In this document: positions 1 to 64,000 of the stretch, one piece after another
How positions within the stretch are numbered: position 1 is the first letter of the stretch
How the letters are laid out: every line of letters starts with the position of its first letter
From: Candidatus Latescibacterota bacterium
GTDB taxonomy: Bacteria > Latescibacterota > UBA2968 > GCA-2709665
Direction: 5' to 3'
DNA length: 64,000 bases
NCBI GenBank assembly: GCA_963662665.2
Contig: CAXXJS010000025.1
Span: forward strand, 64,001 to 128,000
Notes under the pieces: generated by a model
What the model was told of the DNA's origin: nothing
Databases searched by the model: none
What the model saw: only the letters and a program-made list of their open reading frames with translations
Program-made: the position numbers and the translations under genes

Positions 1-33
1 CACAACCCCCGGCGCACGGCGGCGGCGGCCCGG

Positions 34-891
34 CTATTGATGTACGTCGCGCACACAGCGAAACCCGATGAAATTGCCCTTCTGGACGGGATAAAATCGG
101 AACCGGGCAGACGTTTTAAGGTAATGTGGCAGGTGGTGCCAGGAACTGCCTCTGACCACTCGGAAGGTTCCGGTCTCCGGTCCGGATGGATTTTCTTTTG
201 GACTTCGACTGTAGTAGGTGTCATCGTACCAGTCATTGCACCATTCCCACGCGTTGCCCGCCATGTCAAGCAAACCGTACGGGCTCGCACCCCTGGGCCT
301 GGACCCCACCGGCATGGTATGACAGAACTCCCCGGGCACCGGACCGGCGGAAGAATTGGCCCAGTTGGTGCGCCCGCACCTGCCGCCCAGATCCATAATC
401 GCATGGTCCCCTCCCGGCGCCGCTTCACCCCACGGGTATGTCCGTCCGTCCGTGCCCCGTGCCGCCTTTTCCCACTGTGCCTCCGATGGCAGGCGACCGC
501 CGCGCCACCTGCAGTAGGCATCCGCTTCCGTCCACGTAACGCCCACTACCGGCTGGCGGTCATTGGAAAACAACGGATTTACGGTTTCCGGCGGCAATGA
601 AGCCCCCGTCGCGCGCGCATACGCACGGAACTGAGCGTTGGGCACCTCGTACTTGTCAATATAAAACGCACTGAGATACACGACGTGCGCAGGGCTTTCG
701 GGGTCGAATCCCTGATTCGTGCCCATCAGGAAATCGCCTGCGTTTACGACCAGCATCGTGTCCACGGTACCCGCGGGCGTGTGGTCCAGGAAGACCCCCT
801 CGGGCAGTTCTTCCAGGGGGGACTCTCCGCTGCACCCGGCGCACACCAGGAGACCATACCAGGCGACCAGCCACCGCTTGCAATGGCGCAT
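34..891 (-). CDS. FGE-sulfatase (SUMF1/EgtB/PvdO-like) domain lipoprotein
   Basis: Motifs FLMG, FYIDKYEV, PVVGVTW, RLPSEAQWEKAARG, DMAGNAWEWC, RGSSW and GFRC. Start moved to ATG 891 (MRHCKRWLVAWYGLLVCAGC, lipobox-like), 2 nt after the upstream stop. Confidence 0.88.
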   Translation of the reverse strand: MRHCKRWLVAWYGLLVCAGCSGESPLEELPEGVFLDHTPAGTVDTMLVVNAGDFLMGTNQGFDPESPAHVVYLSAFYIDKYEVPNAQFRAYARATGASLPPETVNPLFSNDRQPVVGVTWTEADAYCRWRGGRLPSEAQWEKAARGTDGRTYPWGEAAPGGDHAIMDLGGRCGRTNWANSSAGPVPGEFCHTMPVGSRPRGASPYGLLDMAGNAWEWCNDWYDDTYYSRSPKENPSGPETGTFRVVRGSSWHHLPHYLKTSARFRFYPVQKGNFIGFRCVRDVHQ

Positions 892-893
892 GC

Positions 894-1781
894 TCAGTCT
901 ATATCCCTCGCGCACCGGACGCCCCATCCGTCCGTAGCTCCCGTGGGATCCGACCAGCTCCGGTAGGTGATGCTGAGTCTGTTCGGATCCTGTCCCGCGC
1001 CGGTCCGCCACGACCCGCCACGAAGCACCCGGAACTCGCCCTGCTTCGGTCCCGTGGGCCCGACGGTGGCGCTCACTTTGTAGTATTCGGCATCGTAGTA
1101 GTCCGCGCACCACTCCCAAACGTTCCCCACCAGGTCCATCGCCCCGTAAAAGCTGACACCCTCCGGGTAATTTCCCACCGGCGCCAGAGTATTGTCGTAC
1201 CCGTCGCCGCCGTCCCTGTAATTCGCCCTGGACCCGTTCAGTCCCTTATTCCAGGGGTAGGGCTCTCTCGCCTCGTCGCCGCGAGCGGTCTTCTCCCATT
1301 CCGCCTCGGTCGGCAACCTGGCCCCGCGCCAGACGCAGTAGGCGGCCGCGTCGAACCAGCTGATCCCCACAACCGGAAAGTTCGGCCGGGTTTCCGCCCG
1401 CTCGGGCCAGTCACCGATGCCGTTCGTGGACCCATGGCTGGCCGGCGTATGCCGCTGCCGGTTGCCGCCGTCTTGCGCCGCCCAGAACCTGAAATACTGG
1501 GCATTGGTCGCTTCATACCGGTCTATATAGAATGCGCTGAGGTACACCTGCCGTGCGGGCTGCTGATCCGCCGGCCCGCGTTCCATGCCCATGGTGAAGT
1601 GACCCGCCGGGACCCGAATCATTTCCACGCCCGCGAAAAGACGTACCAGACCCACCGGAAGGGGTCGATCCTGGTTCGGGTCGACTTCCTCCACGGCGCT
1701 GGTTAGTGGCTCATCCGCGCCGCCGCAACCCGTAACGCCCCACGCAATCAGGCAAATACAGAAAAGTCCGATGGCACGCAT
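894..1781 (-). CDS. FGE-sulfatase domain lipoprotein
   Basis: Motifs FTMG, FYIDRYE, RLPTEAEWEK, GNVWEWC, RGGSW and GVRC. Signal/lipobox MRAIGLFCICLIAWGVTGC. Confidence 0.88.
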   Translation of the reverse strand: MRAIGLFCICLIAWGVTGCGGADEPLTSAVEEVDPNQDRPLPVGLVRLFAGVEMIRVPAGHFTMGMERGPADQQPARQVYLSAFYIDRYEATNAQYFRFWAAQDGGNRQRHTPASHGSTNGIGDWPERAETRPNFPVVGISWFDAAAYCVWRGARLPTEAEWEKTARGDEAREPYPWNKGLNGSRANYRDGGDGYDNTLAPVGNYPEGVSFYGAMDLVGNVWEWCADYYDAEYYKVSATVGPTGPKQGEFRVLRGGSWRTGAGQDPNRLSITYRSWSDPTGATDGWGVRCARDID

Positions 1782-1988
1782 GACCACCTCGCGCGCCGTG
1801 TATCCCGATACGACCGTCCGGTCCCCCACGTTACAAACTCGTTCTTGTCCCTTACCGAATCGTTATTCGATAACAAAACGGCGGCCAATGCCCCTTCCCG
1901 CCGACCCGGCCGGAGACACATTGCGCCGCCGTTAGCGCTGTTTACGGAAAGCGGCCCGAATCAGGGTCGCCACTGCATCTGTTACAAA

Positions 1989-2969
1989 CTAAAATGCGCC
2001 GCCGATACTGAACCGAATGGGTGCGTCCAGCAACTCGCCGACGTCGGTATAGGCGACGTCAACCAGAACGGTACGGCCACTCCAGTTGCCCTTGAAACCC
2101 GCGCCAACGCTGTATGTTTCCAGGTCGTGATTGAACTTGTACCCGGTCCGAAGGGCCACGGCACCTGACAGCCAGAACTCCGCGCCGACCTGCCATCGCT
2201 GTTCGTAGTCGACTTGATAGGAACTGCCGAACGCGACGGTCAGGTAATTCGGTTCGTCCATCTGGCCGTATAACTCCATCGCCACACCGATATCGAAATT
2301 CATCGGCATCAGGAATTTCTGGTCTTCCGCCAGCACCTTGGTATCAGGCCCGAAATTACGCATGGCCAGGGCAATACGTGAACTGCGAAAACCGGTATAA
2401 AAGTGGGTCCCGGCGTCGAGAACGACGGAGGTCATATTGTCGACGTGCAGTGTCTCCGAAATATACACCACCCGGATGCCCAGGCCCAACTTGTCGGTCG
2501 CTTGAAACGCATAGGCAAGGCCGACAGACGTTCCGCCGCCCTTGACCATTTCCCCAGTGCCCTCGGGGTTGAAAATTGTCCGCACGGGCATGTCGCCAAT
2601 GTCGTAATTCACAACGCTCACGCCCAGCACGCCCCAGCCCGTCCTGTAGGCAAACGCTCCGCTGTAAAATCCGGTGTCGACCAGCCACCTGGTGTGGGAA
2701 AGCTGGTACCCGAACCGCTTCAGATGGACCAGCCCGGCCGGGTTGGCAAAAATCGCGTTGATGTCGTTCGACACGGCCGTGAACGCATCTCCCATACCGG
2801 CCGCACGTGAGGACTGGGTCACTTTCATCCACGGAAACGACGCAAGTCCCAGTTTTCGGAAATCCTCGGACTTGAGGATTTCCGGAACGTCCCGCGCTTC
2901 TGTGGACGAATTCCCGAATACACCGGCCACGAGAACGGTCATCAGTGTGATGCACAGTATCCGCTTCAT
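1989..2969 (-). CDS. PorV/PorQ-family outer-membrane beta-barrel protein
   Basis: Signal peptide, SRAAGMGDAFTAV..D..AIFANPAGL motif, alternating beta strands, terminal Phe. Confidence 0.8.
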   Translation of the reverse strand: MKRILCITLMTVLVAGVFGNSSTEARDVPEILKSEDFRKLGLASFPWMKVTQSSRAAGMGDAFTAVSNDINAIFANPAGLVHLKRFGYQLSHTRWLVDTGFYSGAFAYRTGWGVLGVSVVNYDIGDMPVRTIFNPEGTGEMVKGGGTSVGLAYAFQATDKLGLGIRVVYISETLHVDNMTSVVLDAGTHFYTGFRSSRIALAMRNFGPDTKVLAEDQKFLMPMNFDIGVAMELYGQMDEPNYLTVAFGSSYQVDYEQRWQVGAEFWLSGAVALRTGYKFNHDLETYSVGAGFKGNWSGRTVLVDVAYTDVGELLDAPIRFSIGGAF

Positions 2970-3005
2970 AAACTTATGCTCCTTCCCGGAATTGCCGCTC
3001 GCCGG

Positions 3006-5441
3006 CTATCGGATGACCATGAATTTTCCTATTCGCTTTTTCCCCATACTTTCGGAAACGAGAGATTCCACCACGAAGAAGTAGACGCCCGCGGAGATCG
3101 ACCCCGTGCCAAGCGACATTGCCAACTGGTCCCACTGCGCTTCTCCCAGCCAGACGTTCGGATCGTTTGGCGCATCCGTGCGGTCGTCGTGCAGGATCTT
3201 TCCGACCATGTCGCCGGCGCTGTTGAACACGTGGATCAAGCACTTGCTCGGCACGTTCACGAACCGGATCTCCGGTTTGCCCGGGTATTGCAGGTTGGCG
3301 TCGCCGACCCGGAACGGATTGGGCACTACGAAGACCTCTCTGCCCAGCGCCTCGGTCTCGCCAACCGCGGGCTGCTTCGGGCTGAAAAACGGTGGCTTGC
3401 GCTGGGACCTGGCCCACTGACCGCCTTCCAGACCGGCCTTCACCTGTGCCTGAACCAGTTCCGGCAAGGTGGCCATGGTACCCACGCGTCCCATCCAGTC
3501 TTCGTGGCCGTTTGCGAACGGCCGGACCGAATACCAGTAGTTGAAGCCGGCAACCGACTCTGCGTCCGTAAACGTATGGGTCCCTGTCGGGACCTCACCG
3601 ATTCTTGTCCATGGCCCGTCCGGGTTCCATTCGGACCGGTAGACGCGGTAGCCCGCCACGTCCTGCGCCTCCGAGCCCATATAGTCCGGGTTCAACGCGC
3701 CGTCGGCCGAGTTCCAGGTGAGCAGGTTCTGCGCCTCCGGGCTGTTCGTCACCGCCACGTACACGTCCGGCGGTGGGTCCGGCACGTCGTATTCGTTATC
3801 GTAAGCCCATTTGGCGCGTTTGAAGAACTCCACCATCCATTCCTCGCCCTTCTTCAGGCCTTCGAAGTCGTACAGATGCGAACGGGTCCAGCTGTACAGG
3901 TCGCCCTCTCCGGCGCCCGATCCCCCCACCCAAGCCACCACCAGCTTGGCCTTATCGCCAGGGCCAAGCGAATACGGGCCGAACGTCTGGGCGCTGTAGT
4001 AAACGCCGATCTCTCCCGGATTGGGTTGTATCCCCTGCTCCGCGATCATATTGTACATCGTCTGCCGGTCGTGCGCGCCCGGCCGGGGGTCGGCGGACAC
4101 CGTGGTGCTTTCGATCCGCCAGAAGCGCACGGCGTGAGGCTGTTCGCCCTGGGGATGCACGTACTTGCCGGCGTCCCGGGTATTGAATCCCCAGTCCCCG
4201 CCGTCCTCGTACGCCAGCGGCCCGAAGCCCATATACTGATAGGAGGTGAATTCGCCGTCTTTCCGGCCCGTATCGCACGACGGCGAAATTATCAGCCGGT
4301 TCACGGGATCGCCGGTATCGTCCCAGGGGAACTCGGGACTGTCACCGTCCCAGTCTACGATCATCTTCAGCCCCTTGGCCGGGCCAGAGTAGCCGGTGTT
4401 CTCCGTATAGACGATCCGGTCGTCGAGACCTCCCACGTTGTACCAATGCCAGCTGTCCGACCGGTTGTAGTGGGACAGCCCCGCGTCCGTGAGCATCCAG
4501 GCGCCGATGATGGGAACGAAGACGTCATTGAGCCTTTCCACGGGCAGGTCCCTCTCACCGTCTCCATCGCTGTCGCCTGTGTTTTCGAACTCGATCTCCG
4601 TAATGATGAAGTCGTCCCAGGCCGGGTAGCTCCAGGCCATTGTTCTGCGCGTAAACGTAACCCCCGCCGCCGTTGTCCATTTGGTCACAATGATCTCTTC
4701 GGGCCATTCGTCGGAGCGGGAAGACGGCGCGGCCGGGGGCCCAGGCGTCGCGTATTCTCCCCACGACCAGTTGCTGATCCTCACGGGGTCCCTGTTCAGC
4801 GGCGCTTCCTCCAAGATCTGCGCCAGGTTCTCGCTCCAGGTGGGCGCGTAGTACCACGGCGCGCCTTTACGCCAGTCCATACCCGGATTCTCGCCGGTGG
4901 AGGGCTGCACCCTGATTTCACCGCCCAGGTAATGCAGTTCCTCGTCCATGGACGGGTCTGCAACCATGGGCACGATCTCGTCCAGCATATCCGAACGTGG
5001 TCCGGTCAATACCACGTAAAACTCTTTCTTGTCGGCAAATTTGTCGTAGACTCTCGTTCCCGCGAAGCTGGGCGGGAGCCGCAGTGCAAGACCGATGCCC
5101 TCCCCGTGCGACGTGCTCTCGATTCGCCCCTCGCTGTTGCAGTCTATATTGAAAAAGGGCAACTGGCCTGACCAGCCCTGGCCGGTAATGATATCGCCGC
5201 CAACCGTGGAGGGATAGACCATGCTGGAAGCCCGCGAGAGCGCCGCGCCGATGGAGCCGCCCTGGGTGCCCAGATTTGTCACCGAAGTGTAGAGCATTCC
5301 ACGCTCCAGGGCGGCCCTGCCCGCGGACCCCGGGTGGTTCGCCTGGCCCCAGACCTGTCCGGACCAGCATACGGCCAAGACTCCTGCGAACGCCCATCCG
5401 CCAACACCTTTCAGCATGGCGTTCAAACGGTTCGAACGCAT
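3006..5441 (-). CDS. Large secreted protein with FN3-like domain and T9SS type A-like CTD
   Basis: Signal peptide. PDPPP..LTW..GYRVYRS..YWYSV (FN3-like). C-terminal VFVVPNPF..IRF..IHVFN..G..W..GVYFFVV..GKFMVIR. Confidence 0.72.
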   Translation of the reverse strand: MRSNRLNAMLKGVGGWAFAGVLAVCWSGQVWGQANHPGSAGRAALERGMLYTSVTNLGTQGGSIGAALSRASSMVYPSTVGGDIITGQGWSGQLPFFNIDCNSEGRIESTSHGEGIGLALRLPPSFAGTRVYDKFADKKEFYVVLTGPRSDMLDEIVPMVADPSMDEELHYLGGEIRVQPSTGENPGMDWRKGAPWYYAPTWSENLAQILEEAPLNRDPVRISNWSWGEYATPGPPAAPSSRSDEWPEEIIVTKWTTAAGVTFTRRTMAWSYPAWDDFIITEIEFENTGDSDGDGERDLPVERLNDVFVPIIGAWMLTDAGLSHYNRSDSWHWYNVGGLDDRIVYTENTGYSGPAKGLKMIVDWDGDSPEFPWDDTGDPVNRLIISPSCDTGRKDGEFTSYQYMGFGPLAYEDGGDWGFNTRDAGKYVHPQGEQPHAVRFWRIESTTVSADPRPGAHDRQTMYNMIAEQGIQPNPGEIGVYYSAQTFGPYSLGPGDKAKLVVAWVGGSGAGEGDLYSWTRSHLYDFEGLKKGEEWMVEFFKRAKWAYDNEYDVPDPPPDVYVAVTNSPEAQNLLTWNSADGALNPDYMGSEAQDVAGYRVYRSEWNPDGPWTRIGEVPTGTHTFTDAESVAGFNYWYSVRPFANGHEDWMGRVGTMATLPELVQAQVKAGLEGGQWARSQRKPPFFSPKQPAVGETEALGREVFVVPNPFRVGDANLQYPGKPEIRFVNVPSKCLIHVFNSAGDMVGKILHDDRTDAPNDPNVWLGEAQWDQLAMSLGTGSISAGVYFFVVESLVSESMGKKRIGKFMVIR

Positions 5442-5493
5442 CGTATCCTCCTTAGCGTTTATCGGCCCTCAATGAAATGAAGAATCGCATGGT

Positions 5494-5527
5494 GGCGGGT
5501 GCCCGGACGACCCTCCGGGCACCCGCC
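5494..5527. other. Strong intergenic hairpin (possible mRNA stabiliser or processing site)
   Basis: Perfect 14-bp inverted repeat GGCGGGTGCCCGGA/TCCGGGCACCCGCC between the TonB receptor and the CTD-protein gene; no U-tract. Confidence 0.55.
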
Positions 5528-5554
5528 CGTTCCTGTAGTGGATACCAGAACGGA

Positions 5555-8500
5555 TCAGAACTGCATTCTCAGACCCATTTCCGTGCGCCGGGGATGGCTG
5601 TAGAAGCTCCGGTCGGCCGTATCCCCGTACAAGAGGAAGTGAGAGTTGTCCGGGCGGGCCGTAAGCAACCCCCAGTTGGTCCAGTCGGTGGTATTGTACG
5701 AACTGTCGTCCTTCTGGTTGAACAGGTTCCGCACCTCCAGGAATAGGCTGACGTCGCCGCGCCCCTGACCGAACGGAAAGCGCTTCTCAATTGCGAAGTC
5801 GGTCCAGGTGCGAATGGGACGCAGACGTCGCTCGCGGCCCGAATTCGGCGGCGTGTACCAGAACGATCCGTTATTTTGCATTCGCCAGAGCAGGTTCACC
5901 CGCCAATTGGCAAGGAACTTGCTCCCGAACACCTTGAAATTGGGCCCATAGTCTCCTGGCGTGAGGAAGAGGAACTGCACGCTGCCCTGGTTGCGGATGT
6001 CGCCGCCGTCGGCGTTCAGGCCCGTCTGATAACCCCTGGCATAGATGTGGGTGTGGTCCAGTTCGAAGTCGTCCAGACCGATGAGCCCATACTCCCGGGC
6101 GGTCATCCGGGTCTGGTTGTAACCCCGGCCGCCGCGAGTACCGTCGATCCGTGCGAGGTTTCGGATAACTCTGTTCGCGGTGGCGCCGATCGTCCTGATC
6201 TGTTCCTGCGTGAGGGGCACCGGCACCTCCACGCCGTTCTCGACTCTGTATTCGTACCAGTATCGCCCGCTGGCGATGTACATGGAGTCGGGATACAGGA
6301 AGTTGAACCAGGCGTCGAAGTTGCCCCATCCGGCCTGCGCCCAGGTCATGTTGTACGCTACGTTGATGGCGAAGTTGTGGCTGAGCGGCTTCCGCACGGA
6401 GAGCTCCAGACCCCGCTGCTCTTCGAACCCGTTATTGTGCAGGATCCGGGCGTAGGGATGCACCCAGCCCGGTCTGTGGGGCGCGTAGAAGCGGACGTCG
6501 GAATGGTAGTGGTACTGGTCCTTCGCGCTCTTGTAATACAGCGCGATCGCGCCGGTGTAGTCCTGCACGAAGTTCCAGTCGGCGCCCACCTCCATCGACA
6601 CGGTCTTTTCAGGACGGATTTCGGTGGTGCCCTGTCCGCTGCGAATGGGATAAGATGGGCGCATAGCGTTGTAGCGCTCACCCGGGTCGATCGCGCCGTT
6701 CCCGTTCCAGTCCTGGTCAGGACCCGAAGTCCGCCAGTCCCCGTTGAAGTAATAATAGATATCCGGATACGCCAGGAACAGCCCGGCGAAATAGTGCATG
6801 GATGACCGCGCCGTTATGGGATGCGACACCCCCACCCGGGGGCTCAGGTTCTTGAATACGACCGGTTCCCGGTGGGGCGCATTCTGGAATCGCAGCGGCG
6901 AGTTGTACATGGGCGAGAACGCGTAAGCGCCCGAAGCCGGAAACTTGGATACCGGATCGAACAGATCCAGACGCAGGCCGGCATTGATGACCATGCCTTC
7001 GAATTCCATCTTGTCCTGCGCATATATCGCCAGGTGCTGGGGCTTGACAGGTTCTCCGATCACGCCCTGCGCCCCCGCGAACTCCAGCCGCCTGGCCTGC
7101 GCGCTCTCTCCGGTGTAGCGGGTAAGAAACATGCTGTACTTGATGAACTCGAAACCTGCCTTCACAAAATGCCCCTTCGTGATCTGGCTGGCCAGATCCA
7201 GCTTGACCTGATACCGCTTCCGGTCCGCAACCTGGTAATGCCGGACCTCCCGGTCCACGGCGAACCAACCGTCGGCATCTTTTCGTACGTCCGACGTTCT
7301 CTCCGCGATGTCGCTGGTGTCGTCGACGGTTGAATAGCGCGATATCCGGAGATCGTAGAACGTCCTGGGCGAGAGAGAATGGGTGATGGCCAGGTATTGC
7401 ATATTGTGGTTCGTGCTCATCTTGCCCGCCGCGCTCCAGTCCTCCTGCAGGAAGATGTTCCTCCCTCCGTCGAGCAGGCCGCGGATGACTCCCGCTGAGG
7501 TGCCCGCGGAACGTTCGTTCCGGTAGGCGTCCCGGTCGGTTCCGATAAACTTCCTGTTGCGCTCGAACAGGCCGCCGATTTTCATTTTTACGTTTTCGGA
7601 CGCGCGGACGGTGACGCTGTATGATCCCTGGTAGTTATTCAACGTAGGGACAAACCTCCCTATGTCGTCATAGTAGCCCCTCTCCGTCCCCGAAGGAAAG
7701 ATGGGCGCCAGACGTGCCGTCTTGCCCGAAACGATGAACGATGCGCTCTTCGAAAGCGGCCCCGAGATATTTCCCTCCACCTCGTGACCGGTGATTTCAT
7801 CGTAGTCCGCGCGCTGGTGGACGAGTCGGCCCGTGTCAGGGTCCCGCTCGTTCTGCCACTCGCCCTCGCCCCATTTCATTTTGTCGAGGTGCGACGGGCT
7901 CTCGTAGACGTTTGCGCCCCAGTGCTTCTGCCCCGGCGGCGTCCGCCGGTACTCTCCCCATCCGTGGAAGTTCTGGCTGCCGTCTTTCGTAATAATGCTG
8001 ACGACGCCTGCCTGAGCGTTGCCGTACTCGGCGTTCATTCCGCCCGTAACCACGGAAATCTCCTGGACGGTCGACCGGTTGATGCTCTTCCAGTTGTGTG
8101 ATCCGGCGCCGTCACTGTTCACGATTTTCACGCCGTCCACGTAGTAGGCCACGTCTCCGCCCGTGCGGCTTCGCCATTCTCCCGGCCGGTTGCTTCCCCG
8201 CATGCGGTCGGAACCATCGAGGTGAACACCCGGCTGCAGGGTGATCATTTCGCTGGTCGTGCGCACGATTGGGAGCTGCTCGATCTCATCGGCGCCGACG
8301 ATGTATTTGCTGAAGGTCTTGTCGACCTCGACGGGTGGACGTTCCGCCTTCACGACCATCTCCCCGAGTTCAAGCGTCGCTTCTTCGAGCCTGAAATCGA
8401 CCTCGGCGGTCACGTCGGCCTGCACCCGCACGTCTGTCATTGACTCGGTCTGGTATCCGATCAGAGACGCCTTCAGGGTGTAAATTCCGGGATCGGCGCG

Positions 8501-8704
8501 CAGGATCACGTAGAACCCTTCCGCGTCGGCGGTGGACCCGAGATTCTGTCCCTCGATGACCACGTTGGCGCCGGGCAGCGCTTCTCCCTGTCGATCCAGG
8601 ACCTTCCCTACGATCTTTCCGGTCGTACCGGCCCAAGCGCTCCCGCTCAGCGCAAGTGCCGTGCAGAGGGAAAGAAATCCGAAAAACAAAATGCACTTCT
8701 TCAT
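5555..8704 (-). CDS. TonB-dependent receptor with N-terminal carboxypeptidase-regulatory-like domain
   Basis: Start ATG 8704 after GGAGG. GKIVGKV..LPGANV..G.Y.I domain, plug motif YYVDG..VVTGGMNAEYGNAQAGVV, C-terminal NLFN and GLRMQF. Confidence 0.92.
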   Translation of the reverse strand: MKKCILFFGFLSLCTALALSGSAWAGTTGKIVGKVLDRQGEALPGANVVIEGQNLGSTADAEGFYVILRADPGIYTLKASLIGYQTESMTDVRVQADVTAEVDFRLEEATLELGEMVVKAERPPVEVDKTFSKYIVGADEIEQLPIVRTTSEMITLQPGVHLDGSDRMRGSNRPGEWRSRTGGDVAYYVDGVKIVNSDGAGSHNWKSINRSTVQEISVVTGGMNAEYGNAQAGVVSIITKDGSQNFHGWGEYRRTPPGQKHWGANVYESPSHLDKMKWGEGEWQNERDPDTGRLVHQRADYDEITGHEVEGNISGPLSKSASFIVSGKTARLAPIFPSGTERGYYDDIGRFVPTLNNYQGSYSVTVRASENVKMKIGGLFERNRKFIGTDRDAYRNERSAGTSAGVIRGLLDGGRNIFLQEDWSAAGKMSTNHNMQYLAITHSLSPRTFYDLRISRYSTVDDTSDIAERTSDVRKDADGWFAVDREVRHYQVADRKRYQVKLDLASQITKGHFVKAGFEFIKYSMFLTRYTGESAQARRLEFAGAQGVIGEPVKPQHLAIYAQDKMEFEGMVINAGLRLDLFDPVSKFPASGAYAFSPMYNSPLRFQNAPHREPVVFKNLSPRVGVSHPITARSSMHYFAGLFLAYPDIYYYFNGDWRTSGPDQDWNGNGAIDPGERYNAMRPSYPIRSGQGTTEIRPEKTVSMEVGADWNFVQDYTGAIALYYKSAKDQYHYHSDVRFYAPHRPGWVHPYARILHNNGFEEQRGLELSVRKPLSHNFAINVAYNMTWAQAGWGNFDAWFNFLYPDSMYIASGRYWYEYRVENGVEVPVPLTQEQIRTIGATANRVIRNLARIDGTRGGRGYNQTRMTAREYGLIGLDDFELDHTHIYARGYQTGLNADGGDIRNQGSVQFLFLTPGDYGPNFKVFGSKFLANWRVNLLWRMQNNGSFWYTPPNSGRERRLRPIRTWTDFAIEKRFPFGQGRGDVSLFLEVRNLFNQKDDSSYNTTDWTNWGLLTARPDNSHFLLYGDTADRSFYSHPRRTEMGLRMQF

Positions 8705-8805
8705 TGCAAAACCTCCGTTTAGTTGGTCTTCCTGCCTGACTTCGGCCCTGCCTGCCCGATCGGATTGTCCTTCCTCCTTTCCTTCACCCGGGCACGCGAG
8801 ACGCG

Positions 8806-9552
8806 CTACTTTCTTCCTGTTTCGTAGAATTTGACGGCAACCTCCAGATCCAGCATCTGCAGCAGCGGCATAACGCCCTTGATGCCCCATGCCTCACGCG
8901 GCCCGAGCGTTCCGACCAGGAAATTGTGCTGCGCCCGGAAATCCAGTGAAAAGTTGCTCGACATGAACCGCTCAACGCCGAACCCGATATGGCCCCCGAG
9001 CGCCCACCGGCTTTCAACAACGGGCTCCAGAACGAGGCTAGGGTCCAGCGCGTTCATTTCGGAGCCCTCGACGGCGATGCCCTTCTGACCGGGATAAATC
9101 AGGCCGCTCACGCGGTTGCTGTAACTGTGAAACCCACCACCGGCGACGACGTACGGGGACGTCATCTGCTGCGAGAAAAGGCGTGATTTGTCACCGAGCC
9201 GGAAAATCACGTTGCACAGCACACTATTGATCCGCATGCTGGCATCGGAGTCCGGGCTTGCGTAGTCCTGCGAGTCTTCGTTCCAGGTGAACGTCTGACT
9301 TTCGATCTTGCCGTCGTTGTACTCCAGCCGGTGATATTCGAACTCCAGAGCGGTGTTGACGTCACGGTTGTAAACCACGCTGCCGCCCCACCGTACAGCC
9401 TGGCTGTACCAGTTGGCCCGCAGCCCCATTACGGGCAGGTTGTAGCCCAACAGCATCCGCCCGCCGATCCGGTCATACTCACGCGCGCCGGAATCCGGTG
9501 CAAGAAGCAACACAAGAAGCCCGACAACAGCGGTACATCTCCATGTGCCCAT
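8806..9552 (-). CDS. Outer-membrane beta-barrel domain protein
   Basis: Signal peptide; amphipathic strands (PYVVAGGG, GHIGFGVE, LEVAVKFY); RBS AAGGAGG. Confidence 0.65.
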   Translation of the reverse strand: MGTWRCTAVVGLLVLLLAPDSGAREYDRIGGRMLLGYNLPVMGLRANWYSQAVRWGGSVVYNRDVNTALEFEYHRLEYNDGKIESQTFTWNEDSQDYASPDSDASMRINSVLCNVIFRLGDKSRLFSQQMTSPYVVAGGGFHSYSNRVSGLIYPGQKGIAVEGSEMNALDPSLVLEPVVESRWALGGHIGFGVERFMSSNFSLDFRAQHNFLVGTLGPREAWGIKGVMPLLQMLDLEVAVKFYETGRK

Positions 9553-9731
9553 AGACTGCCCTCCTTATGATGGATTGGGTCGTGCGGGCGCCACCGACAA
9601 TTCCCGCGGGACAAGGGTCATTTATTGCGGGTACGGCAAGACGGCGCCCCTCCCACAGAGGAAGCCCTCGCGATGCCGTTTCGATACCCGCCAATGAGGC
9701 GGATATGCACAAAATGCAGGTTATGTAAGGA

Positions 9732-9761
9732 ATGATAACACCCTTTAGTAGATTTTGTCAA
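9732..9761 (-). promoter_or_regulatory. Sigma70-type promoter of the TonB/PorV operon
   Basis: Minus-strand TTGACA-18 nt-TATCAT with an extended -10 TGn. Confidence 0.7.
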
Positions 9762-10075
9762 GGAAAAAACGGGGTGTTTCTTTAGAATTCGGCATGCCGG
9801 GGGGCCCCACGGGCGCGGCGGTGTCGTGCACACCCTCTGCCAGAGGAAAATCTGATGGATGTATCGCTGAGGAGGGCGCTCCGATACCTTACAGGTCAGG
9901 CCTAGTGTGGCGTCGCCAAGCTGAGCCGTGACCAAGCTGTATGGTTCTACAATGCACGGCCGAAACATACGGGAAATGAGTCGGTGACACGCGCGTGTGC
10001 GACGCTATGCCGAATAGGCCGGCATCCGTTAGCGCGGCAGACAGAGCGAATTCGCAGACATTGTCAGACCATGCG

Positions 10076-10105
10076 AAAAACCCCACCGGTCCGGGGCGGG
10101 GTTTT
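10076..10105 (-). terminator. Probable intrinsic terminator
   Basis: AAAACCCC...GGGGTTTT stem with a T-run, downstream of the cohesin gene. Confidence 0.5.
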
Positions 10106-10365
10106 ACGCTGTTCTCAATCACAGGTCTATATTCTATCGCTTATCTGCTAATCTTTCACCGCTTTTGGGCAGGTTCGCCTTCATCCCATTTGATATGTCC
10201 AACCTGCCTCTTGCCGGTGCCGGTTCGTCCAAGCGGACTCGCAAATCAACGAAAACCTCACCTCTGAGGCGATGTTCCAAGACGTCTGTGGATCGCCAGG
10301 ACGCGTGCCGAGAGCAGGAGCAGACGTTCCGGCGCACCTGTCAGATGGTGATGCCCGCTGCACGC

Positions 10366-11175
10366 CTATTTCAACAGCAACATCCGCTGGGTCGCCGAAA
10401 AGTTGCCCGCCTGTATCCGATAGAGATAGACCCCGCTGGCAACGCGCCGACCCAACTCATCCGTGCCGTCCCAGGTCGTCGCGAAAAACCCTGCTTCCAT
10501 CTTTTCGTTTACCAAAACACGCACCTCCTGACCCAGCACACTGTAAATCACCAGCCGTACCCTGCCTGCCTCCGGAAGCCGATATCCGATTATCGTCGAC
10601 GGATTGAACGGATTCGGCGCGTTCCGATCCAGACCATAAGCATCGGGAAGTGGTCTTAAATCGCCGATTTCGACGTGCGCCAGCGGTTCGACCGCGCCAT
10701 CCAGGCCGACCAGCACGCTCTCCTCAACCTGAAAGTCCGACGCGGACGGCGTAACTCCCGCCCTGAATACGAGGTCCAACAGATCGCCCTCACCGCCTGC
10801 GCCCTTGCCATCGAACTTCACGGCGCCGATTTCCAATCTGCCAGGCGTCCGGTTCGTCCTCATAGAGAGCGGCTTTTGTTCGGTGCTCGAGGATAGCAAG
10901 TTGCCCGCCAAATCCATGGCTTCCAGAAATTCATACTTTTCCGCATCGTATTCCAGCAGAAAGCCGTATCCCTTCGTTTCAGTGACCTGAGAGAGGGAGA
11001 CGCGCACTCTCAGAATCTCCTTTTCTGCGGCCGGATCGTGCACCCGCGCAAGTGTCAGTTTTGCAGAGGGGTTCCGACCTCCTATAATGGTGAGGCCCTC
11101 GGTCATCTCTCCCGCCAATGCCGGTCCTGTCCATATGAGCGCCGAGCAGATGGTTGATATGAAAAGTCTCCTCAT
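10366..11175 (-). CDS. Cohesin-like domain protein with FlgD-Ig/T9SS type A sorting domain
   Basis: Signal peptide. VRVSL..KGYGFLLEYD..GEGDLLDLVF (cohesin-like). LDRNAPNPFNPST.IGY.LP..VIYSVLGQEV..WDG.D..G..VASGVYLY..RMLLLK (CTD). Confidence 0.8.
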   Translation of the reverse strand: MRRLFISTICSALIWTGPALAGEMTEGLTIIGGRNPSAKLTLARVHDPAAEKEILRVRVSLSQVTETKGYGFLLEYDAEKYEFLEAMDLAGNLLSSSTEQKPLSMRTNRTPGRLEIGAVKFDGKGAGGEGDLLDLVFRAGVTPSASDFQVEESVLVGLDGAVEPLAHVEIGDLRPLPDAYGLDRNAPNPFNPSTIIGYRLPEAGRVRLVIYSVLGQEVRVLVNEKMEAGFFATTWDGTDELGRRVASGVYLYRIQAGNFSATQRMLLLK

Positions 11176-11344
11176 GGCTGCCTCCCTGTATGTTGTCACC
11201 CGTGTGGTGACGTGTACTGCCGACAATTGAATCAGAGCACGCTCCAACGGGAATGGATAAGGATGTGGCGATGAATCGCTTCACCAACGTTGTGTGAAAT
11301 CAGGTCGTAAACTGATCTCACCAACGTAATGGACGCGTGTAGCC

Positions 11345-14300
11345 TCATCCTCCATCACCCCCCGAATCACCGCCCCCCTGCGATGACGCGTCATTCTGAA
11401 TATATCCGCTCAAGATGACCAGATCCGCGAAATTGATGGTCCCGTCGCCGTTCAGGTCCATCCTGCGGTCGAACCCGGCATCCGACGAACTCAGGCCGGA
11501 TTTTTCGTTGAGCATAGCTGCGTCGGCTGCATTGCGCGTGCCGTCGCCGTTGAAGTCGCCCGGACCGCGAGCGGTTATATCGAACGCTTCCGAGTCTGTC
11601 CGATTGTCCGCGTCGCTAACGGTGACTGTCGCGGAATGGGTTCCACGCTCCGTAATTTCACCTTCAATCAGTCCGCTCGCCGAAATCGACAGGCTCGATC
11701 CGGACGGGAGGGTCGGCGTTACGGACAAGCTATAGCGATAGGGCGAACGACCGCCAGAGACTGAAACCTGATGCGTAAACGGCACTGACACAATTTCTGT
11801 TATATCCGAAATGCTTGCAATTGTTACAGGTTCGGCCACGCTGAAGGTGAATGACGTCGATTTTGAAGTGTTATTGACGTCGGTCACTGTCACGCTGATC
11901 GTGAAACTACTGGTGGCCGTGGGTGTGCCTGAAATTCTCCCGCTCGACGAAATAGAAAGACCCGATCCCGACGACGGATTTGACGAAAGAGAATAAGTGT
12001 ATGGCGAACAACCGCCACTCTTCCCTACCGGAAACGAACTGATGGCCCTGCCCTTCGTTCCCGACTTATTCGATATTGACGAGATCGCCAGCGTCGAAGC
12101 TTCCCCCACGGTGATCGTGAAGTCCTCTTCGTCGGTACTCTCGTTCCCGTCGGTCACCTTTACCACAACCTTCGGACTGCTGCAGGCAGCCGAACTCGGT
12201 ACCGTGCCGGTGATGCTGCCCCCGGAGGAGACGCTGATCCACGACGGGCCGCTCTCCTTCGAAAACGTCTTCGTACCACACCCACCCGACGCACTGGCCG
12301 TGATCGAGATTTCATCATCCACTGCCTTCGTCACGTCTGCGATCGCTGCGACCTCCAGCGTCGAAGCTTCCCCCACGATGATCTTGAAGTCCTCGTTGTC
12401 GGTAATCCCGTTCCCGTCGGTCACCTTTACCACAACCTTCGGACTGCTGCAGGCAGCCGAACTCGGTACCGTGCCGGTGATGCTGCCCCCGGAGGAGACG
12501 CTGATCCACGACGGGCCGCTCTCCTTCGAAAACGTCTTCGTACCACACCCACCCGACGCACTGGCCGTGATCGAGATTTCATCATCCACCGCAGCCGTCA
12601 CGTCAGAGATCGATGCGATCGTCAGCGTCGAAGCTGCCCCCACTTTAATCTGGAAGTCCTCTTTGTCGGTAATCCCGTTCCCGTCGGTCACCTTTACCAC
12701 AACCTTCGGACTGCTGCAGACAGCCGAATTCGGTACCGTGCCGGTGATGCTGCCCCCGGAGGAGACGCTGATCCACGACGGGCCGCTCTCCTTCGAAAAC
12801 GTCTTCGTACCACACCCACCCGACGCACTGGCCGTGATCGAGATTCCATCATCCACCGCAGCCGTCACGTCAGAGATCGATGCGATCGTCAGCGTCGAAG
12901 CTGCCCCCACTTTAATCTGGAAGTCCTCTTTGTCGGTAATCCCGTTCCCGTCGGTCACCTTTACCACAACCTTCGGACTGCTGCAAACAGCCGTACTCGG
13001 TACCGTGCCGGTGATGCTGCCCCCGGAGGAGACGCTGATCCACGACGGGCCGCTCTCCTTCGAAAACGTCTTCGTACCACACCCACCCGACGCACTGGCC
13101 GTGATCGAGATTTCATCATCCACCGCAGCCGTCACGTCAGAGATCGATGCGATCGTCAGCGTCGAAGCTGCCCCCACTTTAATCTGGAAGTCCTCTTCGT
13201 CGGTATTCCCGTTCCCGTCGGTCACCTCTACCACAACCTTCGGACTGCTGCAGGCAGCCGAACTCGGTACCGTACCGGTGATGCTGCCGCCGGAGGAGAC
13301 GCTGATCCACGACGGTCCGCTCTTCTTCGAAAACGTCTTCGTACCACACCCACCCGACGCACTGGCCGTGATCGAGATTTCATCATCCACCGCAGCCGTC
13401 ACGTCAGAGATCGATGCGATCGTCAGCGTCGAAGCTGCCCTCACTAAAATCTTGAACTCTTCATCGTCCGTATTCCCGTTCCCGTCGGTCACCTTTACCA
13501 CAATCTTCGGACTGCTGCATCTTGCCGAACTTGGTACCGTGCCGGTGATGCTGCCCCCTGAGGCGACGCTGATCCACGACGGGCCGCTCTTCTTCGAAAA
13601 CGTCTTCGTGCCGCACCCACCCGACGCACTGGCCGTGATCGAGATTTCATCATCCACCGCAGCCGTCACGTCAGAGATCGATGCGATCGTCAGCGTCGCA
13701 CCCGGAACGGTGATCCTGAACTCTTCGTCGTCGGTATTCCCGTTCGCGTCGGTCACCTTTACCACCACCTTGGGACTATTGCATCTTGCCGAACTCGACA
13801 CTGTACCGGTAATGCTGCCCCCTGAGGAAACGCTGATCCACGAAGGGCCGCTCTTCTTCGAAAACGTCTTCGTACCGCACCCACCCGACGCACTGGCCGT
13901 GATTGAGATTGACGAGCCCGCCGCCTTCGTCACGTCAGAGATCGATGCGATCGTCAGCGTCGGGCAGGATACCGTAGGCGTGGCCTTCACCACTGATGAA
14001 TCACCGTGCGCGGATGTCGCTTTGGCGCGCAACTCGAAGGTGTATTTCCTATCGTTCGTCAGGTTCATCACCGCATGGCTCGTCGTCGTGGCGTCGCTGC
14101 CCGAGATATCGCCCCAGGTCGGCTGCGACGGGCGGGTGCCGCTGTAATGGACAAGCTGGTATACGGTAATGGCGGCATCGCCGGGGTCATCCCAATTCAG
14201 CGTCACCTTCCCGTCGCCTCCCGTCCCCCGCAGGTTGGCAGGGGCAGCGGGGAACGGCGTTGCCGTCACCTCTGACGAATCGCCCAGGGCGTCCGTCGCT

Positions 14301-17300
14301 TTCGCGCGCAGCTTGAACGTATACGCCGTCCCGTTGGTGAGACCCTCAACCGTGTGTTCCGTGGTGTTTTTGTCCGTATCGGAAACGTCGCTCCAGTCCT
14401 GAACCACGGTGGTCCCATGGCCATACTTGAGTTGGTACGCGGTAATGCCGTCGTCGCCGGGGTTATTCCAGGTCAGCGCCACCTGATTGACGCCCGCCGC
14501 GGCCTGCAGGTTGGCAGGCGCAGCGGGGTACGGCGTTGCCGTCACCTCCGACGAATCGCCCAGGGCGTCCGTCGCTTTCGCGCGCAGCTTGAACGTATAC
14601 GCCGTCCCGTTGGTGAGACCCTCAACCGTGTGTTCCGTGGTGTTCTTGTTCGTACCGGAAACGTCGCTCCAGTCCTGAACTACGGTGGTCCCATGGCCAT
14701 ACTTGAGTTGATATACGGTAATGCCCGCGTCGCCGGGGTTGTTCCAGGTCAGCGCCACCTGATTGACGCCCGCCGCGGCCTGCAGGTTGGCAGGGGCCGC
14801 AGGGTACGGCGTTGCCGTCACCTCCGACGAATCGCCGGGGGCGTCCGTTGCTTTCGCACGCAGCTTGAACGTATACGCCGTCCCGTTGGCGAGACCTTCA
14901 ACCGTGTGCTCCGTGGTGTTTTGGTCCGTATCGGAAATATCGCTCCAGTCCTGAACCAGGGTGGTCCCATGGCCATACTTGAGTTGATATACGGTGATGC
15001 CGTCGTCGGCCGGGTCGTCCCATTCCAGCGTCACCTGATTGACGCCCGCCGTGGCCAGGAGGTTGGCAGGCGCCGCGGGAAACGGCGTTGCCGACGCACT
15101 CGCCGACGGACCGGGGCCCGCCGCGTTCACGGCCCGCACCTGGAAGGTATGGAGGGCGCCGCTTGTCAATCCCTCCGCCGTATAACTCGTCGTACTGAAG
15201 TCGCTGCCGCCAATTTCCGTCCAGTCCGGATCCCACTCGGCGCCCGTCCGATATCGGTATTCGTATCCCGTGATCGTGGCGTCGTTCGGATTATCCCACG
15301 ACAGCGTCACCGTCCCGTCACCTGCTGACCCCGCCAGGTTGCCCGGCGCAGCGGGCGGCGGCGCGGGCGTGGCCGTCACGCCGGCCAACGTGCCGTTGCC
15401 ATTCGCGTTGATCGCGCGCACCTCGAACGTATACTCCGTCTCGTTGGTCAGTCCCGTCAAACGGTGGCTCGTCGTATTCGCGCCGCTGCCCCCAATGGCG
15501 GTCCAGTCCGGGTTCCACGTCATGCCCGTCCGGTATCGGTACTGGTAGCCCGTGATCGAATTGTCGTTCGCGTCATCCCACGACAACGTCACGGAGCCGT
15601 CGCCCACCAGCGCGCTCAGGTTTTCCGGCGCCGACGGCACTGCCGGCGCATCGATGGCGGCCCAGTCCGACCACGGACTCATATCCGTGCCGCGCCACGC
15701 CTTCACGCGATACACGTATCTTTCTCCCCCTTCCACGGTGCCATCCATATACGTCGTCACGTCCGCGCCCGTCGTGCCTATCTCGTGAAAAACCCCGGGA
15801 CCGTCATTCCTGGGCCATCGACGCAGGACCTCATAGCCAGTAACGAGTTCGGCATCGGCCTCCGGCGCGTCCCACGACAGCGTCACCGAACCGTCCACCA
15901 GCGCGACGCTGAGATTCCTCGGCGGCAACGCGAACGGCGTCGACGCCACAGTGGACGCCGCGCCGTCTCCCGCCGGGTTCTTCGCACGCAGCTGGATGGT
16001 ATATCGGGTCCCGTTAACCAGCCCCGTCAATCGGTGGCTCGTCGTCGTCGCGTCGCTCGCGTCGACGTCCGTCCAGTCCGGGTCCCACTCGGCCCCCGTC
16101 CGGTATCGGTACTGGTAGCCCGTGATCGTGGCGTCATCCGGGTCGTCCCACCGTAACGTCACCCGCCGGTGACCGGCCGTCGTACTCAGGTGGACAGGCG
16201 CCAGCGGCGGCGGCGCAGGCGTCGCCGTCACGCTGGACGCCGCGCCGCCGCCCGCCGCGTTGGTCGCGCGCACCTCGAAAATGTGCGCCGTCCCGTTCGT
16301 CAGGCCGGTCAGGCGGTGGCTCGCCGTACCGGCGTCGCTGCCATCGACGTCCGTCCAATCCGGGTCCCACTCGGCCCCCGTCCGGTATCGGTACTGGTAG
16401 CCCTCGATCGTGGCGTCATTCGGATCATCCCACGACAGCGTCACCGTTCCGTCGCCCACCGACGCACTCAGATTGACCGGGGCCAACGGCGGCGGCACGG
16501 GAATCGCCGCCACGGTGGCCGCCACGCCCGCGCCCGCCGTGTTCCTCGCACGTAACTGGAAGGTATACAGGGTCCCGTTCGTCAGACCCGTCGCCGTATG
16601 GCTCGTCAACGTGAAATCACTTCCCGCAATTTCGCTCCATTCAACCCCCGTCCAATCCAAAGGGTCCGACGCAACGCCTTCGATGAAACGAAACTCGTAG
16701 ACCGTGATCGTGACGTCGTTCTGATCCACCCACGACAGCGTCACCGTTCCGTCACCCACCGACACACTCTGGATGATGGGCACTGCCGGCGGTGGTATGG
16801 GCGTCGCCGTCACGCTGGCCGTCGCGCCCGCGCCCCTCACGTTTCTTGCGCGCAACTCGAACGTATACTCCGTACCGTTAGTCAAATTGGACACCCAGAG
16901 GAATGTCGTACTGGCGTCGCTGTTTTCAATCTCCCGCCACATAACCCCCGTCCAATCCGGAGGGTCCGTCCCGCCGCCTTCGGCGAAACGGAGTTCGTAG
17001 ACCGTGATCGTGGCGTCACTCGGATCGTCCCACGAAAGCGACACGGACCTGTTACCCGCCACAGCGGTCAGGTTGGCAGCACCCGCCGGCGCCGACGGCA
17101 CGTCAACGAGGACAAAGTTCGAATAACCGCTCAGCCTGTTGCCGCGACGCGCTTTCACCCGATATACAAAGGTCTCTCCCTCCAGGATGAAGGCATCCAC
17201 GTACGACGTCTCGCTGGCACCGGTCGTGGCTATTGCGTGAAAACCACCGACCGGATCCACGCTCGAGCGCCGCATGACCTGATACCCTGTAACCTTTGAC

Positions 17301-17560
17301 GCGTTCGCCGTCGGCGCGCTCCAGCTCAGCGACACCCCGGCCTCACCCAGCGTGGCCGTCAGGTCCGAAGGTGCACCCGAGCCACGCGCAGGGTCGGGCG
17401 CCCCCATCAGCAGAAGGACCGGCAGTACAAAACGCAGCGAAAAGCGACGGCGCGACCGGCAAACAACAACACCACGCAACGCATACAGCCACCACGATAC
17501 CTCGACGGGCGAAACAAACGGGCGAAAGCGCATCGTTGACCTCCACGTAATCGTTGTCAT
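11345..17560 (-). CDS. Giant surface protein: about 12 FN3 domains, about 9 Ig-like (He_PIG-type) domains and a C-terminal dockerin-like domain
   Basis: Repeated P.AP.NL..V.L.W..YQ..GL.NGT.Y.F.VRA units; Ig repeats; paired Ca-loop motifs GDFNGDG..NAAD and DLNGDGTINFADL. Exact start uncertain. Confidence 0.88.
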   Translation of the reverse strand: MTTITWRSTMRFRPFVSPVEVSWWLYALRGVVVCRSRRRFSLRFVLPVLLLMGAPDPARGSGAPSDLTATLGEAGVSLSWSAPTANASKVTGYQVMRRSSVDPVGGFHAIATTGASETSYVDAFILEGETFVYRVKARRGNRLSGYSNFVLVDVPSAPAGAANLTAVAGNRSVSLSWDDPSDATITVYELRFAEGGGTDPPDWTGVMWREIENSDASTTFLWVSNLTNGTEYTFELRARNVRGAGATASVTATPIPPPAVPIIQSVSVGDGTVTLSWVDQNDVTITVYEFRFIEGVASDPLDWTGVEWSEIAGSDFTLTSHTATGLTNGTLYTFQLRARNTAGAGVAATVAAIPVPPPLAPVNLSASVGDGTVTLSWDDPNDATIEGYQYRYRTGAEWDPDWTDVDGSDAGTASHRLTGLTNGTAHIFEVRATNAAGGGAASSVTATPAPPPLAPVHLSTTAGHRRVTLRWDDPDDATITGYQYRYRTGAEWDPDWTDVDASDATTTSHRLTGLVNGTRYTIQLRAKNPAGDGAASTVASTPFALPPRNLSVALVDGSVTLSWDAPEADAELVTGYEVLRRWPRNDGPGVFHEIGTTGADVTTYMDGTVEGGERYVYRVKAWRGTDMSPWSDWAAIDAPAVPSAPENLSALVGDGSVTLSWDDANDNSITGYQYRYRTGMTWNPDWTAIGGSGANTTSHRLTGLTNETEYTFEVRAINANGNGTLAGVTATPAPPPAAPGNLAGSAGDGTVTLSWDNPNDATITGYEYRYRTGAEWDPDWTEIGGSDFSTTSYTAEGLTSGALHTFQVRAVNAAGPGPSASASATPFPAAPANLLATAGVNQVTLEWDDPADDGITVYQLKYGHGTTLVQDWSDISDTDQNTTEHTVEGLANGTAYTFKLRAKATDAPGDSSEVTATPYPAAPANLQAAAGVNQVALTWNNPGDAGITVYQLKYGHGTTVVQDWSDVSGTNKNTTEHTVEGLTNGTAYTFKLRAKATDALGDSSEVTATPYPAAPANLQAAAGVNQVALTWNNPGDDGITAYQLKYGHGTTVVQDWSDVSDTDKNTTEHTVEGLTNGTAYTFKLRAKATDALGDSSEVTATPFPAAPANLRGTGGDGKVTLNWDDPGDAAITVYQLVHYSGTRPSQPTWGDISGSDATTTSHAVMNLTNDRKYTFELRAKATSAHGDSSVVKATPTVSCPTLTIASISDVTKAAGSSISITASASGGCGTKTFSKKSGPSWISVSSGGSITGTVSSSARCNSPKVVVKVTDANGNTDDEEFRITVPGATLTIASISDVTAAVDDEISITASASGGCGTKTFSKKSGPSWISVASGGSITGTVPSSARCSSPKIVVKVTDGNGNTDDEEFKILVRAASTLTIASISDVTAAVDDEISITASASGGCGTKTFSKKSGPSWISVSSGGSITGTVPSSAACSSPKVVVEVTDGNGNTDEEDFQIKVGAASTLTIASISDVTAAVDDEISITASASGGCGTKTFSKESGPSWISVSSGGSITGTVPSTAVCSSPKVVVKVTDGNGITDKEDFQIKVGAASTLTIASISDVTAAVDDGISITASASGGCGTKTFSKESGPSWISVSSGGSITGTVPNSAVCSSPKVVVKVTDGNGITDKEDFQIKVGAASTLTIASISDVTAAVDDEISITASASGGCGTKTFSKESGPSWISVSSGGSITGTVPSSAACSSPKVVVKVTDGNGITDNEDFKIIVGEASTLEVAAIADVTKAVDDEISITASASGGCGTKTFSKESGPSWISVSSGGSITGTVPSSAACSSPKVVVKVTDGNESTDEEDFTITVGEASTLAISSISNKSGTKGRAISSFPVGKSGGCSPYTYSLSSNPSSGSGLSISSSGRISGTPTATSSFTISVTVTDVNNTSKSTSFTFSVAEPVTIASISDITEIVSVPFTHQVSVSGGRSPYRYSLSVTPTLPSGSSLSISASGLIEGEITERGTHSATVTVSDADNRTDSEAFDITARGPGDFNGDGTRNAADAAMLNEKSGLSSSDAGFDRRMDLNGDGTINFADLVILSGYIQNDASSQGGGDSGGDGG
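12095..13960 (-). repeat. Seven near-identical ~267-bp (89-aa) intragenic tandem repeats
   Basis: GTACCACACCCACCCGACGCACTGGCCGTG recurs at 12273, 12540 and onward with 267-nt period. Confidence 0.95.
14260..15085 (-). repeat. Three near-identical 276-bp (92-aa) FN3 tandem repeats
   Basis: YQLKYGHGTT.VQDWSD..TTEHTVEGL.NGTAYTFKLRAKATDA occurs three times. Confidence 0.9.
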
Positions 17561-18131
17561 ACGCCTGACGTCAGCGTAACCGGCGGGATTATCCAGCTTT
17601 TTTCATTTCATGAGGCATCACTCTTGTTAATATACAACATTAATTGTGAATTCGTGCTGAATTATTGAGCCATATCGATGATTTTTTGATGAATTACGGC
17701 GATTTTCGCGAATTCAAACCAGCGAGGGATCACACACTTCAGCCGTTCGATGTATTTACGCCTCCACTCGGTGCCGACTATGGAACGGGGAGCACAGGGC
17801 GGCGCGTATGGCGTTGTTAGACCCGGACGGCCGGCAAGGAATCGTTCACGGGTGGAGGCCCTGTTACGCTGTAAAGACCGGTCCCGATTCAGGCGCCGCC
17901 CTCCACTCCGTACACAAAGGGACTTGCAATCCCTCCCGGTATGGTTTAGACTTGGGATGAGGGGGCTTGTGTAGCAGTGGCTCTTTGAGATTTGAACGAT
18001 ATGCGAGCGGAAGTTCGCTGTGCGGCCGGCGAATCGCAGGACCTACTTCTGGCGGGAAATGCCTGCGATTCAGGGTATGCTGCCGGCTGAGCCGTTCGAA
18101 TTCATCCCTGATCCGGAAATGGGTTTCCCCA

Positions 18132-20231
18132 ATGGTCGATCCCGCGGCGCCACGGTTGATTCTGTCTGACTGCGAACTGGATGAACTGTGCAATCGCAGC
18201 GTTTCGTCGCACGCCCGGTTCTTCAGAGCAATGGTCGAAGACCTGAAAGGCCGGTTGCCTGTCGATCCGCCCGATTCGCTCTGGGACCTGGAAGAGCCGG
18301 CGTACAGCGATATCCTCGAGATCTGTTTTTCGCTGGTGGTGAACTGCGGCATCGCCTACCATCTCACACGGGACAAACGTTGGAGCGGCCTTGCCGAACG
18401 CTGGCTGACGCGGTGGGTCGAGGTCGGCGCAGCCCACGACGAGCAGGTCAAGTCGTCCTACCTGGTGGCCTTTCACGTCATGGCACTGGCCTATGGCCTC
18501 GATCTGTTTGGAAGGGTCCTACCGGATTCGCTCGTACGTCGGTCGGTGGAAGTGTTGCGGGTCGAGGCCGGACGAATGGCTCGGCACATGGGTACCGGCG
18601 AGGCCGGCTGGAGCCGGCGATACCATTACCACGACTGCTGGGTGCCGGTCTTCGGCGCCGGCGTCGGCTGTCTGGCTCTGTTACCCTACGCTCCCGAAGC
18701 CGCGGCCTGGTTATCCACGGTGGAACGAGAGGTCGACTGCATCGTCTCCATCCAGGGTGGGGACGGTGCGTGGAATGAAGGTGTGGCTCCGTTGAATTAC
18801 GCGTTGGGGCCGATGCTGTTCTACCTGGAGGGCAGAAAACGGGTCTTCGGCGAGCGTGCGTCTAAAATTCCATGGCTGAAGGCATTGTCCCGCTGGCGGG
18901 CGTACCACCTTCTTCCCGACGAGAGCTACGTATTTCTGGACGATTCGACGCCCAGCGGCCGGTACCACGGCGAGACCGGCGGGGTTGTCGCTTTTCAACT
19001 GTACAAACTCGCGTCCGAGTTCAACGACGGCCTGGCGCAGTGGCAGGCGGAACGGGAATCCGCCCGTTCGTTCCCGAAGGATTACCACGACTGCGGCTGG
19101 AGCTTCCTGTGGTACGATCCCGGCGTTAAGGCGGAACCTCCGGACGGATTGCCGGCCGCCGCCGCCTTCCCGTCGCTGGGTCAGTTTTTCTCACGCACGG
19201 GGTTTGACAAGAACGCGTCGGTACTCAGCTTCGAGTGTACGGTTCCCGGCGGACCGCTGGCGCAGTCCCGGCTGGATTCGGGGCTTCCGATACAGACCAT
19301 AACGCAGAATAAACACGCACACTATAGAGACCGCGCTGCTTTCACGTACTTTGTAAACGGGCACTATTTCTTCAGGCCGTCCGGTTACTTTCGATTCGAC
19401 GCCGCTATGAAGAATACCCTCACGTTCGACGGGGTCGGACAGTCGGTCGAACCCAACTCCGGCGGCGAGATGGAGGGCGTGTATTGCGGCGGGAACAACG
19501 TGTATTCGGCCGCACGATGCCAGGCGGCGTGCGCGTATCCGGACGTGCCGGGTCTGACCTCCTTTGAACGGACCGTCTTGCACGCGAGGGACTGTCACGC
19601 CGCGTTCGTACTGGACCGCGTCCGGTTCTCCGGCCGAGAACCGCGTTGTGTGGAAGCCCATTTTCACGTCGGCCATGAAGTTGAAACCCGGATCGGACCG
19701 GACGGTTCGCTGCTACTGCGGACACCATCCGGACAGGCCTGCCGGTTCTATCAGGCATCTTCGCGGGCGGCGATATTCGAACGGGTGCCGCAACCGGTCG
19801 ACCCCTATTGGAGAGATTACCTGTCCGGCTACGACATCCCGCCGGAAGACCTGGAGGCGATGGATCAGGTGGACCTCCGCTTCCGGTTCGCGATGGCCGG
19901 CGAGACGTCGGTCGACGTCCTGTGGGCGATTCTGCCTCACGGCGGGGACTGCGATGTCGGACAACAGGCCGATGATTCGATGATCTCCTTCTGGTACGGG
20001 GTCCCGGGCGGTACGCCGCAACTGGTCCTGGCGCCTCCCGCGGAGGAAGTCGGCAGACCTGCCCGCGGACCGGTGCTGCCGCAGCGGCCGGAGCGGATTT
20101 TCGTGCTGGGTGGGTTGCCCGGAGGCCGGATCAGACTCGCGCTGGAGCGCCTCGACGGAGATCGGTGGGGGGCGGTACTTGGGGAAGGCCAGGACTATGA
20201 AGTGACGGCGGCCGGGACAGCTTGCCTGTAG
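18132..20231 (+). CDS. Heparinase II/III-like (DUF4962-type) lyase-fold protein
   Basis: Helical N-terminus, DGAWNEG..Y motif, FLWYDP, G.FFSRTG, H.Y.D...F, NTLTFDG.GQ and F.R.V beta-sandwich. Start set at ATG 18132. Confidence 0.65.
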   Translation: MVDPAAPRLILSDCELDELCNRSVSSHARFFRAMVEDLKGRLPVDPPDSLWDLEEPAYSDILEICFSLVVNCGIAYHLTRDKRWSGLAERWLTRWVEVGAAHDEQVKSSYLVAFHVMALAYGLDLFGRVLPDSLVRRSVEVLRVEAGRMARHMGTGEAGWSRRYHYHDCWVPVFGAGVGCLALLPYAPEAAAWLSTVEREVDCIVSIQGGDGAWNEGVAPLNYALGPMLFYLEGRKRVFGERASKIPWLKALSRWRAYHLLPDESYVFLDDSTPSGRYHGETGGVVAFQLYKLASEFNDGLAQWQAERESARSFPKDYHDCGWSFLWYDPGVKAEPPDGLPAAAAFPSLGQFFSRTGFDKNASVLSFECTVPGGPLAQSRLDSGLPIQTITQNKHAHYRDRAAFTYFVNGHYFFRPSGYFRFDAAMKNTLTFDGVGQSVEPNSGGEMEGVYCGGNNVYSAARCQAACAYPDVPGLTSFERTVLHARDCHAAFVLDRVRFSGREPRCVEAHFHVGHEVETRIGPDGSLLLRTPSGQACRFYQASSRAAIFERVPQPVDPYWRDYLSGYDIPPEDLEAMDQVDLRFRFAMAGETSVDVLWAILPHGGDCDVGQQADDSMISFWYGVPGGTPQLVLAPPAEEVGRPARGPVLPQRPERIFVLGGLPGGRIRLALERLDGDRWGAVLGEGQDYEVTAAGTACL

Positions 20232-20273
20232 AGCGTCCGCGGGCACGCCGCAGAGATCCGCATCGAATCCGAA

Positions 20274-20879
20274 TTGGAGACGGAAGCTGTGAGAATCGAA
20301 GCAGCCTGGGAAAAGAAGCAGGAGCACATTCCGGTGGTGATGGTCAGGGAAGACCTCACGGACCTCCGCGCATATCCGCTTCCCGAGGGGTACCGCCTCC
20401 GCTACTTCAGGGACGGCGAAGATCACCTCTGGGGAGAAATCGAGATTGCAGTCGCCTCGTTCGATTCCATGGATAAGGCGATGGCCTACTTTGAAAGCGA
20501 GTTCGGACCGGGCCGGGACCGGATGGAGGCCCGGTGTCATTATCTGGAGGACCCGAACGGTCAGGCGATCGGCACGAGTACGGCGTGGTACAATGACGCG
20601 TTCAACGGAAGGGACTACGGCCGCATCCACTGGATCGCCATCCGACCGGAGTATCAGGGCCGGGGACTTGCCAAACCGCTTCTGGCGGCCTCGCTTGGGC
20701 GGATAGCGGACTTCCACGATCGCGCCTACCTGACCACCCAGACCACCAGCGCACGCGCGATCAATCTGTACCTCGACTTCGGCTTTGTGCCGTTTGAGAC
20801 TTCCAGTCGGTGCGTAGCGGGCTGGACGTGGCTCGCCTCCGTCCTGGAACATCCGTCTCTCGCCAGGTACCGCGGCTGA
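20274..20879 (+). CDS. GNAT-family N-acetyltransferase
   Basis: IAIRPEYQGRGLAK (motif A) and AINLYLDFGF (motif B). Confidence 0.88.
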   Translation: METEAVRIEAAWEKKQEHIPVVMVREDLTDLRAYPLPEGYRLRYFRDGEDHLWGEIEIAVASFDSMDKAMAYFESEFGPGRDRMEARCHYLEDPNGQAIGTSTAWYNDAFNGRDYGRIHWIAIRPEYQGRGLAKPLLAASLGRIADFHDRAYLTTQTTSARAINLYLDFGFVPFETSSRCVAGWTWLASVLEHPSLARYRG

Positions 20880-20953
20880 CCGGTTAACGGACGGGGCGCT
20901 CACTGACGCTGATATTGGAAATTGCATCGCTCATCTTCATGGAGACTCCCCGG

Positions 20954-21829
20954 ATGACAAGGAAACCGTATTCGCCCGAAGGAAAAACGATCGTCACGAA
21001 AAACGACATTATCGAAGGCCTTCGCGACCTGGGGGTGAAAACAGGGGACGCGGTGTTTTTCCACAATTCCCTCAGCAGCATGGGATACGTGGACGGCGGC
21101 GCCGAAACCGTGATCGACGCGTTTCTGGAGGCCGTAGGTCCCCGGGGCACCATCGCGGTGAATTCCTGCCATTTCAACGGATGGCACTGCGAATATGCCC
21201 GCACCGCCGGTACCCCGGCGTTCGACGTGCGCCGCTCACCGTCCAGGATGGGCAGGATCACCGAGGTGTTTCGTCACCGTCCCGAAGCGGTGCGGTGTCT
21301 CGATTCCAGCAATCCGATGTGTGCGATCGGGCATCAGGCGGAGTACCTCGCGGAAGGCGCGGTTCGCTGTTTCACGCCGTGCGGGCGGGATACGGCCTGG
21401 GGAAAGCTGGGCGAGATCGACGCTCACTACATGTTCCTGGGAACGGGATGGACCAGTTGCACCATGATGCACGCCTGCGAGGAATACGGGCACGCGCCCT
21501 ACGCGCTGATGGACGAGCCCTCCCGCCTGGAGGTGGCCGACGAACAGGGCCGCATCCACGTGCACGTCCAGAAGGTGCATACGCCGAACGTGCCCAGGGA
21601 TTACTTCCTGATGGAACCCGAGATGCAGAAGCAGGGCCTCGTTCAGTACGGAAAGATTGGCGATGCGAAAGTGACCATAATGAACGCCAGGGAACTGATC
21701 GAGGCAGGCACCCGGTGTATCGTGGAAGATCCCGGCTTTCTGCTGAAGGACCGCAGTTTCCTCAAGCAGTGCCGGGATCATCAGAGGGGGCTTATTCCAC
21801 CCGGATACAAGGGCATTTCCGACGTGTAG
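20954..21829 (+). CDS. AAC(3)/YokD-family N-acetyltransferase
   Basis: LGVKTGDAVFFHNSLSSMGYVDGG, MGRITEVFR, CTMMHACE. Start chosen after GGAG. Confidence 0.85.
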   Translation: MTRKPYSPEGKTIVTKNDIIEGLRDLGVKTGDAVFFHNSLSSMGYVDGGAETVIDAFLEAVGPRGTIAVNSCHFNGWHCEYARTAGTPAFDVRRSPSRMGRITEVFRHRPEAVRCLDSSNPMCAIGHQAEYLAEGAVRCFTPCGRDTAWGKLGEIDAHYMFLGTGWTSCTMMHACEEYGHAPYALMDEPSRLEVADEQGRIHVHVQKVHTPNVPRDYFLMEPEMQKQGLVQYGKIGDAKVTIMNARELIEAGTRCIVEDPGFLLKDRSFLKQCRDHQRGLIPPGYKGISDV

Positions 21830-21854
21830 AGTGACATAGTCGAAGGAGGCAGAG

Positions 21855-21947
21855 ATGCAGATCCTGCCGGACCTCTATCTCGCGGACGGGTTTGCGAACG
21901 CGCGACGGCAGTTTATTACCCGGGAGGATCTGCGGAAACGATGTTGA
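21855..21947 (+). pseudogene. 30-codon ORF with strong RBS; probable gene remnant or leader peptide
   Basis: AAGGAGG precedes ATG 21855; translates MQILPDLYLADGFANARRQFITREDLRKRC; overlaps the start of the next gene. Confidence 0.4.
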
Positions 21948-23497
21948 CTCAACGCAAAATTGAAGACGGGCTGACAGGGTTGGGGCTGAAGCCGGGTGCG
22001 ATTGTGGTGGTTCATTCGTCCCTGAGCAGCCTGGGACCTGTGGACGGCGGCCCGAACGCTGTTATCGATGCGCTGGTGGATGCCCTCGGCCCCGACGGAA
22101 CGTTGTTGATGCCCACGCATCCGGCACGTGACGGACGCACGTTCGATCCGGTCACTATCCCTTCGGACATGGGCGCAATCAGCGAGACCTTCCGGTTGCG
22201 GACGGGCGTGCTGCGCAGCCGGCACCCCTATCATCCGGTGGCGGGTTGCGGCGCGATGGCGGAGGAGATCCTGTCCGGTCACGAAGATAGCGCGGCGCCG
22301 GACGGGCCGGAGACGCCCTATGGCCGTCTGATCACCCTCGGCGGAAAGGTGCTGCACGTAGGCTGCGACCTGGATACGATGACGCTGCTGCACACGGTGG
22401 AGGCGGAACTGGACCTGCCCTATCTCCGCGAATTGGAAATGAAGTACGTGGCAGATGACGGCGAGGTCCGCGCGATGACGATTCGCCGGTGTCCGGGCGG
22501 GCATCGAGGGGGCGTGTTGAAGTTCGATCGGTTATTCAGGGCGGAGGGCGCCATGGCGGTGGGCACGATCGGTCCGGCGGTGTGCCGCCTGATCGACGCA
22601 CCCCGTGCCGCGACCATCATGCGGCGCGAGATGTCGCGCGACCCCGGCTTTGCGCTGGATGAGAATCCGAATTGCGCCGACTGCGCGGGATACAGAGAGA
22701 AAATCGCGAGATCGAACGCCGGTCGGCCGGCTGCCCGGCGCGATGCCACCGCGACCCCCGGGGAATCGCTGAAGTCCCTGCTCGAGGATGAGGATTCCAC
22801 CCTGAGCGCACCGCTGTGGGCGGTGGATGCCGATCCCGGAAAGGCGCTGGATCTGGTCGCATCGGCGGATATTTCATCGGTCGAAGTGCATACGAATCAC
22901 CAGGTCGATTTCGATGACCTTCCTGGCCGCCTGGGAGATCGGGACCTCGAGGTCGCGGTATTGCGCACCCCGTTCGCATCAGCCGGGAAGCTGGCGGAGG
23001 CCTGTACAATTGCAGCCCGTTTCGATGCAAAGTACCTGCATGTCCGCCTGCAGGACAACTTCGGGCCCGCGGATCTGAACGGTTCACTTGAACGGCTCTC
23101 ACGGGTCGCCGACGAAAGCGGTATCACCGTACTTGTGGGGAATCCCGCGGATGTGAACCCGTCTGATATCGCCGAAAGGTTGAGAGAGATCGGGGCCGCC
23201 GGGACAGACATGGCATACGATCCGGCCGCCGTCGCGGCATCGGGCGGAAGCCCGTTCTATAAGGGACTTTACAAAGGGCCGATCCGGCGGTTTGTCAGGC
23301 ACGTCGACTTCAGGGACGTCGTTGCGGAAAGCGGAGAACCGGCGGTTCCCGGCAAAGGCAACGCGGAACTCGTGGAGATCCTCTCCAACCTCAGATGTCG
23401 AAGTTTCAACGGGGTCTTCTGCCTCTGGCCGCTGCCCGGGGTTTTCGGATTCCAGGACGCCGTTAACGGCTTTCGGGAAATAATCGAGCGGATCTGA
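21941..23497 (+). CDS. AAC(3)-family N-acetyltransferase fused to a xylose-isomerase-like TIM barrel
   Basis: N-terminal VVVHSSLSSLG.VDGG, RSRHP, TLLHTVE. C-terminal half has the sugar-phosphate-isomerase pattern YDPA..RHVDFRD..PGKGNAEL. Confidence 0.8.
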   Translation: MLTQRKIEDGLTGLGLKPGAIVVVHSSLSSLGPVDGGPNAVIDALVDALGPDGTLLMPTHPARDGRTFDPVTIPSDMGAISETFRLRTGVLRSRHPYHPVAGCGAMAEEILSGHEDSAAPDGPETPYGRLITLGGKVLHVGCDLDTMTLLHTVEAELDLPYLRELEMKYVADDGEVRAMTIRRCPGGHRGGVLKFDRLFRAEGAMAVGTIGPAVCRLIDAPRAATIMRREMSRDPGFALDENPNCADCAGYREKIARSNAGRPAARRDATATPGESLKSLLEDEDSTLSAPLWAVDADPGKALDLVASADISSVEVHTNHQVDFDDLPGRLGDRDLEVAVLRTPFASAGKLAEACTIAARFDAKYLHVRLQDNFGPADLNGSLERLSRVADESGITVLVGNPADVNPSDIAERLREIGAAGTDMAYDPAAVAASGGSPFYKGLYKGPIRRFVRHVDFRDVVAESGEPAVPGKGNAELVEILSNLRCRSFNGVFCLWPLPGVFGFQDAVNGFREIIERI

Positions 23498-23539
23498 AAA
23501 ACGGCTACCGGTAACAGCCACGGAGTCAGAAGGAACGGC

Positions 23540-25240
23540 ATGAGTGAGAGAGACGACGCACTGGGTATCGCCGTGGAGAAGGACGTCCCCGTACCGATGT
23601 CCGACGGCGTGGTGTTGCGCGCAAACGTGTTCAGACCGGCGGGCTCGGGGCGGTATCCCGGACTGCTGATGAGGACGCCTTACGGAAAGCCGAATGGCGG
23701 TTTTGAACGGGTCGTGCGGTCCGGTTACGCCGTGGTCACTCAGGATTCCCGGGGTCGCTATGCTTCGGAAGGGACGTATGTCCCCTATACGGTTGAGGGT
23801 GACACGCCCGACGCGCGGGACGGATACGAGAGCGTGGAGTGGCTGGCGCGGCAGCAATATTGCAACGGGAAGGTCGGCACGTTCGGCGGATCCTACAACG
23901 CCTGGATGCAGTGGATGCTGGCGAAGTTGCGGCCGCCGCACCTGGTCGCGATGTGCGCCTGGTCGATTCCACTGGAAAACACCGAGGTCGACTGGTGGGG
24001 CGCTTTCCGGCCCGGCCGGCGCATCAAATGGTGGATGGGCACCATTGCGCCGGATCTCCGCAGACGTGAGGGCGCACCCGGACCGCACCGGAAGGAAGAC
24101 GCACTGGAAATCTGGGAAAACGTGGAGCATATGCGGTGGCTCTATTTTATGCCATGGCTGGACTTTCCACGTTATCTGCCCCAGGGAATGGCAGGGTACG
24201 CCGAGGACTGGCTGCGGCATCCGAACCGCAGGTGCTGGAAATTCGACGAGGTACACCGGGAGGTGGAAGTGCCTAACCTGGATTTCAGCGGGTGGTACGA
24301 CCATTGCGGAGGAACGATGGCCCACCTGGGCCTGATGCAGAAGCATGGCCGGTCTGAAATTGCGAGGACGCAGACCCGGATTGTCATCGGGCCGTGGAAC
24401 CACAGCGGACTGGGAAACCGGCGCCAGGGCGGGATCGATTTCGGGCCTGAAGCCCGGATGGATCTGCAGGATCGGATGATCCGCTGGTTCGACCGCTGGT
24501 TGAAGGATACCGATAACGGAGTGGATCTGGAACCGCCCGTGCGGTACTTTGTGATGGGCTCGGGCCAATGGAAGTCGGCGGATACGTGGCCGCCCGGTGG
24601 AACGATTCGGGCGGACTACTATCTGGACAGCGACGGCGACGCGCACCTCCCCGCGGGGTCCGGCCGTCTGCTCGACGCACCGGCCGCCGGTGAGAGCACG
24701 GACACGTACGTGTACGATCCGAATGACCCGGTTCCCACGCTTTGGTCAACGGCGCTGTTTACGGAACCGTCGGACAGGAGGGTACTCGATTACCGCCAGG
24801 ACATTCTGATTTTTCGGACCCCTGCTCTGGAATCCGACGTGGAAACCGTGGGGTATCCCGAAGTGGTGCTGAACGCTGCGACGTCGGCGGCGGACACCGA
24901 TTTTTTCGTCCGGCTCGTGGACGAAGTCCCGGACGGTCCGGCAACGGACGTCGCATACGGAATGGTCCGCGCCCGGCATCGCCATTCGCTGGACGAGGAA
25001 GACTTCATCATCCCGAAAGCGGTGACCGAATACCGCATCCGCCTGACGCCCACGGCATGCAGGTTTCTCGCGGGACACCGGATCCGCCTCGAAATCACGA
25101 GCAGCGACTTTCCAAATCACGACAGGAATCACAACACGGGCGGAAACGACCTCGCCGAGACCAGACTCGTGACGGCAACTCAGGAAGTCCATCATTCGGC
25201 GGAATATCCCTCCCGTCTGATTCTGCCGGTCTCTCAATGA
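23540..25240 (+). CDS. CocE/NonD-family hydrolase
   Basis: VPMSDGVVL, RTPYGK, QDSRGRYASEG, nucleophile GGSY, GWYD, IGPWNH, GHRIRLEITSSDFP. Confidence 0.93.
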   Translation: MSERDDALGIAVEKDVPVPMSDGVVLRANVFRPAGSGRYPGLLMRTPYGKPNGGFERVVRSGYAVVTQDSRGRYASEGTYVPYTVEGDTPDARDGYESVEWLARQQYCNGKVGTFGGSYNAWMQWMLAKLRPPHLVAMCAWSIPLENTEVDWWGAFRPGRRIKWWMGTIAPDLRRREGAPGPHRKEDALEIWENVEHMRWLYFMPWLDFPRYLPQGMAGYAEDWLRHPNRRCWKFDEVHREVEVPNLDFSGWYDHCGGTMAHLGLMQKHGRSEIARTQTRIVIGPWNHSGLGNRRQGGIDFGPEARMDLQDRMIRWFDRWLKDTDNGVDLEPPVRYFVMGSGQWKSADTWPPGGTIRADYYLDSDGDAHLPAGSGRLLDAPAAGESTDTYVYDPNDPVPTLWSTALFTEPSDRRVLDYRQDILIFRTPALESDVETVGYPEVVLNAATSAADTDFFVRLVDEVPDGPATDVAYGMVRARHRHSLDEEDFIIPKAVTEYRIRLTPTACRFLAGHRIRLEITSSDFPNHDRNHNTGGNDLAETRLVTATQEVHHSAEYPSRLILPVSQ

Positions 25241-25298
25241 ATCGGCGGAAAGAGAATCAGCGAACTGGAGAAACGGAGATGGGCGGCGTGAAATCGAG

Positions 25299-26516
25299 AT
25301 GAATTCCAGATTCGAATGGCGCCTGTGTCACCCACACGTCGAGTCGACCGGTGGCGACGTACCCTGCGCCAGAGAGGCGCCGGGCGTGCTGCTGCCCTAC
25401 GAGAGACGCATCTATATGTTCGGCGGCGGCGCCCTCAGATACGGCGCTTCCTCCGGCCAGGGAAACAAGTCCACGCTGGGCGCACTGAACGACCTGTGGG
25501 TGTACGATCCGTCGGTCGAGGAATGGAACCTGTTGGAGGCAAACGACGGCGCTGCCGGATTCGACATCTCTGCAGACAGGCCATGCGCTCGCATACTGCC
25601 CGCGTGGGTTGAGGTAGACGACCGGTTCTATCTGTTCGGCGGGTTGTCGATCCTGAGCGAGGGTTGGAAGTTCGCCCTCCTGAACGACCTGTGGGTGTAC
25701 GATCCCTCGGATGCGCGCTGGACGCTGTTGGAGCCGGATGACGGCGTATTGCTGGAGTACCCCGACTGCGTGGGCCGGGGACGGCCGACGACCATGGGCG
25801 GATTCGGAACGGCCGTTATCGGGAGCAGGATCTATTTCTTTGGCGGATGGGGCCATCGGGCGCCGCTTCCCCCGACGGTTGAAACCGCGGTACTGAGCAG
25901 GCAACTCTGGACCTATGATACCGGGACCGGAACCTGGGACCGGATTGAAGCGGCGGACGGCGCGGCCGTCCCGCCGAAGCGGTACGTCATGTCGATGACG
26001 GCCTGGGAGAATCGGATCTACGTCTGGGCGGGGCGGGACACACAGGACCGGGATCCGCAGTTCTATAACGATCTCTGGTGCTTCGATCCTGCCACGTGCG
26101 CATGGACCTGCATGGCGGAAAACGACTTCGGGGCGGCGAACCGGCCTTCCGCCCGGTACGGTCAGGGATCGGCCCGGATCGGGGACGGGTGGTATGTATT
26201 CGGCGGGTTCGGATCGCAGGGGACCTTCATGCCCGAAGAAGTGAACGGGCCGCAATTGAACGATCTGTGGCGCCTGAGTCTGGGCACCGGAGACTGGACC
26301 TGCCTGCAGGCGCACGACGGATCGAAGAATTATTCGGGGTCCGCGCCGTATCCCGGAGTCCGTCGCGTGCCGGGCATGGCAGCCCTGGATGACGCGGTGT
26401 ATCTGTTCGGCGGCCTTGACCTGGCCAGCGGGCCGAACGACGATGGGCCGGTGACTGGTTTCAACGACCTCTGGGTGGGGCGTGAATCGCAGGCACGCAC
26501 CGGGACAGTCGCGTAG
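25299..26516 (+). CDS. Kelch-repeat protein
   Basis: Six repeats of Y.FGG...LNDLW.YD....W. Confidence 0.9.
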   Translation: MNSRFEWRLCHPHVESTGGDVPCAREAPGVLLPYERRIYMFGGGALRYGASSGQGNKSTLGALNDLWVYDPSVEEWNLLEANDGAAGFDISADRPCARILPAWVEVDDRFYLFGGLSILSEGWKFALLNDLWVYDPSDARWTLLEPDDGVLLEYPDCVGRGRPTTMGGFGTAVIGSRIYFFGGWGHRAPLPPTVETAVLSRQLWTYDTGTGTWDRIEAADGAAVPPKRYVMSMTAWENRIYVWAGRDTQDRDPQFYNDLWCFDPATCAWTCMAENDFGAANRPSARYGQGSARIGDGWYVFGGFGSQGTFMPEEVNGPQLNDLWRLSLGTGDWTCLQAHDGSKNYSGSAPYPGVRRVPGMAALDDAVYLFGGLDLASGPNDDGPVTGFNDLWVGRESQARTGTVA

Positions 26517-26532
26517 ATACGGGAGATCGGCG

Positions 26533-27354
26533 ATGAAACTGATGATTATGACGGACCTGGAAGGCGTGGCGGGCATTCTGAATTTCGAGGACTGGTGTAC
26601 GCCGGGCGCGATGTATTACGATAAGGCGAAGAGGCTGTTGACGCTGGAGGTCAACGCCGCGGTGGACGGGTTCAGCGAAGGCGGCGCGGAAGAGATCCTG
26701 GTGGTGGACGGGCACGGGCACGGCGCGATGGATCCTGAACTTCTGGACGAACGTGCGCAACTGATGCGCGGCCACGCCGCTCCGATCTGGCCCTGGAGCC
26801 TGGATGGTTCGTACCAGGGACTGGCATACGTGGGGCAGCACGCGAAGGCCGGAACGCCGTATTCCCACCTGACACACACGGGAAGCTTCGCGTGCGTGGA
26901 CTACGCGATCAACGGAATTTCCATCGGAGAATACGGGCAACTGGTGCTGTGCGCGATGGAATTGGGCGTTCCCACGATTTTCGCGGCGGGCGAGGAAGCG
27001 TTCGCGGCGGAGGCCGAGGCGCTGACACCCGGCGTCGTGACCGCGGGCGTGAAACGGGGACTGCTTCCCGACGGGCTGGAAGACCTGGATGCGGACGCAT
27101 ACAGCCGCGCCAAGCTGAGCGCGGTCAATCTGGCGCCCGCACGGTCCCGCGCGCTCATCCGTGAAGGAGCCCGGAACGCAATCGGGAAGCTGAAGGCAGA
27201 TCCTTCATCTTTCCGATATCCGGACATGAAACCGCCGTACGTGCGCACCGCGAGCTACCGTAAGCGCGGCAATACGCCGGGATTCAGCACCCGCGACGAG
27301 CACCCGGACAGCATCATCGGATTGATGAATATGGCGCAGACAAGGGTGGCGTAG
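26533..27354 (+). CDS. dppA: M55-family D-aminopeptidase
   Basis: TDLEG (DxE), EVNAAVDG, VDGHG, GQHA, HT, GE and VK motifs. Confidence 0.88.
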   Translation: MKLMIMTDLEGVAGILNFEDWCTPGAMYYDKAKRLLTLEVNAAVDGFSEGGAEEILVVDGHGHGAMDPELLDERAQLMRGHAAPIWPWSLDGSYQGLAYVGQHAKAGTPYSHLTHTGSFACVDYAINGISIGEYGQLVLCAMELGVPTIFAAGEEAFAAEAEALTPGVVTAGVKRGLLPDGLEDLDADAYSRAKLSAVNLAPARSRALIREGARNAIGKLKADPSSFRYPDMKPPYVRTASYRKRGNTPGFSTRDEHPDSIIGLMNMAQTRVA

Positions 27355-27407
27355 CCCAACCGGCGTCTGGTTTAATTCGCGGGAGCCGGGTAACCTGGAG
27401 CATACGA

Positions 27408-28040
27408 ATGGTTGACGTCACACACGAATTCGACGCGCCCGGGCCGCAGCCGAACGGCATGCAGGCCACGGCGGACGGCATCTGGGTTCTGGATCAGAAA
27501 ACGAACCAGGCAGTCCTGGTTTCCTTCGCGGGCGAAACGTTAAAGACGCTGAATACGGCGTCGGACCGGGGGAGCGGGATTACCGACACGGGTTTGGCGC
27601 TGTGGCTGGCCTCCACGTATGACCGGAAGATTCTGCGCGTGGATCGCGAGACGGGCGAAACACTGGACCGGTTCGATACTCCCGGCGCGGTGGCAACGGG
27701 CGCCCACGGACTGGAGATGCGCGACGGCCGCCTCTGGATGGCCGTGCCGCCGTCGGCCACGATTTACCAGGTGGACGTGGCTTGCGGCTTTGAAGTGATA
27801 TATTCGATTCCCGCTCCCGGAGACCGTCCGCATGGCATTGCATGGGAGGGCCGGGGCCTCTGGTGCGTGGAAACCGATCACCGTGCGATTTACCGATTGA
27901 ACGCGGCAGACGGTGGAATCCGTGAACGTATCGAGATTCCCGAAGAGCACCCCGAACCGCACGGGATGACGATGTGGGACGGGGCATTCTGGTACTGCGA
28001 CGCCGGTTCCCGGGCGGTATGCCGCGTGAGAAGGAGATAA
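27408..28040 (+). CDS. Beta-propeller protein (Vgb/glutaminyl-cyclase-like)
   Basis: Repeated P..P.G....G.LW blades (PNG, AHG, PHG, PHG). Confidence 0.65.
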   Translation: MVDVTHEFDAPGPQPNGMQATADGIWVLDQKTNQAVLVSFAGETLKTLNTASDRGSGITDTGLALWLASTYDRKILRVDRETGETLDRFDTPGAVATGAHGLEMRDGRLWMAVPPSATIYQVDVACGFEVIYSIPAPGDRPHGIAWEGRGLWCVETDHRAIYRLNAADGGIRERIEIPEEHPEPHGMTMWDGAFWYCDAGSRAVCRVRRR

Positions 28041-28106
28041 GGCCGCTGATTATGCAGCAAGACGGGATGGCGACGCCCCGCCGGCGGCCGGGACCGCTTT
28101 CATTCT

Positions 28107-29012
28107 ATGGACCGATCGACCGACATGGGCGAGAACGAAAGAGAGGCGCCGCGTATCTTCGCGCTGTCCGACGTCCACGTGGACTCCGCGCTCAATCTGG
28201 CCTGGGTGGATTCGCTCTCCGAGTCCGACTTCCAGCGGGACGTGTTGATTCTCGCCGGCGACGTCAGCGACCGCGTGGAGCGGTTGGAAAGGACGTTGTC
28301 CGACTTGCGGCGCAGGTTCGCAAGCGTGTTTTTTGTCCCGGGAAACCATGAACTGTGGATACGGCGAGCCGGGCCGCCTCGCGGTTCTCTGGACAAATTC
28401 GAACAGGTGCTTGCCATTTGCGACCGTCTCGACGTCAGGACGCGACCCGGCAGAATCGGAAACCGGATAGGCGTCTGGATCGTCCCTCTCTTTTCGTGGT
28501 ATCTGAAACCCGAGGAAGGACCGGACAGCCTGTATACGCCAAAGTCAGGTGAAGACGAGACACTATCCATGTGGAGCGACGACCATTTCTTCAGGTGGCC
28601 GGAGACCGCGAGGCCGGCCGCTGAATTTTTCCTTGGCGTGAACGAGAGGAACATCTCGCGGACATACGAAGCGCCGTTGATCTCGTTCAGCCACTTTCTG
28701 CCGAGACGTGAACTGATATTCGGCATGCCCGCGCCACGGCGGTGGGGCGGATCGCCCGGAGACCCGCATCCCGCGTTCAACTTCAGCCGCGTGGCGGGTT
28801 GCCGGGGCCTGGATGTGCAGATTCGTCGCCTTGGGTCGACCCTTCACGTTTACGGCCACCAGCATCGGAACCGGTTTCGCGAGATTGACGGCGTAACCTA
28901 TGTTTCTCATTGTCTGGGATACCCGCGGGAAAGAGAGAACGGGCATATTCGAGGGCTCGACGGCGGCCCGCGTCTGGTCTGGGATGCCGGCAGACCCGTA
29001 CGCGATGCGTAA
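28107..29012 (+). CDS. Calcineurin-like metallophosphoesterase
   Basis: SDVH, AGDVSD, PGNHE, SHF, YGHQH. Confidence 0.9.
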   Translation: MDRSTDMGENEREAPRIFALSDVHVDSALNLAWVDSLSESDFQRDVLILAGDVSDRVERLERTLSDLRRRFASVFFVPGNHELWIRRAGPPRGSLDKFEQVLAICDRLDVRTRPGRIGNRIGVWIVPLFSWYLKPEEGPDSLYTPKSGEDETLSMWSDDHFFRWPETARPAAEFFLGVNERNISRTYEAPLISFSHFLPRRELIFGMPAPRRWGGSPGDPHPAFNFSRVAGCRGLDVQIRRLGSTLHVYGHQHRNRFREIDGVTYVSHCLGYPRERENGHIRGLDGGPRLVWDAGRPVRDA

Positions 29013-29079
29013 TGGCCGCTCCGTCGGTCGGATCAGGTCGGTCAGGTCCATCAAATACACAACGTGGGGGCTTCGCTGT

Positions 29080-29574
29080 ATGAAACGGCTTTATGTGATT
29101 CGACATGCAAAGTCGAGCTGGAGCGATCCGGCGCTTGGCGATTTCGATCGCCCGTTGAACAAGCGCGGTAAACGGGACGCGCCGTTTATGGGCACGCGCC
29201 TGAAAGAAGGCGGGGCGAAGCCCGACATGATTGTCTGCAGTCCCGCGAAACGTGCGGTCAAGACTGCCCGCGCGATCGCGAAGGCATTGGGATTCCCCAC
29301 GGGTAAGATCGTGGAGGAAACGTCGGTTTACGAGGCGAGCCTGTACGACCTGCTTGCCGTGGTGCGGAATATCCCGGACGCTTGCGACGAAGCGATCATG
29401 GTGGGCCACAATCCGGGCTTCTCGGACCTGGCCGGTTACCTTGCTTCGGATTCTCACGTTAATATGCCAACCTGCGCCGTCTGTTGCGTGGATCTGGAGG
29501 TCGACTCCTGGGCGAGCGTAACGGCCGGTCCCGGAAGGATGGTATCCTACGACTATCCGAAAAAACACGCATAG
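29080..29574 (+). CDS. sixA: Histidine phosphatase, SixA family
   Basis: RHAKSSW, D.DRPLN.RG, SPA.RA..TA, VGHNP. Confidence 0.88.
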   Translation: MKRLYVIRHAKSSWSDPALGDFDRPLNKRGKRDAPFMGTRLKEGGAKPDMIVCSPAKRAVKTARAIAKALGFPTGKIVEETSVYEASLYDLLAVVRNIPDACDEAIMVGHNPGFSDLAGYLASDSHVNMPTCAVCCVDLEVDSWASVTAGPGRMVSYDYPKKHA

Positions 29575-29580
29575 ACAGCG

Positions 29581-30333
29581 ATGATCGACCTGACAATCGA
29601 AAACGAAATCGCGTGGCTGACGTTGAACCGGCCCGAGGTGCTGAATGCGATGGATCTTGATAGCGTGCGCGCGTTCCGCGCGCGCCTTGAAGCGGTCCGC
29701 GATCGTGAAGACGTGCGGGTTGTGGTAACCGGCGGCGCGGGTCGCGCGTTTTGCGCGGGCAGCGATCTGAAGGACCTGGCGCCCCTATCTCCGGCGCAGG
29801 CCGCGAAGGCGGAACGGGCGCATGCCGATGCCTTCGCCCTGCTGGATGCCATGCCGCAACCCACGGTCGCCATGCTCCACGGGCACGTCCTCGGCGGCGG
29901 GATGGGGCTCGCGCTGTACCATGACTTCCGGATCGCATCGGTATCGGCAAGTCTGGGGATGCCGGAAGTGGAACTGGGATGGACGCCGCCGTGGGGGCTG
30001 GGCCGGCTGGTCGACGTTGTCGGCGGAGCAGCCGCAAGGTGGCTCGCGATGGGGTGCGAAACGGTGACCGGCGACGAGGCGAAGGCTATCGGCCTGGTAC
30101 ACGACTGCGTTGCGGACGATGCGTTGAGGGACAGGGTCCGGGCATTTGCGCTGCGTCTCGCGTCGCTTCCGCCGTTGGCGCTGAGAGAGACGAAGGTCCT
30201 CCTGAACCGGATATCGCCGGCTCGCAACGCCCGGTGGGATGCCGCCGCGTCAGAGGCCTTCGAGCTTTGTTTCGGTACGGACGAGGCTAGCGCGAACGTG
30301 GCCGAATTCATTGCGCGGAAGAAGAAACGATGA
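29581..30333 (+). CDS. Enoyl-CoA hydratase/isomerase family protein
   Basis: LNRPEVLNA, AFCAGSDL, GGGMGLAL..D, PEVELG. Confidence 0.92.
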   Translation: MIDLTIENEIAWLTLNRPEVLNAMDLDSVRAFRARLEAVRDREDVRVVVTGGAGRAFCAGSDLKDLAPLSPAQAAKAERAHADAFALLDAMPQPTVAMLHGHVLGGGMGLALYHDFRIASVSASLGMPEVELGWTPPWGLGRLVDVVGGAAARWLAMGCETVTGDEAKAIGLVHDCVADDALRDRVRAFALRLASLPPLALRETKVLLNRISPARNARWDAAASEAFELCFGTDEASANVAEFIARKKKR

Positions 30334-31904
30334 TCGACGTGGCGGCGGACCGGACGCTGTATCTGGATTTCGCGGGATTCGCCGGAGAACAGCCGGACCG
30401 GGAGTGGATGGTGTACGAACGGGGCGACGGGCGTGTTTTCCGGTGGACGTACGCCGCGTTCCTGAAGCGCGTGCACCAGGCCGCCAATCTCCTGCGTGAG
30501 TTGGGAATCCGCCCCGGAGACGTCTTCAATCTGCATCTGTCCAACCATCCGGCCTACGCGCAGCTGATACTTGCCGCGTCGCACCTCGGGGCGACGGCGA
30601 TGCCCACGAATCCGGCTTCCACCGCGGATGAACTGGGGTATCTCGTTGCCCATTCCGAGAGCAGGGCGATATTCACGGAGGCAGGATGCCTTAACGTGGC
30701 GGACCGGATTGCCGCGGACGCGAATATCGTTCCGATGGTGTGCAATACGGGTGAACCGATACCTGTCGGATATCCGGTTTATGAAGACGCGCTTTCCGGA
30801 CAGAGCATCGAACCACCGGATGGGTCCGGCTCGTCGGAGCGCGTCGTGCAACTCATGTACACGTCGGGTACCACATCGCGGCCCAAAGGGGTGATGCTGA
30901 CCAATGCCTGTTTCGTCTATGGCGCGGAAGTTTTCGCCGCGGGCTCGGGGTTGCGGCGGGAGGACAGGCACCTGGTGGCGCTCCCGCTCTTTCACGCCGG
31001 CGCGCAGTGCCACGCGTTGTGGCCGTCCCTGGTGACCGGCGCGAGCGTTGCGGTGATGGCCCGTTTCAGCGCGAGCCGGTTCTTCGAGCAGGCCATTGAA
31101 TACGGGTGTACCATGGCCGCCATGTTCGGAGCATTGTTGCGGATGCTGTTGAACCGGCCGGAGCGCGAAACCGACGCGGCCCACGGGATCCGCAACGTCA
31201 CCTTCGCCCAGAATCTGACTCCGGCGCAGTACGGGGCCTGGCACCGGAGGTTCAGGGCGCCGTTACAGCAGTTGTGGGGAATGACGGAAACGTGCGGGCT
31301 CCCCCTGATGAGCCCATTGACGGGCGGGCGCAACCTCGCGGCGATGGGAAAGCCGGTGCCCGGGTATGAAGTGAAGGTCGTTGACGAAAAGGGTGAGGAG
31401 GCGGGTGCCGGTACGCCGGGCGAAGTGATCGTAAAGGGTGTTCCGGGACGGACGATCATGCTGGGTTATCTGAAGAATCCCAGGGCAACGGCGGAAACCC
31501 TTCGAAGCCGTCCGGACGGCACCTGGCTGCATTCAGGCGATACGGTACGTGCGGATGAAGACGGGTTCCTGTATTTTCTGGACCGGGGAAAGGATCTGAT
31601 CAGGCGGTCCGGCGAAAATATCTCAAGCATCGAGGTGGAGGGCGTGATTCAGGAATGCGACGGCGTCGAGGACGTCTGCGTGGTGGGCGTGCCCGATGAG
31701 ATTCGGGATGAACGCGTCGTCGCGGCCGTCGTATCGGAACCGGAAGCGGACTTGAGCGGGGAAGCGATACGGACGTATTGCGCCGAACGGCTCGCGGCGT
31801 TCAAGGTGCCCGACCGGATCGAGTTCGTGGATGCATTGCCGAGAACGTCGGTCGGTAAAATCCGGAAGCAGGTCGTACGCGACCTGTTGGCATCGGCGGC
31901 GTGA
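30330..31904 (+). CDS. Acyl-CoA synthetase (CaiC-like ATP-dependent ligase)
   Basis: YTSGTTSRPKG, WGMTE, SGD, GENISSIEVE, LPRTSVGK; start overlaps the crotonase stop (ATGA). Confidence 0.9.
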   Translation: MIDVAADRTLYLDFAGFAGEQPDREWMVYERGDGRVFRWTYAAFLKRVHQAANLLRELGIRPGDVFNLHLSNHPAYAQLILAASHLGATAMPTNPASTADELGYLVAHSESRAIFTEAGCLNVADRIAADANIVPMVCNTGEPIPVGYPVYEDALSGQSIEPPDGSGSSERVVQLMYTSGTTSRPKGVMLTNACFVYGAEVFAAGSGLRREDRHLVALPLFHAGAQCHALWPSLVTGASVAVMARFSASRFFEQAIEYGCTMAAMFGALLRMLLNRPERETDAAHGIRNVTFAQNLTPAQYGAWHRRFRAPLQQLWGMTETCGLPLMSPLTGGRNLAAMGKPVPGYEVKVVDEKGEEAGAGTPGEVIVKGVPGRTIMLGYLKNPRATAETLRSRPDGTWLHSGDTVRADEDGFLYFLDRGKDLIRRSGENISSIEVEGVIQECDGVEDVCVVGVPDEIRDERVVAAVVSEPEADLSGEAIRTYCAERLAAFKVPDRIEFVDALPRTSVGKIRKQVVRDLLASAA

Positions 31905-31977
31905 CAGCGGGTTGCCCGGACGGAACCAAACGCACGAGTACACGCTGTCTTTTCAATTTAAATCGGGGGGCAACCAT

Positions 31978-32778
31978 ATGCAGTGGGTGATTTCGCAGGA
32001 CCAGTGGAGCGATTATCACAGGGACGGGTTCCTGAAGATCGGCAGGCAATGCAGCATCGAGGAACTGGCCGGTCTGCAGCGGCGGATCGACGAAATCATG
32101 CTGGGCCGGGCGCCGCTGGATTACAACCGGCTGACGATGCAACTGGATCCGAACACGGACCGTTACGAAGAGGTGCGGGGCGGCGGAAAGGGACATCAGG
32201 GCGCGAGTCTGGGTTATCGGAAGATTCAGGGACTGGAGTACGACGCATCATTTCTGGCTTATCTGAGGAAGCCGGTTTTCAGGGAAATCTGCGCGTATGT
32301 CTACGGAGCCCACGCGTCCATCGCGTGTTTCCGGGCGATGTTCATGAACAAACCGGCGAAACAGGGATCCGACCTGCCCTGGCATCAGGACGGCGGGGGT
32401 TCGTGGAATCTGGATCGGGATCCGCTGGTCACGGTCTGGACGGCGCTGGATCCGGCCAGACCGGAGAATGGATGCGTACAGGTCGTGCCGGGTTCGCACC
32501 AGTTGGGAATTCTGAGCGAGCAGGGACATACGATAACGGGTGAGCATGAACGGGAATTCTGTCCCGAAGACAGAATCGTGGACCTGACGATGGAGCCGGG
32601 AGAGGTGGTGATCCTGCACAACTGGCTGCTGCACCGGTCCGGCGTGAACCAGGTGGATATCGCCAGGCGGGCATTCAGCGTGTGTTATATCGACGCGCGA
32701 ACCCGTTCGAGCCGCAAGGCCTCATTCTCGACGATCTTCGGAAAGGACGCATTGATTCCCGAACAGGTCGCGGCATAG
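31978..32778 (+). CDS. Phytanoyl-CoA dioxygenase (PhyH) family protein
   Basis: WHQD, WTALD..ENGC..VPGSH, LLHRS..N..RRA. Confidence 0.92.
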   Translation: MQWVISQDQWSDYHRDGFLKIGRQCSIEELAGLQRRIDEIMLGRAPLDYNRLTMQLDPNTDRYEEVRGGGKGHQGASLGYRKIQGLEYDASFLAYLRKPVFREICAYVYGAHASIACFRAMFMNKPAKQGSDLPWHQDGGGSWNLDRDPLVTVWTALDPARPENGCVQVVPGSHQLGILSEQGHTITGEHEREFCPEDRIVDLTMEPGEVVILHNWLLHRSGVNQVDIARRAFSVCYIDARTRSSRKASFSTIFGKDALIPEQVAA

Positions 32779-32781
32779 GCA

Positions 32782-32973
32782 GAAGACGTGAAATGCATAT
32801 ATAGAAACCAAACGTGTCCATACGTGGTCATTGAGCCTGTCGAAAGGACCGGGGACGGAAGACGCAAGTCGGGAGAGATTGCCTGCCCTGTGAGGTATCA
32901 GTTCAGACCGGAGGCATAGAGGAAGAGCAGATCAAGCGAGGACTTCCTCTACCGGCTACCGTTTCACGTCTTC
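32782..32973. repeat. Intergenic element with nested inverted repeats and a REP-like TGAGCCTGTCGAA motif
   Basis: GAAGACGTGAAA (32782)/TTTCACGTCTTC (32962); inner TAGAGGAAG/CTTCCTCTA; motif shared with 37306-37321. Confidence 0.5.
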
Positions 32974-32999
32974 ATGCCTTTTCACGAGGGAGCGTTTCA

Positions 33000-34136
33000 A
33001 TGATAATTGATTCACACGCCTATTGTTTCGAACCGGGAGATGATCCGGCCGGATTCGAAAGCAGCGGGGCACACCTTAAATGGGTCCAGGAAGCCCAGGG
33101 CCTTCACCATCAGCCGGCCTGGCGCGTGCGGGACCGGGCGCCGGCGACGTCGGACGGATTGATTCCTGCGGATTACGAGTCGTGGAAGGAACTGCCCGAC
33201 GTGGACTTCCGCGTGGACGGACAGAAAGGCCGGGTGGTCTGGACGATCGCAGGAGAAGACTATACCAAGCAGTTCTATCCTCCCAATTTGAGAAACCTGG
33301 AGTTTACACCGCACAGCCTCATTGCGGAGATGGACTACGCGGACGTCGACGTGGCGCTTATCCACACGAATCCGATGCTGACACGCAACAGTGAATTTCT
33401 GGCCGATTGCGTGCGACATTACCCGGACCGGCTCCGTTCTATGGCGCCGGTGGACGAATGGCGCATCCGTACCGATACGGACGCGGTGATTCAGGAACTG
33501 CTGACATCCATACAGGCACATGGTCTTCACGCCATCAAGTTCAACGCGCGGCCGGCCTACTTCGCCGGTCCTGAACCGTGGGATGCGGCATCCTGCCGTC
33601 CGTTCTGGGATGCCGCCACGTCTCTTGACGTGCCGATTTTCTTCACTCTGGGATCCGGACCGGGCGACGTGACCCGGCGAATGACGCCCGAAAGCGCCCG
33701 CGAGGGATATCTGGATGAGCAGAAGGTCCTGATCCGCTGGATGGAACGCTATCCGGATTCGGTGGTGAACCTCACGCACGGATTCCCCTGGCGCGCGTTT
33801 GTTTCAGACGGTGTATTTCTGCCGATGCCGCCGGAGATCTGGTTGCCGTTCAAAAACCCGAATTGCAATCTGGAGGTCTGCTTTCCCGTGCGCATTGGAG
33901 ACTGGTTCGACTTCCCCTACCGGGAGGTGTGGCCGGTGCTGGAGGCAATGGTCGCCAACGTGGGCGCGGATCATCTGAACTGGGGTACGGATATGCCGTT
34001 TCAGAACCGGTTCTGCACTTATCGGCAGTCCAGGCGATGGATCGAGAAGCATTGCGAGTGTTTAAGCTACGACGATCTGAACATGATTTTGGGCGGGACC
34101 ACCGCGAGGATTCTGGGAATCGACTCGAACAAGTGA
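33000..34136 (+). CDS. Amidohydrolase-2 family protein
   Basis: IIDSHAY metal motif, EMD.A.VD.A, THG.P, WGTDMP. Confidence 0.85.
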   Translation: MIIDSHAYCFEPGDDPAGFESSGAHLKWVQEAQGLHHQPAWRVRDRAPATSDGLIPADYESWKELPDVDFRVDGQKGRVVWTIAGEDYTKQFYPPNLRNLEFTPHSLIAEMDYADVDVALIHTNPMLTRNSEFLADCVRHYPDRLRSMAPVDEWRIRTDTDAVIQELLTSIQAHGLHAIKFNARPAYFAGPEPWDAASCRPFWDAATSLDVPIFFTLGSGPGDVTRRMTPESAREGYLDEQKVLIRWMERYPDSVVNLTHGFPWRAFVSDGVFLPMPPEIWLPFKNPNCNLEVCFPVRIGDWFDFPYREVWPVLEAMVANVGADHLNWGTDMPFQNRFCTYRQSRRWIEKHCECLSYDDLNMILGGTTARILGIDSNK

Positions 34137-34174
34137 GGAATGCGCGCATGGTGAAGAAGGGTGCGGATCAGGAG

Positions 34175-36004
34175 ATGAACTGGGATCTGACGAGTTATTT
34201 TCCGGCGTTCAACGGGCCGGAGATGGCACAGTTCAAGGAAGCGCTGGACAGCGATACGCAGGATCTGTTGAGCCGGGCGAAAACGCTGGCGCCGCTGGTC
34301 GACGACAACGTCGATGCCTGGGAGGAAGTCTTCCTCCAAAGCGAAAATCTCTTCACGCGGCTTCGTCATATCGGATCCTACGTGGGATGTCTGACGGCGG
34401 CCGATGCCCGGAACGAAGCCTACCTGAAAGAAGAAGCCGCGTTGACGCTGCTATACGCGGAGGGCTCCAAGCTCCAGAACGAACTGCTTCGGGGTTTGAA
34501 GACGGCTTCGGACGGCAGCTTCGCTGCGCTTGCCGGCCGGGAGGCGCTTTCGGACGCCGGCTTTTTCCTTGGTCGGATGCGCCGGGAGGCGCGTTACACG
34601 ATGGATTCGGAGCGGGAAGCGCTCGCGGCCGACCTGCGGGTGGACGGGTTATCGGCGTGGGGCCGGCTTTACGATACCCTCTCCGGAAAGCTGGAGTTCG
34701 AAATGCGGTTTCCGGATGAACGCACCGAAAAACTGCCGATTTCGCAGCGGCGGTCGTTGATGGAAAATCCGGACCGGCGGGTCCGGCAGGCCGCGTTCGA
34801 GGGGGGCAACGCCGCGTGGGAAAGCGTTGAAGACGTAGCGGCGGCCGCCTTGAACGCGATATCCGGCACGCGACTCACGCTGAACAGGTATCGGGAGGTC
34901 CCGCATTTTCTGGAGGTGGCCCTGTTCCAGTCCGCTATAACGAGGAAGACGCTGGATGCGATGTTCGAGGCGATATTTTCCGAAGTCGAGGTCGGGCGGC
35001 GGATCCTGCGTTTCAGGGCGAAGGCGATGGACGTAGAAAAGGTGGCCTGGTATGACCTCGGAGCGCCGCTTCCGTTTCCCGATGTCTCGCCGATGGATTG
35101 GGAGGAAGGCACTCGCCTGGTTCAGGGTGCGTTCGCCAGAGCGTATCCGGCCCTGGGGGAGTTTACTCAGGCCATGTACGACAAGCGGTGGATCGACTAC
35201 GAACCGCGCGCGGGCAAACGCCCGGGCGGTTTCTGCACCGGATCGTCGATGATCGCAGAGTCAAGAATCTTTATGACGTACAACCGTACCATGGGGGATG
35301 CTCTGACGCTGGCTCACGAAGCCGGGCACGCGTTTCACAGCCACGTGATGCGCGATTTGCGTCCTTTCGCCCAAGGGTACCCGATGACGCTGGCGGAGTC
35401 GGCATCCACGTTCGCGGAGATGATTCTGGCCGACGGGGTCCTTTCCGACCCGGACGTGGATGACCTTCAGAAGGCCGTGGTCCTGGATTCGGAGGTGGGG
35501 CACGCGGGCGCCTATCTCCTGGACATTCCGGTGCGATTCGAATTTGAAAAAGCGCTTTACGAAGAACGCGGCGACGGTGAACTGACAGTGTCTCAGTTGA
35601 AAGCGCTGATGACCGAAAAGCAACGGGGCGTATTCGGCGACGTGCTTCAGGAGGGTGGCGAGGATTCCTGGTTCTGGGCATCCAAGCTGCATTTCTACAT
35701 TACGGGGGTCACGTTTTACAATTTCCCTTATACGTTCGGCTATTTGTTGAGCCGGGGTCTGTTTGCGATGTTCAAGAATGAAGGTCCCGATTTCCTGCCC
35801 CGGTACGAGAGGTTTCTGCGTTTAACGGGCAGCGACACAGCTGAACACGTGGCGAAACGCAGCACCGGCGGCAACCTCGAACAGCCGGACTTCTGGGTGC
35901 GGGCGATCCGCAGCCTGGAGGAGCCGCTGGCGCAACTGGAGTTGCTCTTGCCCCGTGTGTTTCCAGCGGGCGATGACGGAACATCCCGCGGCGCCGACGG
36001 CTAA
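34175..36004 (+). CDS. pepF: M3B oligoendopeptidase F
   Basis: WDL start after AGGAG, GKRPGGFC, LAHEAGHAFH, AESAS, FYNFPYTFG. Confidence 0.9.
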   Translation: MNWDLTSYFPAFNGPEMAQFKEALDSDTQDLLSRAKTLAPLVDDNVDAWEEVFLQSENLFTRLRHIGSYVGCLTAADARNEAYLKEEAALTLLYAEGSKLQNELLRGLKTASDGSFAALAGREALSDAGFFLGRMRREARYTMDSEREALAADLRVDGLSAWGRLYDTLSGKLEFEMRFPDERTEKLPISQRRSLMENPDRRVRQAAFEGGNAAWESVEDVAAAALNAISGTRLTLNRYREVPHFLEVALFQSAITRKTLDAMFEAIFSEVEVGRRILRFRAKAMDVEKVAWYDLGAPLPFPDVSPMDWEEGTRLVQGAFARAYPALGEFTQAMYDKRWIDYEPRAGKRPGGFCTGSSMIAESRIFMTYNRTMGDALTLAHEAGHAFHSHVMRDLRPFAQGYPMTLAESASTFAEMILADGVLSDPDVDDLQKAVVLDSEVGHAGAYLLDIPVRFEFEKALYEERGDGELTVSQLKALMTEKQRGVFGDVLQEGGEDSWFWASKLHFYITGVTFYNFPYTFGYLLSRGLFAMFKNEGPDFLPRYERFLRLTGSDTAEHVAKRSTGGNLEQPDFWVRAIRSLEEPLAQLELLLPRVFPAGDDGTSRGADG

Positions 36005-36075
36005 TCATCGCCGTCGTTCCGTCGCGGCAGGTGGTGAGGGCAGTTTAACACGGAAATCACAGAGAGGAAAAGGAG

Positions 36076-37062
36076 ATGGGCGACAGCGTCCAATGGGGTA
36101 TCCTGAGCACGGGTTCCATTGCCAGGTCGTTCGTGAAGGGCCTTGAGGCGGTTCCGGACGCGGAACCGGTTGCCGTGGGTTCGCGGACTCAACACGCGGC
36201 GGATGCGTTCGGAGACGAATTCGGCATTCCGAGGCGGCATCCGAACTATGCGGCCCTGGCGAACGATCCGGACGTGGACGTCATCTACGTTGCCACCCCG
36301 CATTCCCTCCACAAAGAAAACAGTATCCTTTGTCTCAAGGCGGGGAAGCCGGTCTTGTGCGAAAAGCCCTTCACGATCAATCGTTCCGAGGCCGAAGAAA
36401 TCGTCGCGGTTGCGCGTGAAGCAGGCCTTTTTCTGATGGAAGCCATGTGGACGCGTTTTCTGCCGATCATGTACCAGGTGAGGCAGTGGATTCAGGACGG
36501 CGCGATCGGCGAGGTCCGCATGGTTTCGGCGGACTTCGGGTTCGGTTCCACTCCTGGCAGAACAAAGTCCCGTCTTTATGATCCCGCCCTGGGCGGCGGA
36601 GCGCTGATGGACGTGGGCATCTATTCGCTTTCATTCGCTTCCATGGTGTTCCGGCGTCCGCCATCGCGGGTGATGAGTATGGCGCATATCGGCGAGCTTG
36701 AGGTGGACGAACAGGCGGGGATGATGCTCGGATACGACGCGGGAGAAATGGCGATGCTGTTTACGTCGATCCAGTGCGGCACGACTCACTGGGCGCATAT
36801 TATGGGTACCGGTGGAGTGATCCGCATTCATCCGCCGTACTGGCGTGGAACCACCGCGACGCTGGTGAGAGACGGAAAGGAAACGGTAGTCGAGCGTCCC
36901 TACGACGGGAACGGGTACAACTGCCAGGCGGAAGCGGTGGGTCGTTACCTGAGGGAAGGAAAACTGGAAAGCGACGAGATTCCGCTGGACGAGACCGTGG
37001 CGATATTGGGCACGATGGACATGATCCGCGACCAGATAGGGCTGAAATTCCCGATGGAATGA
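36076..37062 (+). CDS. Gfo/Idh/MocA oxidoreductase
   Basis: WGILSTGSIA, YVATPH, CEKP, MEAMWTRF, GGALMDVGIY. Confidence 0.93.
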   Translation: MGDSVQWGILSTGSIARSFVKGLEAVPDAEPVAVGSRTQHAADAFGDEFGIPRRHPNYAALANDPDVDVIYVATPHSLHKENSILCLKAGKPVLCEKPFTINRSEAEEIVAVAREAGLFLMEAMWTRFLPIMYQVRQWIQDGAIGEVRMVSADFGFGSTPGRTKSRLYDPALGGGALMDVGIYSLSFASMVFRRPPSRVMSMAHIGELEVDEQAGMMLGYDAGEMAMLFTSIQCGTTHWAHIMGTGGVIRIHPPYWRGTTATLVRDGKETVVERPYDGNGYNCQAEAVGRYLREGKLESDEIPLDETVAILGTMDMIRDQIGLKFPME

Positions 37063-37240
37063 AGCGATGAGACGGGAGACGGTAGAAGACGTCGTTGCCC
37101 GATTGGTTTGTCCTTAATGCCATCGGCAGGAAATGATACCGCACGGGGCAGGCAATCTCTCACGTCTTACGTCTAGCGCGGCTTCGCTATGCTCAGCCGC
37201 AACCAGACAGGTGGCAATGATCGGGCGAGCCCGTTTGAAA

Positions 37241-37360
37241 GTTCAATCACTCCCCCCTTGAGGGGGAGTCGCAGAAGCCGAGCCGATCCCTGAGCATGCG
37301 TTGCCCTGAGCCTGTCGAAGGGTCGAAGGGCCGGCGAAGGCTGATGCGGTGGGGGGATTT
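37241..37360 (+). repeat. Dispersed palindromic repeat (REP/MITE-like), copy 1
   Basis: First 45 nt are identical to the reverse complement of 63643-63687; contains the CTCCCCCcttgaGGGGGAG hairpin and ends GGCTGATGCGGTGGGG. Confidence 0.85.
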
Positions 37361-37530
37361 CAACGCCTTACCGTATGCAAGCAGCATGATCAAACATCTA
37401 CGCATCTTGCGTTGAAGGCTTACTGTAAGACTCTAACCTCTCACCGCCTTTAACTGATCGCTGCTTTTCGATATTCCGAAACATACTATTTATGGTATAT
37501 AACGAATATCATATTTGATATGGAGGTCTC

Positions 37531-38502
37531 ATGAAATACGGACGTGTCGAGGGAATTGACAAACCGGTATCACGGCTCGTTCAGGGCACGCTGATGTTGT
37601 CAACGGACAATCTCGAGGGGGGTATCGCATTCCTTGACAGTGTCCGGGCACTGGGTTGCAACGGTTTCGATACCGCGCCGGTATACGGTAACGGACAGGC
37701 GGAGCGGGCGCTCGGCGCCTGGATGGACCGCCGCGGAAATCGAAGCGACGTATTCATTTTGAGCAAGGGTTGCCATCCCAATGCGGACCGCGGCCGCCGG
37801 GTGACCGTCTTCGATCTCGCTTCCGACCTGTTCGATTCGCTGGCGCGGCTGAAGACGGATTTCATCGATCTCTACCTGCTTCACCGGGACGATCCGGGAG
37901 TCCCGGTCGGGCCGCTCGTTGAAGCCCTGAACGAACACGTGTCCGAAGGGCGCATTCGTGCGTTCGGCGGCTCCAACTGGTCGGCGAATCGGATCCGCGA
38001 GGCGAATTGCTACGCGCGGAATCACGGCCTGAGGCCCTTCGTGGCCAGCAGCCCGAATTTCAGCCTCGCCGTGCGCGTCAAGGAAGTCTGGGAGGGCTGC
38101 CTGAGCATCTCCGGCCCTCAGGGCGCTGAGGAACGGGCCTGGTATCGGGAATCGCAGATGCCCGTGTTTTCCTGGTCCAGCCTGGCGCAGGGCTTTTTCT
38201 CCGGTCTCCTGACGCGGGAGAACATCACAGGGATGGCGAGCGAAATTACGGAAGGCTGCGCTCAGGTCTACGGGTACGAAGAAAACTTCGTGCGGCTGGA
38301 ACGCGCGATCGAACTTGCCGGAGAACGCGGAAAGACCGTCGCGCAGATCGCACTTGCGTTTCTATACAACCAGCCACTGAACGTCTTCACGGTATCGGGC
38401 TGCAGGTCGGCTGAGGAAAGCCGTCTGAACCGGGAAGCCATGGCAGTCCGGTTGACGCCGGAGGAACTGGACTGGCTGGACCTTCGACGGGAGAAGCGGT
38501 GA
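37531..38502 (+). CDS. Aldo/keto reductase
   Basis: FDTAPVYG, LSKG, DLYLLHRD, GGSNW, WSSLAQG; RBS GGAGG. Confidence 0.92.
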   Translation: MKYGRVEGIDKPVSRLVQGTLMLSTDNLEGGIAFLDSVRALGCNGFDTAPVYGNGQAERALGAWMDRRGNRSDVFILSKGCHPNADRGRRVTVFDLASDLFDSLARLKTDFIDLYLLHRDDPGVPVGPLVEALNEHVSEGRIRAFGGSNWSANRIREANCYARNHGLRPFVASSPNFSLAVRVKEVWEGCLSISGPQGAEERAWYRESQMPVFSWSSLAQGFFSGLLTRENITGMASEITEGCAQVYGYEENFVRLERAIELAGERGKTVAQIALAFLYNQPLNVFTVSGCRSAEESRLNREAMAVRLTPEELDWLDLRREKR

Positions 38503-38573
38503 GCGATAACGTGCAACCGGAGATTGATCCGTTCGTCTAAATCCTGCAGGAGTGCTTCGTGACGCATAACAAT

Positions 38574-38744
38574 CCGTTGAAAAAGTCGCTCCGCAGGCGA
38601 GGTATGGTGTCCCGTCCCGGAAATATGTCATTGTGGCCGAAGACAAGACGCGCGACCGCGTCGAATCGGGGATTCGGGGAGGGAGCGCAACGCAGTCATT
38701 CGGCCACAAGGGCCGGACGTAGCCCGGATGGACTTTTTCAACGG
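38574..38744. mobile_element. MITE-like non-autonomous element (~171 bp)
   Basis: Perfect 14-bp terminal inverted repeats CCGTTGAAAAAGTC/GACTTTTTCAACGG and an internal inverted repeat TTGTGGCCGAA/TTCGGCCACAA; no transposase ORF. Confidence 0.7.
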
Positions 38745-38925
38745 GCTAATAACGGTCGGGGCATTGAAGGTTCCCTACCCGATTCCCCCGAAAATTCAAG
38801 GTATACCCGCTTAAATGCGTCTCATGCGGCGCTTTAGGCTTGACTGGAATCGGCAATGGGTCTAAATATTCGATATACAACGGTCGTGTCTGAATCACAC
38901 GTCGATTTGCGCGGACAACGGAACC

Positions 38926-40575
38926 ATGCCAGGGACACACCTGAAGACATTGTTGATCGAGGATAACCCGCTTCACACCCGCCTGATTCGCGAATTGCTC
39001 GCCAAATCCGAGGGTCCGGAGTTCGAGTTGGATTCGGCGGGTACGCTCACGGAAGGGCTGAACCGGCTTGCGTCGGCCCGGTACGAGTTGCTGCTGCTGG
39101 ACCTGGTGCTGCCTGACAGCGAGGACCTGGACACGTATTTCCGGGTGCGCGCAGCATACCCGGACCTGCCGGTTGTCATCCTGTCCGGCCTGAAGGATAT
39201 AAAGCTGGCGGCGCGGGCCGTTGAAGCGGGCGCGCAGGATTATCTTGTTAAGTCGAATATGAATGGTCCGGTGCTGGTGAGGTCGATCCGATACTCCGTG
39301 GAACGCAGCCGGGCGCTGCACGCCGAGTGGGAGTCGCCGATGTTCCGGCTGGCGCAGCAGCAGTTTCTGAAGGCAGCCCACCTGATGGAACTGGACGACA
39401 ACATCCGGCAGCGGCTGCTGTTTCCCCAGCGCACCCACGTCGTCACCTTTCCGTTCCGCCGGGACGAACACGAATACGTGGAAACGGTTTCCGGATACCG
39501 GATTCAGCACCTGTTGACGATGGGACCCACCAAGGGCGGCGTTCGCTACCATCACGACGTGAACCTGGGTGAGGTCTCCGCCCTGGCTATGTGGATGACC
39601 TGGAAGTGCGCCCTGATGAACCTGCCGTTTGGCGGCGCCAAGGGCGGTGTACGGATAGATCCAACCGTACTGTCACGTCCCGAACTACAGCGCCTGACAC
39701 GCCGGTATACATCGGAGATCATCGACGTTATCGGTCCGCAGAAGGACATCCCCGCACCGGACATGGGCACGGACGAACACGTAATGGCCTGGATGATGGA
39801 CACGTACAGCCATCAGACCGGACATACCGTACCCGCGGTCGTTACGGGCAAGCCGGTAGTGCTGGGCGGCTCCGAAGGACGCCGGGAGGCGACCGGACGG
39901 GGCCTGGTGTATCTGGTGGAGGAGGCGGCCAGGCACATCGGGATGGACCTGGGCAACGCAACCGCCGTCGTTCAGGGGTTCGGAAACGTGGGGAGCAATG
40001 CCGCGCGGTTTCTGAAAGCCTGCGGGGTCAAACTCGTGGGCGTAAGCGACGTGACCACCGGCATTTACAACCCCGACGGTCTTTCCATGGATTCGCTGAT
40101 GCAGCACGTGGATGAAAACCGGTTCCTGGAAGGCTACGCAGGCGGAGATGCCGTGAGCAATCAGGAATTGCTCGAGATACCGTGCGACATTCTTGTACCC
40201 GCGGCCCTGCAGAATCAGATCACCGCGGAAAATGCCGAACGTATTACGTGCCGGATGCTGGCTGAAGGCGCCAACGGACCCACCACGCTGGAGGCGGACG
40301 AGATCCTGAAGGAAAAAGGGGTGTTCATTCTGCCGGACGTACTCGGCAACGCCGGAGGGGTTACGGTGTCCTATTTCGAGTGGGTGCAGGACACGCAGAA
40401 CTACATGTGGACGCTCGACGAGATCAACGATCGGCTCAGGCAGATCCTGATGAACGCCTTCCTGCGGACGATACAACGGTCGGAACGCGATGGGCTGGAT
40501 ATGCGTACGGCGGCGTTGATAGAAGGCATTCACCGAGTGACACAGGCGAAGCTCCGGAGGGGCATCTTCCCATAG
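38926..40575 (+). CDS. Response-regulator receiver domain fused to Glu/Leu/Phe/Val (glutamate) dehydrogenase
   Basis: REC: LLIEDN, LLLLDL, ILSG, DYLVK. GDH: GPTKGGVRYH, MTWK, GGAKGG, DIPAPD, GR.EATG.G, QGFGNVG, EGANGP, NAGGVTVSYFEWVQ. Confidence 0.93.
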   Translation: MPGTHLKTLLIEDNPLHTRLIRELLAKSEGPEFELDSAGTLTEGLNRLASARYELLLLDLVLPDSEDLDTYFRVRAAYPDLPVVILSGLKDIKLAARAVEAGAQDYLVKSNMNGPVLVRSIRYSVERSRALHAEWESPMFRLAQQQFLKAAHLMELDDNIRQRLLFPQRTHVVTFPFRRDEHEYVETVSGYRIQHLLTMGPTKGGVRYHHDVNLGEVSALAMWMTWKCALMNLPFGGAKGGVRIDPTVLSRPELQRLTRRYTSEIIDVIGPQKDIPAPDMGTDEHVMAWMMDTYSHQTGHTVPAVVTGKPVVLGGSEGRREATGRGLVYLVEEAARHIGMDLGNATAVVQGFGNVGSNAARFLKACGVKLVGVSDVTTGIYNPDGLSMDSLMQHVDENRFLEGYAGGDAVSNQELLEIPCDILVPAALQNQITAENAERITCRMLAEGANGPTTLEADEILKEKGVFILPDVLGNAGGVTVSYFEWVQDTQNYMWTLDEINDRLRQILMNAFLRTIQRSERDGLDMRTAALIEGIHRVTQAKLRRGIFP

Positions 40576-40627
40576 TGTCCCGTCCTGGAGATAGATCGCC
40601 GGAACAGAACAATCAGGAAGGTCTGAA

Positions 40628-43600
40628 ATGGACGACTATGCCGACCCGCGCCTTCTGCGGCTGGCCGCGATAGCCTCGCAGACGGCGAATCTGATCGTTG
40701 TTATGCTGTCCATCCTGGTTCTGTCCGGATGGCTGGTCAGCGCACCCGTTGCCGAATGGATGTCGTTATTAACCGCGGGGATGTTCGTGCTCAGCGGCGC
40801 GGCGCTGTGGCTGTTGCGGAGCGGGAAGTCGTCCGCGCGGAGGCAGTTCCTCGGGAAGGCAATCGGCGCGGTTGTGGTGGTCTTCGCGATTCTGGAACTG
40901 GTTGGGGCGGGCCCTGAACTCATCGGCTTTGGCGCAGGCGCGGGACATATGCTGCGCGATGAGGCCTGCAACTTCGCCCTGATCGGCCTTGCATTGTTCC
41001 TGTGGCATTTCCGGATTCGGGAAATCGCCTGGCCGGCGCAGGCGTGTCTGTCGGTCGCCGCCATCCTTTCCGCGGGTTATGCGGTTGGCCACTTCTATCA
41101 CGCGGTCTCCCCCAGAGAAGTGTCATGGGACGTGCATCTGAGCGTCTTTACCACTCTGGCGTTCGGACTATTGTGCATCGGCATGTTTCTGTCACGGCCG
41201 GACCTGGAACCCACGACAACCATTGTCAGCAACACTGCCGGCGGATCGATGGCGCGCAGGCTGCTGCCGGCCGCTTTTCTGATTCCACTGGCGCTGGGCT
41301 GGCTCTGGCCCCACGGCGAAGGAATTCTGGGGTTCGAGTCCGGAATGTCCCTGTTTTCGCTGGGGGTCATCGTAGCGCTCAATATACTGATCTGGTGGTA
41401 CGCCCGGTCTCTCGCCGACGTGGATTCCGAACGGAAACGGTCGGAGCTGGCATTGCGGGAGAGCGAGGCCCGGCTAAAGCTGGCCATGGAAGCCGCCCAC
41501 ATGGGGAGTTGGGATTCCAATCTGCTGACCGGGGAACTGGTCTGGTCCGACCTGGTGGCGCCGTTGTTCGGGCTTACTCCGGAAATGTTCGAGGGTACGC
41601 GGGAGGCGTTTTATGTACTGGTGCACCCGGAAGACCGGACGATGGTCCGCAGCGCAGTGCGACGAACGATCAAGGAAGGCGTGGATTTCGAGGTGGAGCA
41701 CCGGGTTGTATGGCCGGACGGGACGATCCGATGGCTGGGGAACAAGGGACGCGTCTTCGGCGACACCGCGGGACAGAACGTGCATATGATCGGCACTGTC
41801 CGGGACATCACGCTGCGCAAGCGCGCCGAGATGCAACTTCAGGAAAAGAACCGCGAACTTGAAAAGACAGCGGCGGCCGAGCGTGAAGCCAACGAGGCGC
41901 TGAAAAAGAGTACGGCCGCCCTGGAGCGTTCGGGGGGTGAGTTGCAAAAGGCAAAGGACGCCGCAGAGCAGGCAAATCGGGCGAAGAGCGAGTTTCTTGC
42001 CAACATGAGCCACGAAATCCGGACGCCCATGAACGGCATTATGGGCATGACGGAGTTGCTGGGCAACACCGAGTTGACGCCCCAACAGCTGGAATACCTC
42101 AAGTTGAGTCGGCAGTCTTCCGAGGCATTGCTGGCGCTCCTGAACGATATTCTCGACTTTTCCAAGCTCGAGGTGGACAGGCTGGAGCTGGAATTGATCG
42201 GCTTCGACCTCCGGGATACGCTGGGGGACACCGTGCAGACCCTCGCGGTCAAAGCCACGCAAAAGGGGCTGGAACTGGCCTGCCATATCGCGCCGGACGT
42301 TCCGGACAGGCTGGTCGGCGACCCGGGCCGTTTGCGGCAGATCGTGATCAACCTGGTGGACAACGCCATCAAGTTCACGACGACGGGAGATGTGCTGGTT
42401 GACGTCAAGGTGGACTCCCGGGATGAAGAAAAGGTCGGCCTGAGGTTTTTTGTCCGCGATACGGGCATCGGCATCGCGCCGGAAGACCAGCAACCCATTT
42501 TCGATTCTTTCAGCCAGGTGGACTCTTCGACCTCCAGGCGATTTGGCGGTACCGGCCTGGGCCTGGCGATTTCGTCTCAATTGTCGTCAATGATGGGCGG
42601 ACGGATGTGGGTGGAAAGCGAACTGGACAAAGGGAGTACGTTTTATTTCACGGCGCAATTCGACGCCCAGCCTCAGCTGGCGAAGCGGTCTGCGGCCGAC
42701 CTCCAGAGCCTGGTGGGACTCCGCGCGCTGGTGGTGGACAACAACCGTACGAACCGGTTTATTTTCGAGGAGATGCTTGGAACCTGGGGTATGAAAATCG
42801 ATGTGGCGGATTCGGGGCCGGCTGCGCTGGACACGGTTCGCACGGCCGGGACGACGGGTCTGCCGTACAACCTGTTTCTGCTGGATGCAGTGATGCCGGA
42901 TATGGACGGGTTCGCGCTGGCTGAGCGTCTCAGGCAGGATCCCGTGACGAAGGATGTGCCGATCCTGATTCTTTCGTCCGCGGGGAGAACGCACGACGCG
43001 GTGCGATGTGACGCGCTGGGGCTTGCCAGGTGTCTGACAAAGCCGGTCAAGCAGTCCGACCTGCTCGATGCCACGTTGGCGGCACTCGATGTGAGTGTTG
43101 TCGAGACCGCGGACGTACCGACAATGGCGGAACCGTTACCGCCCGCCGCCAGGCGCCGCGTCCTGTTGGCAGAGGACGGCGCGGTAAACCGGAAAGTGAT
43201 TGTGGACCTGCTCGAGCCGCGAGGCCACCAGGTAACCGCCGTCAACAACGGCAAGGAGGTTCTCGCGGCGCTGGAGAACGAGACATTCGATCTGATCCTC
43301 ATGGATATCCAGATGCCTGAGATGGACGGTCTGGAGGCAACCCGCATAATCAGGGAGCGTGAAGGGTCGACAGGGGAGCGTATTCAAATTGCGGCGATGA
43401 CGGCGCACGTGATGCAGGGAGACAGGGAGCGGTGTCTGGCGGAGGGGATGGACGATTATCTCCCCAAACCCGTCCGGGCGGGAGATCTCTTCGATGTTGT
43501 GGAGAACAACGTCTCATCAGAACCCGCGTCGTTGGCGGAACCGGGCGATGATGGAGGCGCGCTCGATTGGCAGGGGGCCCTCGAACAGGTTGGCGGGAAC

Positions 43601-43900
43601 GAGGCGATACTGGGCGAACTGGCGGAGCTGTTTGTCACCGAATACGTCAGGCACCTGAAAGAAATGAAACGGGCGATCGGCCACGGCGACAGCACCCTGT
43701 TGCGGCGCGCGGCGCACACGCTGAAGGGTTCGGCGGCCGTATTTCTTGCCAACTCGACCGTCGAGGCCGCGTTGCGGCTGGAAAACATGGCGCGGGAAGG
43801 GGATCTTGAATACGTGAATGAAGCGTTCGCCGCACTCGAACGGGCAGCGGATGAGCTGTTGCCCGCACTGAAGGAAAAAGCGGCTGAGGTTGTTGCGTAG
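40628..43900 (+). CDS. Membrane hybrid sensor histidine kinase (multi-TM, PAS, HisKA, HATPase, 2 REC, HPt)
   Basis: About 7 TM helices; VHPEDR PAS; FLANMSHEIRTPMNG; NAIKFT, DTGIG, GGTGLGL; LDAVMP and MDIQMP receivers; AAHTLKGS HPt. Confidence 0.95.
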   Translation: MDDYADPRLLRLAAIASQTANLIVVMLSILVLSGWLVSAPVAEWMSLLTAGMFVLSGAALWLLRSGKSSARRQFLGKAIGAVVVVFAILELVGAGPELIGFGAGAGHMLRDEACNFALIGLALFLWHFRIREIAWPAQACLSVAAILSAGYAVGHFYHAVSPREVSWDVHLSVFTTLAFGLLCIGMFLSRPDLEPTTTIVSNTAGGSMARRLLPAAFLIPLALGWLWPHGEGILGFESGMSLFSLGVIVALNILIWWYARSLADVDSERKRSELALRESEARLKLAMEAAHMGSWDSNLLTGELVWSDLVAPLFGLTPEMFEGTREAFYVLVHPEDRTMVRSAVRRTIKEGVDFEVEHRVVWPDGTIRWLGNKGRVFGDTAGQNVHMIGTVRDITLRKRAEMQLQEKNRELEKTAAAEREANEALKKSTAALERSGGELQKAKDAAEQANRAKSEFLANMSHEIRTPMNGIMGMTELLGNTELTPQQLEYLKLSRQSSEALLALLNDILDFSKLEVDRLELELIGFDLRDTLGDTVQTLAVKATQKGLELACHIAPDVPDRLVGDPGRLRQIVINLVDNAIKFTTTGDVLVDVKVDSRDEEKVGLRFFVRDTGIGIAPEDQQPIFDSFSQVDSSTSRRFGGTGLGLAISSQLSSMMGGRMWVESELDKGSTFYFTAQFDAQPQLAKRSAADLQSLVGLRALVVDNNRTNRFIFEEMLGTWGMKIDVADSGPAALDTVRTAGTTGLPYNLFLLDAVMPDMDGFALAERLRQDPVTKDVPILILSSAGRTHDAVRCDALGLARCLTKPVKQSDLLDATLAALDVSVVETADVPTMAEPLPPAARRRVLLAEDGAVNRKVIVDLLEPRGHQVTAVNNGKEVLAALENETFDLILMDIQMPEMDGLEATRIIREREGSTGERIQIAAMTAHVMQGDRERCLAEGMDDYLPKPVRAGDLFDVVENNVSSEPASLAEPGDDGGALDWQGALEQVGGNEAILGELAELFVTEYVRHLKEMKRAIGHGDSTLLRRAAHTLKGSAAVFLANSTVEAALRLENMAREGDLEYVNEAFAALERAADELLPALKEKAAEVVA

Positions 43901-44079
43901 TGGATCGAATGTGGAGCATTGCACTACCCTTGGCGCACTATCGGACTTTTTGCATTGTCGTCATCTCCGCTCCACCTGAAGACACGGACAGCCGCCGTGC
44001 CGGAAATTCCACCACCCTATAATATGGCAGTACGTAGAATCTATCTTATCGGGTACGTCTCTTACAACAGGAGTACGAA

Positions 44080-44325
44080 ATGTCAGTGGAATACCAGCTT
44101 CGTCTTCAGATCAGGCGAGTAGAAAACGGCCAATACCTCGCTACCTCCGAAGATTTCGACGGACTGGTGGCGCAGGGACGAACAGTGGCTGAAACGGTTG
44201 AGATTGCTCAAGATGTTGCCAGGAAGCTTGTCGAATCCTGCAGGGAACATGGCGACCCGCTACCGAATGGATTGCATCCGATAGACATGGATATCCTGGA
44301 GTTGGATATTCCCGTAGGTGTTTGA
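44080..44325 (+). CDS. hicB: HicB-family antitoxin (short form)
   Basis: YLATS....GLVAQGRTVAET...A.D. Confidence 0.82.
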   Translation: MSVEYQLRLQIRRVENGQYLATSEDFDGLVAQGRTVAETVEIAQDVARKLVESCREHGDPLPNGLHPIDMDILELDIPVGV

Positions 44326-44549
44326 TGGGCCGGCTCGCGGGTTTCACTTACAGACAGATAATCCAGAGACTAAGGCGGTTGGGATTCACGTTTGACCGAA
44401 ACGCACGAGGCAGTCACGAGATTTGGTGGAACCCCGTTACTCGACATCGAACGACGATTCCCAACCACTCTGGAGATCTGCCGGAGGGTACCGTATCTGC
44501 CATTCTGAAACGAGCCGGAGTAACGGCGGAAGACTTCCTTCGAGCGTAA
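44325..44549 (+). CDS. hicA: HicA-family mRNA interferase toxin
   Basis: LGF..R..GSHE.W..TTIPNH..L..GT...IL; TGATG overlap with hicB. Confidence 0.88.
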   Translation: MGRLAGFTYRQIIQRLRRLGFTFDRNARGSHEIWWNPVTRHRTTIPNHSGDLPEGTVSAILKRAGVTAEDFLRA

Positions 44550-44794
44550 GATTCTGTTAGTCGAATTCGAACTAAGATGATGCCCCCTCAGGGGGCATTC
44601 TTGGTATATTGGGAATGCGAACATCTCAGGCTGATACGATCCTGAACATCGGTATATACAGAGACCTGGAACACATTGCCACAACGGCTCGGCAACACCA
44701 GAATTTGGGTCTAAGAAAACGTATATGAACAGAAAAAGAACGCCTTCGCGGCAGTTGTCTCCATCTGACGAGAGCAGTCTTAAGGAGGCACTGG

Positions 44795-44953
44795 ATGAGG
44801 AGCTTTAGACGTCATCTGAATGAGAAGCTCAAAGATGAGCGATTCAGGCGACTGTATGAGGAAGAGCGACAGCTTACCGAGCTGTCGTTGAAGATCCACC
44901 AACTGCGTGTACGCGTGACGGGGAAATTTCGCAGATGTTCAGGCGGGGCATAA
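44795..44953 (+). pseudogene. Truncated XRE/HigA-type antitoxin (N-terminus only)
   Basis: RBS TAAGGAGG; MRSFRRHLNEKLKDERFRRLYEEERQLTELSLKIHQLR then diverges and stops where the HTH would begin. Confidence 0.6.
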
Positions 44954-45035
44954 TCTTTCCGATGGCAGGTTCAAGAATGATAGACACGATTCAAGGGAAT
45001 CTCAAGAAACGTGTAAACGCATATGGAGATTTCAG

Positions 45036-45482
45036 ATGAACCTTTGCTTCAGACGTATCTTCGTTGTCATCCTTGTGGCCCTGGCCTGGGCCGTGGTATG
45101 GTCGCCGGTTGGCGTGCTGACAGGGATCATCGTGGATCCGGGCGGCTCAATGGATGAAATGTGGGTGGCGATCGGGGCGTATCCCGGATTCCTCTGCGGT
45201 GCGGTCTTTTCCGCGGTGGTGGGGATTGCGGAGGGCCGTCGCAGGCTCAACGAGATCGCGCTTTCGCGAGTCGCCGGCTGGGGAGCCGTGAGCGGTCTGG
45301 TTGTAGGCGTGATTCCGTTTGTTCTTGGAACGGTGAATACCGCCCTTCCGCTCTGGCTGTGGAGCATCGTAACCGTCGGCGCCGTGACGATACTGAGTTC
45401 AGCCTCGGCTTTCGGCACCGCGTCGATTGCCAGGATGGCGAAGAAGCGAGCATTGCACGGCGCGAGTGGGGACGCGGTGTAG
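45036..45482 (+). CDS. Hypothetical 4-TM membrane protein
   Basis: Four hydrophobic segments; RBS GGAG. Confidence 0.7.
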   Translation: MNLCFRRIFVVILVALAWAVVWSPVGVLTGIIVDPGGSMDEMWVAIGAYPGFLCGAVFSAVVGIAEGRRRLNEIALSRVAGWGAVSGLVVGVIPFVLGTVNTALPLWLWSIVTVGAVTILSSASAFGTASIARMAKKRALHGASGDAV

Positions 45483-45506
45483 ACTAAAGCGCCGGAGGAG
45501 AAGACC

Positions 45507-46205
45507 TTGCGCATCTCAGCGATTTCATTTGATGGCGACATGACCCTGTGGGATTTCAATAAGGTCATGAGGCATTCAATGAAACATGCATTGGTGGAAC
45601 TGCGCAGGAAGGTCCCTACAGAACTTGCATCGCGCCTCACAATAGACGAGATGATTGGCATTCGCGATCAGGTTGCCGAGGAATTTAAGGGCAGGGTATG
45701 GAAACTCTCGGAGATCAGACGAATTGCATTTGAGAGGACGCTTGAGCGCGTTGGTTGTCGCGACAGCAGTCTGGCTCTTCGTTTGAATCAGGTATATCGG
45801 AAGCGTCGTTTTGAAGACATCGAGCTGTATCCGGATGTGCTGCCGGCCTTCGATATTCTATCTCCGCATTTCAATATCGGGCTTCTGTCAAACGGGAACA
45901 GCTACCCGGAACACTGTGGACTCGAAGGACATTTTGCCTTTGTCGTGTTTTCACAGGATGTGCGTATCGAGAAGCCCGATCCACGGATCTTTCAGATCAC
46001 CGCGCGCCGGGCGGGCTGTCCGGTTGAGCGGCTTCTGCACGTGGGAGACTCCTTGGAAAACGACGTTGCGGGAGCGCACAATGCGGGAGCGCTTTCTATG
46101 TGGCTGAATCGCGATGGCGTGAGGAACGGCACCGGGATCCAGGCCGATTACGAGATTACTTCGTTGGCCGACATGCCTTTACTATTGGGTATCGGTCGCA
46201 GCTGA
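45507..46205 (+). CDS. HAD-family hydrolase
   Basis: FDGDMTL, LSNG, EKPDP, GDSLENDV. Confidence 0.9.
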   Translation: MRISAISFDGDMTLWDFNKVMRHSMKHALVELRRKVPTELASRLTIDEMIGIRDQVAEEFKGRVWKLSEIRRIAFERTLERVGCRDSSLALRLNQVYRKRRFEDIELYPDVLPAFDILSPHFNIGLLSNGNSYPEHCGLEGHFAFVVFSQDVRIEKPDPRIFQITARRAGCPVERLLHVGDSLENDVAGAHNAGALSMWLNRDGVRNGTGIQADYEITSLADMPLLLGIGRS

Positions 46206-46248
46206 TCTCACACTGAGGATGCGTTTTCCAAAGCATGAGGACACGACA

Positions 46249-46737
46249 ATGAAAAGACTTATTCCAATTATTGCGCTACTGTTGTCCTGCGGTGAAATGG
46301 AAAGCGAAGTAAATCCATTGGTCGGTGAATGGGTCTTTGTTCAACAGGACAATGAAAGACTGATCAGCGCCCTTGTTCACCACTATCGCTCACGTGACCT
46401 TGCTGCCCAAACTGTTAGCGAAATGCCGACGACACTCGACAATTATGTGCTTAAATTCAACGCGGATCTCACATATTCTGATAGTTTTGGCGCAGACGGA
46501 ACCTGGAGTGCAACACAAACTGACGTAACAATGACTGAAAACTATGACATACTTGCAATGCCCTATGTTATCATGGATTCAGAATTAGTGCTTTCTCTCC
46601 GCCGACCAGAAATGTTGATCCTTTTATACAAGAATTTAGGCGATGACAAATATTCAGAAATAGCCACGGTCTACAGAACAGCTATGCCCTACTTTATTGA
46701 TACGCCCCTCGTTCGATTAACTTTTCGCCGTCAGTAA
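46249..46737 (+). CDS. Hypothetical lipoprotein (lipocalin-like), low GC
   Basis: MKRLIPIIALLLSC lipobox; LVGEW and GTW motifs. Confidence 0.65.
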   Translation: MKRLIPIIALLLSCGEMESEVNPLVGEWVFVQQDNERLISALVHHYRSRDLAAQTVSEMPTTLDNYVLKFNADLTYSDSFGADGTWSATQTDVTMTENYDILAMPYVIMDSELVLSLRRPEMLILLYKNLGDDKYSEIATVYRTAMPYFIDTPLVRLTFRRQ

Positions 46738-46809
46738 GATCACAACGCGAAGTAAATCCTCAGCTTACCCAATACGGGAAGGTCAGAGACATTCAGATGG
46801 AGGATCCGA

Positions 46810-47394
46810 ATGGCGGGCTGGATCGAATTCACATTCCCGGTTGAAACAGGAAAGAGTTCTCTGCTTGTTATCGATGACGAACGAGCCGGTCTGCTCGCGG
46901 ACCCCCTTCGGCGGCGCATCCTGGAAACTCTTGGCGAGGGGAAATCCGTAGCGGAGATTTCGTCGAGGTTGGGTGTTACCGATACCCGGATTCTCCGCCA
47001 TCTGGAAAGACTCGCGGAATCAGATGTCGTACATCTTCAAGAGACTGGTAGCGATCCCAGGGCCTGGCGTTGCCTCCCCGCGGCAGCCAGGATTCGAATC
47101 CGGGACACACTTGATGAGACGGCCAAAACCTCCGAGCCTGTACCCTCGGAGGTTGCCTGCCAGTTTAATCAGGCATTTCGCGAAAGTGCGGACGGCATAT
47201 TCGGTCCGAATTTCCAAAGCTCTGTCAACCATAACCGGGCTCGACTCTCTGACGGTCAGGCGTCTGAATTCAACCGTCGGCTCCTGGATCTGATCGAGGA
47301 GTACTTTCCACCCGGCAAGGGAGATCCCACCGGCATCAAGTATGGCTTTTTCGGCGTGCTGACCCCGATTGATCTGCCTCCCATTGAGTCGTGA
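46810..47394 (+). CDS. ArsR-like winged-HTH transcriptional regulator
   Basis: LADPLRRRILETL..SVAEI...LG......HL..L. Confidence 0.8.
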   Translation: MAGWIEFTFPVETGKSSLLVIDDERAGLLADPLRRRILETLGEGKSVAEISSRLGVTDTRILRHLERLAESDVVHLQETGSDPRAWRCLPAAARIRIRDTLDETAKTSEPVPSEVACQFNQAFRESADGIFGPNFQSSVNHNRARLSDGQASEFNRRLLDLIEEYFPPGKGDPTGIKYGFFGVLTPIDLPPIES

Positions 47395-47484
47395 CAGAGC
47401 GTATTGGTCGCGATCTTGTATCGGGATGTAACATATCCCAGTACAGATCCGATACCGAAATAGGCGAGGGACCCGAGAAACACC

Positions 47485-48288
47485 ATGGATGGAAAACGCA
47501 ACCCAGTTCGGATAAAGGCCTTCTGCGTCGGGCAGGCGAAGTCCGGAACGGCATCTCTCGTCGGCCTGCTTTCAACCAATTACCGCGCGGCGCATGAGCC
47601 GGAGCGACCGGAGTTGCTCGATATGATACTCCGCGAGTCCCGCGGCGAACTCTCCGCCGAGGCCTTCCGGAAGTTTCTCCTCGAGCGTGACGTCCGGCTC
47701 AACCTGGAGTATGATGTCTCGTGGGTAAACCAGTTCGTTATAGGCCATCTGCTGGACGTCTTCCCTGCCTCGAAGTTCATCGTTCTCATCCGCGACAGTT
47801 ATTCGTGGCTTCAATCCGCCATCGGGCACGTCATCAGCCGCGAGTTGCCCTCTGAAATCGTAAACTTTCTCCCCTGGTGGATCAATCCGGAATGCTATCC
47901 CCACTCGCGTCAGGATCGTGCGCTTGCGGAACGCGGGCTTTATTCAATTGCGGCCTATCTGCACGCCTGGAACGACCATGTCAACAGGTGTACCCCGCAG
48001 ATCCCTGAGGACCGGCGGCTTGTACTTCGGACCCATGAACTGGCTCATTCGCACGCGCGATTGGCGGACTTCCTGGAAATACCGTTGGATACGCTCGACG
48101 CGGGAAGCGGGCATCAGAACCGCAGCACGTGGGCGGACCGGATCGAGTCCCTCGTCGATCCGGCCTACGTCGACGACATGGTCCAATCGATATGCGCTGA
48201 CAACATGGCCCGTTACTTTCCCGAAGTCAAAAGCGCTCAGGATGTGCCGGGGTTATGGGAAGCCGTACCGCGTGAGCCGGCGACCTGA
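47485..48288 (+). CDS. Sulfotransferase-family protein
   Basis: 5'-PSB loop VGQAKSGTASL, HEP, 3'-PB motif LIRD..SWLQS. Confidence 0.75.
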   Translation: MDGKRNPVRIKAFCVGQAKSGTASLVGLLSTNYRAAHEPERPELLDMILRESRGELSAEAFRKFLLERDVRLNLEYDVSWVNQFVIGHLLDVFPASKFIVLIRDSYSWLQSAIGHVISRELPSEIVNFLPWWINPECYPHSRQDRALAERGLYSIAAYLHAWNDHVNRCTPQIPEDRRLVLRTHELAHSHARLADFLEIPLDTLDAGSGHQNRSTWADRIESLVDPAYVDDMVQSICADNMARYFPEVKSAQDVPGLWEAVPREPAT

Positions 48289-48343
48289 TTGCGTTTTTCG
48301 AACGGCCGGACTTCATTCAAGATGAAGGAAGACGAAAAAAACG

Positions 48344-49126
48344 ATGGTCCGTACCGCGGTTAAGGCGATTCTATTCGATCTTGACGAAACCCTCATTCTC
48401 GAAAAACCGATTGCGCTCAGAGCGCTCGAGCTGACCGGACAGCGCGCGAACGACGTGGCCGGCGTGGATCCATCCGAACTCAGAGATCGAGTCCTGGACC
48501 GGGCCGGCGAACTCTGGCGCTCGACGCCGGTAATCGACTACTGCCGCCGCGTCGGGATCAGCTCCTGGGAAGGCTTGTGGTGCGAGTTCGCCGGAGAAAA
48601 TGAGGACCTCGTCTGGCTGCGTGAGTGGTCTCCAAAGTACCGGTTTGAGACGTGGTCTCGGGCGCTGAACGACATGGGTGTCGATGACGAACGGCTGGCT
48701 CGAACCCTCGCAGACGACTTCGTCGAGATCCGGAGAGGACTGTTCGAGTACTTTCCGGAGACAATCGCGATTCTGGATGAACTCAAAGGCGCCGTTCGAT
48801 TGGTTCTCGCGACAAATGGCGCGTCCGATCTTCAGAGACTCAAGCTCGAGACCAGCGGTCTGGCGGGCTACTTTGACGACGTTCTTGTCTCGGGAGACGT
48901 CGGATTCGCCAAACCCCATCCTCATTTCTTCGAGAACGCGCTTCGACTTGCGAATACTGCACCGGAGCAGACACTGATGGTTGGAGACAATCTCCGGAAA
49001 GACGTCGACGGAGCGCAGGAGGCAGGAATCAGGGGAATCTGGTTGAACCGGAGAGACAGGGAACCCGGCGAGATCCAGCCATTCGCGGAGATCGGGAACC
49101 TGCTGGAACTGCGGAACTTCCTTTGA
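48344..49126 (+). CDS. HAD-family hydrolase
   Basis: FDLDETL, TNG, AKPHP, GDNLRKDV. Confidence 0.9.
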   Translation: MVRTAVKAILFDLDETLILEKPIALRALELTGQRANDVAGVDPSELRDRVLDRAGELWRSTPVIDYCRRVGISSWEGLWCEFAGENEDLVWLREWSPKYRFETWSRALNDMGVDDERLARTLADDFVEIRRGLFEYFPETIAILDELKGAVRLVLATNGASDLQRLKLETSGLAGYFDDVLVSGDVGFAKPHPHFFENALRLANTAPEQTLMVGDNLRKDVDGAQEAGIRGIWLNRRDREPGEIQPFAEIGNLLELRNFL

Positions 49127-49167
49127 GCGCGCAAACTGCTCAGCCGACTCACGATGGACCATCTGAC

Positions 49168-49311
49168 ATGAAAAAGCGTGACTTTGACCGACTTGCGGCC
49201 TGCGTCAAGCAGGGAAAGTTGAAGCCAGGGCGCACGACGCAGATCGATCCAGCCGATTTCAGGTTGATCCGAATGAGACTGGATAGGTCTCAACAGGAAC
49301 CGTTTTATTGA
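49168..49311 (+). pseudogene. Truncated NadS-like/XRE HTH antitoxin remnant
   Basis: MKKRDFDRL..CVKQ..KPGR....PAD...IR.RL..SQ.E resembles NadS-type N-termini and ends at the first HTH helix. Confidence 0.5.
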
Positions 49312-49323
49312 ATTGAAACCTTA

Positions 49324-50133
49324 ATGAGCAAGTACGTCAGAAACTTCTACGACTCAGCAACGGAACGCGAGTGGGAACGGTTGGACGCGGGGCTTGCGCG
49401 AATCGAGTTCGCGTCCACCCTGCAGCTCATTGAAAAGTACTTTCCGGCCAACGGCGCCGTATGTGACATCGGGAGCGGGCCGGGTCGTTATTCTATTGAA
49501 CTCGCCAAACGTGGGTACCGGGTAACGTTATTCGATTTATCCAGGAAACTGTTGGAGAGAGCAGAACGAGCGTTTGCAGCGGACGGAGTCACCGCTGAAC
49601 GGTATGTTCAGGGAGATGCACGCGACCTGGGCGTCTTTGATGACGAATCATTCGATGCCGTACTGCTTCTCGGCCCACTGTACCACCTGATCGAGAGGGG
49701 TGATCGATCACTGGCCTTGAGCGAGATGATTCGCATTCTGAAGCCCGGCGGCAGGGCAATTGTCGCCTTCCTCAATTCGTGGGGCTTGCTCAGGACGGGG
49801 GTGGCCGGTTTCCCCCACCGCTTCCGCAATCCCGACTTTCTGCAGAGCTTGCTCGGCGAAAGGACCTTTGACGACCATGAACGCCCTCTCTTCACGGAAT
49901 GTCACTGGTCCAACCCGGAGGTCGCCGCCAAAGAAATCAAGGATGCAGGGCTGCGAATTGTGAGTTATGCCGGAGTCGAAGGCTTCGTCGGAGGCATGGC
50001 TCCACTACTCGAGTCGCTCCGGGAGAGCGAACCGGCGGCATTCGAAAACGTCCTGAAATTTGCCGCAGAAACATCGGAGTTACCTCAGTTCAGGGACGCA
50101 ACAAACCACGTTCACTTTGTCGTCGAGAAGTAA
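49324..50133 (+). CDS. Class I SAM-dependent methyltransferase
   Basis: DIGSGPGRY, FDLS, GDARDL, LGPLYHL, LKPGG. Confidence 0.92.
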   Translation: MSKYVRNFYDSATEREWERLDAGLARIEFASTLQLIEKYFPANGAVCDIGSGPGRYSIELAKRGYRVTLFDLSRKLLERAERAFAADGVTAERYVQGDARDLGVFDDESFDAVLLLGPLYHLIERGDRSLALSEMIRILKPGGRAIVAFLNSWGLLRTGVAGFPHRFRNPDFLQSLLGERTFDDHERPLFTECHWSNPEVAAKEIKDAGLRIVSYAGVEGFVGGMAPLLESLRESEPAAFENVLKFAAETSELPQFRDATNHVHFVVEK

Positions 50134-50286
50134 CGCACACGGATTCGTGGTTTGTTGCCGACCAGGACAGCCGCTCAGTACCGGGTCATTAAATCGCTTT
50201 ACAAGGTGCCATCAGAACGGTAGAGCGGCACGTACGTGCTGGCTACAGTCTATGGTCTGATTGGACCTTTGGACGTTGTTTTATTC

Positions 50287-50320
50287 TTGACGACTGTACT
50301 AAAATTGGTACAGTTACAAT
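50287..50320 (+). promoter_or_regulatory. TA promoter with overlapping palindromic operator
   Basis: TTGACG-16 nt-TACAGT; inverted repeat ACTGTAC-N8-GTACAGT (50293-50314) just before the GTG start. Confidence 0.65.
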
Positions 50321-50321
50321 A

Positions 50322-50849
50322 GTGAACAGACACAGGCCACTACCCGTTCGCTTTTTTCGTACGACGACAGGACGTGAACCGGTCAGAGCCTGGCTGCGCG
50401 GTCTGGACCGCGAATCCAGAAAGATCATTGGTGCCGACGTCAAGACCGTTCAATTCGGGCGGCCTCTTGGAATGCCGCTGGTCCGAAAACTCGAAGGCGA
50501 TCTTTGGGAGGTCCGCTGCAGACTGCCCGATTCAATTGCCCGAGTCGTCTTTACGCTTTACGGTGGCACGATGAGAAAACATATCGGCAGCTATTTCGAT
50601 GAGTTCCTCAAGGAAGAGGGTCTCCTCGGTGAATCAGAAGCGACGGCAGCGAAACGCGTGATTGCGTTTCAGTTGAGCCAGTTCATGAAGGAACACAAGC
50701 TGTCCAAATCCGAGATGGCGAGGCGCATTCAAACCAGCCGGTCGGCGCTGGACCGTCTGTTAGATGCTTCGAATTCCTCGGTAACCCTGCGGACATTGGA
50801 CCGCGCTGCACAAGTTCTCGGCCGACAACTCCGCATCGCGTTGATATAA
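50322..50849 (+). CDS. In-frame fusion of a truncated RelE/Gp49-like toxin and an XRE antitoxin
   Basis: Residues 1-83: FFRT..G.EPVR.WL..GMPLVRKL...LWEVR. From ATG 50571: HIGS.FDEFL.EEG..MA....TSRS.LDRLLD..TL.TL..AA. Confidence 0.75.
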   Translation: MNRHRPLPVRFFRTTTGREPVRAWLRGLDRESRKIIGADVKTVQFGRPLGMPLVRKLEGDLWEVRCRLPDSIARVVFTLYGGTMRKHIGSYFDEFLKEEGLLGESEATAAKRVIAFQLSQFMKEHKLSKSEMARRIQTSRSALDRLLDASNSSVTLRTLDRAAQVLGRQLRIALI

Positions 50850-50998
50850 AACCACCAGGCGTTCATTCGTGTACGCCGTCGTTATTCTTGGCGGCTAATG
50901 ACACCCGGTGTTAGAATGCCCGCGAGGCCTTGATTATCTCGAAGCCGCGACAACAGCGGACGTTCAACCTCCCTGAGGGAGATACTCAAAGTGTCAGC

Positions 50999-51027
50999 TT
51001 GCCAGAGGGCCCGGTAATGATTATTAT
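50999..51027 (+). promoter_or_regulatory. Sigma70-type promoter of the ankyrin gene
   Basis: TTGCCA-17 nt-TATTAT, about 140 nt upstream of ATG 51167. Confidence 0.55.
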
Positions 51028-51047
51028 AACTGGCGTGCTCGACAGGG

Positions 51048-51163
51048 AGCCTCCGGTCCGCGGAAAGGGCTAAGCCCACCCACCTCATCAGATCCTGAAG
51101 TTCCGATAGCACCTTCTTTCTGCCCGAAGATGCGGACGCCGGGCGACACTGCGAGAGGAGGCT
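51048..51163 (+). ncRNA. Candidate structured cis-regulatory leader RNA
   Basis: AGCCTCC (51048)/GGAGGCT (51157, contains the SD); GTCCGC/GCGGAC; GGGC-TAA-GCCC hairpin. Confidence 0.5.
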
Positions 51164-51166
51164 GCT

Positions 51167-52396
51167 ATGCCCCGCCGTCAAAGTCTTCCCGTTAATCCCA
51201 ACATCGAGAACCTCAGGAAGCGGGCAAAATCGCTTCTGGCCGCCTATCGGTCGGGCGATCCCGAGGCGATTTCCGCCTTTGAGGATCTGCATCCACGGGA
51301 CGTTTCCGTCGAAAGCGTCAGGCTGGCCGACGCACAACTCGTACTCGCGCGCCTGTATCGATACCCAGGCTGGCCCAGAATGCTGATTGCGGCCAGACTG
51401 TGCGCGGCTGTGTCCAGCGACGACCTTGAAGCCGTACGTGATCTGGTCATGGAGCACCCCGAACTCCTGACAGAAGAGGCTCGAGGCCGAGGTTCGCACT
51501 GGGGCGCAGCGATGGGATTTGCTGCTGAACTGGGAAAGACCGGGATTGTAGAGATGCTGGCGGACCTGGGCAGTCCGGAGATCCAACACGCCTTCGGGCG
51601 AGCCATCCTGCAGGGAAATGCCGATACCGTTCGTGCGCTGGTAAAGAAAGGCGCAAAAATAGAGCGCGGGGTTGCGATGGGTGCCTGTGAAACCCTGAAT
51701 AGCAAGGGACTGCAGATGGTTCTGGATCTCGGCGGGGAACTCTGCGACGCAGATGGGGATTTTTCCGCGCCGGCCGCGATGGTCCTCGAGACATACAGCC
51801 GCAACCCGGTTGGAAAGCACGAGTGTCTGAAAATTCTCGCCGAAAGTGGCGTGGAATTTCCGGACACCCCCGCTATGGCTTTCCATTTTGGGCGGATCGA
51901 TTTGCTGGAGCGTCATCTGGACCGGGACCCCGAACTCATCTCCCGCAGATTCCGGTACGACGACATCTATCCTCCCCACCTCCGTGTTGGCGACGACACC
52001 GGTCTCCACGGTACACCTCTTGATGGGACAACGCTCCTGCACATGGCGATCGAATTTGACGAGGACGAGATTTTCGCTTGGGCTATCGAACACGGCGCGG
52101 ATGCGAACGCGGCAGCAGATATCGATGCCGACGGTTTTGGGGGGCACACCCCACTGTTCAACTGTGTCATCAAGAAAGGCCGGAAGGAGGACAGAATGGC
52201 TGTCGAGCTCCTCGACACGGGAGCGGACCCGTCCCATCGGGCGTCCATCCGAAAGGGCCTGAAGTCAACCGCTGATGAAGCTGTGCGTGAATACAGAGAT
52301 GTGACACCGATTGAATACGCCGTTCGATTTCACGACCGGAGCTATGTGAATCAGGCAGCGGTAGAGGCGATTGAATCCCGGATATTCTCAGGTTGA
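51167..52396 (+). CDS. Ankyrin-repeat protein with N-terminal helical domain
   Basis: GTTLLHMAIE, GADAN, GHTPL, LLDTGADP. N-terminal LP..PNIE.LRK.AK..LADAQ..LAR.Y...W. Confidence 0.85.
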   Translation: MPRRQSLPVNPNIENLRKRAKSLLAAYRSGDPEAISAFEDLHPRDVSVESVRLADAQLVLARLYRYPGWPRMLIAARLCAAVSSDDLEAVRDLVMEHPELLTEEARGRGSHWGAAMGFAAELGKTGIVEMLADLGSPEIQHAFGRAILQGNADTVRALVKKGAKIERGVAMGACETLNSKGLQMVLDLGGELCDADGDFSAPAAMVLETYSRNPVGKHECLKILAESGVEFPDTPAMAFHFGRIDLLERHLDRDPELISRRFRYDDIYPPHLRVGDDTGLHGTPLDGTTLLHMAIEFDEDEIFAWAIEHGADANAAADIDADGFGGHTPLFNCVIKKGRKEDRMAVELLDTGADPSHRASIRKGLKSTADEAVREYRDVTPIEYAVRFHDRSYVNQAAVEAIESRIFSG

Positions 52397-52467
52397 TCGA
52401 GACTGCCGTTTTACGACCCTGCTTGCTCGAAATCCGTAGGGTCTCAAACACCAATGGTGATAGACTG

Positions 52468-52866
52468 ATGAGGCACTATATCCACCACATCGTTTTAACT
52501 GTGAGTGATGTCAAGAAATCAACGGATTTTTACAGTAGAATATCCGATTGGCAGATTAGAGAACAGGCGGAAGACTATACGGAATTCGTCCCCTCGGACG
52601 ACCCCGGCGGACGAAAATTCCTGTTTGTCATCGGTACGCCAAGAGACTATCCCGTCTCAGGCAACGTGTTTGATCGAAATCGAATTGGCCTTGACCATTT
52701 TGCCTTTCTGGTCGAGACACAAGAGGAATTGCAAGCCATCGAACAACGGCTTCGAGCGGAGGATATAGAAATGGAAGATGGAGGCATTACAAATGATGAC
52801 TTCGGTGGGACAGCGATTTTCTGCTACGATCCGGACGGAATGAAAGTCGAGTTCCATCTTGCGTGA
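52468..52866 (+). CDS. VOC/glyoxalase family protein
   Basis: IHHIVLTVSD..S..FY, GLDHFAF, DPDGMKVE. Confidence 0.9.
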   Translation: MRHYIHHIVLTVSDVKKSTDFYSRISDWQIREQAEDYTEFVPSDDPGGRKFLFVIGTPRDYPVSGNVFDRNRIGLDHFAFLVETQEELQAIEQRLRAEDIEMEDGGITNDDFGGTAIFCYDPDGMKVEFHLA

Positions 52867-52986
52867 CTGAATCAGACGACTTCGTCGACAAGCGATTTGC
52901 GCTGTCTGAACGTGGATGGGGAATTGTCTCAAGCTGCCGACCCGATTACATGATGCTGACGCAGGACCCCGTATCAGGAAACGCGA

Positions 52987-53661
52987 ATGAGTCACTCCGT
53001 CCGCAGCCATCTTCGTCTCGAAGTCGATGCCTACGACGAAGCCATCCGCCGGTTCATCCCCGGCTACGAGGAAGGCCTGAACAGGATCGCTGGTGAAATC
53101 GCCGGAATCCGCCCGGCCCTCGTGCTGGACCTCGGAACGGGAACGGGAGCCCTGGCCGAAGCGATGCTCGAGTACGAATGCGTGGGCGCCGTGGAAGCCA
53201 TCGACGTGGATCCGGAGATGCTGGACCGGGCCCGCACCCGGCTCAGGCGATTCGGGTCCCGTGCGCGCTTTCGCGAATGTTCATTCGAAGCACCGCTCCC
53301 CGCGTGCGATGCCGTGGCCGCCTGCCTGGCCCTGCACCATATTCCGGCGATACGACGCAAGCGCGCCCTGTACAGGCATATTTTCCGGGCGCTTCGCCCC
53401 GGCGGGGTGTTCGTGACCGCCGATGTGACGATGACGGCAGATCCGGTGGAACGTGAGCGGTGCTACCGCATCTGGACCGCCCACCTGGTTTCGCACGGCA
53501 TTGAAGAACGCCGCGCCCGTGAGCACTTCGACGAGTGGTCCTCCGAAGACACCTACTTCCCGGTCGATGACGAACTCGACGCTATGCGCATGGCGGGTTT
53601 TGACGCCGAATGTGTCTGGCGCGACCCGCCGAACACGCTCCTGGTGGGACGCAGGCAATAG
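52987..53661 (+). CDS. Class I SAM-dependent methyltransferase
   Basis: LDLGTGTG, IDVD..ML, LALHH, LRPGG. Confidence 0.9.
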   Translation: MSHSVRSHLRLEVDAYDEAIRRFIPGYEEGLNRIAGEIAGIRPALVLDLGTGTGALAEAMLEYECVGAVEAIDVDPEMLDRARTRLRRFGSRARFRECSFEAPLPACDAVAACLALHHIPAIRRKRALYRHIFRALRPGGVFVTADVTMTADPVERERCYRIWTAHLVSHGIEERRAREHFDEWSSEDTYFPVDDELDAMRMAGFDAECVWRDPPNTLLVGRRQ

Positions 53662-53788
53662 GTTTGGGGTCGCACTGGCTTTGAAATTCGCGTTGTGCGA
53701 AAAAGGACACTCCAGGAGTATCCGCGAGACGGAATCCGTCAGAACCCTTTTCCTGGAGTTGATTCAACAAGACCGCAAGTGAGTTCCT

Positions 53789-54826
53789 GTGGAAAAGCAT
53801 CGTCAGCATTATCTGCACGCTGCCGGAGAGGCCCTGGCGAATTACGATATTGGGGAAGTCCGCACCGACGAGCGCAAGCAGGTGGGCCATATTGGCTTTT
53901 CAGGCTACAGCATGGTCAAGTTCCGTGCGGAGGGGGCATCCGGGAGTTACCTTGTCACCGTGTATTATGCCGAGGGAGACCGGAACATCCATGATTATCG
54001 GACCGCCATCCGGTCGCACCTTCTCTGGCTCGAAGCCCTGGACCGCGACACCGATCTGGTCGTACAGAGACCGGTCCACAATCTGTCAGGCGACTTTATC
54101 ACTGACGTCGAGTCCATTGGCTATCGGGCCTTTCTCGTCACCCTTCTCCGCTGGGTCGACGGCGACCTCGTCTGGGACAACTACGGGGAAGAGGCGTTCG
54201 TTGACCTGCCATCGGGAATACTTCACAACGTGGGGTCGGTCCTCGGCGAACTTCACCGGCACAGCAGTCGGTGGACCCCTCCCGAAGGCTTTACTCGTCC
54301 CGGTAGCGAACCTGAAAAACTGCAACTCGACCTGAATCGCCTGCGTCCCGCTGCAGACGACGGTCGCATTGGCGCGTGTGATTTCGCTGTTTTGGAACGG
54401 ACTGTATGCCAAATCATCGAACATGTCGCGGAAATGGACAGATCTCCACGGTTTCGGGGATTGCTTCACGGAGATTTCTCATGCGGCAACTGCATCGTAC
54501 ATGGGGACGAGATCCGTCCCATTGACTTTGACTGGTGTCGATTCGGGCATTTTCTGGCCGACGTGGGATGGTGCTTTGCCGTAAATCCGATGAGTTCCAC
54601 ACGTTGTGAAGCTTTTCTCCGCGGGTACGAACAACAGTGCAATTTTCCCGATAACCATCTGCGAACAATCGAATGTTTCTTCATCGAATCCTGCATTCGC
54701 CTGCTTTCCTGGCGTGCGGGAAATCCTGTAGAGGTCTTCCCGACGTTGCCGCGTTTTGTAGACGGCGTCTGCCGGAAATACCTCGAACGCGAACCGTTTG
54801 TTCTTGAATGGATGGAGGAACTGTGA
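53789..54826 (+). CDS. APH/homoserine kinase type II-like phosphotransferase
   Basis: LLRWVDG, LGELH, HGDFSCGN, IDFD. Confidence 0.88.
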   Translation: MEKHRQHYLHAAGEALANYDIGEVRTDERKQVGHIGFSGYSMVKFRAEGASGSYLVTVYYAEGDRNIHDYRTAIRSHLLWLEALDRDTDLVVQRPVHNLSGDFITDVESIGYRAFLVTLLRWVDGDLVWDNYGEEAFVDLPSGILHNVGSVLGELHRHSSRWTPPEGFTRPGSEPEKLQLDLNRLRPAADDGRIGACDFAVLERTVCQIIEHVAEMDRSPRFRGLLHGDFSCGNCIVHGDEIRPIDFDWCRFGHFLADVGWCFAVNPMSSTRCEAFLRGYEQQCNFPDNHLRTIECFFIESCIRLLSWRAGNPVEVFPTLPRFVDGVCRKYLEREPFVLEWMEEL

Positions 54827-54971
54827 ATCTGGAGAACAGGACCAGACCAACATCGCACGACGCCCGAGGGCATCGTGAATTGCGGGCAGGACATGTACCT
54901 GCCCGTGGGGCTGTGAGGTATGTTCGTGTCACCAACCTGCATTGAGTCAGGATTGCCCAGGTGGTAGATTG

Positions 54972-55625
54972 ATGACAACGTCCGCAGGTTTCGTTCTGGT
55001 TTTTTTCCTTCTATCCGTTATGTCACCCGCAACCGCGGATGATCAACCCGGATCGGCGGACGATTACGGCCGCGCCCGGATTGGCGGCATGACGGGCAGA
55101 ATCAAGTGGGAGTCGATGATTCAGGGCGAGGGTCTGAAGGGTTGGAAGCCAGGCGACGAAAGGGTGTGGTTCCGGGAGGGAGACACGGTAATCGCAAGAG
55201 CGGGTGCACAGCATAAAGGCACCAGACTCGTCAAGGGAGACAGTACGTGGTCACACTATGAGTTCAAGGTTCAGGTGACGCTGGTTAAAGGCGCCAACGT
55301 GCAGATCCGCTTCGGCATCAACGAAGAGAGCAGGGAGTATATGGTCGATTACCTCGGTGGCTGGAAGGCGCTGGCGATCAGCACCTACGAGCGCGGCAAG
55401 CGCGGCGTCACCAAACTCGACGTGGTCAACCTGGTCCTCGAACGAGGGCGGGAATACGATCTCGTTCTGGCAGTTCGGGGACATTCCGTTACCACCTACG
55501 TAAACGGTAAGCTCGTCAACCGGTTGACCCTCGAAACGAACCCGAAAGGAGCGGTTGCGCTGGGCACCTGGGGACATCGCGCGGTTGCCCGATTCAGGGA
55601 TCCGAAGATTCGGCACTACAACTGA
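54972..55625 (+). CDS. DUF1080 (3-keto-disaccharide hydrolase-like) secreted protein
   Basis: Signal peptide; GLKGW, W..EG, YEF, YVNG, G.VAL..FRD.KIR. Confidence 0.75.
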   Translation: MTTSAGFVLVFFLLSVMSPATADDQPGSADDYGRARIGGMTGRIKWESMIQGEGLKGWKPGDERVWFREGDTVIARAGAQHKGTRLVKGDSTWSHYEFKVQVTLVKGANVQIRFGINEESREYMVDYLGGWKALAISTYERGKRGVTKLDVVNLVLERGREYDLVLAVRGHSVTTYVNGKLVNRLTLETNPKGAVALGTWGHRAVARFRDPKIRHYN

Positions 55626-55699
55626 CGCTTTCGGAATGGTTCCGGAGCCGGAATCTCGTGTACAGCCGACGCGATTCACGCGGTTTACTGCCGTTGACC

Positions 55700-55733
55700 T
55701 TTATCCTGCCCATCCTGTCCATCGATGTAAGTT
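55700..55733 (-). repeat. Short dispersed repeat (CAGGAT-type), copy 1
   Basis: Reverse complement matches 61401-61434 at 29 of 34 positions. Confidence 0.6.
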
Positions 55734-55766
55734 TGTGTTTTTTCATTCTTCGGTCGAATTCACACT

Positions 55767-56417
55767 ATGAGGCTCCAGATGCCGAATTTGAACGCCGCCC
55801 CGCGCCATGCTTCATTTGTAGAGATAACCGGCGACCCGAACCTGCCGGACGTGCTTCTGATCGGGGACTCGATTTCGATGGGGTATACGATCCCGACTCG
55901 AGAACGTCTCAAAGGCAGGGCGAACGTCCACCGTCCGGCTGACAACTGCGGACCGACGAGCCGCGGGCTGGCGCAATTGGACGAATGGCTGGGCAATCGG
56001 AAGTGGGATGTCATCCACTTCAATTTTGGGCTGCATGACCTGAAATACGTCGATGCCGGGGGCGGACTCACCGAACCGGGAAGAGGCAAGCTGTCCACGT
56101 CCATCGACCAGTATAAGGAAAACCTGGGGAAGCTGGTTGAAAGGCTGAAAGCGACGGGAGCGAAGCTGATCTGGGCGACAACCACACCCGTACCAGAGGG
56201 CGCGAATGGTCGAAGGATGGGAGACGCAACGGAATATAACGCCGCCGCGATGGAGGTCGTGAACGAACCTGGCATTACAGTCAACGATCTCCATGCCTTC
56301 GCCCTGCCGCGACTGAAGGAACTTCAACTGCCAGAAAACGTGCACTTCACACAAGAGGGTTCGGAGATTCTGGCAGATCAGGTCGCCAGCGCGATTTTGG
56401 AACGTCTTGGAGAGTGA
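55767..56417 (+). CDS. SGNH/GDSL hydrolase
   Basis: IGDSIS, NFGLHD, ENVHF. Confidence 0.9.
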   Translation: MRLQMPNLNAAPRHASFVEITGDPNLPDVLLIGDSISMGYTIPTRERLKGRANVHRPADNCGPTSRGLAQLDEWLGNRKWDVIHFNFGLHDLKYVDAGGGLTEPGRGKLSTSIDQYKENLGKLVERLKATGAKLIWATTTPVPEGANGRRMGDATEYNAAAMEVVNEPGITVNDLHAFALPRLKELQLPENVHFTQEGSEILADQVASAILERLGE

Positions 56418-56465
56418 CGCCGGAGTACTGGAGAAACCGCCGGAGACAACAGGGTACCCTGATTC

Positions 56466-57479
56466 TTGACTCCTTTTGAGGAACTTACATTTCGCGGTCA
56501 GCTTCGGCGCCTTAGACAACTCGCACTCGAGGCGCTTGCGTCCTACGACCTGGGCGATTTTACGCTTCGGCCTATACAGCACCGGGAGAACGCCACCTTC
56601 CTGGTAAGGGCTGGAGGGCGTCGATACGTCTTGCGCGTCAACCGGCCGAAGAACAGGGACCAGGCCTTCGTCGGGTCGGAGCTGGAGTGGCTGGATGCAA
56701 TCACCCGGGATACGGACCTCGTCGTGCCCGCGCCGGTCGCCGATAGGGAAGGAAAGCTGCTGACGGTCGCCTCCACGCCGGGGATACCGGAACCAAGGGT
56801 CTGCGCTCTTTTTCGATGGGTGAAGGGCCGCTTTGTCAGCCAGCACGACCTGACCGGGCGACATCTGGAAAGGGTCGGCCGACTTATGGGAAGGTTGCAC
56901 AACCACGCCGCGGGTTTCGTCCCCTCATCCGGCTTCACGCGCATCCGCGGGGACACCGGGGGGCTGCTCGGCGGCGTCACCGGCGGGACGATTGACCTTG
57001 CAAAAGCATTGCTCGGTCCGGACGGACGCGCCACCGTCGACCGGGCGGAATCGATCACGCGCACCGCGATGGCGCAATTGGGAGAGGCCTCGTCCACTTT
57101 CGGCTTGATACATGGCGATCTGCATCAGATGAACTACGTCTTCCTGAAGGGCGAAGCGCGCGCCCTCGACTTCGACGACTGCGGACGGGGCTACTTTCTC
57201 GGCGATATGGGCGCCACCCTCGGTCCACTGGTCAGCCGGAAGGATTTCGGCTCGCTGCGCGCCGCCTTTCTTCGCGGATACAGGAGCATCCGACCCCTCG
57301 ATGCCACACACGAGCGAATGCTGACCGAGTTTCTGATTGCCGACCGTCTGAAGATCGCCGTCTGGATGGCCGGCCGTGCGGACAATCCGGGTCTCCGCGA
57401 CAACGCGGAGGGATTCGTTCGGGACCGCGTCGACCAGATGAGAAATATGATGCAATGGGGATCCGATGTTTTCGAGTAA
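56466..57479 (+). CDS. APH/homoserine kinase type II-like phosphotransferase
   Basis: ENATF, SELEWL, GRLH, HGDLHQMN, LDFDDCG. Confidence 0.9.
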   Translation: MTPFEELTFRGQLRRLRQLALEALASYDLGDFTLRPIQHRENATFLVRAGGRRYVLRVNRPKNRDQAFVGSELEWLDAITRDTDLVVPAPVADREGKLLTVASTPGIPEPRVCALFRWVKGRFVSQHDLTGRHLERVGRLMGRLHNHAAGFVPSSGFTRIRGDTGGLLGGVTGGTIDLAKALLGPDGRATVDRAESITRTAMAQLGEASSTFGLIHGDLHQMNYVFLKGEARALDFDDCGRGYFLGDMGATLGPLVSRKDFGSLRAAFLRGYRSIRPLDATHERMLTEFLIADRLKIAVWMAGRADNPGLRDNAEGFVRDRVDQMRNMMQWGSDVFE

Positions 57480-58437
57480 ATCACACACGCTTGTCTTCAA
57501 TGTGAACCAGACGGGTAAGACATTGCGCTTGACGGCAACTCTTGATGGGAAAACCCACACGTATACCGTCCCTGAACGTCAGAAAGTCTGCGCCAGATTG
57601 AAAATCATATACAGATTGTTGAATCCCTGGTCGTCCCTCTTGGGTACAATTCACGAGTTCTACGCCCGCGTCAGGAGAACAACCGGAAGGCCGGGGATCC
57701 ACGCCTTGCTCACTGAAGTCGGCCGGATTCTGTACGCCCCTGTCGATGCGTGGATTGAACGGGCGTCCGGTATTGAGTTTGTAGTGGCTGAAGAGCGTCT
57801 GGCCTTTCTCTTCGACGCACTCTATTATAGAGGAAAACCTCTGTTTCTTCACAAGCAGGTGTCCTACAGCCTGCACGCACACTCTGACGATCCTCTTGAC
57901 GTCTCCCGCAAGTGGAAAGGCCTGCTTATCTCGCATGAATCGTCGGATCCTGAACGGGCTGTATTGGCAGTCAAAGACCTCTTTCCCGGTTCTTTCTACT
58001 ACGACGACCACGATGTGCATCTGGAGGAACTGAGAGATATTGTGGAAGTTGATTTTGTGTTGATCAGCGGTCATGGAGGACCTGTTAAAGGCATTGAACT
58101 GGAAAATATGCCGATTCGCCCAGAGACGCTTGTTCACATGGCACCAAAACTTGTGTATCTGGATTCCTGCCGTTTGGGTCTTCATCGCGGGTTTCTGGAA
58201 AGACTGCATCAAACGGGTACCCGGTATTATCTCGCGCCAATTCTGAACAACGAATCGGGCGAGTCCTCCACCAAAACCATCCAGCGCTTTTTCACGGCCT
58301 TGTCCGATGGCGAAACACCTTCTAATGCATTATTTATCGCGCGAAAGACGCTTTATGAGCACTATTCCGCTCAAGGAGACGATTTCCGTTTGGCGATGGT
58401 GCGTGCATTCCCTTTCAGGATATATCGCCTAAACTGA
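57466..58437 (+). CDS. CHAT-like (caspase-fold) domain protein
   Basis: ILYAP, ISGHGG and YLDSCRLG dyad motifs, FFTAL..G.....AL..AR. Confidence 0.6.
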   Translation: MFSSKSHTLVFNVNQTGKTLRLTATLDGKTHTYTVPERQKVCARLKIIYRLLNPWSSLLGTIHEFYARVRRTTGRPGIHALLTEVGRILYAPVDAWIERASGIEFVVAEERLAFLFDALYYRGKPLFLHKQVSYSLHAHSDDPLDVSRKWKGLLISHESSDPERAVLAVKDLFPGSFYYDDHDVHLEELRDIVEVDFVLISGHGGPVKGIELENMPIRPETLVHMAPKLVYLDSCRLGLHRGFLERLHQTGTRYYLAPILNNESGESSTKTIQRFFTALSDGETPSNALFIARKTLYEHYSAQGDDFRLAMVRAFPFRIYRLN

Positions 58438-58479
58438 ACGCCATTCAACTCGGATGCAAACGCGAAAGGTGAGATAATC

Positions 58480-58896
58480 TTGCCTGGCTCCTCAATCGTC
58501 TACAGCGACAACCGGAATATCCCGCTCGATGCCATATTGAAGCTCTACTCGGCGAATGAATGGTCGTCCGCGAACAAACCGAACGAGCTTCGCGATGCAT
58601 TGATGAACTCCCACTCCCTGCTCACTGCCTGGGATAACGAGAGTCTTGTCGGGCTGGGCAATGCCATCTCGGACGGGCATCTGGTTGTGTATTATCCGCA
58701 TCTGCTGGTGGATCCCGAATACCATCGCCAGGGTATCGGATCGGAATTAATGAGAAGATTGATGGCAATCTACGAAGGCTTCCATCAGCACGTGCTGATT
58801 GCGGATGGAAGGGCGATCGATTTCTACGAAGCGTGCGGATTCACAAGGGCAGGCAAGACAGAGCCCATGTGGATCTACTCCGGCGATGATCATTAA
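58480..58896 (+). CDS. GNAT-family N-acetyltransferase
   Basis: LLVDPEYHRQGIG, FYEACGF. Confidence 0.9.
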   Translation: MPGSSIVYSDNRNIPLDAILKLYSANEWSSANKPNELRDALMNSHSLLTAWDNESLVGLGNAISDGHLVVYYPHLLVDPEYHRQGIGSELMRRLMAIYEGFHQHVLIADGRAIDFYEACGFTRAGKTEPMWIYSGDDH

Positions 58897-58946
58897 CAGA
58901 GTGATAATACAGTTGCGTTTTTTATAACTTTTTGTGAAATATAACC

Positions 58947-58982
58947 ATGCCGGAGATCAGTCGGTTTCCTGGACTGGAGTGA
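58947..58982 (+). pseudogene. DUF4160-family gene remnant (11 codons)
   Basis: MPEISRFPGLE* keeps the typical MPEISRF start and LE* end, 4 nt before a DUF2442 gene. Confidence 0.65.
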
Positions 58983-58986
58983 CAAG

Positions 58987-59232
58987 ATGATACCCCGTGT
59001 AGTTGACGCCCGGTATGCAGGCGACTATGTGATCTGGCTCAGGTTCAATGACGGAGTGGAAGGAGAAGTAGATCTGAAAGATGAACTATGGGGCCAGGTT
59101 TTCGCGCCGCTGAAGAACAAAGAGTATTTCAAGAATTTCCGAGTTCACCCTGACTTCCATACGTTAACGTGGGAAAATGAAGCGGATTTTGCGCCTGAAT
59201 TCCTGTATGAGATTGTGAAAGTCACGGCCTAA
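58987..59232 (+). CDS. DUF2442-domain protein (putative TA component)
   Basis: Y.IWLRFNDG..G.VDL..F.PL..W.N.ADFAPE.LY. Confidence 0.85.
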   Translation: MIPRVVDARYAGDYVIWLRFNDGVEGEVDLKDELWGQVFAPLKNKEYFKNFRVHPDFHTLTWENEADFAPEFLYEIVKVTA

Positions 59233-59287
59233 GCGGGGTGTTTCTGTATTCTGGAACCCGTGAAAGAAATCGCGTTGCACACGATCC

Positions 59288-59322
59288 CGGCGGTTTGACC
59301 CAACACCGCCGCTTTGTTTTTT
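59288..59322 (+). terminator. Intrinsic terminator
   Basis: CGGCGGT/ACCGCCG stem followed by a T-rich tract. Confidence 0.6.
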
Positions 59323-59413
59323 CGTCAGGTCGTATCAATTCGGGATCACCTGAGCCAGGATGCGATAGAATTCCCGATATCCGGATTCCGGACGAGAAGC
59401 GGAAAGGACTGCG

Positions 59414-60748
59414 ATGAACGAAAGCGATACGGGCGTCCGCCGGGTGTCCCCTGCCTTCCGGACTACCCTTCGACGGGAACTTGACGTCTGGTTGAAAGAA
59501 GGCGTTGTCGACTCCGATCAGTCCGCCGCTATACAGAAACGATATGCGCTGAACGAGGAGAACCAGAAATCCGGCGGCATGGTTGTGCAGGCCCTCTATC
59601 TGATCGGCGCCTGCCTGATTGGCGGAGGCGCGATCAGCTTCGTGGCGTCACGATGGGAAGAGATCCCCATACCCTTGAAAATGGCGCTCCTTTTCAGTAC
59701 GCTGCTCGCATTCGAGGTCGCGGGGTTCTACCTCTGGAAGGTATCGGGAAGCCGAAGGAAGCTCGGGGAGGCGCTTGTCGTGCTGGGCGGACTGGTCTTT
59801 GGCGCGAACGTGGTACTGATCGCTCAGATGTTCAATCTGCACGGCGAACCGTACGGGGCCTTCGGGATCTGGGCGATCGGAACCGGAGTCATTGCCTATG
59901 CGACAATGAGCGGACCCTGCATGGTCCTGACGTGCATCACGAGCTTTGTGTGGTTCGTCGGCCATACCGAGGGGAATCCGCATGCATTCTGCTGGTATCC
60001 TCTTGTGATCGGGGCTGCGGGTCTTCCGTTTCTGAAGCGTCACAGCACGTCTGCGTTCGCCGGCGTTATCCTGGCGGCAGGGGCGGCAATTCCCTTGTGC
60101 GCGGCCTTCGACAGCGGCGAAGCCTGGCCGGCCGTTCTTGCAGTTTCGGTAATCGCCACGCTGCTCTTCGGCCTGGGCGTGTGCCTGCACAGGATTGATT
60201 CAGCGCGTCTCATGGGGGTCATTGCGAGGATTATCGGGATGGCCGGGATTCTGCTTCTGGCTTACATTATATCGTTTCGGGAAGTGGCCGCCGAACTTAC
60301 AGAAGCCTCGTGGCAATCGACCGGGTTGTTGTGGACGGTACCGCTCGGTCTGGTTTTCCTGGCGGCCATTGCCGTCTGGACCTCCGTGATTCGAACGCCA
60401 CCGGATAGGGACGATCTGAGACACCGTTCGAAAGCGGTTCTCCTGGCCGGCGTTCTCCTGGCCTCCGGCACGTTGACCATGCAGCCCGTCGGGATTTCCC
60501 TTGGCGCTCACCTGGCGGTCGCCGCAATCGGTGTCAGCCTGCTCTATACGGCTGTAAAGGTCCAACGAAGGACGTCCTTCTGGACGGGCTTGTTGCTTCT
60601 GGCATGGGTCATCTTCCAGAATTTCATTCAGTGGGATACCAATCTGCTTCTCAAGTCAATGGTCTTCATCTTGTGCGGAATCGGCGTGATTCTAGGTGGG
60701 ATCCGGTTCGAGCGTCACCTCAAGAAGGGGGGCACTGACAATGGTTAG
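59414..60748 (+). CDS. DUF2157-domain membrane protein
   Basis: W..EG.V...Q, G.ISFVA..W, FGAN..LIAQMFNL; many TM helices. Confidence 0.85.
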   Translation: MNESDTGVRRVSPAFRTTLRRELDVWLKEGVVDSDQSAAIQKRYALNEENQKSGGMVVQALYLIGACLIGGGAISFVASRWEEIPIPLKMALLFSTLLAFEVAGFYLWKVSGSRRKLGEALVVLGGLVFGANVVLIAQMFNLHGEPYGAFGIWAIGTGVIAYATMSGPCMVLTCITSFVWFVGHTEGNPHAFCWYPLVIGAAGLPFLKRHSTSAFAGVILAAGAAIPLCAAFDSGEAWPAVLAVSVIATLLFGLGVCLHRIDSARLMGVIARIIGMAGILLLAYIISFREVAAELTEASWQSTGLLWTVPLGLVFLAAIAVWTSVIRTPPDRDDLRHRSKAVLLAGVLLASGTLTMQPVGISLGAHLAVAAIGVSLLYTAVKVQRRTSFWTGLLLLAWVIFQNFIQWDTNLLLKSMVFILCGIGVILGGIRFERHLKKGGTDNG

Positions 60749-61379
60749 GAGATACTTCTGGTTCGCGGCCGCGCTGCTGGCGCAAATCGGGATCCTGGCC
60801 GCGCTGCCCCTGAACCGAGGGGATTCGGGAAGGAAGGTCTGGCTCCCGGCGAAGGCCACGAATCTGCAACATGTCATGCGCGGCGCGGGCATCCGCATAG
60901 AGTATGAATTCGCACGGACCGAAGCGCATCGCAAACGGGGGGAGACGCTTTACGTCACGTTGCGTGTGCAGGCGGATTCCACGTGGGCCGTTGAGAGTAC
61001 GGGAACGCAAAAACCGTCGGACGCCTCGGCGGGAGAGGTCGTGATTCGCGGCAAGACCGCGTATCGCTGGGTGCCCATTCGCGTTCCGCTGCACCGGGAC
61101 ACCTCCGGAAAATGGATCGCGGGTTCGGTAGTGACCGGGCAGGAGGAGGGACCCCCTCGAATCGGGGATACGGACCAGACCGTCGCAAGGGGATCGTTCA
61201 GGGAGAAATACGTGAACTTCGGGATCGGATACTATCATGTGCCGGAGAGATTGCGCATGCAGATCGTCGAAGACATCCGGAAGCATCCCGAGGATTTCGC
61301 CGCGCTCGTCCAGGTCGACCCGAACGGACGCGCGTCGCTTCTGGGATTCAGAGTACAGGAACGGGAGTTCAGATTCTAG
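60741..61379 (+). CDS. GDYXXLXY-like membrane-anchored protein (degenerate motif)
   Basis: N-terminal TM, RGAGIRIEY at the motif position, FGIGYY.VPE, V.VD..G.A; overlaps the DUF2157 gene. Confidence 0.7.
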   Translation: MVRRYFWFAAALLAQIGILAALPLNRGDSGRKVWLPAKATNLQHVMRGAGIRIEYEFARTEAHRKRGETLYVTLRVQADSTWAVESTGTQKPSDASAGEVVIRGKTAYRWVPIRVPLHRDTSGKWIAGSVVTGQEEGPPRIGDTDQTVARGSFREKYVNFGIGYYHVPERLRMQIVEDIRKHPEDFAALVQVDPNGRASLLGFRVQEREFRF

Positions 61380-61400
61380 GCCACCTGATTCATAAACCGG

Positions 61401-61434
61401 AACTTACATGGTTGGACGGGATCGACAGGATAAA
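61401..61434 (+). repeat. Short dispersed repeat (CAGGAT-type), copy 2
   Basis: Inverted copy of 55700-55733. Confidence 0.6.
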
Positions 61435-61470
61435 AAACGACCAGGTTTGACAGGATTAGAAGCAAAAAGC

Positions 61471-61516
61471 AAGACCAACGGCGACGTCCTTCTGACTGGG
61501 CGTCGCCGTTGTCTTT
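61471..61516. terminator. Probable bidirectional terminator
   Basis: CAACGGCGACG/CGTCGCCGTTG stem between convergent genes. Confidence 0.7.
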
Positions 61517-61546
61517 CGCCACTGCTCTTCCCGTAGTATACCTCCC

Positions 61547-63406
61547 CTATTCGCATTCTCCGTAGCTGTAGACGTGCGACCCGCTCCCGAAGTAGATGCG
61601 TCCGTTCAGCCAGTCCCCGCCGAAGCCGATGGGCACGGGAGACTCGGCCAGCAGGGTCAGGCTGTGGTCGGACGGGTTGACACGGACGATGCCCTTGACG
61701 AAAAGCATATAGACGCTGCCCGCCGGCGTGGCCACGAAGACGCGCGGTCCCTGCTGTCTGGCCGTCAGTCCGTAATTCTCTGAGGTTCCTTCGCTGCGCA
61801 GGATCCCTCTGGTTTCGGGATCAAACACGAAGAAGCGTTCCCGGTCTGCAACGCCATAGACGAGGCCGTTCGGACCCGGGCAGAGATCCGTATAGGATTG
61901 TGCGCCGGGGACGACGACCTCGCGCCACAGGATCCGCCTCGTATTGGCATCCATCACGTAGAGTTCGGCTTCTTCCGCCTTTCGCTCGCCCCCGGTTCCG
62001 GGATCGGTCGTGGAACCGCCCAGGAGATTGCCGTCCGGAAGGGCGACCAGGCTCATTGTGCTGTGATCGCTAAGGATTTCGGTGTGGTCCAGCAGAACGC
62101 CCGATCCGGTCTCCCGGTCCCAGAACAGCATTCCGCCCCCCGTGCGGCCGTAACCCGGCGTGCCCGCCAGAATGACGGTCTTCCCGTCGGGATGGGCGAG
62201 CAGCGTGTGGGGACGGTTGATGGCGGGTTTGCATTCGGTAAGGAACCGCGGATTGGATCCGGGGTTGTCCTTTTCGGTTGGCACCCAGGGTCCGGCGGGG
62301 TCCCATTCCAGCAGGAGTCCGCCGGTGTAGGCGCCCGCGAAAAACCGGTCCGTCTGACGGGCCACGGTGTTCCACTGGCCGAGGTTGGGGCGGTTGATCC
62401 ACGTGTCGGTCGCGGGATCGTACCTGAAAAAACGCGCGGGAAACGTGGTGCCCCCGCTGACGGTCCCATCGGGCGCCGCGGCCAGCCCCATCACATGGGC
62501 GCCTTCGGTGGTGTAATCGAAGTCGACTTCAAGGACTTCTCCGGAATCCGGAACTTCAACCGACAGCTTGCGCGTTTCCAGGTCGCAGGCAACGATGCGT
62601 TTACCGTCCGGGAAGTCCCGGTGGAAGAGGCCCTGGCTGCCCGTCACGATCGGTTTTTCGTTCCGGTCCTCCAGCGCCCCGACGGGCCTTCGCGCGCCCC
62701 GGTAGAGTTCAAACCAGTTGTTGGAGCCGTCCCCGGCATGTCCGTAGACCTTGCCGTTGAGGTCGCGGTAGACGTGGCCGCTCCCGTGAACGCGTTCGTC
62801 TTCGGAGAGGATAGGATCAGCGGCGCCGGAATCCGGATTCAGGCTGATGATCTGACTGGCGGTACTGCCGATGCCGAAGTAGATCCAGCCGGCGCGGTCG
62901 GCCGCAACCGAACGCGGGTATTGCCGCCAATTCTGTTCGTAGACGTGTCCGTAATCCCTGAACGCACGGGTTCCCGGATCGTAACAAAGAACGCCGCTGT
63001 CCGGATGGGTGGCCGCCCAGATGCGACCGTCGTCGTCTTCGGTCATCCCCATGGCCATCTGCGGTACGGTCTCATGCCAGAACGTGAACGCCCGTGCGAC
63101 GGGATCGAAAGCCAGGAATTGGCTGTGAAAATGGCTGCAGAAGAGATTGCCGCTGGTGAGAATTGATGAAAACGGGCATGCATTGAAGTCGTCGCCCGGT
63201 GGAAAAGGGAGGGGGAACTGGTCGCTGTCGCCGGTCTCAGCGTCGATCAACAGCAGGGCGTAGCAGCCGCGATGGTCGTACAGCCAGAGCAGGACCACGT
63301 TGCGGCCCCGCCCGTCCACCGTGGCGACCAGCCCCCGGTGGTTTGCGATGTCGGTAGCGACGCCGTGGTGCCGGAACCCGTTGCCCAGATTCTCTGACGT
63401 GCGCAT
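61547..63406 (-). CDS. Beta-propeller repeat protein of unknown function
   Basis: Many DG.IY/IW and YDP.T blade motifs; RBS GAGGAG; no signal peptide. Confidence 0.75.
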   Translation of the reverse strand: MRTSENLGNGFRHHGVATDIANHRGLVATVDGRGRNVVLLWLYDHRGCYALLLIDAETGDSDQFPLPFPPGDDFNACPFSSILTSGNLFCSHFHSQFLAFDPVARAFTFWHETVPQMAMGMTEDDDGRIWAATHPDSGVLCYDPGTRAFRDYGHVYEQNWRQYPRSVAADRAGWIYFGIGSTASQIISLNPDSGAADPILSEDERVHGSGHVYRDLNGKVYGHAGDGSNNWFELYRGARRPVGALEDRNEKPIVTGSQGLFHRDFPDGKRIVACDLETRKLSVEVPDSGEVLEVDFDYTTEGAHVMGLAAAPDGTVSGGTTFPARFFRYDPATDTWINRPNLGQWNTVARQTDRFFAGAYTGGLLLEWDPAGPWVPTEKDNPGSNPRFLTECKPAINRPHTLLAHPDGKTVILAGTPGYGRTGGGMLFWDRETGSGVLLDHTEILSDHSTMSLVALPDGNLLGGSTTDPGTGGERKAEEAELYVMDANTRRILWREVVVPGAQSYTDLCPGPNGLVYGVADRERFFVFDPETRGILRSEGTSENYGLTARQQGPRVFVATPAGSVYMLFVKGIVRVNPSDHSLTLLAESPVPIGFGGDWLNGRIYFGSGSHVYSYGECE

Positions 63407-63579
63407 TGTTGATCTCCTCGTTGGTAGATTTCCAGATTCGGGGAGAGGGGAGCCGGGAGACGGTAGAAGACAACCCGCCCTGTACCGGTTTTGCGATGTG
63501 CCTTATGTAAGTGTTCTTCTGTTTTGCTTTTGGTTCTTGCTTCAAGCTGATTGCTGACCGCTGATGGCTGTCTTTGTAG

Positions 63580-63687
63580 AAATCTCCCCACCGCATCAGC
63601 CGTCGCCAGCCCGTCGACGGGCTCAGGACAAGGTTTGGGGGCCGGCTCGGCTTCTGCGACTCCCCCTCAAGGGGGGAGTGATTGAAC
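63580..63687 (-). repeat. Dispersed palindromic repeat (REP/MITE-like), copy 2
   Basis: Inverted copy of 37241-37360 with a different central segment. Confidence 0.85.
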
Positions 63688-63714
63688 CGCGAAACAGTCT
63701 CGTGCTTCCAAATC

Positions 63715-64000
63715 CTAGAATTGTACTTCCATTTCCTTGCGAAGGCGGAGAACGTCGCTGTCTTCGTCGAGTTCCACGTCGGATCGAAGAATCGGATCTC
63801 CCGCCGCGATTCCGCGATTCAGTTTGACTCCGTGCGCCAGGCCGATGGGCAGGACGCCGTTCCCAACGGCGGCGGCCGCTGGCATGAGTCTGCCGTAAAC
63901 GCGGTACCCGCCCTCCCCGTCCAGGGTTTCCCCGGCGGCAAGATCGCGCTTGGCGGTGGCGGCGACGTCGGCTACGAACGCGCGGGGAGAGCCGGTGGCT
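63715..64000 (-). CDS. Partial CDS (3' end): SAF domain of a COG4091-type NAD(P)-dependent oxidoreductase
   Basis: Manual translation ..DVAATAKRDLAAGETLDGEGGY.VYG..LPIGLA..L.R.IAAG..SDVELD; stop at 63715; not in the ORF track. Confidence 0.8.
   Translation of the reverse strand, partial: ATGSPRAFVADVAATAKRDLAAGETLDGEGGYRVYGRLMPAAAAVGNGVLPIGLAHGVKLNRGIAAGDPILRSDVELDEDSDVLRLRKEMEVQF

Follow-up and report, generated by a model that had tools for sequence, protein, structure and literature searches.

The results of our sequence comparisons and structure prediction suggested that the He_PIG part of P0001, a surface protein encoded in the window (the 64,000-nucleotide stretch of Latescibacterota DNA analyzed here), probably carries a chain of eight disulfides. 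Specifically, the first disulfide would join C1199 to C1228 inside domain 1, which is the ordinary linker to B-C loop bond of this family. The remaining seven would be staples that run from a Cys in the E-F loop, at the C-terminal end of domain n, to a Cys in the B-C loop, at the N-terminal end of domain n+1. The proposed staple pairs are 1260-1316, 1348-1405, 1437-1494, 1526-1583, 1615-1672, 1704-1761, and 1793-1851. This arrangement had been put forward in the original prediction, in which the Cys of the SCPT motif was paired with the first GGC Cys and each AxC Cys was paired with the GGC Cys of the next repeat, and it gained support from the predicted fold, the counts of Cys partners in relatives, and the recurrence of the same array ends. 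Our data supported it as the only scheme that would fit both the predicted fold and the Cys patterns of the relatives.

Domain layout and cysteine positions of P0001

The features of the P0001 locus are listed in Table 1. Pfam matched fn3 in 12 stretches (E 2e-107) and He_PIG (PF05345) in 9 stretches (E 8.6e-56); the He_PIG score of 186.8 bits against a cut-off of 24 placed P0001 in this family. Tandem Repeats Finder identified a period of 267 nt with 7.1 copies and 93% matches at positions 12083-13962, which corresponded to seven repeats of about 89 aa, as well as DNA tandem arrays at positions 14160-15093 and 15940-16592 in the fn3 part. An Rfam scan of the window yielded no match.

Table 1. 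Features of the P0001 locus in the window
Feature	Position	Strand	Basis
Gene for 2071-aa surface protein (P0001): leader, 12 fn3, 9 He_PIG, dockerin	11345..17560	-	Single ORF, translation, Pfam
Leader with predicted signal peptide, residues 1-60, contains C34	17381..17560	-	Start/hydrophobicity inspection
Cys-free fn3 array, residues about 62-1196	13973..17377	-	Pfam, Cys listing
He_PIG domains 1-7, residues 1197-1819; B-C loop Cys (GGC) and E-F loop Cys (AxC) in each	12104..13972	-	Pfam, Tandem Repeats Finder, AlphaFold
He_PIG domain 8, residues 1820-1908, putative terminal acceptor; C1851 only, short E-F loop, no linker Cys	11837..12103	-	
He_PIG domain 9, residues 1909-1997, no Cys (GGR)	11570..11836	-	
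Type I dockerin, residues 2000-2054, followed by Gly/Ser/Asp-rich tail	11399..11563	-	Pfam Dockerin_1
C1199 codon (SCPT); linker Cys three residues before strand A of domain 1, proposed partner C1228	13964..13966	-	
C1851 codon (GGCSPY, domain 8)	12008..12010	-	
Downstream 293-aa gene; possible cohesin-like N-terminal domain and T9SS type A sorting domain	10366..11247	-	TIGR04183, atlas lead

A total of 17 Cys were found in P0001, namely C34 and 16 Cys between residues 1199 and 1851; residues 35-1198, which include the 12 fn3 domains, contained none. The leader has a basic stretch followed by the hydrophobic sequence FVLPVLLLMGA and is inferred to be a signal peptide. Three starts are possible (M1, M10, and a TTG at codon 28), and for all three C34 is located upstream of the hydrophobic core of the predicted signal peptide (RRRFSLRFVLPVLLLMGA). 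Since removal of the predicted signal peptide would also remove C34, mature P0001 would carry 16 Cys.

The Cys listing returned all 16 Cys that had been noted within positions 11990-13970 (one in SCPT, seven GGC, seven AxC, and one in GGCSPY). The seven GGC Cys are residues 1228, 1316, 1405, 1494, 1583, 1672, and 1761, and the seven AxC Cys are residues 1260, 1348, 1437, 1526, 1615, 1704, and 1793, with the motifs reading ARC, ARC, AAC, AVC, AVC, AAC, and AAC in order. In P0001, the spacing from GGC to AxC inside one domain was constant at 32 residues. The translation also bore out the earlier description of the last two domains, in that domain 8 lacks the AxC Cys and domain 9 has GGR in place of GGC. 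A linker Cys, located about 29 residues before the B-C Cys, is found only in domain 1; domains 2 to 8 have Gly or Ala at this position.

We treated the seven copies in the window as one recently amplified unit, and they were counted as one observation rather than seven. Judged by alignment to the family, the placement of the Cys goes beyond chance, since C1199 and the GGC Cys each match a family hot spot. C1199 falls at HMM position 1, the hot spot for linker Cys among He_PIG relatives; of the 4159 domains in 260 relatives, 675 had a Cys at the linker position and 100 had one at the GGC position.

Predicted fold of the repeats

One check suggested for the original prediction was to model tandem repeats. 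An AlphaFold2 model of residues 1192-1463 (three domains) had a pLDDT of 92.0 and a pTM of 0.64; the input was a seven-row alignment drawn from the window alone, and two of the five models had a pLDDT below 50. Each of the three modeled domains contained strands A, A', B, C, D, E, F, and G. These strands fit the B-D-E and A'-G-F-C sheets described for He_PIG domains (PMC6936399), with the termini at opposite ends, as in an Ig-like sandwich. In all three domains, the GGC Cys was located 1 to 3 residues after strand B, in the B-C loop, and the AxC Cys was located 4 residues before strand F, in the E-F loop, after a one-turn helix. Because strands C, D, and E lie between the two Cys, which is an odd number of crossings, the GGC and AxC Cys of one domain are predicted to be at opposite ends of the sandwich, and the predicted fold would thus make a bond between them impossible. 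The outcome of the modeling therefore agreed with the proposed pairing. The gap between the G strand and the next A strand in the model was only 3 residues.

In a fold search, the model came nearest to fragments of cadherin ectodomains and to a tandem repeat of an RTX adhesin. Searching solved structures by sequence returned no usable tandem template: a di-repeat query matched 6s5w_A alone (E 0.052), and a nine-repeat profile matched two phage decoration proteins (E 0.0045 and 0.0073).

Cysteine partners across relatives

Another check suggested for the original prediction was Cys covariation in homologues, and we examined it in a set of 315 relatives with 4641 He_PIG domains, in which the Cys positions of distant proteins were set by HMM alignment and may be off by a few residues. 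The commonest Cys-bearing patterns were linker plus F-G loop (918 domains) and linker plus B-C loop (120 domains). A Cys at the GGC position was present in 168 domains, and 140 of them also carried a linker Cys, some 29 residues upstream in the same domain, as in domain 1 of P0001. Among the 28 that lacked a linker Cys, 23 followed a domain with an E-F loop Cys (19 in the L001 protein, 2 in P0013, and 1 each in P0233 and P0188), and 5 had neither kind of partner. Domains with both kinds of partner, i.e., a linker Cys and a preceding E-F Cys, were not found among the relatives. Apart from these 5 domains, a Cys at the GGC position was accompanied either by a linker Cys or by an E-F Cys in the preceding domain, as the pairing would predict.

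Similar results were observed from the side of the donor. An E-F loop Cys was present in 48 domains of the relatives, 21 of which also had a GGC Cys. All 21 of these GGC plus AxC domains preceded a domain that had a GGC Cys and no linker Cys, so that none was without an acceptor. For 10 of the 48 domains, the sole candidate partner of the E-F Cys was a Cys located 23 to 44 residues downstream, before the next strand A. By these positions, the E-F loop Cys would pair C-terminally in other relatives too. The E-F segment was 13 residues long in 28 of the 30 donor domains, whereas the mode among 4408 other domains was 10, and only 9% of those had 13 or more. In addition, the GGC-AxC spacing within a domain was either 32 or 35 residues, whereas the spacing across the junction was steady at 56 to 58. 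When the three Latescibacterota-type proteins were removed, the 2x2 table read 2 / 3 / 18 / 3910, and the one-sided Fisher test gave a P value of 2.4e-4.

A second cross-junction pattern was found in the relatives. Eight of the nine three-Cys domains of the linker plus B-C plus F-G kind followed a three-Cys domain with an extra Cys in the A-B loop. Domains with an odd number of Cys were adjacent 60 times, compared to 33.5 +/- 4.2 times in 1000 shuffles (maximum, 52). The arrays of P0157 and P0191 were considered as further serial chains and rejected; their domains were shorter and poorly aligned to the HMM, and the arrays had no asymmetry between their ends. Mean-field coupling over 1486 adjacent domain pairs (effective number, 764) did not recover the known Cys pairs; most of its signal came from gap columns and from duplicated repeats, which gave same-column couplings.

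Array ends and origins of the putative stapled junctions

The array ends were examined in individual relatives. The L001 protein is a syntenic Latescibacterota orthologue of 2255 aa with 56 Cys, and its neighboring gene is 68% identical. Domain 1 of this protein has the linker, GGC, and AxC Cys; domains 2 to 19 have the GGC and AxC Cys, and eight of them add one more pair; domain 20 has the GGC Cys only; and domains 21 and 22 have none. P0013, which is 57% identical to residues 1192-1463 of P0001 and 67% identical to residues 1286-1463, has the same array-end pattern across three domains. The same conditions at the start and end of the array were therefore found with 2 (P0013), 7 (P0001), and 19 (the L001 protein) junctions.

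The long arrays of P0001, the L001 protein, and P0013 formed one clade in the domain tree (support, 0.94), which indicates one origin with a few boundary events rather than 28 independent junctions. In the same tree, domain 8 of P0001 grouped with paralogue domains that have a linker and a GGC Cys (support, 0.81), and the sole member of that group with neither partner was domain 21 of the L001 protein, which also lacks the GGC Cys. Domain 3 of P0013 grouped with two domains that lack the GGC Cys. Judged from the tree, the acceptor domains do not share one origin.

According to the repeat profile, P0233 contains 14 He_PIG domains (13 stretches in Pfam), and it has no dockerin. Its He_PIG region contains two Cys only, of which one is in the E-F loop of domain 13 and the other is in the next domain, in the B-C loop. 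Of the four Cys in P0188, domain 2 contains three, and the fourth is in the B-C loop of domain 3. By Cys position, P0233 and P0188 are the only two independent cases, each with a single putative stapled junction.

Alternative explanations

Two Cys per Ig-like repeat would by default be expected to bond within the domain, and the constant 32-residue spacing in the window agrees with such a GGC-AxC bond in each repeat, which would leave C1199 and C1851 as orphans. The original prediction had used these two orphans as an argument against this pairing. The count was correct, but by itself the argument was weak, as odd Cys do occur in relatives; domains 4 and 5 of P0013, for example, have three Cys each at one end, and the five GGC-Cys domains described above have neither kind of partner. 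Other evidence makes within-domain pairing highly unlikely. In the predicted sandwich, three strands separate the two Cys and place them at opposite ends, and it is the within-domain spacing that varies in the relatives, whereas the cross-junction spacing does not. Such bonds would also leave C1199 unpaired, although linker plus GGC is the commonest pairing of a GGC Cys; they would leave unexplained why the linker Cys of the first domain and the GGC Cys of the last domain are retained in P0001, the L001 protein, and P0013; and both Cys of P0233 would be unpaired. It could also be argued that the seven-copy array is an assembly artifact with a meaningless register, since near-identical 267-nt repeats assemble poorly. 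We regard this as extremely unlikely, because the copies are not identical and keep the frame throughout, the register argument is independent of copy number, and the relatives with 2 and 19 junctions share the end conditions.

Two further explanations accept the placement of the Cys and differ in the bonds that they propose. In a reducing habitat, or with partial or reversible bonds, most of the Cys could be free thiols in vivo. Odd Cys are present in relatives, the oxidation state of the Cys is judged from sequence, and a Pfam scan of 40 ORFs in the window found no thiol-disulfide oxidoreductase, a result that has little bearing on the remaining genome. However, Cys are nearly confined to a few paired positions in the 4641 domains, which is a signature of structural disulfides of exported proteins, the 12 fn3 domains of P0001 are free of Cys, and donor and acceptor Cys are gained and lost together; we therefore consider mostly free thiols unlikely, while giving this explanation some weight. 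Alternatively, the E-F and B-C Cys, both of which are in exposed loops at domain ends, could bond between molecules and cross-link the stalks into bundles or a surface mesh. This seems very unlikely, because the lone one-junction pairs of P0233 and P0188 and the conditions at the first and last domains of the arrays better fit an intrachain bond, and because, in the model, the 3-residue linker sets a donor loop beside an acceptor loop within one chain.

Proposed origin and function of the putative staples

We infer the junction staples and their mechanical role from three observations, namely where the Cys are located, how the repeats are predicted to fold, and how Cys are distributed in the relatives. 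In the proposed evolutionary path, the partner of the B-C Cys shifted from the linker to the lengthened E-F loop of the preceding domain, and the within-domain bond would thereby have become a staple across the junction. Because each 89-aa repeat brings one donor Cys and one acceptor Cys, the gain or loss of repeats would keep all Cys paired.

With domains 1 to 8 covalently held at seven junctions, the stalk would be expected to bend and twist less, and cleavage in a linker would leave it unsevered. From the first to the last Cys there are 652 residues, and under the staple scheme 428 of these would be in loops closed by a disulfide, so extension under force would be limited. If the scheme is true, the contour-length steps on unfolding would be about 1/3 of the unstapled value (224 versus 652 residues) until reduction. 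These expected properties would be in line with the rigid, protease- or force-resistant rod that was proposed originally.

We lean slightly toward a broader reading that combines several parts. He_PIG staples would have arisen several times, from the E-F loop to the next B-C loop in this lineage, P0233, and P0188, and from the A-B loop to the lower loops of the next domain in the paralogues. In the present lineage, they would be serial and form one laddered rod of 8 domains in P0001 and of 20 domains in the L001 protein, in which the gain or loss of repeats leaves no Cys unpaired and the disulfides are a metal-free replacement for a cadherin-like Ca2+ clamp.

Known cross-links in bacterial stalks (isopeptide, ester, and disulfide) are within single domains, and the stiffness of interdomain junctions is attributed to short linkers or to Ca2+. 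Serial disulfides across the domain junctions, as predicted here, seem not to have been described for such stalks. In a literature search that covered subscription journals thinly, we found no description of the within-domain Cys pairs of He_PIG or of the cross-junction pattern. If true, junction disulfides would be a third route to a stiff, cleavage-tolerant surface fiber, and such stalks would be stiff independently of Ca2+ and compatible with rapid change in repeat number. The rule for database searches would be simple: a domain with a donor Cys, in its E-F or A-B loop, must precede an acceptor domain without a linker Cys. The arrangement also suggests a compact design for engineered rigid protein rods.

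Dockerin and the downstream gene

Residues 2000-2054 of P0001 scored 33.1 bits against the Dockerin_1 cut-off of 22.9, which identified a type I dockerin. The motifs DFNGDG and DLNGDG, which correspond to the duplicated Ca2+-binding loop of type I dockerins, were kept in four proteins, and the dockerin was conserved in the L001, L002, and L003 proteins. P0001 had no match to a T9SS C-terminal sorting domain (TIGR04183 or PF18962). The 293-aa protein encoded downstream matched TIGR04183 with 33.3 bits against a cut-off of 23. In the atlas, the nearest cluster to this protein (score, 0.90) had Cohesin in 44% of its members, which serves as a lead only, and its L001 orthologue (68% identical) matched Pfam Cohesin at E 0.0016 with 19.1 bits, under the cut-off of 24.1. 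Residues 40-205 of the 293-aa protein itself, scanned alone, had no Pfam match, and an AlphaFold model of this protein built from two sequences had a pLDDT of 45.8, too poor for a fold search. The 293-aa protein is a candidate anchor for the P0001 dockerin.

Comparison with known systems

Ordinary He_PIG arrays share the putative linker to B-C pair with domain 1 of P0001 (C1199-C1228), and the acceptor position is the same. Unlike in those arrays, domains 2 to 8 of P0001 lack the linker Cys, and the predicted partner is in the lengthened E-F loop of the preceding domain.

The junction that would be clamped is of the same type as in cadherins. The DRE motif of cadherins precedes strand F and the DXD motif follows strand B, so the E-F loop of repeat n and the B-C loop of repeat n+1 would meet in that related fold. 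At cadherin junctions, DRE of repeat n, the DXNDN linker, and DXD of repeat n+1 come together (PMC5115871). In contrast, the junctions of P0001, with the linkers VGAAST, VRAAST, or VPGAT, lacked acidic Ca2+ motifs of the DXNDN, DRE, and DXD kinds, and Pfam Cadherin was absent among the P0001 matches at E <= 0.01. With a covalent bond instead of metal bridging, stapled stiffness would be independent of Ca2+.

Covalent cross-links in tandem Ig-like domains, as predicted here, are also a feature of Gram-positive adhesin and pilin stalks, e.g., in Mobiluncus mulieris, where isopeptide, ester, or disulfide cross-links are thought to give resistance to force and proteases (PMC10619420). The cross-links described in that account join residues within one domain, and the interdomain linker is called flexible (PMC10619420). 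In P0001, the bond would instead span the junction and would be a disulfide, and the host is of the Latescibacterota type; no isopeptide- or ester-bond domain family was among its Pfam matches. The rabbit kappa light chain has a natural V-C disulfide that joins consecutive Ig domains (cited via PMC5382564), but this vertebrate protein has two domains and one such bond, whereas P0001 is predicted to carry a serial chain along an array.

Periscope proteins and the stalks of fibrillar adhesins have been described as variable-length arrays of near-identical repeats (PMC8201768, PMC8286594). P0001 resembles them in that near-identical DNA repeats (93% matches) encode its stalk domains. The number of junctions also differs among the relatives, but across organisms and not strains. 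Unlike these proteins, P0001 had no detected adhesive tip domain, as its Pfam matches were only of the fn3, He_PIG, and dockerin types, and it would be anchored through its dockerin rather than through a cell-wall or membrane anchor.

Cysteine register of the stalk protein

The stalk gene encodes a protein in which Pfam recognized 12 fn3 stretches, nine He_PIG stretches (PF05345, "putative Ig domain"), and a type I dockerin at the C terminus (residues 2000 to 2054). He_PIG domains 1 to 7 corresponded to a DNA tandem array, and because this array is a recent amplification, its seven repeats were counted as one observation and not as seven. Two further tandem arrays were observed in the fn3 region (see the table). 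Long plus-strand ORFs opposite the stalk gene, which repeat along with it (one of 716 aa, others of 324 aa and 230 aa, and more), were taken for by-products of the repeats and the base composition, not for genes.

The protein has 17 cysteines. Apart from C34, which the original prediction did not mention, they agreed exactly with the register described there: C1199 (in SCPT), seven GGC and seven AxC cysteines in domains 1 to 7, and C1851 (in GGCSPY) in domain 8. Domain 8 lacked the AxC cysteine, domain 9 had GGR in place of GGC, and the 12 fn3 domains contained no cysteine. C34 precedes the hydrophobic core of a probable signal peptide, whichever start is chosen. Below, L, A, and E denote cysteines in the linker (SCPT type), the B-C loop (GGC), and the E-F loop (AxC), respectively; a donor is a domain with E, and an acceptor is a domain with A and without L.

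Features in the stalk gene region and elsewhere in the window
Feature	Position	Strand	Details
FGE-sulfatase-family gene	34-1119	minus	E 4.3e-59; flanks cluster
293-aa protein	within 1989-11247	minus	T9SS type A sorting-domain match exceeding the cut-off; downstream set
248-aa ORF	within 1989-11247	minus	without Pfam match
1111-aa protein	within 1989-11247	minus	CarboxypepD_reg + Plug; TonB-dependent-receptor-like
811-aa ORF	within 1989-11247	minus	without Pfam match
PorV-like gene	within 1989-11247	minus	weak match, below cut-off
Stalk-protein ORF	11345..17560	minus	2071 aa, one long ORF
716-aa ORF opposite stalk gene	11997-14147	plus	
He_PIG tandem array, domains 1 to 7	12083-13962		period 267 nt, 7.1 copies, 93% matches
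AAVDDE/DGNGxTD loops, domains 1 to 7	12104-13972	minus	
fn3-region tandem array	14160-15093		period 276, 3.4 copies, 89% matches
fn3-region tandem array	15940-16592		period 282, 2.3 copies, 76% matches
Heparinase II/III-like	17967-20231	plus	weak, 22.4 bits, under cut-off 24; flanks cluster
Antibiotic_NAT (aminoglycoside 3-N-acetyltransferase) family gene	20915-21829	plus	E 5.4e-47
Antibiotic_NAT family gene, adjoining the first	21941-23497	plus	E 7e-51
175-aa ORF	50322-50849	plus	matches both Gp49-like (DUF891) and Cro/C1-type HTH

Predicted positions of the cysteines

Residues 1192 to 1463, which contain the linker cysteine and domains 1 to 3, were modeled; the alignment used consisted of seven three-domain stretches of the window that overlap one another. 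The prediction had a mean pLDDT of 92.0 and a pTM of 0.64; three of the five models scored >86 and two scored <50. DSSP assigned strands A, A', B, C, D, E, F, and G in all three domains, the linker at the domain junction was only 3 residues in the model, and the nearest structures in a fold search were cadherin ectodomain fragments and an RTX adhesin tandem repeat. In each predicted domain, the GGC cysteine was 1 to 3 residues past the end of strand B and the AxC cysteine was 4 residues ahead of strand F, past a one-turn helix, with strands C, D, and E between the two.

In such an Ig sandwich, the N terminus and the B-C, D-E, and F-G loops share one end, and the C terminus and the A-B, C-D, and E-F loops are at the opposite end. 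Because the B-C and E-F loops are at opposite ends, the GGC and AxC cysteines of the same domain would be one full domain length apart, and AxC(n) and GGC(n+1) are predicted to be oriented to one common junction. The He_PIG fold (PDB 4nzj) is described as a sandwich of this type, with sheets B-D-E and A'-G-F-C, in work on Rib domains (PMC6936399). The tandem-repeat prediction thus disfavored a GGC-AxC bond within one domain, which we regard as very unlikely given that the two cysteines are placed at opposite ends with three strands between them.

Cysteine patterns in relatives

An HMM built from the nine He_PIG domains of the window protein was run on 313 homologues, collected with one exhaustive search and three word-index searches, and on three ORFs from genome loci; the comparison set without the window protein contained 315 proteins and 4641 domains. 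Cysteines were gathered at few positions (L in 675 domains, the F-G loop in 892, and A in 100, among 4159 domains of 260 relatives), and the two commonest cysteine-bearing patterns in the 315 proteins were L + F-G (918 domains) and L + A (120 domains). L was present in the same domain, approximately 29 residues upstream, in 140 of the 168 domains with an A cysteine, which is the arrangement of C1199 and the first GGC in the window protein. Another 23 of the 168 lacked L but followed a domain with E, and none of the 168 in the 315 relatives had both partners.

Nine of the 48 E-bearing domains in relatives had no assignable partner, and for 10 more the sole candidate was a cysteine 23 to 44 residues downstream, ahead of the next strand A. 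Five A domains had neither partner: one came after a domain bearing an additional A-B loop cysteine, one was truncated, one had a vicinal CC, and two had further cysteines at positions 8, 17, and 81. Of the E-bearing domains, 21 also contained A, and an acceptor came next in all 21. When the three Latescibacterota-type proteins were set aside, the domain before an acceptor lacking L was a donor in 2 of 5 cases versus a background of 18 of 3928 (Fisher's one-sided p = 2.4e-4 for donor-acceptor co-occurrence). Of 30 donor domains, 28 had an E-F segment of 13 residues, against a mode of 10 elsewhere.

The register in an orthologue and in P0013

A scan of genome contigs yielded three loci (L001 to L003) in Candidatus Latescibacterota MAGs. 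The L001 protein (2255 aa, fn3-He_PIG-dockerin) is the positional orthologue because its downstream gene and that of the window are 68% identical (188/277). All 56 of its cysteines were accounted for: domain 1 had L + A + E; domains 2 to 19 had A + E, and eight of these carried an additional pair (positions 6 and 79); domain 20 had A only; and domains 21 and 22 had none. Because this orthologue has just 2 fn3 stretches but 22 He_PIG stretches, the two arrays expand and contract independently. The L002 and L003 paralogues had ordinary L + A pairs.

The closest database protein, P0013, was 57% identical to residues 1192 to 1463 and 67% identical to residues 1286 to 1463. Three successive domains of P0013 carried L + A + E, A + E, and A, the last with an additional 8/81 pair; the domains after them were ordinary. 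Thus, the 2-, 7-, and 19-pair arrays had a linker cysteine at the start and an acceptor-only domain at the end, without exception. Domains 4 and 5 of P0013 (residues 1168 to 1332) each had a linker cysteine and a CxC in the F-G loop; because this puts three cysteines at one domain end, each domain has one without an obvious partner.

Domains 1 to 7 of the window protein all had an acidic A-B loop (AAVDDE) and an F-G loop (DGNGxTD), which would be face to face over the junction and may resemble Ca2+-binding loops. These loops were not kept in the L001 orthologue, which had PASPGGS and DAQGATAD.

Origins and independent cases

In a FastTree analysis (102 domains, 88 columns, SH-like supports), all 28 A + E domains and L001 domain 20 formed one clade (support, 0.94) beside the L + A domains, indicating that the long arrays have one origin. 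The acceptor domains of the arrays were unlike one another in placement. Window domain 8 clustered (0.81) with three L + A paralogue domains and L001 domain 21, which has neither a partner nor the A cysteine, and P0013 domain 3 clustered (0.94) with two domains without A.

Two relatives outside the A + E clade, P0233 and P0188, are independent cases. P0233, which has no dockerin and 14 He_PIG domains by the repeat profile (13 stretches by Pfam), had only two cysteines in its He_PIG region; they are separated by 60 residues, one in the domain 13 E-F loop and one in the domain 14 B-C loop. Of the four cysteines in all of P0188, domain 2 had three (one where strand C ends and two in an E-F loop CxxC), and the domain 3 B-C loop had the fourth.

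A second cross-junction pattern was observed in the paralogues, in which 8 of 9 three-cysteine L + A + F-G domains came after a three-cysteine domain with an extra A-B loop cysteine. Because there are three cysteines per domain, one bond must cross the junction. The L003 protein shows this order at residues 1943 to 2107 (extra cysteine at HMM position 17, then a linker + B-C + F-G domain), and the A-B loop pattern was also seen in P0005, P0034, P0051, P0030, P0274, and P0267. Domains with odd cysteine numbers were adjacent 60 times, versus 33.5 ± 4.2 in 1000 shuffles.

Proposed staples and gene neighborhood

Predicted topology and cysteine covariation over junctions both support the proposal that C1199 pairs with the first GGC and AxC(n) with GGC(n+1), and we consider this reading reasonably likely. 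Its main rival is that the cysteines are present as free thiols. The bond between residues 1199 and 1228 would be the family's ordinary within-domain clamp. In domains 2 to 8, the partner of the B-C loop cysteine would have shifted out of the linker and into the preceding domain's E-F loop, making the bond a staple that spans the junction. In the model, simple strand register suggests that the donor cysteine and the linker position may overhang the same F-G hairpin end. Because each repeat has one donor and one acceptor, a change in repeat number would leave all cysteines paired.

The original prediction also claimed a rod that is locked head to tail, rigid, and protease- or force-resistant. 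Under the proposed pairing, 428 of the 652 residues from C1199 to C1851 are inside disulfide-closed loops, so we infer that a stapled stalk would have stiffer junctions, survive a linker cut, and extend to a limited degree under load. The domain 8-9 and domain 9-dockerin junctions would be unstapled.

Given its dockerin, the stalk protein may be anchored through a cohesin. A surface/outer-membrane-like gene set is downstream of the stalk gene; the N-terminal domain of its 293-aa protein gave weak cohesin leads only, and the structure model of this protein was too poor for use. Judged by family matches, the flanking FGE-sulfatase-family and heparinase-like genes hint at sulfated polysaccharide use. 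A GNAT acetyltransferase gene is just upstream of the Antibiotic_NAT pair, and the 175-aa ORF could represent a toxin-antitoxin-like pair that is fused or was mis-called.

Comparison with known systems

We found no description of junction-crossing disulfides in bacterial stalk arrays, those of He_PIG domains included, in a literature search that left subscription journals mostly uncovered, and this silence is a weak sign of novelty. A natural V-C interdomain disulfide occurs in rabbit kappa chains. In cadherins, every junction has Ca2+ bound by motifs that come from repeat n, from the linker, and from repeat n+1 (PMC5115871); the window stalk protein has none of these cadherin junction motifs. 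In a giant Gram-positive adhesin, the cross-links described in the excerpt available are within single domains and the interdomain linker is called flexible (PMC10619420), whereas the stalk-protein bonds are proposed to run across the junctions.

Follow-up and report, generated by a model that had tools for sequence, protein, structure and literature searches.

A receiver-glutamate dehydrogenase fusion encoded beside a hybrid kinase with an HPt domain: a candidate phosphorelay with a metabolic enzyme as output

Two-component systems are mostly taught as transcription, chemotaxis or second-messenger switches. Response regulators with an enzyme as output form a known class, with CheB methylesterase, the PleD and WspR cyclases, RpfG and the REC-PP2C/SpoIIE phosphatases as members; where a relay includes an HPt domain, a terminal receiver is required. 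Glutamate dehydrogenase (GDH) is subject to other controls, such as binding of GarA/OdhI and the RocG-GltC pair. To our knowledge, no phosphorylation has been described for the REC-like 'wing' of AAT-fold decarboxylases.

PMC9570180 and PMC12301742 describe control of the Thermus GdhA/GdhB heterohexamer by leucine and by an AMP-binding partner; Ser/Thr phosphorylation of S. pombe Gdh1 is described in the latter. In Table 1 of P2CS (2009), glutamate dehydrogenase (EC 1.4.1.3) is entered as 'Probable' among the enzymes of two-component proteins (PMC2716373); the combination of domains was thus already noticed at that time, in one line that gives no partners, distribution or function. Full-text literature searches found no paper characterising receiver-GDH (supplementary census and P2CS tables may list members), nor did they find a characterised Asp-phosphorylated GDH, of which the first-pass annotation of this DNA had known none. 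Here we describe such a fusion in a window of 64,000 nucleotides, the whole stretch of DNA that was analysed, to which all coordinates refer unless stated otherwise.

The receiver-GDH gene and its relatives

The fusion gene and its parts are the following:

38926..40575, + strand: REC-GDH gene, 549 aa + stop; proposed terminal response regulator with glutamate dehydrogenase output
38926..39318, + strand: receiver domain, aa 1-131 (Pfam PF00072), with the quintet E12-D13, D59, S87, Y106, K109
39100..39102, + strand: codon of Asp59, predicted site of phosphorylation, present without exception in 208 fused proteins
39319..39336, + strand: connector HAEWES, aa 132-137 (6 residues), from REC alpha5 to the first GDH helix
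39337..40572, + strand: complete GDH body, aa 138-549, with K203, K227, K239, D279, S482 and the GFGNVG dinucleotide fold

The open reading frame had been read as a receiver with canonical residues joined to a complete GDH, and both its domain matches and its translation bear this out. Response_reg matches at aa 9-111 (58.7 bits against a Pfam cut-off of 30.2), followed by ELFV_dehydrog_N at aa 167-296 (176 bits, PF02812) and ELFV_dehydrog at aa 314-546 (266 bits, PF00208), both above their Pfam cut-offs. All the motifs named for the receiver (E12-D13, D59 in LLLLDL, S87 in ILSG, K109 in YLVK) and for the enzyme (KGG 203-205, MTWK 224-227, GGAKGG 236-241, APD 277-279, GFGNVG 351-356) are present. 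The receiver's functional quintet, as defined in PMC9981736 (acidic pair, Asp, Ser/Thr, beta5 Tyr/Phe, Lys), is complete; a conserved beta5 Y/F is a sign of terminal, allosteric receivers (PMC9981736).

Residues 136-549 can be aligned over their full length with residues 3-416 of the solved Thermotoga maritima GDH 1b26 (E 8e-140). K203, K227, K239, D279 and S482, whose roles (catalytic Lys and Asp, glutamate-binding Lys and Ser) we take to be those of the Clostridium symbiosum enzyme, are invariant in the 31 rows of alignment A1, as is Asp59 (31/31). With all five catalytic or substrate positions in place, the window protein is not predicted to be an inactive GDH subunit of the Thermus GdhA type. 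Its Pfam domains and collinearity with 1b26 assign it to the hexameric-type (∼50 kDa) ELFV family; by its profile scores, which did not reach the NCBIfam equivalog level (GdhB_Halo, 492.7 versus 620 bits; GdhA_Arch, 477.6 versus 750), it is predicted to be a GDH, yet no equivalog of GdhB_Halo or GdhA_Arch.

The fusion is genuine and no assembly artefact. Absence from reads or relatives had been named as a possible refutation; instead, single contigs from four runs of four studies span the REC-GDH junction without indel (three of the four also run across the gap into the kinase gene), and 208 relatives carry the fusion. The same three Pfam domains were present in all of the best 120 listed homologues, and database proteins with the Response_reg + ELFV architecture number in the hundreds; with the 2009 P2CS listing (PMC2716373) this makes the earlier sense of rarity too strong. 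Among the 208 fused proteins E12, D13, D59, Y/F106 and K109 are kept in every one and S/T87 in 207, while 199 retain the complete set of five GDH catalytic or substrate positions. As for larger fusions, none of the 26 longer proteins (E <= 1e-50) lists a receiver domain.

In a GDH-domain tree of 161 rows, 18 fused and 2 REC-less proteins make up one clade (support 99); within this sample the fusion appears to have a single origin and to be now spread over several phyla. The REC-less relatives (L012 and L014) are nested inside the fused clade and start just before the connector, showing that the GDH body can serve as a gene without the receiver. The closest non-GDH receiver belongs to a REC-SpoIIE/PP2C response regulator of a related genome (44% identity over 136 aa). 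Record titles and source names indicate carriers of the fusion among described species: Gimesia maris, Gimesia algae, Halomonas stenophila CECT 7744, Lujinxingia vulgaris TMQ2, Pontibacterium granulatum and Roseiconus nitratireducens. Such species may be available in culture, and the idea is therefore open to ordinary enzymology. Many carriers bear marine labels.

An AlphaFold2 model was built on the shallow 31-row alignment (overall pTM 0.50); with GDH domain I at pLDDT 32-49, it is informative for receiver secondary structure and connector only. The receiver shows the expected (beta-alpha)5 order, mostly at pLDDT 85-94, with strands at 5-11, 32-38, 55-59, 83-87 and 105-108 and helices at 15-26, 41-50, 67-77, 89-100 and 114-131 (alpha5). 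The connector is non-helical (pLDDT <50 over residues 133-137); in alignment A1 its E134 never varies and W135 is conserved to 90% or more. Conservation within the receiver is higher in alpha4 (0.77), beta5 (0.87) and alpha5 (0.71) than in alpha1-3 (0.61, 0.52 and 0.56); the value for the first GDH helix is 0.89. Of the 18 positions conserved in the fused clade only, 11 fall within aa 139-199, and the helices at the C-terminus, between aa 492 and 542, hold another 4.

The hybrid kinase as conserved neighbor

Downstream of the fusion gene we have:

40576..40627, + strand: intergenic gap from REC-GDH to kinase, 52 nt, containing a ribosome-binding site
40628..43900, + strand: hybrid sensor kinase, 1090 aa + stop; HisKA-HATPase-REC-REC-HPt with PAS_3, multi-TM
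40628..41407, + strand: membrane sensor region, about aa 1-260 (hydropathy scan)
41537..41800, + strand: PAS_3, aa 304-391 (Pfam)
41981..42658, + strand: kinase core, HisKA aa 452-515 and HATPase_c aa 564-677 (Pfam)
42728..43072, + strand: first internal receiver of the kinase (contig coordinates 106728-107072)
43160..43501, + strand: second internal receiver of the kinase (Pfam)
43616..43858, + strand: HPt domain, predicted phospho-donor to Asp59 (Pfam)

Pfam domains and hydropathy agree with the earlier description of this gene as a multi-TM PAS hybrid kinase with two receivers and an HPt, starting 52 nt downstream. The hydropathy scan gave at least five hydrophobic 19-mers within aa 1-256; the membrane region matched no Pfam family, and its look-alikes in the Atlas are unnamed or MASE-like. 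The same region is 35-48% identical in the kinases of seven other loci (L001, L002, L083, L084, L173, L175, L177). In nine aligned kinase cores the H-box histidine is invariant, as are Asp and Lys of the first internal receiver (9/9), the ED, D, T and K positions of the second (9/9) and the HPt histidine in AHTLKGSA (9/9). Scores for orthology to BarA, TorS or ArcB were below the NCBIfam cut-offs (BarA, 483 versus 890; TorS, 460 versus 676.5).

The ribosome-binding site AGGAAGG sits 6 nt upstream of the kinase ATG. Because the 52-nt gap holds this site, the two genes are probably co-transcribed; no terminator-like site was seen in 40576-40627, and at other loci the two genes overlap or are spaced by 16-53 nt. 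Rfam families gave no match within 38300-45600. The statement that no DNA-binding response regulator is nearby held on a wider scale: all three REC matches of the whole contig belong to REC-GDH and the kinase, and no response regulator turned up among the 19 neighboring ORFs between 27 and 52 kb.

We considered 24 fused loci outside the window genus: 17 came from public scans, and L168, L169 and L173-L177 were added. In 14 of them a HisKA-HATPase-REC-REC-Hpt core directly adjoins the fusion on the same strand; in one (L168) the neighbor is a bare 269-aa REC-Hpt protein; in four (L009, L011, L174, L176) no adjacent kinase core was found; the remaining five lie on contigs too short for judging. 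Of the 19 loci that can be judged, 15 thus have a kinase core or REC-HPt next to the fusion, a count that includes related loci (L001/L002/L084; L175/L177) and is therefore not made of fully independent cases. In a control scan, 10 of the 17 fused loci scanned had a kinase-core homologue (10/12 when only loci flanked by 3 kb or more on each side are counted), versus none of 143 loci with standalone GDH (0/68 with such flanks). The first-pass annotation had proposed checking conservation of the kinase neighbor; its interpretation is borne out in part, in that the kinase core, or no less than a REC-HPt module, accompanies REC-GDH across phyla. We regard this pairing as strongly supported by comparison of the loci. 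The identity matrices of REC-GDH and kinase core also correlate (r 0.95 over 10 pairs; 0/5000 permutations as high), which counts for little because close kin drive the correlation and shared descent predicts the same.

Sensors vary on the kept core: multi-TM with or without PAS, dCache+HAMP+PAS, CHASE, GAF+PAS, and extra receivers beside CheA/CheB. As other features of these neighborhoods, L001 and L002 have a TrkA-type K+ channel gene on the far side of the kinase, and L004 has a gene for a trehalose-phosphatase upstream. L051, considered as a split form of the fusion, was rejected: an ordinary NarL-type regulator gene is located there upstream of a standalone GDH.

The four loci with no adjacent kinase are of two kinds: (i) L009 and L011, with a decayed receiver (D13 to G and S/T87 to I); (ii) L174 and L176, with catalytic Lys239 lost. 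As far as the compared loci tell, the kinase is absent at just those loci in which either fused domain has decayed. The first kind would also fit a receiver that is a structural 'wing', never phosphorylated, next to a kinase that signals elsewhere: the L009-L011 subclade combines receiver decay with no adjacent kinase (flanks of ∼2 kb on each side in L010), and the REC-like wing of extended AAT-fold decarboxylases serves oligomerisation (PMC8503589). Set against this are the phospho-acceptor quintet, kept in 207-208 of 208 proteins, and the kinase or HPt adjacent in 15 of 19 loci versus 0 of 143, and we hold a purely structural receiver to be very improbable. The class of non-phosphorylated REC-like wings was likewise rejected for the window receiver, as quintet and kinase neighbor are both conserved.

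The proposed relay and its output

We think it likely, judging from the sequence comparisons, that the receiver on the GDH chain is the endpoint of a dedicated His-Asp-His-Asp relay, by which the enzyme is controlled post-translationally. The two genes would make up a self-contained four-step phosphorelay with an enzyme, rather than a promoter, as output. We infer phosphotransfer, a catalytic effect, its direction and a structural route as follows. The membrane/PAS kinase would autophosphorylate at the H-box histidine, and the phosphoryl group would pass to an internal receiver Asp, to the HPt His and to Asp59 of REC-GDH. Phosphorylation of Asp59 would switch the receiver via Ser87/Tyr106 coupling, and from the conserved alpha4-beta5-alpha5 face the change would travel by way of the 6-residue connector into the first helix and domain I of the GDH hexamer, where it would alter catalysis. 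The direction, as a guess, would be activation, by relieved inhibition or by pairing of receivers on neighboring subunits. A membrane signal could then set the flux between glutamate and 2-oxoglutarate + ammonium within seconds. A role of the system in osmoadaptation would be speculation.

In the window genus the relay would act on the sole GDH detected. The source genome (92% complete) yielded a single ELFV-type GDH, which is REC-GDH, and no large Bac_GDH; GOGAT and GS are both present. No second GDH was found in the genus with the queries used. The one Hpt domain detected in the genome is carried by the hybrid kinase. There are 22 REC matches in the genome, 3 of them on this contig; the ∼19 elsewhere could also accept phosphate from the HPt.

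These other receivers, and the two internal receivers of the kinase, would suit an arrangement in which the GDH body is the input and its receiver the output, with the fusion serving as a phosphate sink, or as a back-transfer partner, that metabolites gate: the rate at which its receiver gains or loses phosphate would depend on bound glutamate, 2-oxoglutarate or NAD(P)H, and the kinase signal to other regulators would be tuned in this way. Its support grows slightly with receivers that stay canonical in lineages whose GDH lost its catalytic lysines. However, the catalytic residues are intact in the 199 of 208 fused proteins and no ELFV GDH other than REC-GDH was found in the genome; catalysis is therefore expected to be under selection here. 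The contig encodes no second output regulator, and the L168 neighbor is REC-Hpt alone, which suggests that the relay terminates on the fusion. We find the sensor arrangement unlikely.

In at least three independent lineages a canonical receiver was kept while GDH catalytic residues were lost (P0124, P0137, P0140, P0247, P0273, P0274, L174 and L176); therefore the receiver-GDH body can have a non-catalytic role. Phosphorylation might accordingly leave catalysis alone and alter partnerships: assembly, mixed GDH hexamers or protein binding ('trigger enzyme'). Two genomes with REC-pseudoGDH (G154 and G155) also encode standalone GDHs; catalytically inactive Thermus GdhA is a regulatory subunit of heterohexamers (PMC9570180, PMC12301742) and the decamer of AAT-fold decarboxylase requires its REC-like wing (PMC8503589). 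On the other side, with no second GDH found in the window genus by our queries, mixed hexamers are unlikely there, and the kinase is the only conserved partner gene. A change of partnership with no effect on catalysis thus seems to us improbable, to the same degree as the sensor arrangement.

One could extend the preferred relay to a portable signal-to-flux module, a scaffold turned at least three times into a phospho-regulated pseudo-enzyme that joins ordinary GDH hexamers in trans; we put this forward tentatively, as a rather doubtful extension. If it holds, direct control of the glutamate/2-oxoglutarate node would be open to any sensor kinase whose REC-HPt end matches, with gene expression unchanged, and the pseudo-enzyme subunit would confer two-component control in trans on an ordinary GDH, a situation to be compared with Thermus GdhA. 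Two-component signalling would in that case enter central metabolism through Asp-phosphorylation of an enzyme subunit, a kind of control so far undescribed for any dehydrogenase.

Comparison with known systems

If the relay operates as proposed, a membrane signal would reset the carbon-nitrogen branch point directly and fast, via a receiver on the chain of a core dehydrogenase. REC-GDH would also offer a clean system for the control of a 300-kDa hexamer by a 130-residue switch, and its swappable sensors and repeated pseudo-enzyme offshoots would make the family useful for studying the evolution of signalling outputs.

REC-GDH belongs with the enzyme-output response regulators, with which it shares an N-terminal phosphorylatable receiver followed by an enzyme and the pairing with a kinase; the REC-SpoIIE regulator of the related genome, 44% identical in the receiver, has the motifs in common with it. 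Unlike the CheB, PleD, RpfG and PP2C types, its output is no signalling enzyme but a hexamer-forming oxidoreductase of central metabolism, and unlike regulators with a helical spacer it has a connector of merely ∼6 residues. The kinase resembles BarA, TorS and ArcB in carrying HisKA-HATPase-REC-HPt on a single chain with His, Asp and His conserved; it differs in having two internal receivers, and the terminal receiver of the relay bears an enzyme and no DNA-binding domain.

The winged arginine, ornithine and lysine decarboxylases of the AAT fold, as PMC8503589 presents them, are similar in two respects, an N-terminal CheY-like domain on an oligomeric amino-acid enzyme and a fusion of single origin with later spread; in REC-GDH, in contrast, the phospho-acceptor quintet and the partner kinase are conserved. 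With the controls of GDH in Thermus and S. pombe, by GarA/OdhI and through RocG-GltC, the proposed relay shares post-translational action on GDH at the carbon-nitrogen node; it is set apart from all of them by a receiver, predicted to be phosphorylated on Asp, that lies on the GDH chain itself.

The fusion gene and its sequence conservation

The gene at 38926-40575 encodes a receiver (REC) joined to an ELFV-type glutamate dehydrogenase (GDH), with three Pfam domains over curated cut-offs; a hybrid sensor kinase gene lies downstream.

The fusion and kinase genes in the window
38926-40575, +: REC-GDH gene, 549 aa
aa 9-111 of REC-GDH, +: Response_reg, Pfam, 58.7 bits
aa 167-296 of REC-GDH, +: ELFV_dehydrog_N, Pfam, 176 bits
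aa 314-546 of REC-GDH, +: ELFV_dehydrog, Pfam, 266 bits
40628-43900, +: kinase gene, 1090 aa; PAS_3, HisKA, HATPase_c, two receivers, HPt (Pfam)

All REC and GDH motifs read in the first-pass annotation were present in the REC-GDH translation. Residues 136-549 matched the whole Thermotoga maritima GDH 1b26 without large gaps (E 8e-140); the structure search with REC-GDH found no solved chain carrying both receiver and GDH. At least half of the words sampled from 38700-41700 were present in 11 public runs. In four of four runs, from four studies, a single contig spanned the receiver-GDH junction without insertions or deletions, and in three of the four runs examined a contig reached on into the kinase gene. 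The best 120 matches listed from a 5.8-billion-protein collection all had the three domains (539-566 aa, 70-90% identity). With the fusion seen in contigs from four studies and in relatives, we conclude that it is real, which confirms the initial observation.

A dispersed repeat, possibly REP-like, was seen at 38702-38746 (+), ∼180 nt upstream of the fusion start codon; its 36-base core has 46 genome copies at ≤3 mismatches (reversed-pattern control, 0), and contigs of four runs heap up in numbers on it.

Residue conservation was analyzed in 214 gathered proteins of 500-600 aa, 208 fused and six without receiver. Among the fused proteins, which are best matches and not a census, the functional quintet of receivers (E12-D13, D59, S/T87, Y/F106 and K109, in window protein numbering) was nearly complete: S/T87 was conserved in 207 of 208 and the other residues in all 208, while the GDH residues K203, K227, K239, D279 and S482 were jointly intact in 199. 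A conserved β5 aromatic is given as typical of terminal receivers with allosteric signalling in section 11 of PMC9981736. Within the receiver, α4, β5 and α5 were more conserved than α1-3, and the first GDH helix was strongly conserved. Eighteen positions were conserved in the fused clade only (≥95% there, ≤15% in 141 standalone GDHs), with 11 in aa 139-199 and four in C-terminal helices; they could reflect shared descent instead of function.

The kinase gene and its pairing with the fusion

The 52-nt gap between fusion and kinase genes contained AGGAAGG 6 nt ahead of the kinase ATG, and no terminator-like site was found in it. A hydropathy scan showed at least five hydrophobic 19-mers in the first 256 kinase residues. 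Of 22 REC matches in the window's genome just three were on this contig, all from the fusion and the kinase, and the 19 ORFs scanned around the locus (27-52 kb) encoded unrelated enzymes and no response regulator; the early remark that no DNA-binding response regulator is nearby holds.

Right after the kinase gene, G+C was 0.53 across 44001-48000 versus ∼0.60 around. One ORF at 50322-50849 (+), with a Gp49/HigB-like N-terminal part and a Cro/C1-type HTH C-terminal part, looks like fused toxin-antitoxin modules or two genes read as one.

Outside the window's genus, we compared 24 fused loci. A same-strand HisKA-HATPase-REC-REC-Hpt core, with 40-56% identity to the window kinase, lay directly beside the fusion at 14 of them, in a tally that includes close kin and so overstates independence: L001, L002, L005, L006, L008, L013, L082, L083, L084, L086, L169, L173, L175 and L177 (the HPt of L008 and L086 is not part of the kinase ORF as called). 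At L168, from a related genus, the gene that follows the fusion (L168:9678-10487) encodes no full kinase; it encodes a standalone 269-aa REC-Hpt protein with 57% identity to the C-terminal end of the window kinase, which points to the HPt end as a probable conserved contact. Five loci were too short to judge (L003, L004, L007, L010, L085), and at four (L009, L011, L174, L176) no kinase was seen beside the fusion within available sequence. At standalone-GDH loci a kinase-core or HPt homologue was found in 0 of 143, including 0 of 68 with ≥3 kb on both sides. Fourteen full cores plus one REC-HPt gene among 24 fused loci, versus none of 143, support well the fusion-kinase pairing noticed at first reading.

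The H-box His, both receiver Asp residues and the HPt His were invariant in nine of nine aligned kinase cores. The sensor parts varied: an unknown-family membrane domain with or without PAS; dCache, HAMP and PAS; CHASE; GAF and PAS; or two extra receivers with adjoining CheA and CheB genes. In a Pirellulales MAG (L005:1570-12360) the fusion's kinase has four receivers and follows CheA-REC and CheB genes, with a REC-PAS-SpoIIE gene downstream on the opposite strand; the arrangement resembles a chemosensory-type pathway that feeds into the GDH relay.

A TrkA-N/TrkA-C/ion-channel gene was found past the kinase at two Gemmatimonadota-type loci (L001:12702-14396 and L002:12752-14446, both −), and a trehalose-phosphatase gene immediately upstream of another fusion (L004:3006-4136, +). 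One could speculate about a link to osmotic adaptation. A candidate split fusion in a Gaiellaceae MAG (L051:7995-10278) was rejected; there a standalone GDH has a NarL-type regulator gene 355 nt upstream, an ordinary arrangement.

Origin, decay and distribution

The GDH domains of the window and of 160 loci (161 rows) were placed in a FastTree tree, where all 18 rows with a fusion grouped with the receiver-less L012 and L014 in a single clade (support 99). In this sample the fusion had one origin and then spread. In a 41-row full-length tree L012 and L014 were nested within the fused clade, which suggests secondary receiver loss; the L009-L011 group was at its base, and catalytically dead forms appeared at three separate places.

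The receiver-less GDHs (L012:7959-9257, L014:7896-9254; 69-73% identity to the fused GDH part) begin just ahead of the EW(D)SPMF connector, and no kinase was seen near them. The basal Pirellulales/Planctomycetota subclade (L009:8004-9644, L010:2339-3979, L011:8001-9641) has an intact GDH and a decayed receiver, with EGD replacing EDN (D13 to G in L009 and L011) and Ile replacing Ser/Thr at position 87; no kinase adjoins these fusions in available sequence, L010 being among the too-short loci.

The opposite decay, a canonical receiver (E, D, D, T, Y, K) with GDH catalytic residues lost, was seen in database proteins P0124, P0137, P0140, P0247, P0273 and P0274 and at two loci:

REC-pseudoGDH loci
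L174:7229-8872, −: catalytic residues lost, receiver canonical
L176:5102-6748, −: catalytic residues lost, receiver canonical

Substitutions were K203 to L/M/F/V, K227 to Q/R, K239 to M/F/Y/A and D279 to G, with catalytic Lys239 lost in both loci. Such relatives occupied at least three separate tree positions; no kinase adjoins L174 or L176 in available sequence, and standalone GDHs are present in both genomes as well.

Named carriers are Gemmatimonadota, Planctomycetota, Gammaproteobacteria, Myxococcota, Lujinxingia and Latescibacteria. A full-length match was found in 23 of 168 genomes of the window's coded phylum: 17 of 21 in family f1 plus the window's genome, five of 76 in f4 and none of 70 in twelve further families. 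In the window's genus the fusion was the single match per genome with this query (15 of 15). In one database protein, P0358 (1028 aa), the listed GDH domains are accompanied by GGDEF (PF00990) and HD-type (PF13487) domains, which makes it a further fusion of GDH to signalling domains.

In the window's genome (4.86 Mb, 92% complete, so that absences are not proof) the fusion was the only ELFV-type GDH, and the kinase's HPt the sole HPt domain, that was found. A large Bac_GDH was not found; glutamate synthase and glutamine synthetase are present.

Possible mechanism and comparison with known systems

Structure prediction from a 31-row alignment gave a confident receiver in which helix α5 spans 114-131; the connector (132-137, pLDDT < 50 at 133-137) is modelled as non-helical and is followed by a GDH helix at 138-153. 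The model, with a pTM of 0.50, failed for GDH domain I and gives no basis for a docking conclusion. Outside the family, the receiver nearest in sequence (44% identity) is from a REC-SpoIIE/PP2C regulator, which places the fusion's receiver in a lineage already driving enzymes. We infer that control of GDH by the relay is plausible: a His-Asp-His-Asp relay would terminate on Asp59 of REC-GDH, and the switch might reach GDH domain I by way of the α4-β5-α5 face and the short connector. By analogy with enzyme-output regulators, one could guess that phosphorylation activates GDH.

Textbook systems include enzyme-output response regulators as well as HPt relays, from which the REC-GDH system differs in its output; GDH control is also known through GarA and RocG-GltC. 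Thermus GDH is described as a heterohexamer with an inactive regulatory subunit (PMC9570180, PMC12301742), and fission yeast GDH as controlled by Ser/Thr phosphorylation (PMC12301742). Our search of available full texts found no receiver-GDH study; the sole mention was a one-line entry in the P2CS paper (PMC2716373, Table 1), which gives GDH as 'Probable' in two-component proteins. Proteins with the REC-GDH architecture are common in databases, and we found no characterised example. The closest CheY-like fusion to an amino-acid enzyme is that of the extended decarboxylases, whose CheY-like 'wing' serves oligomerisation, as described in PMC8503589.
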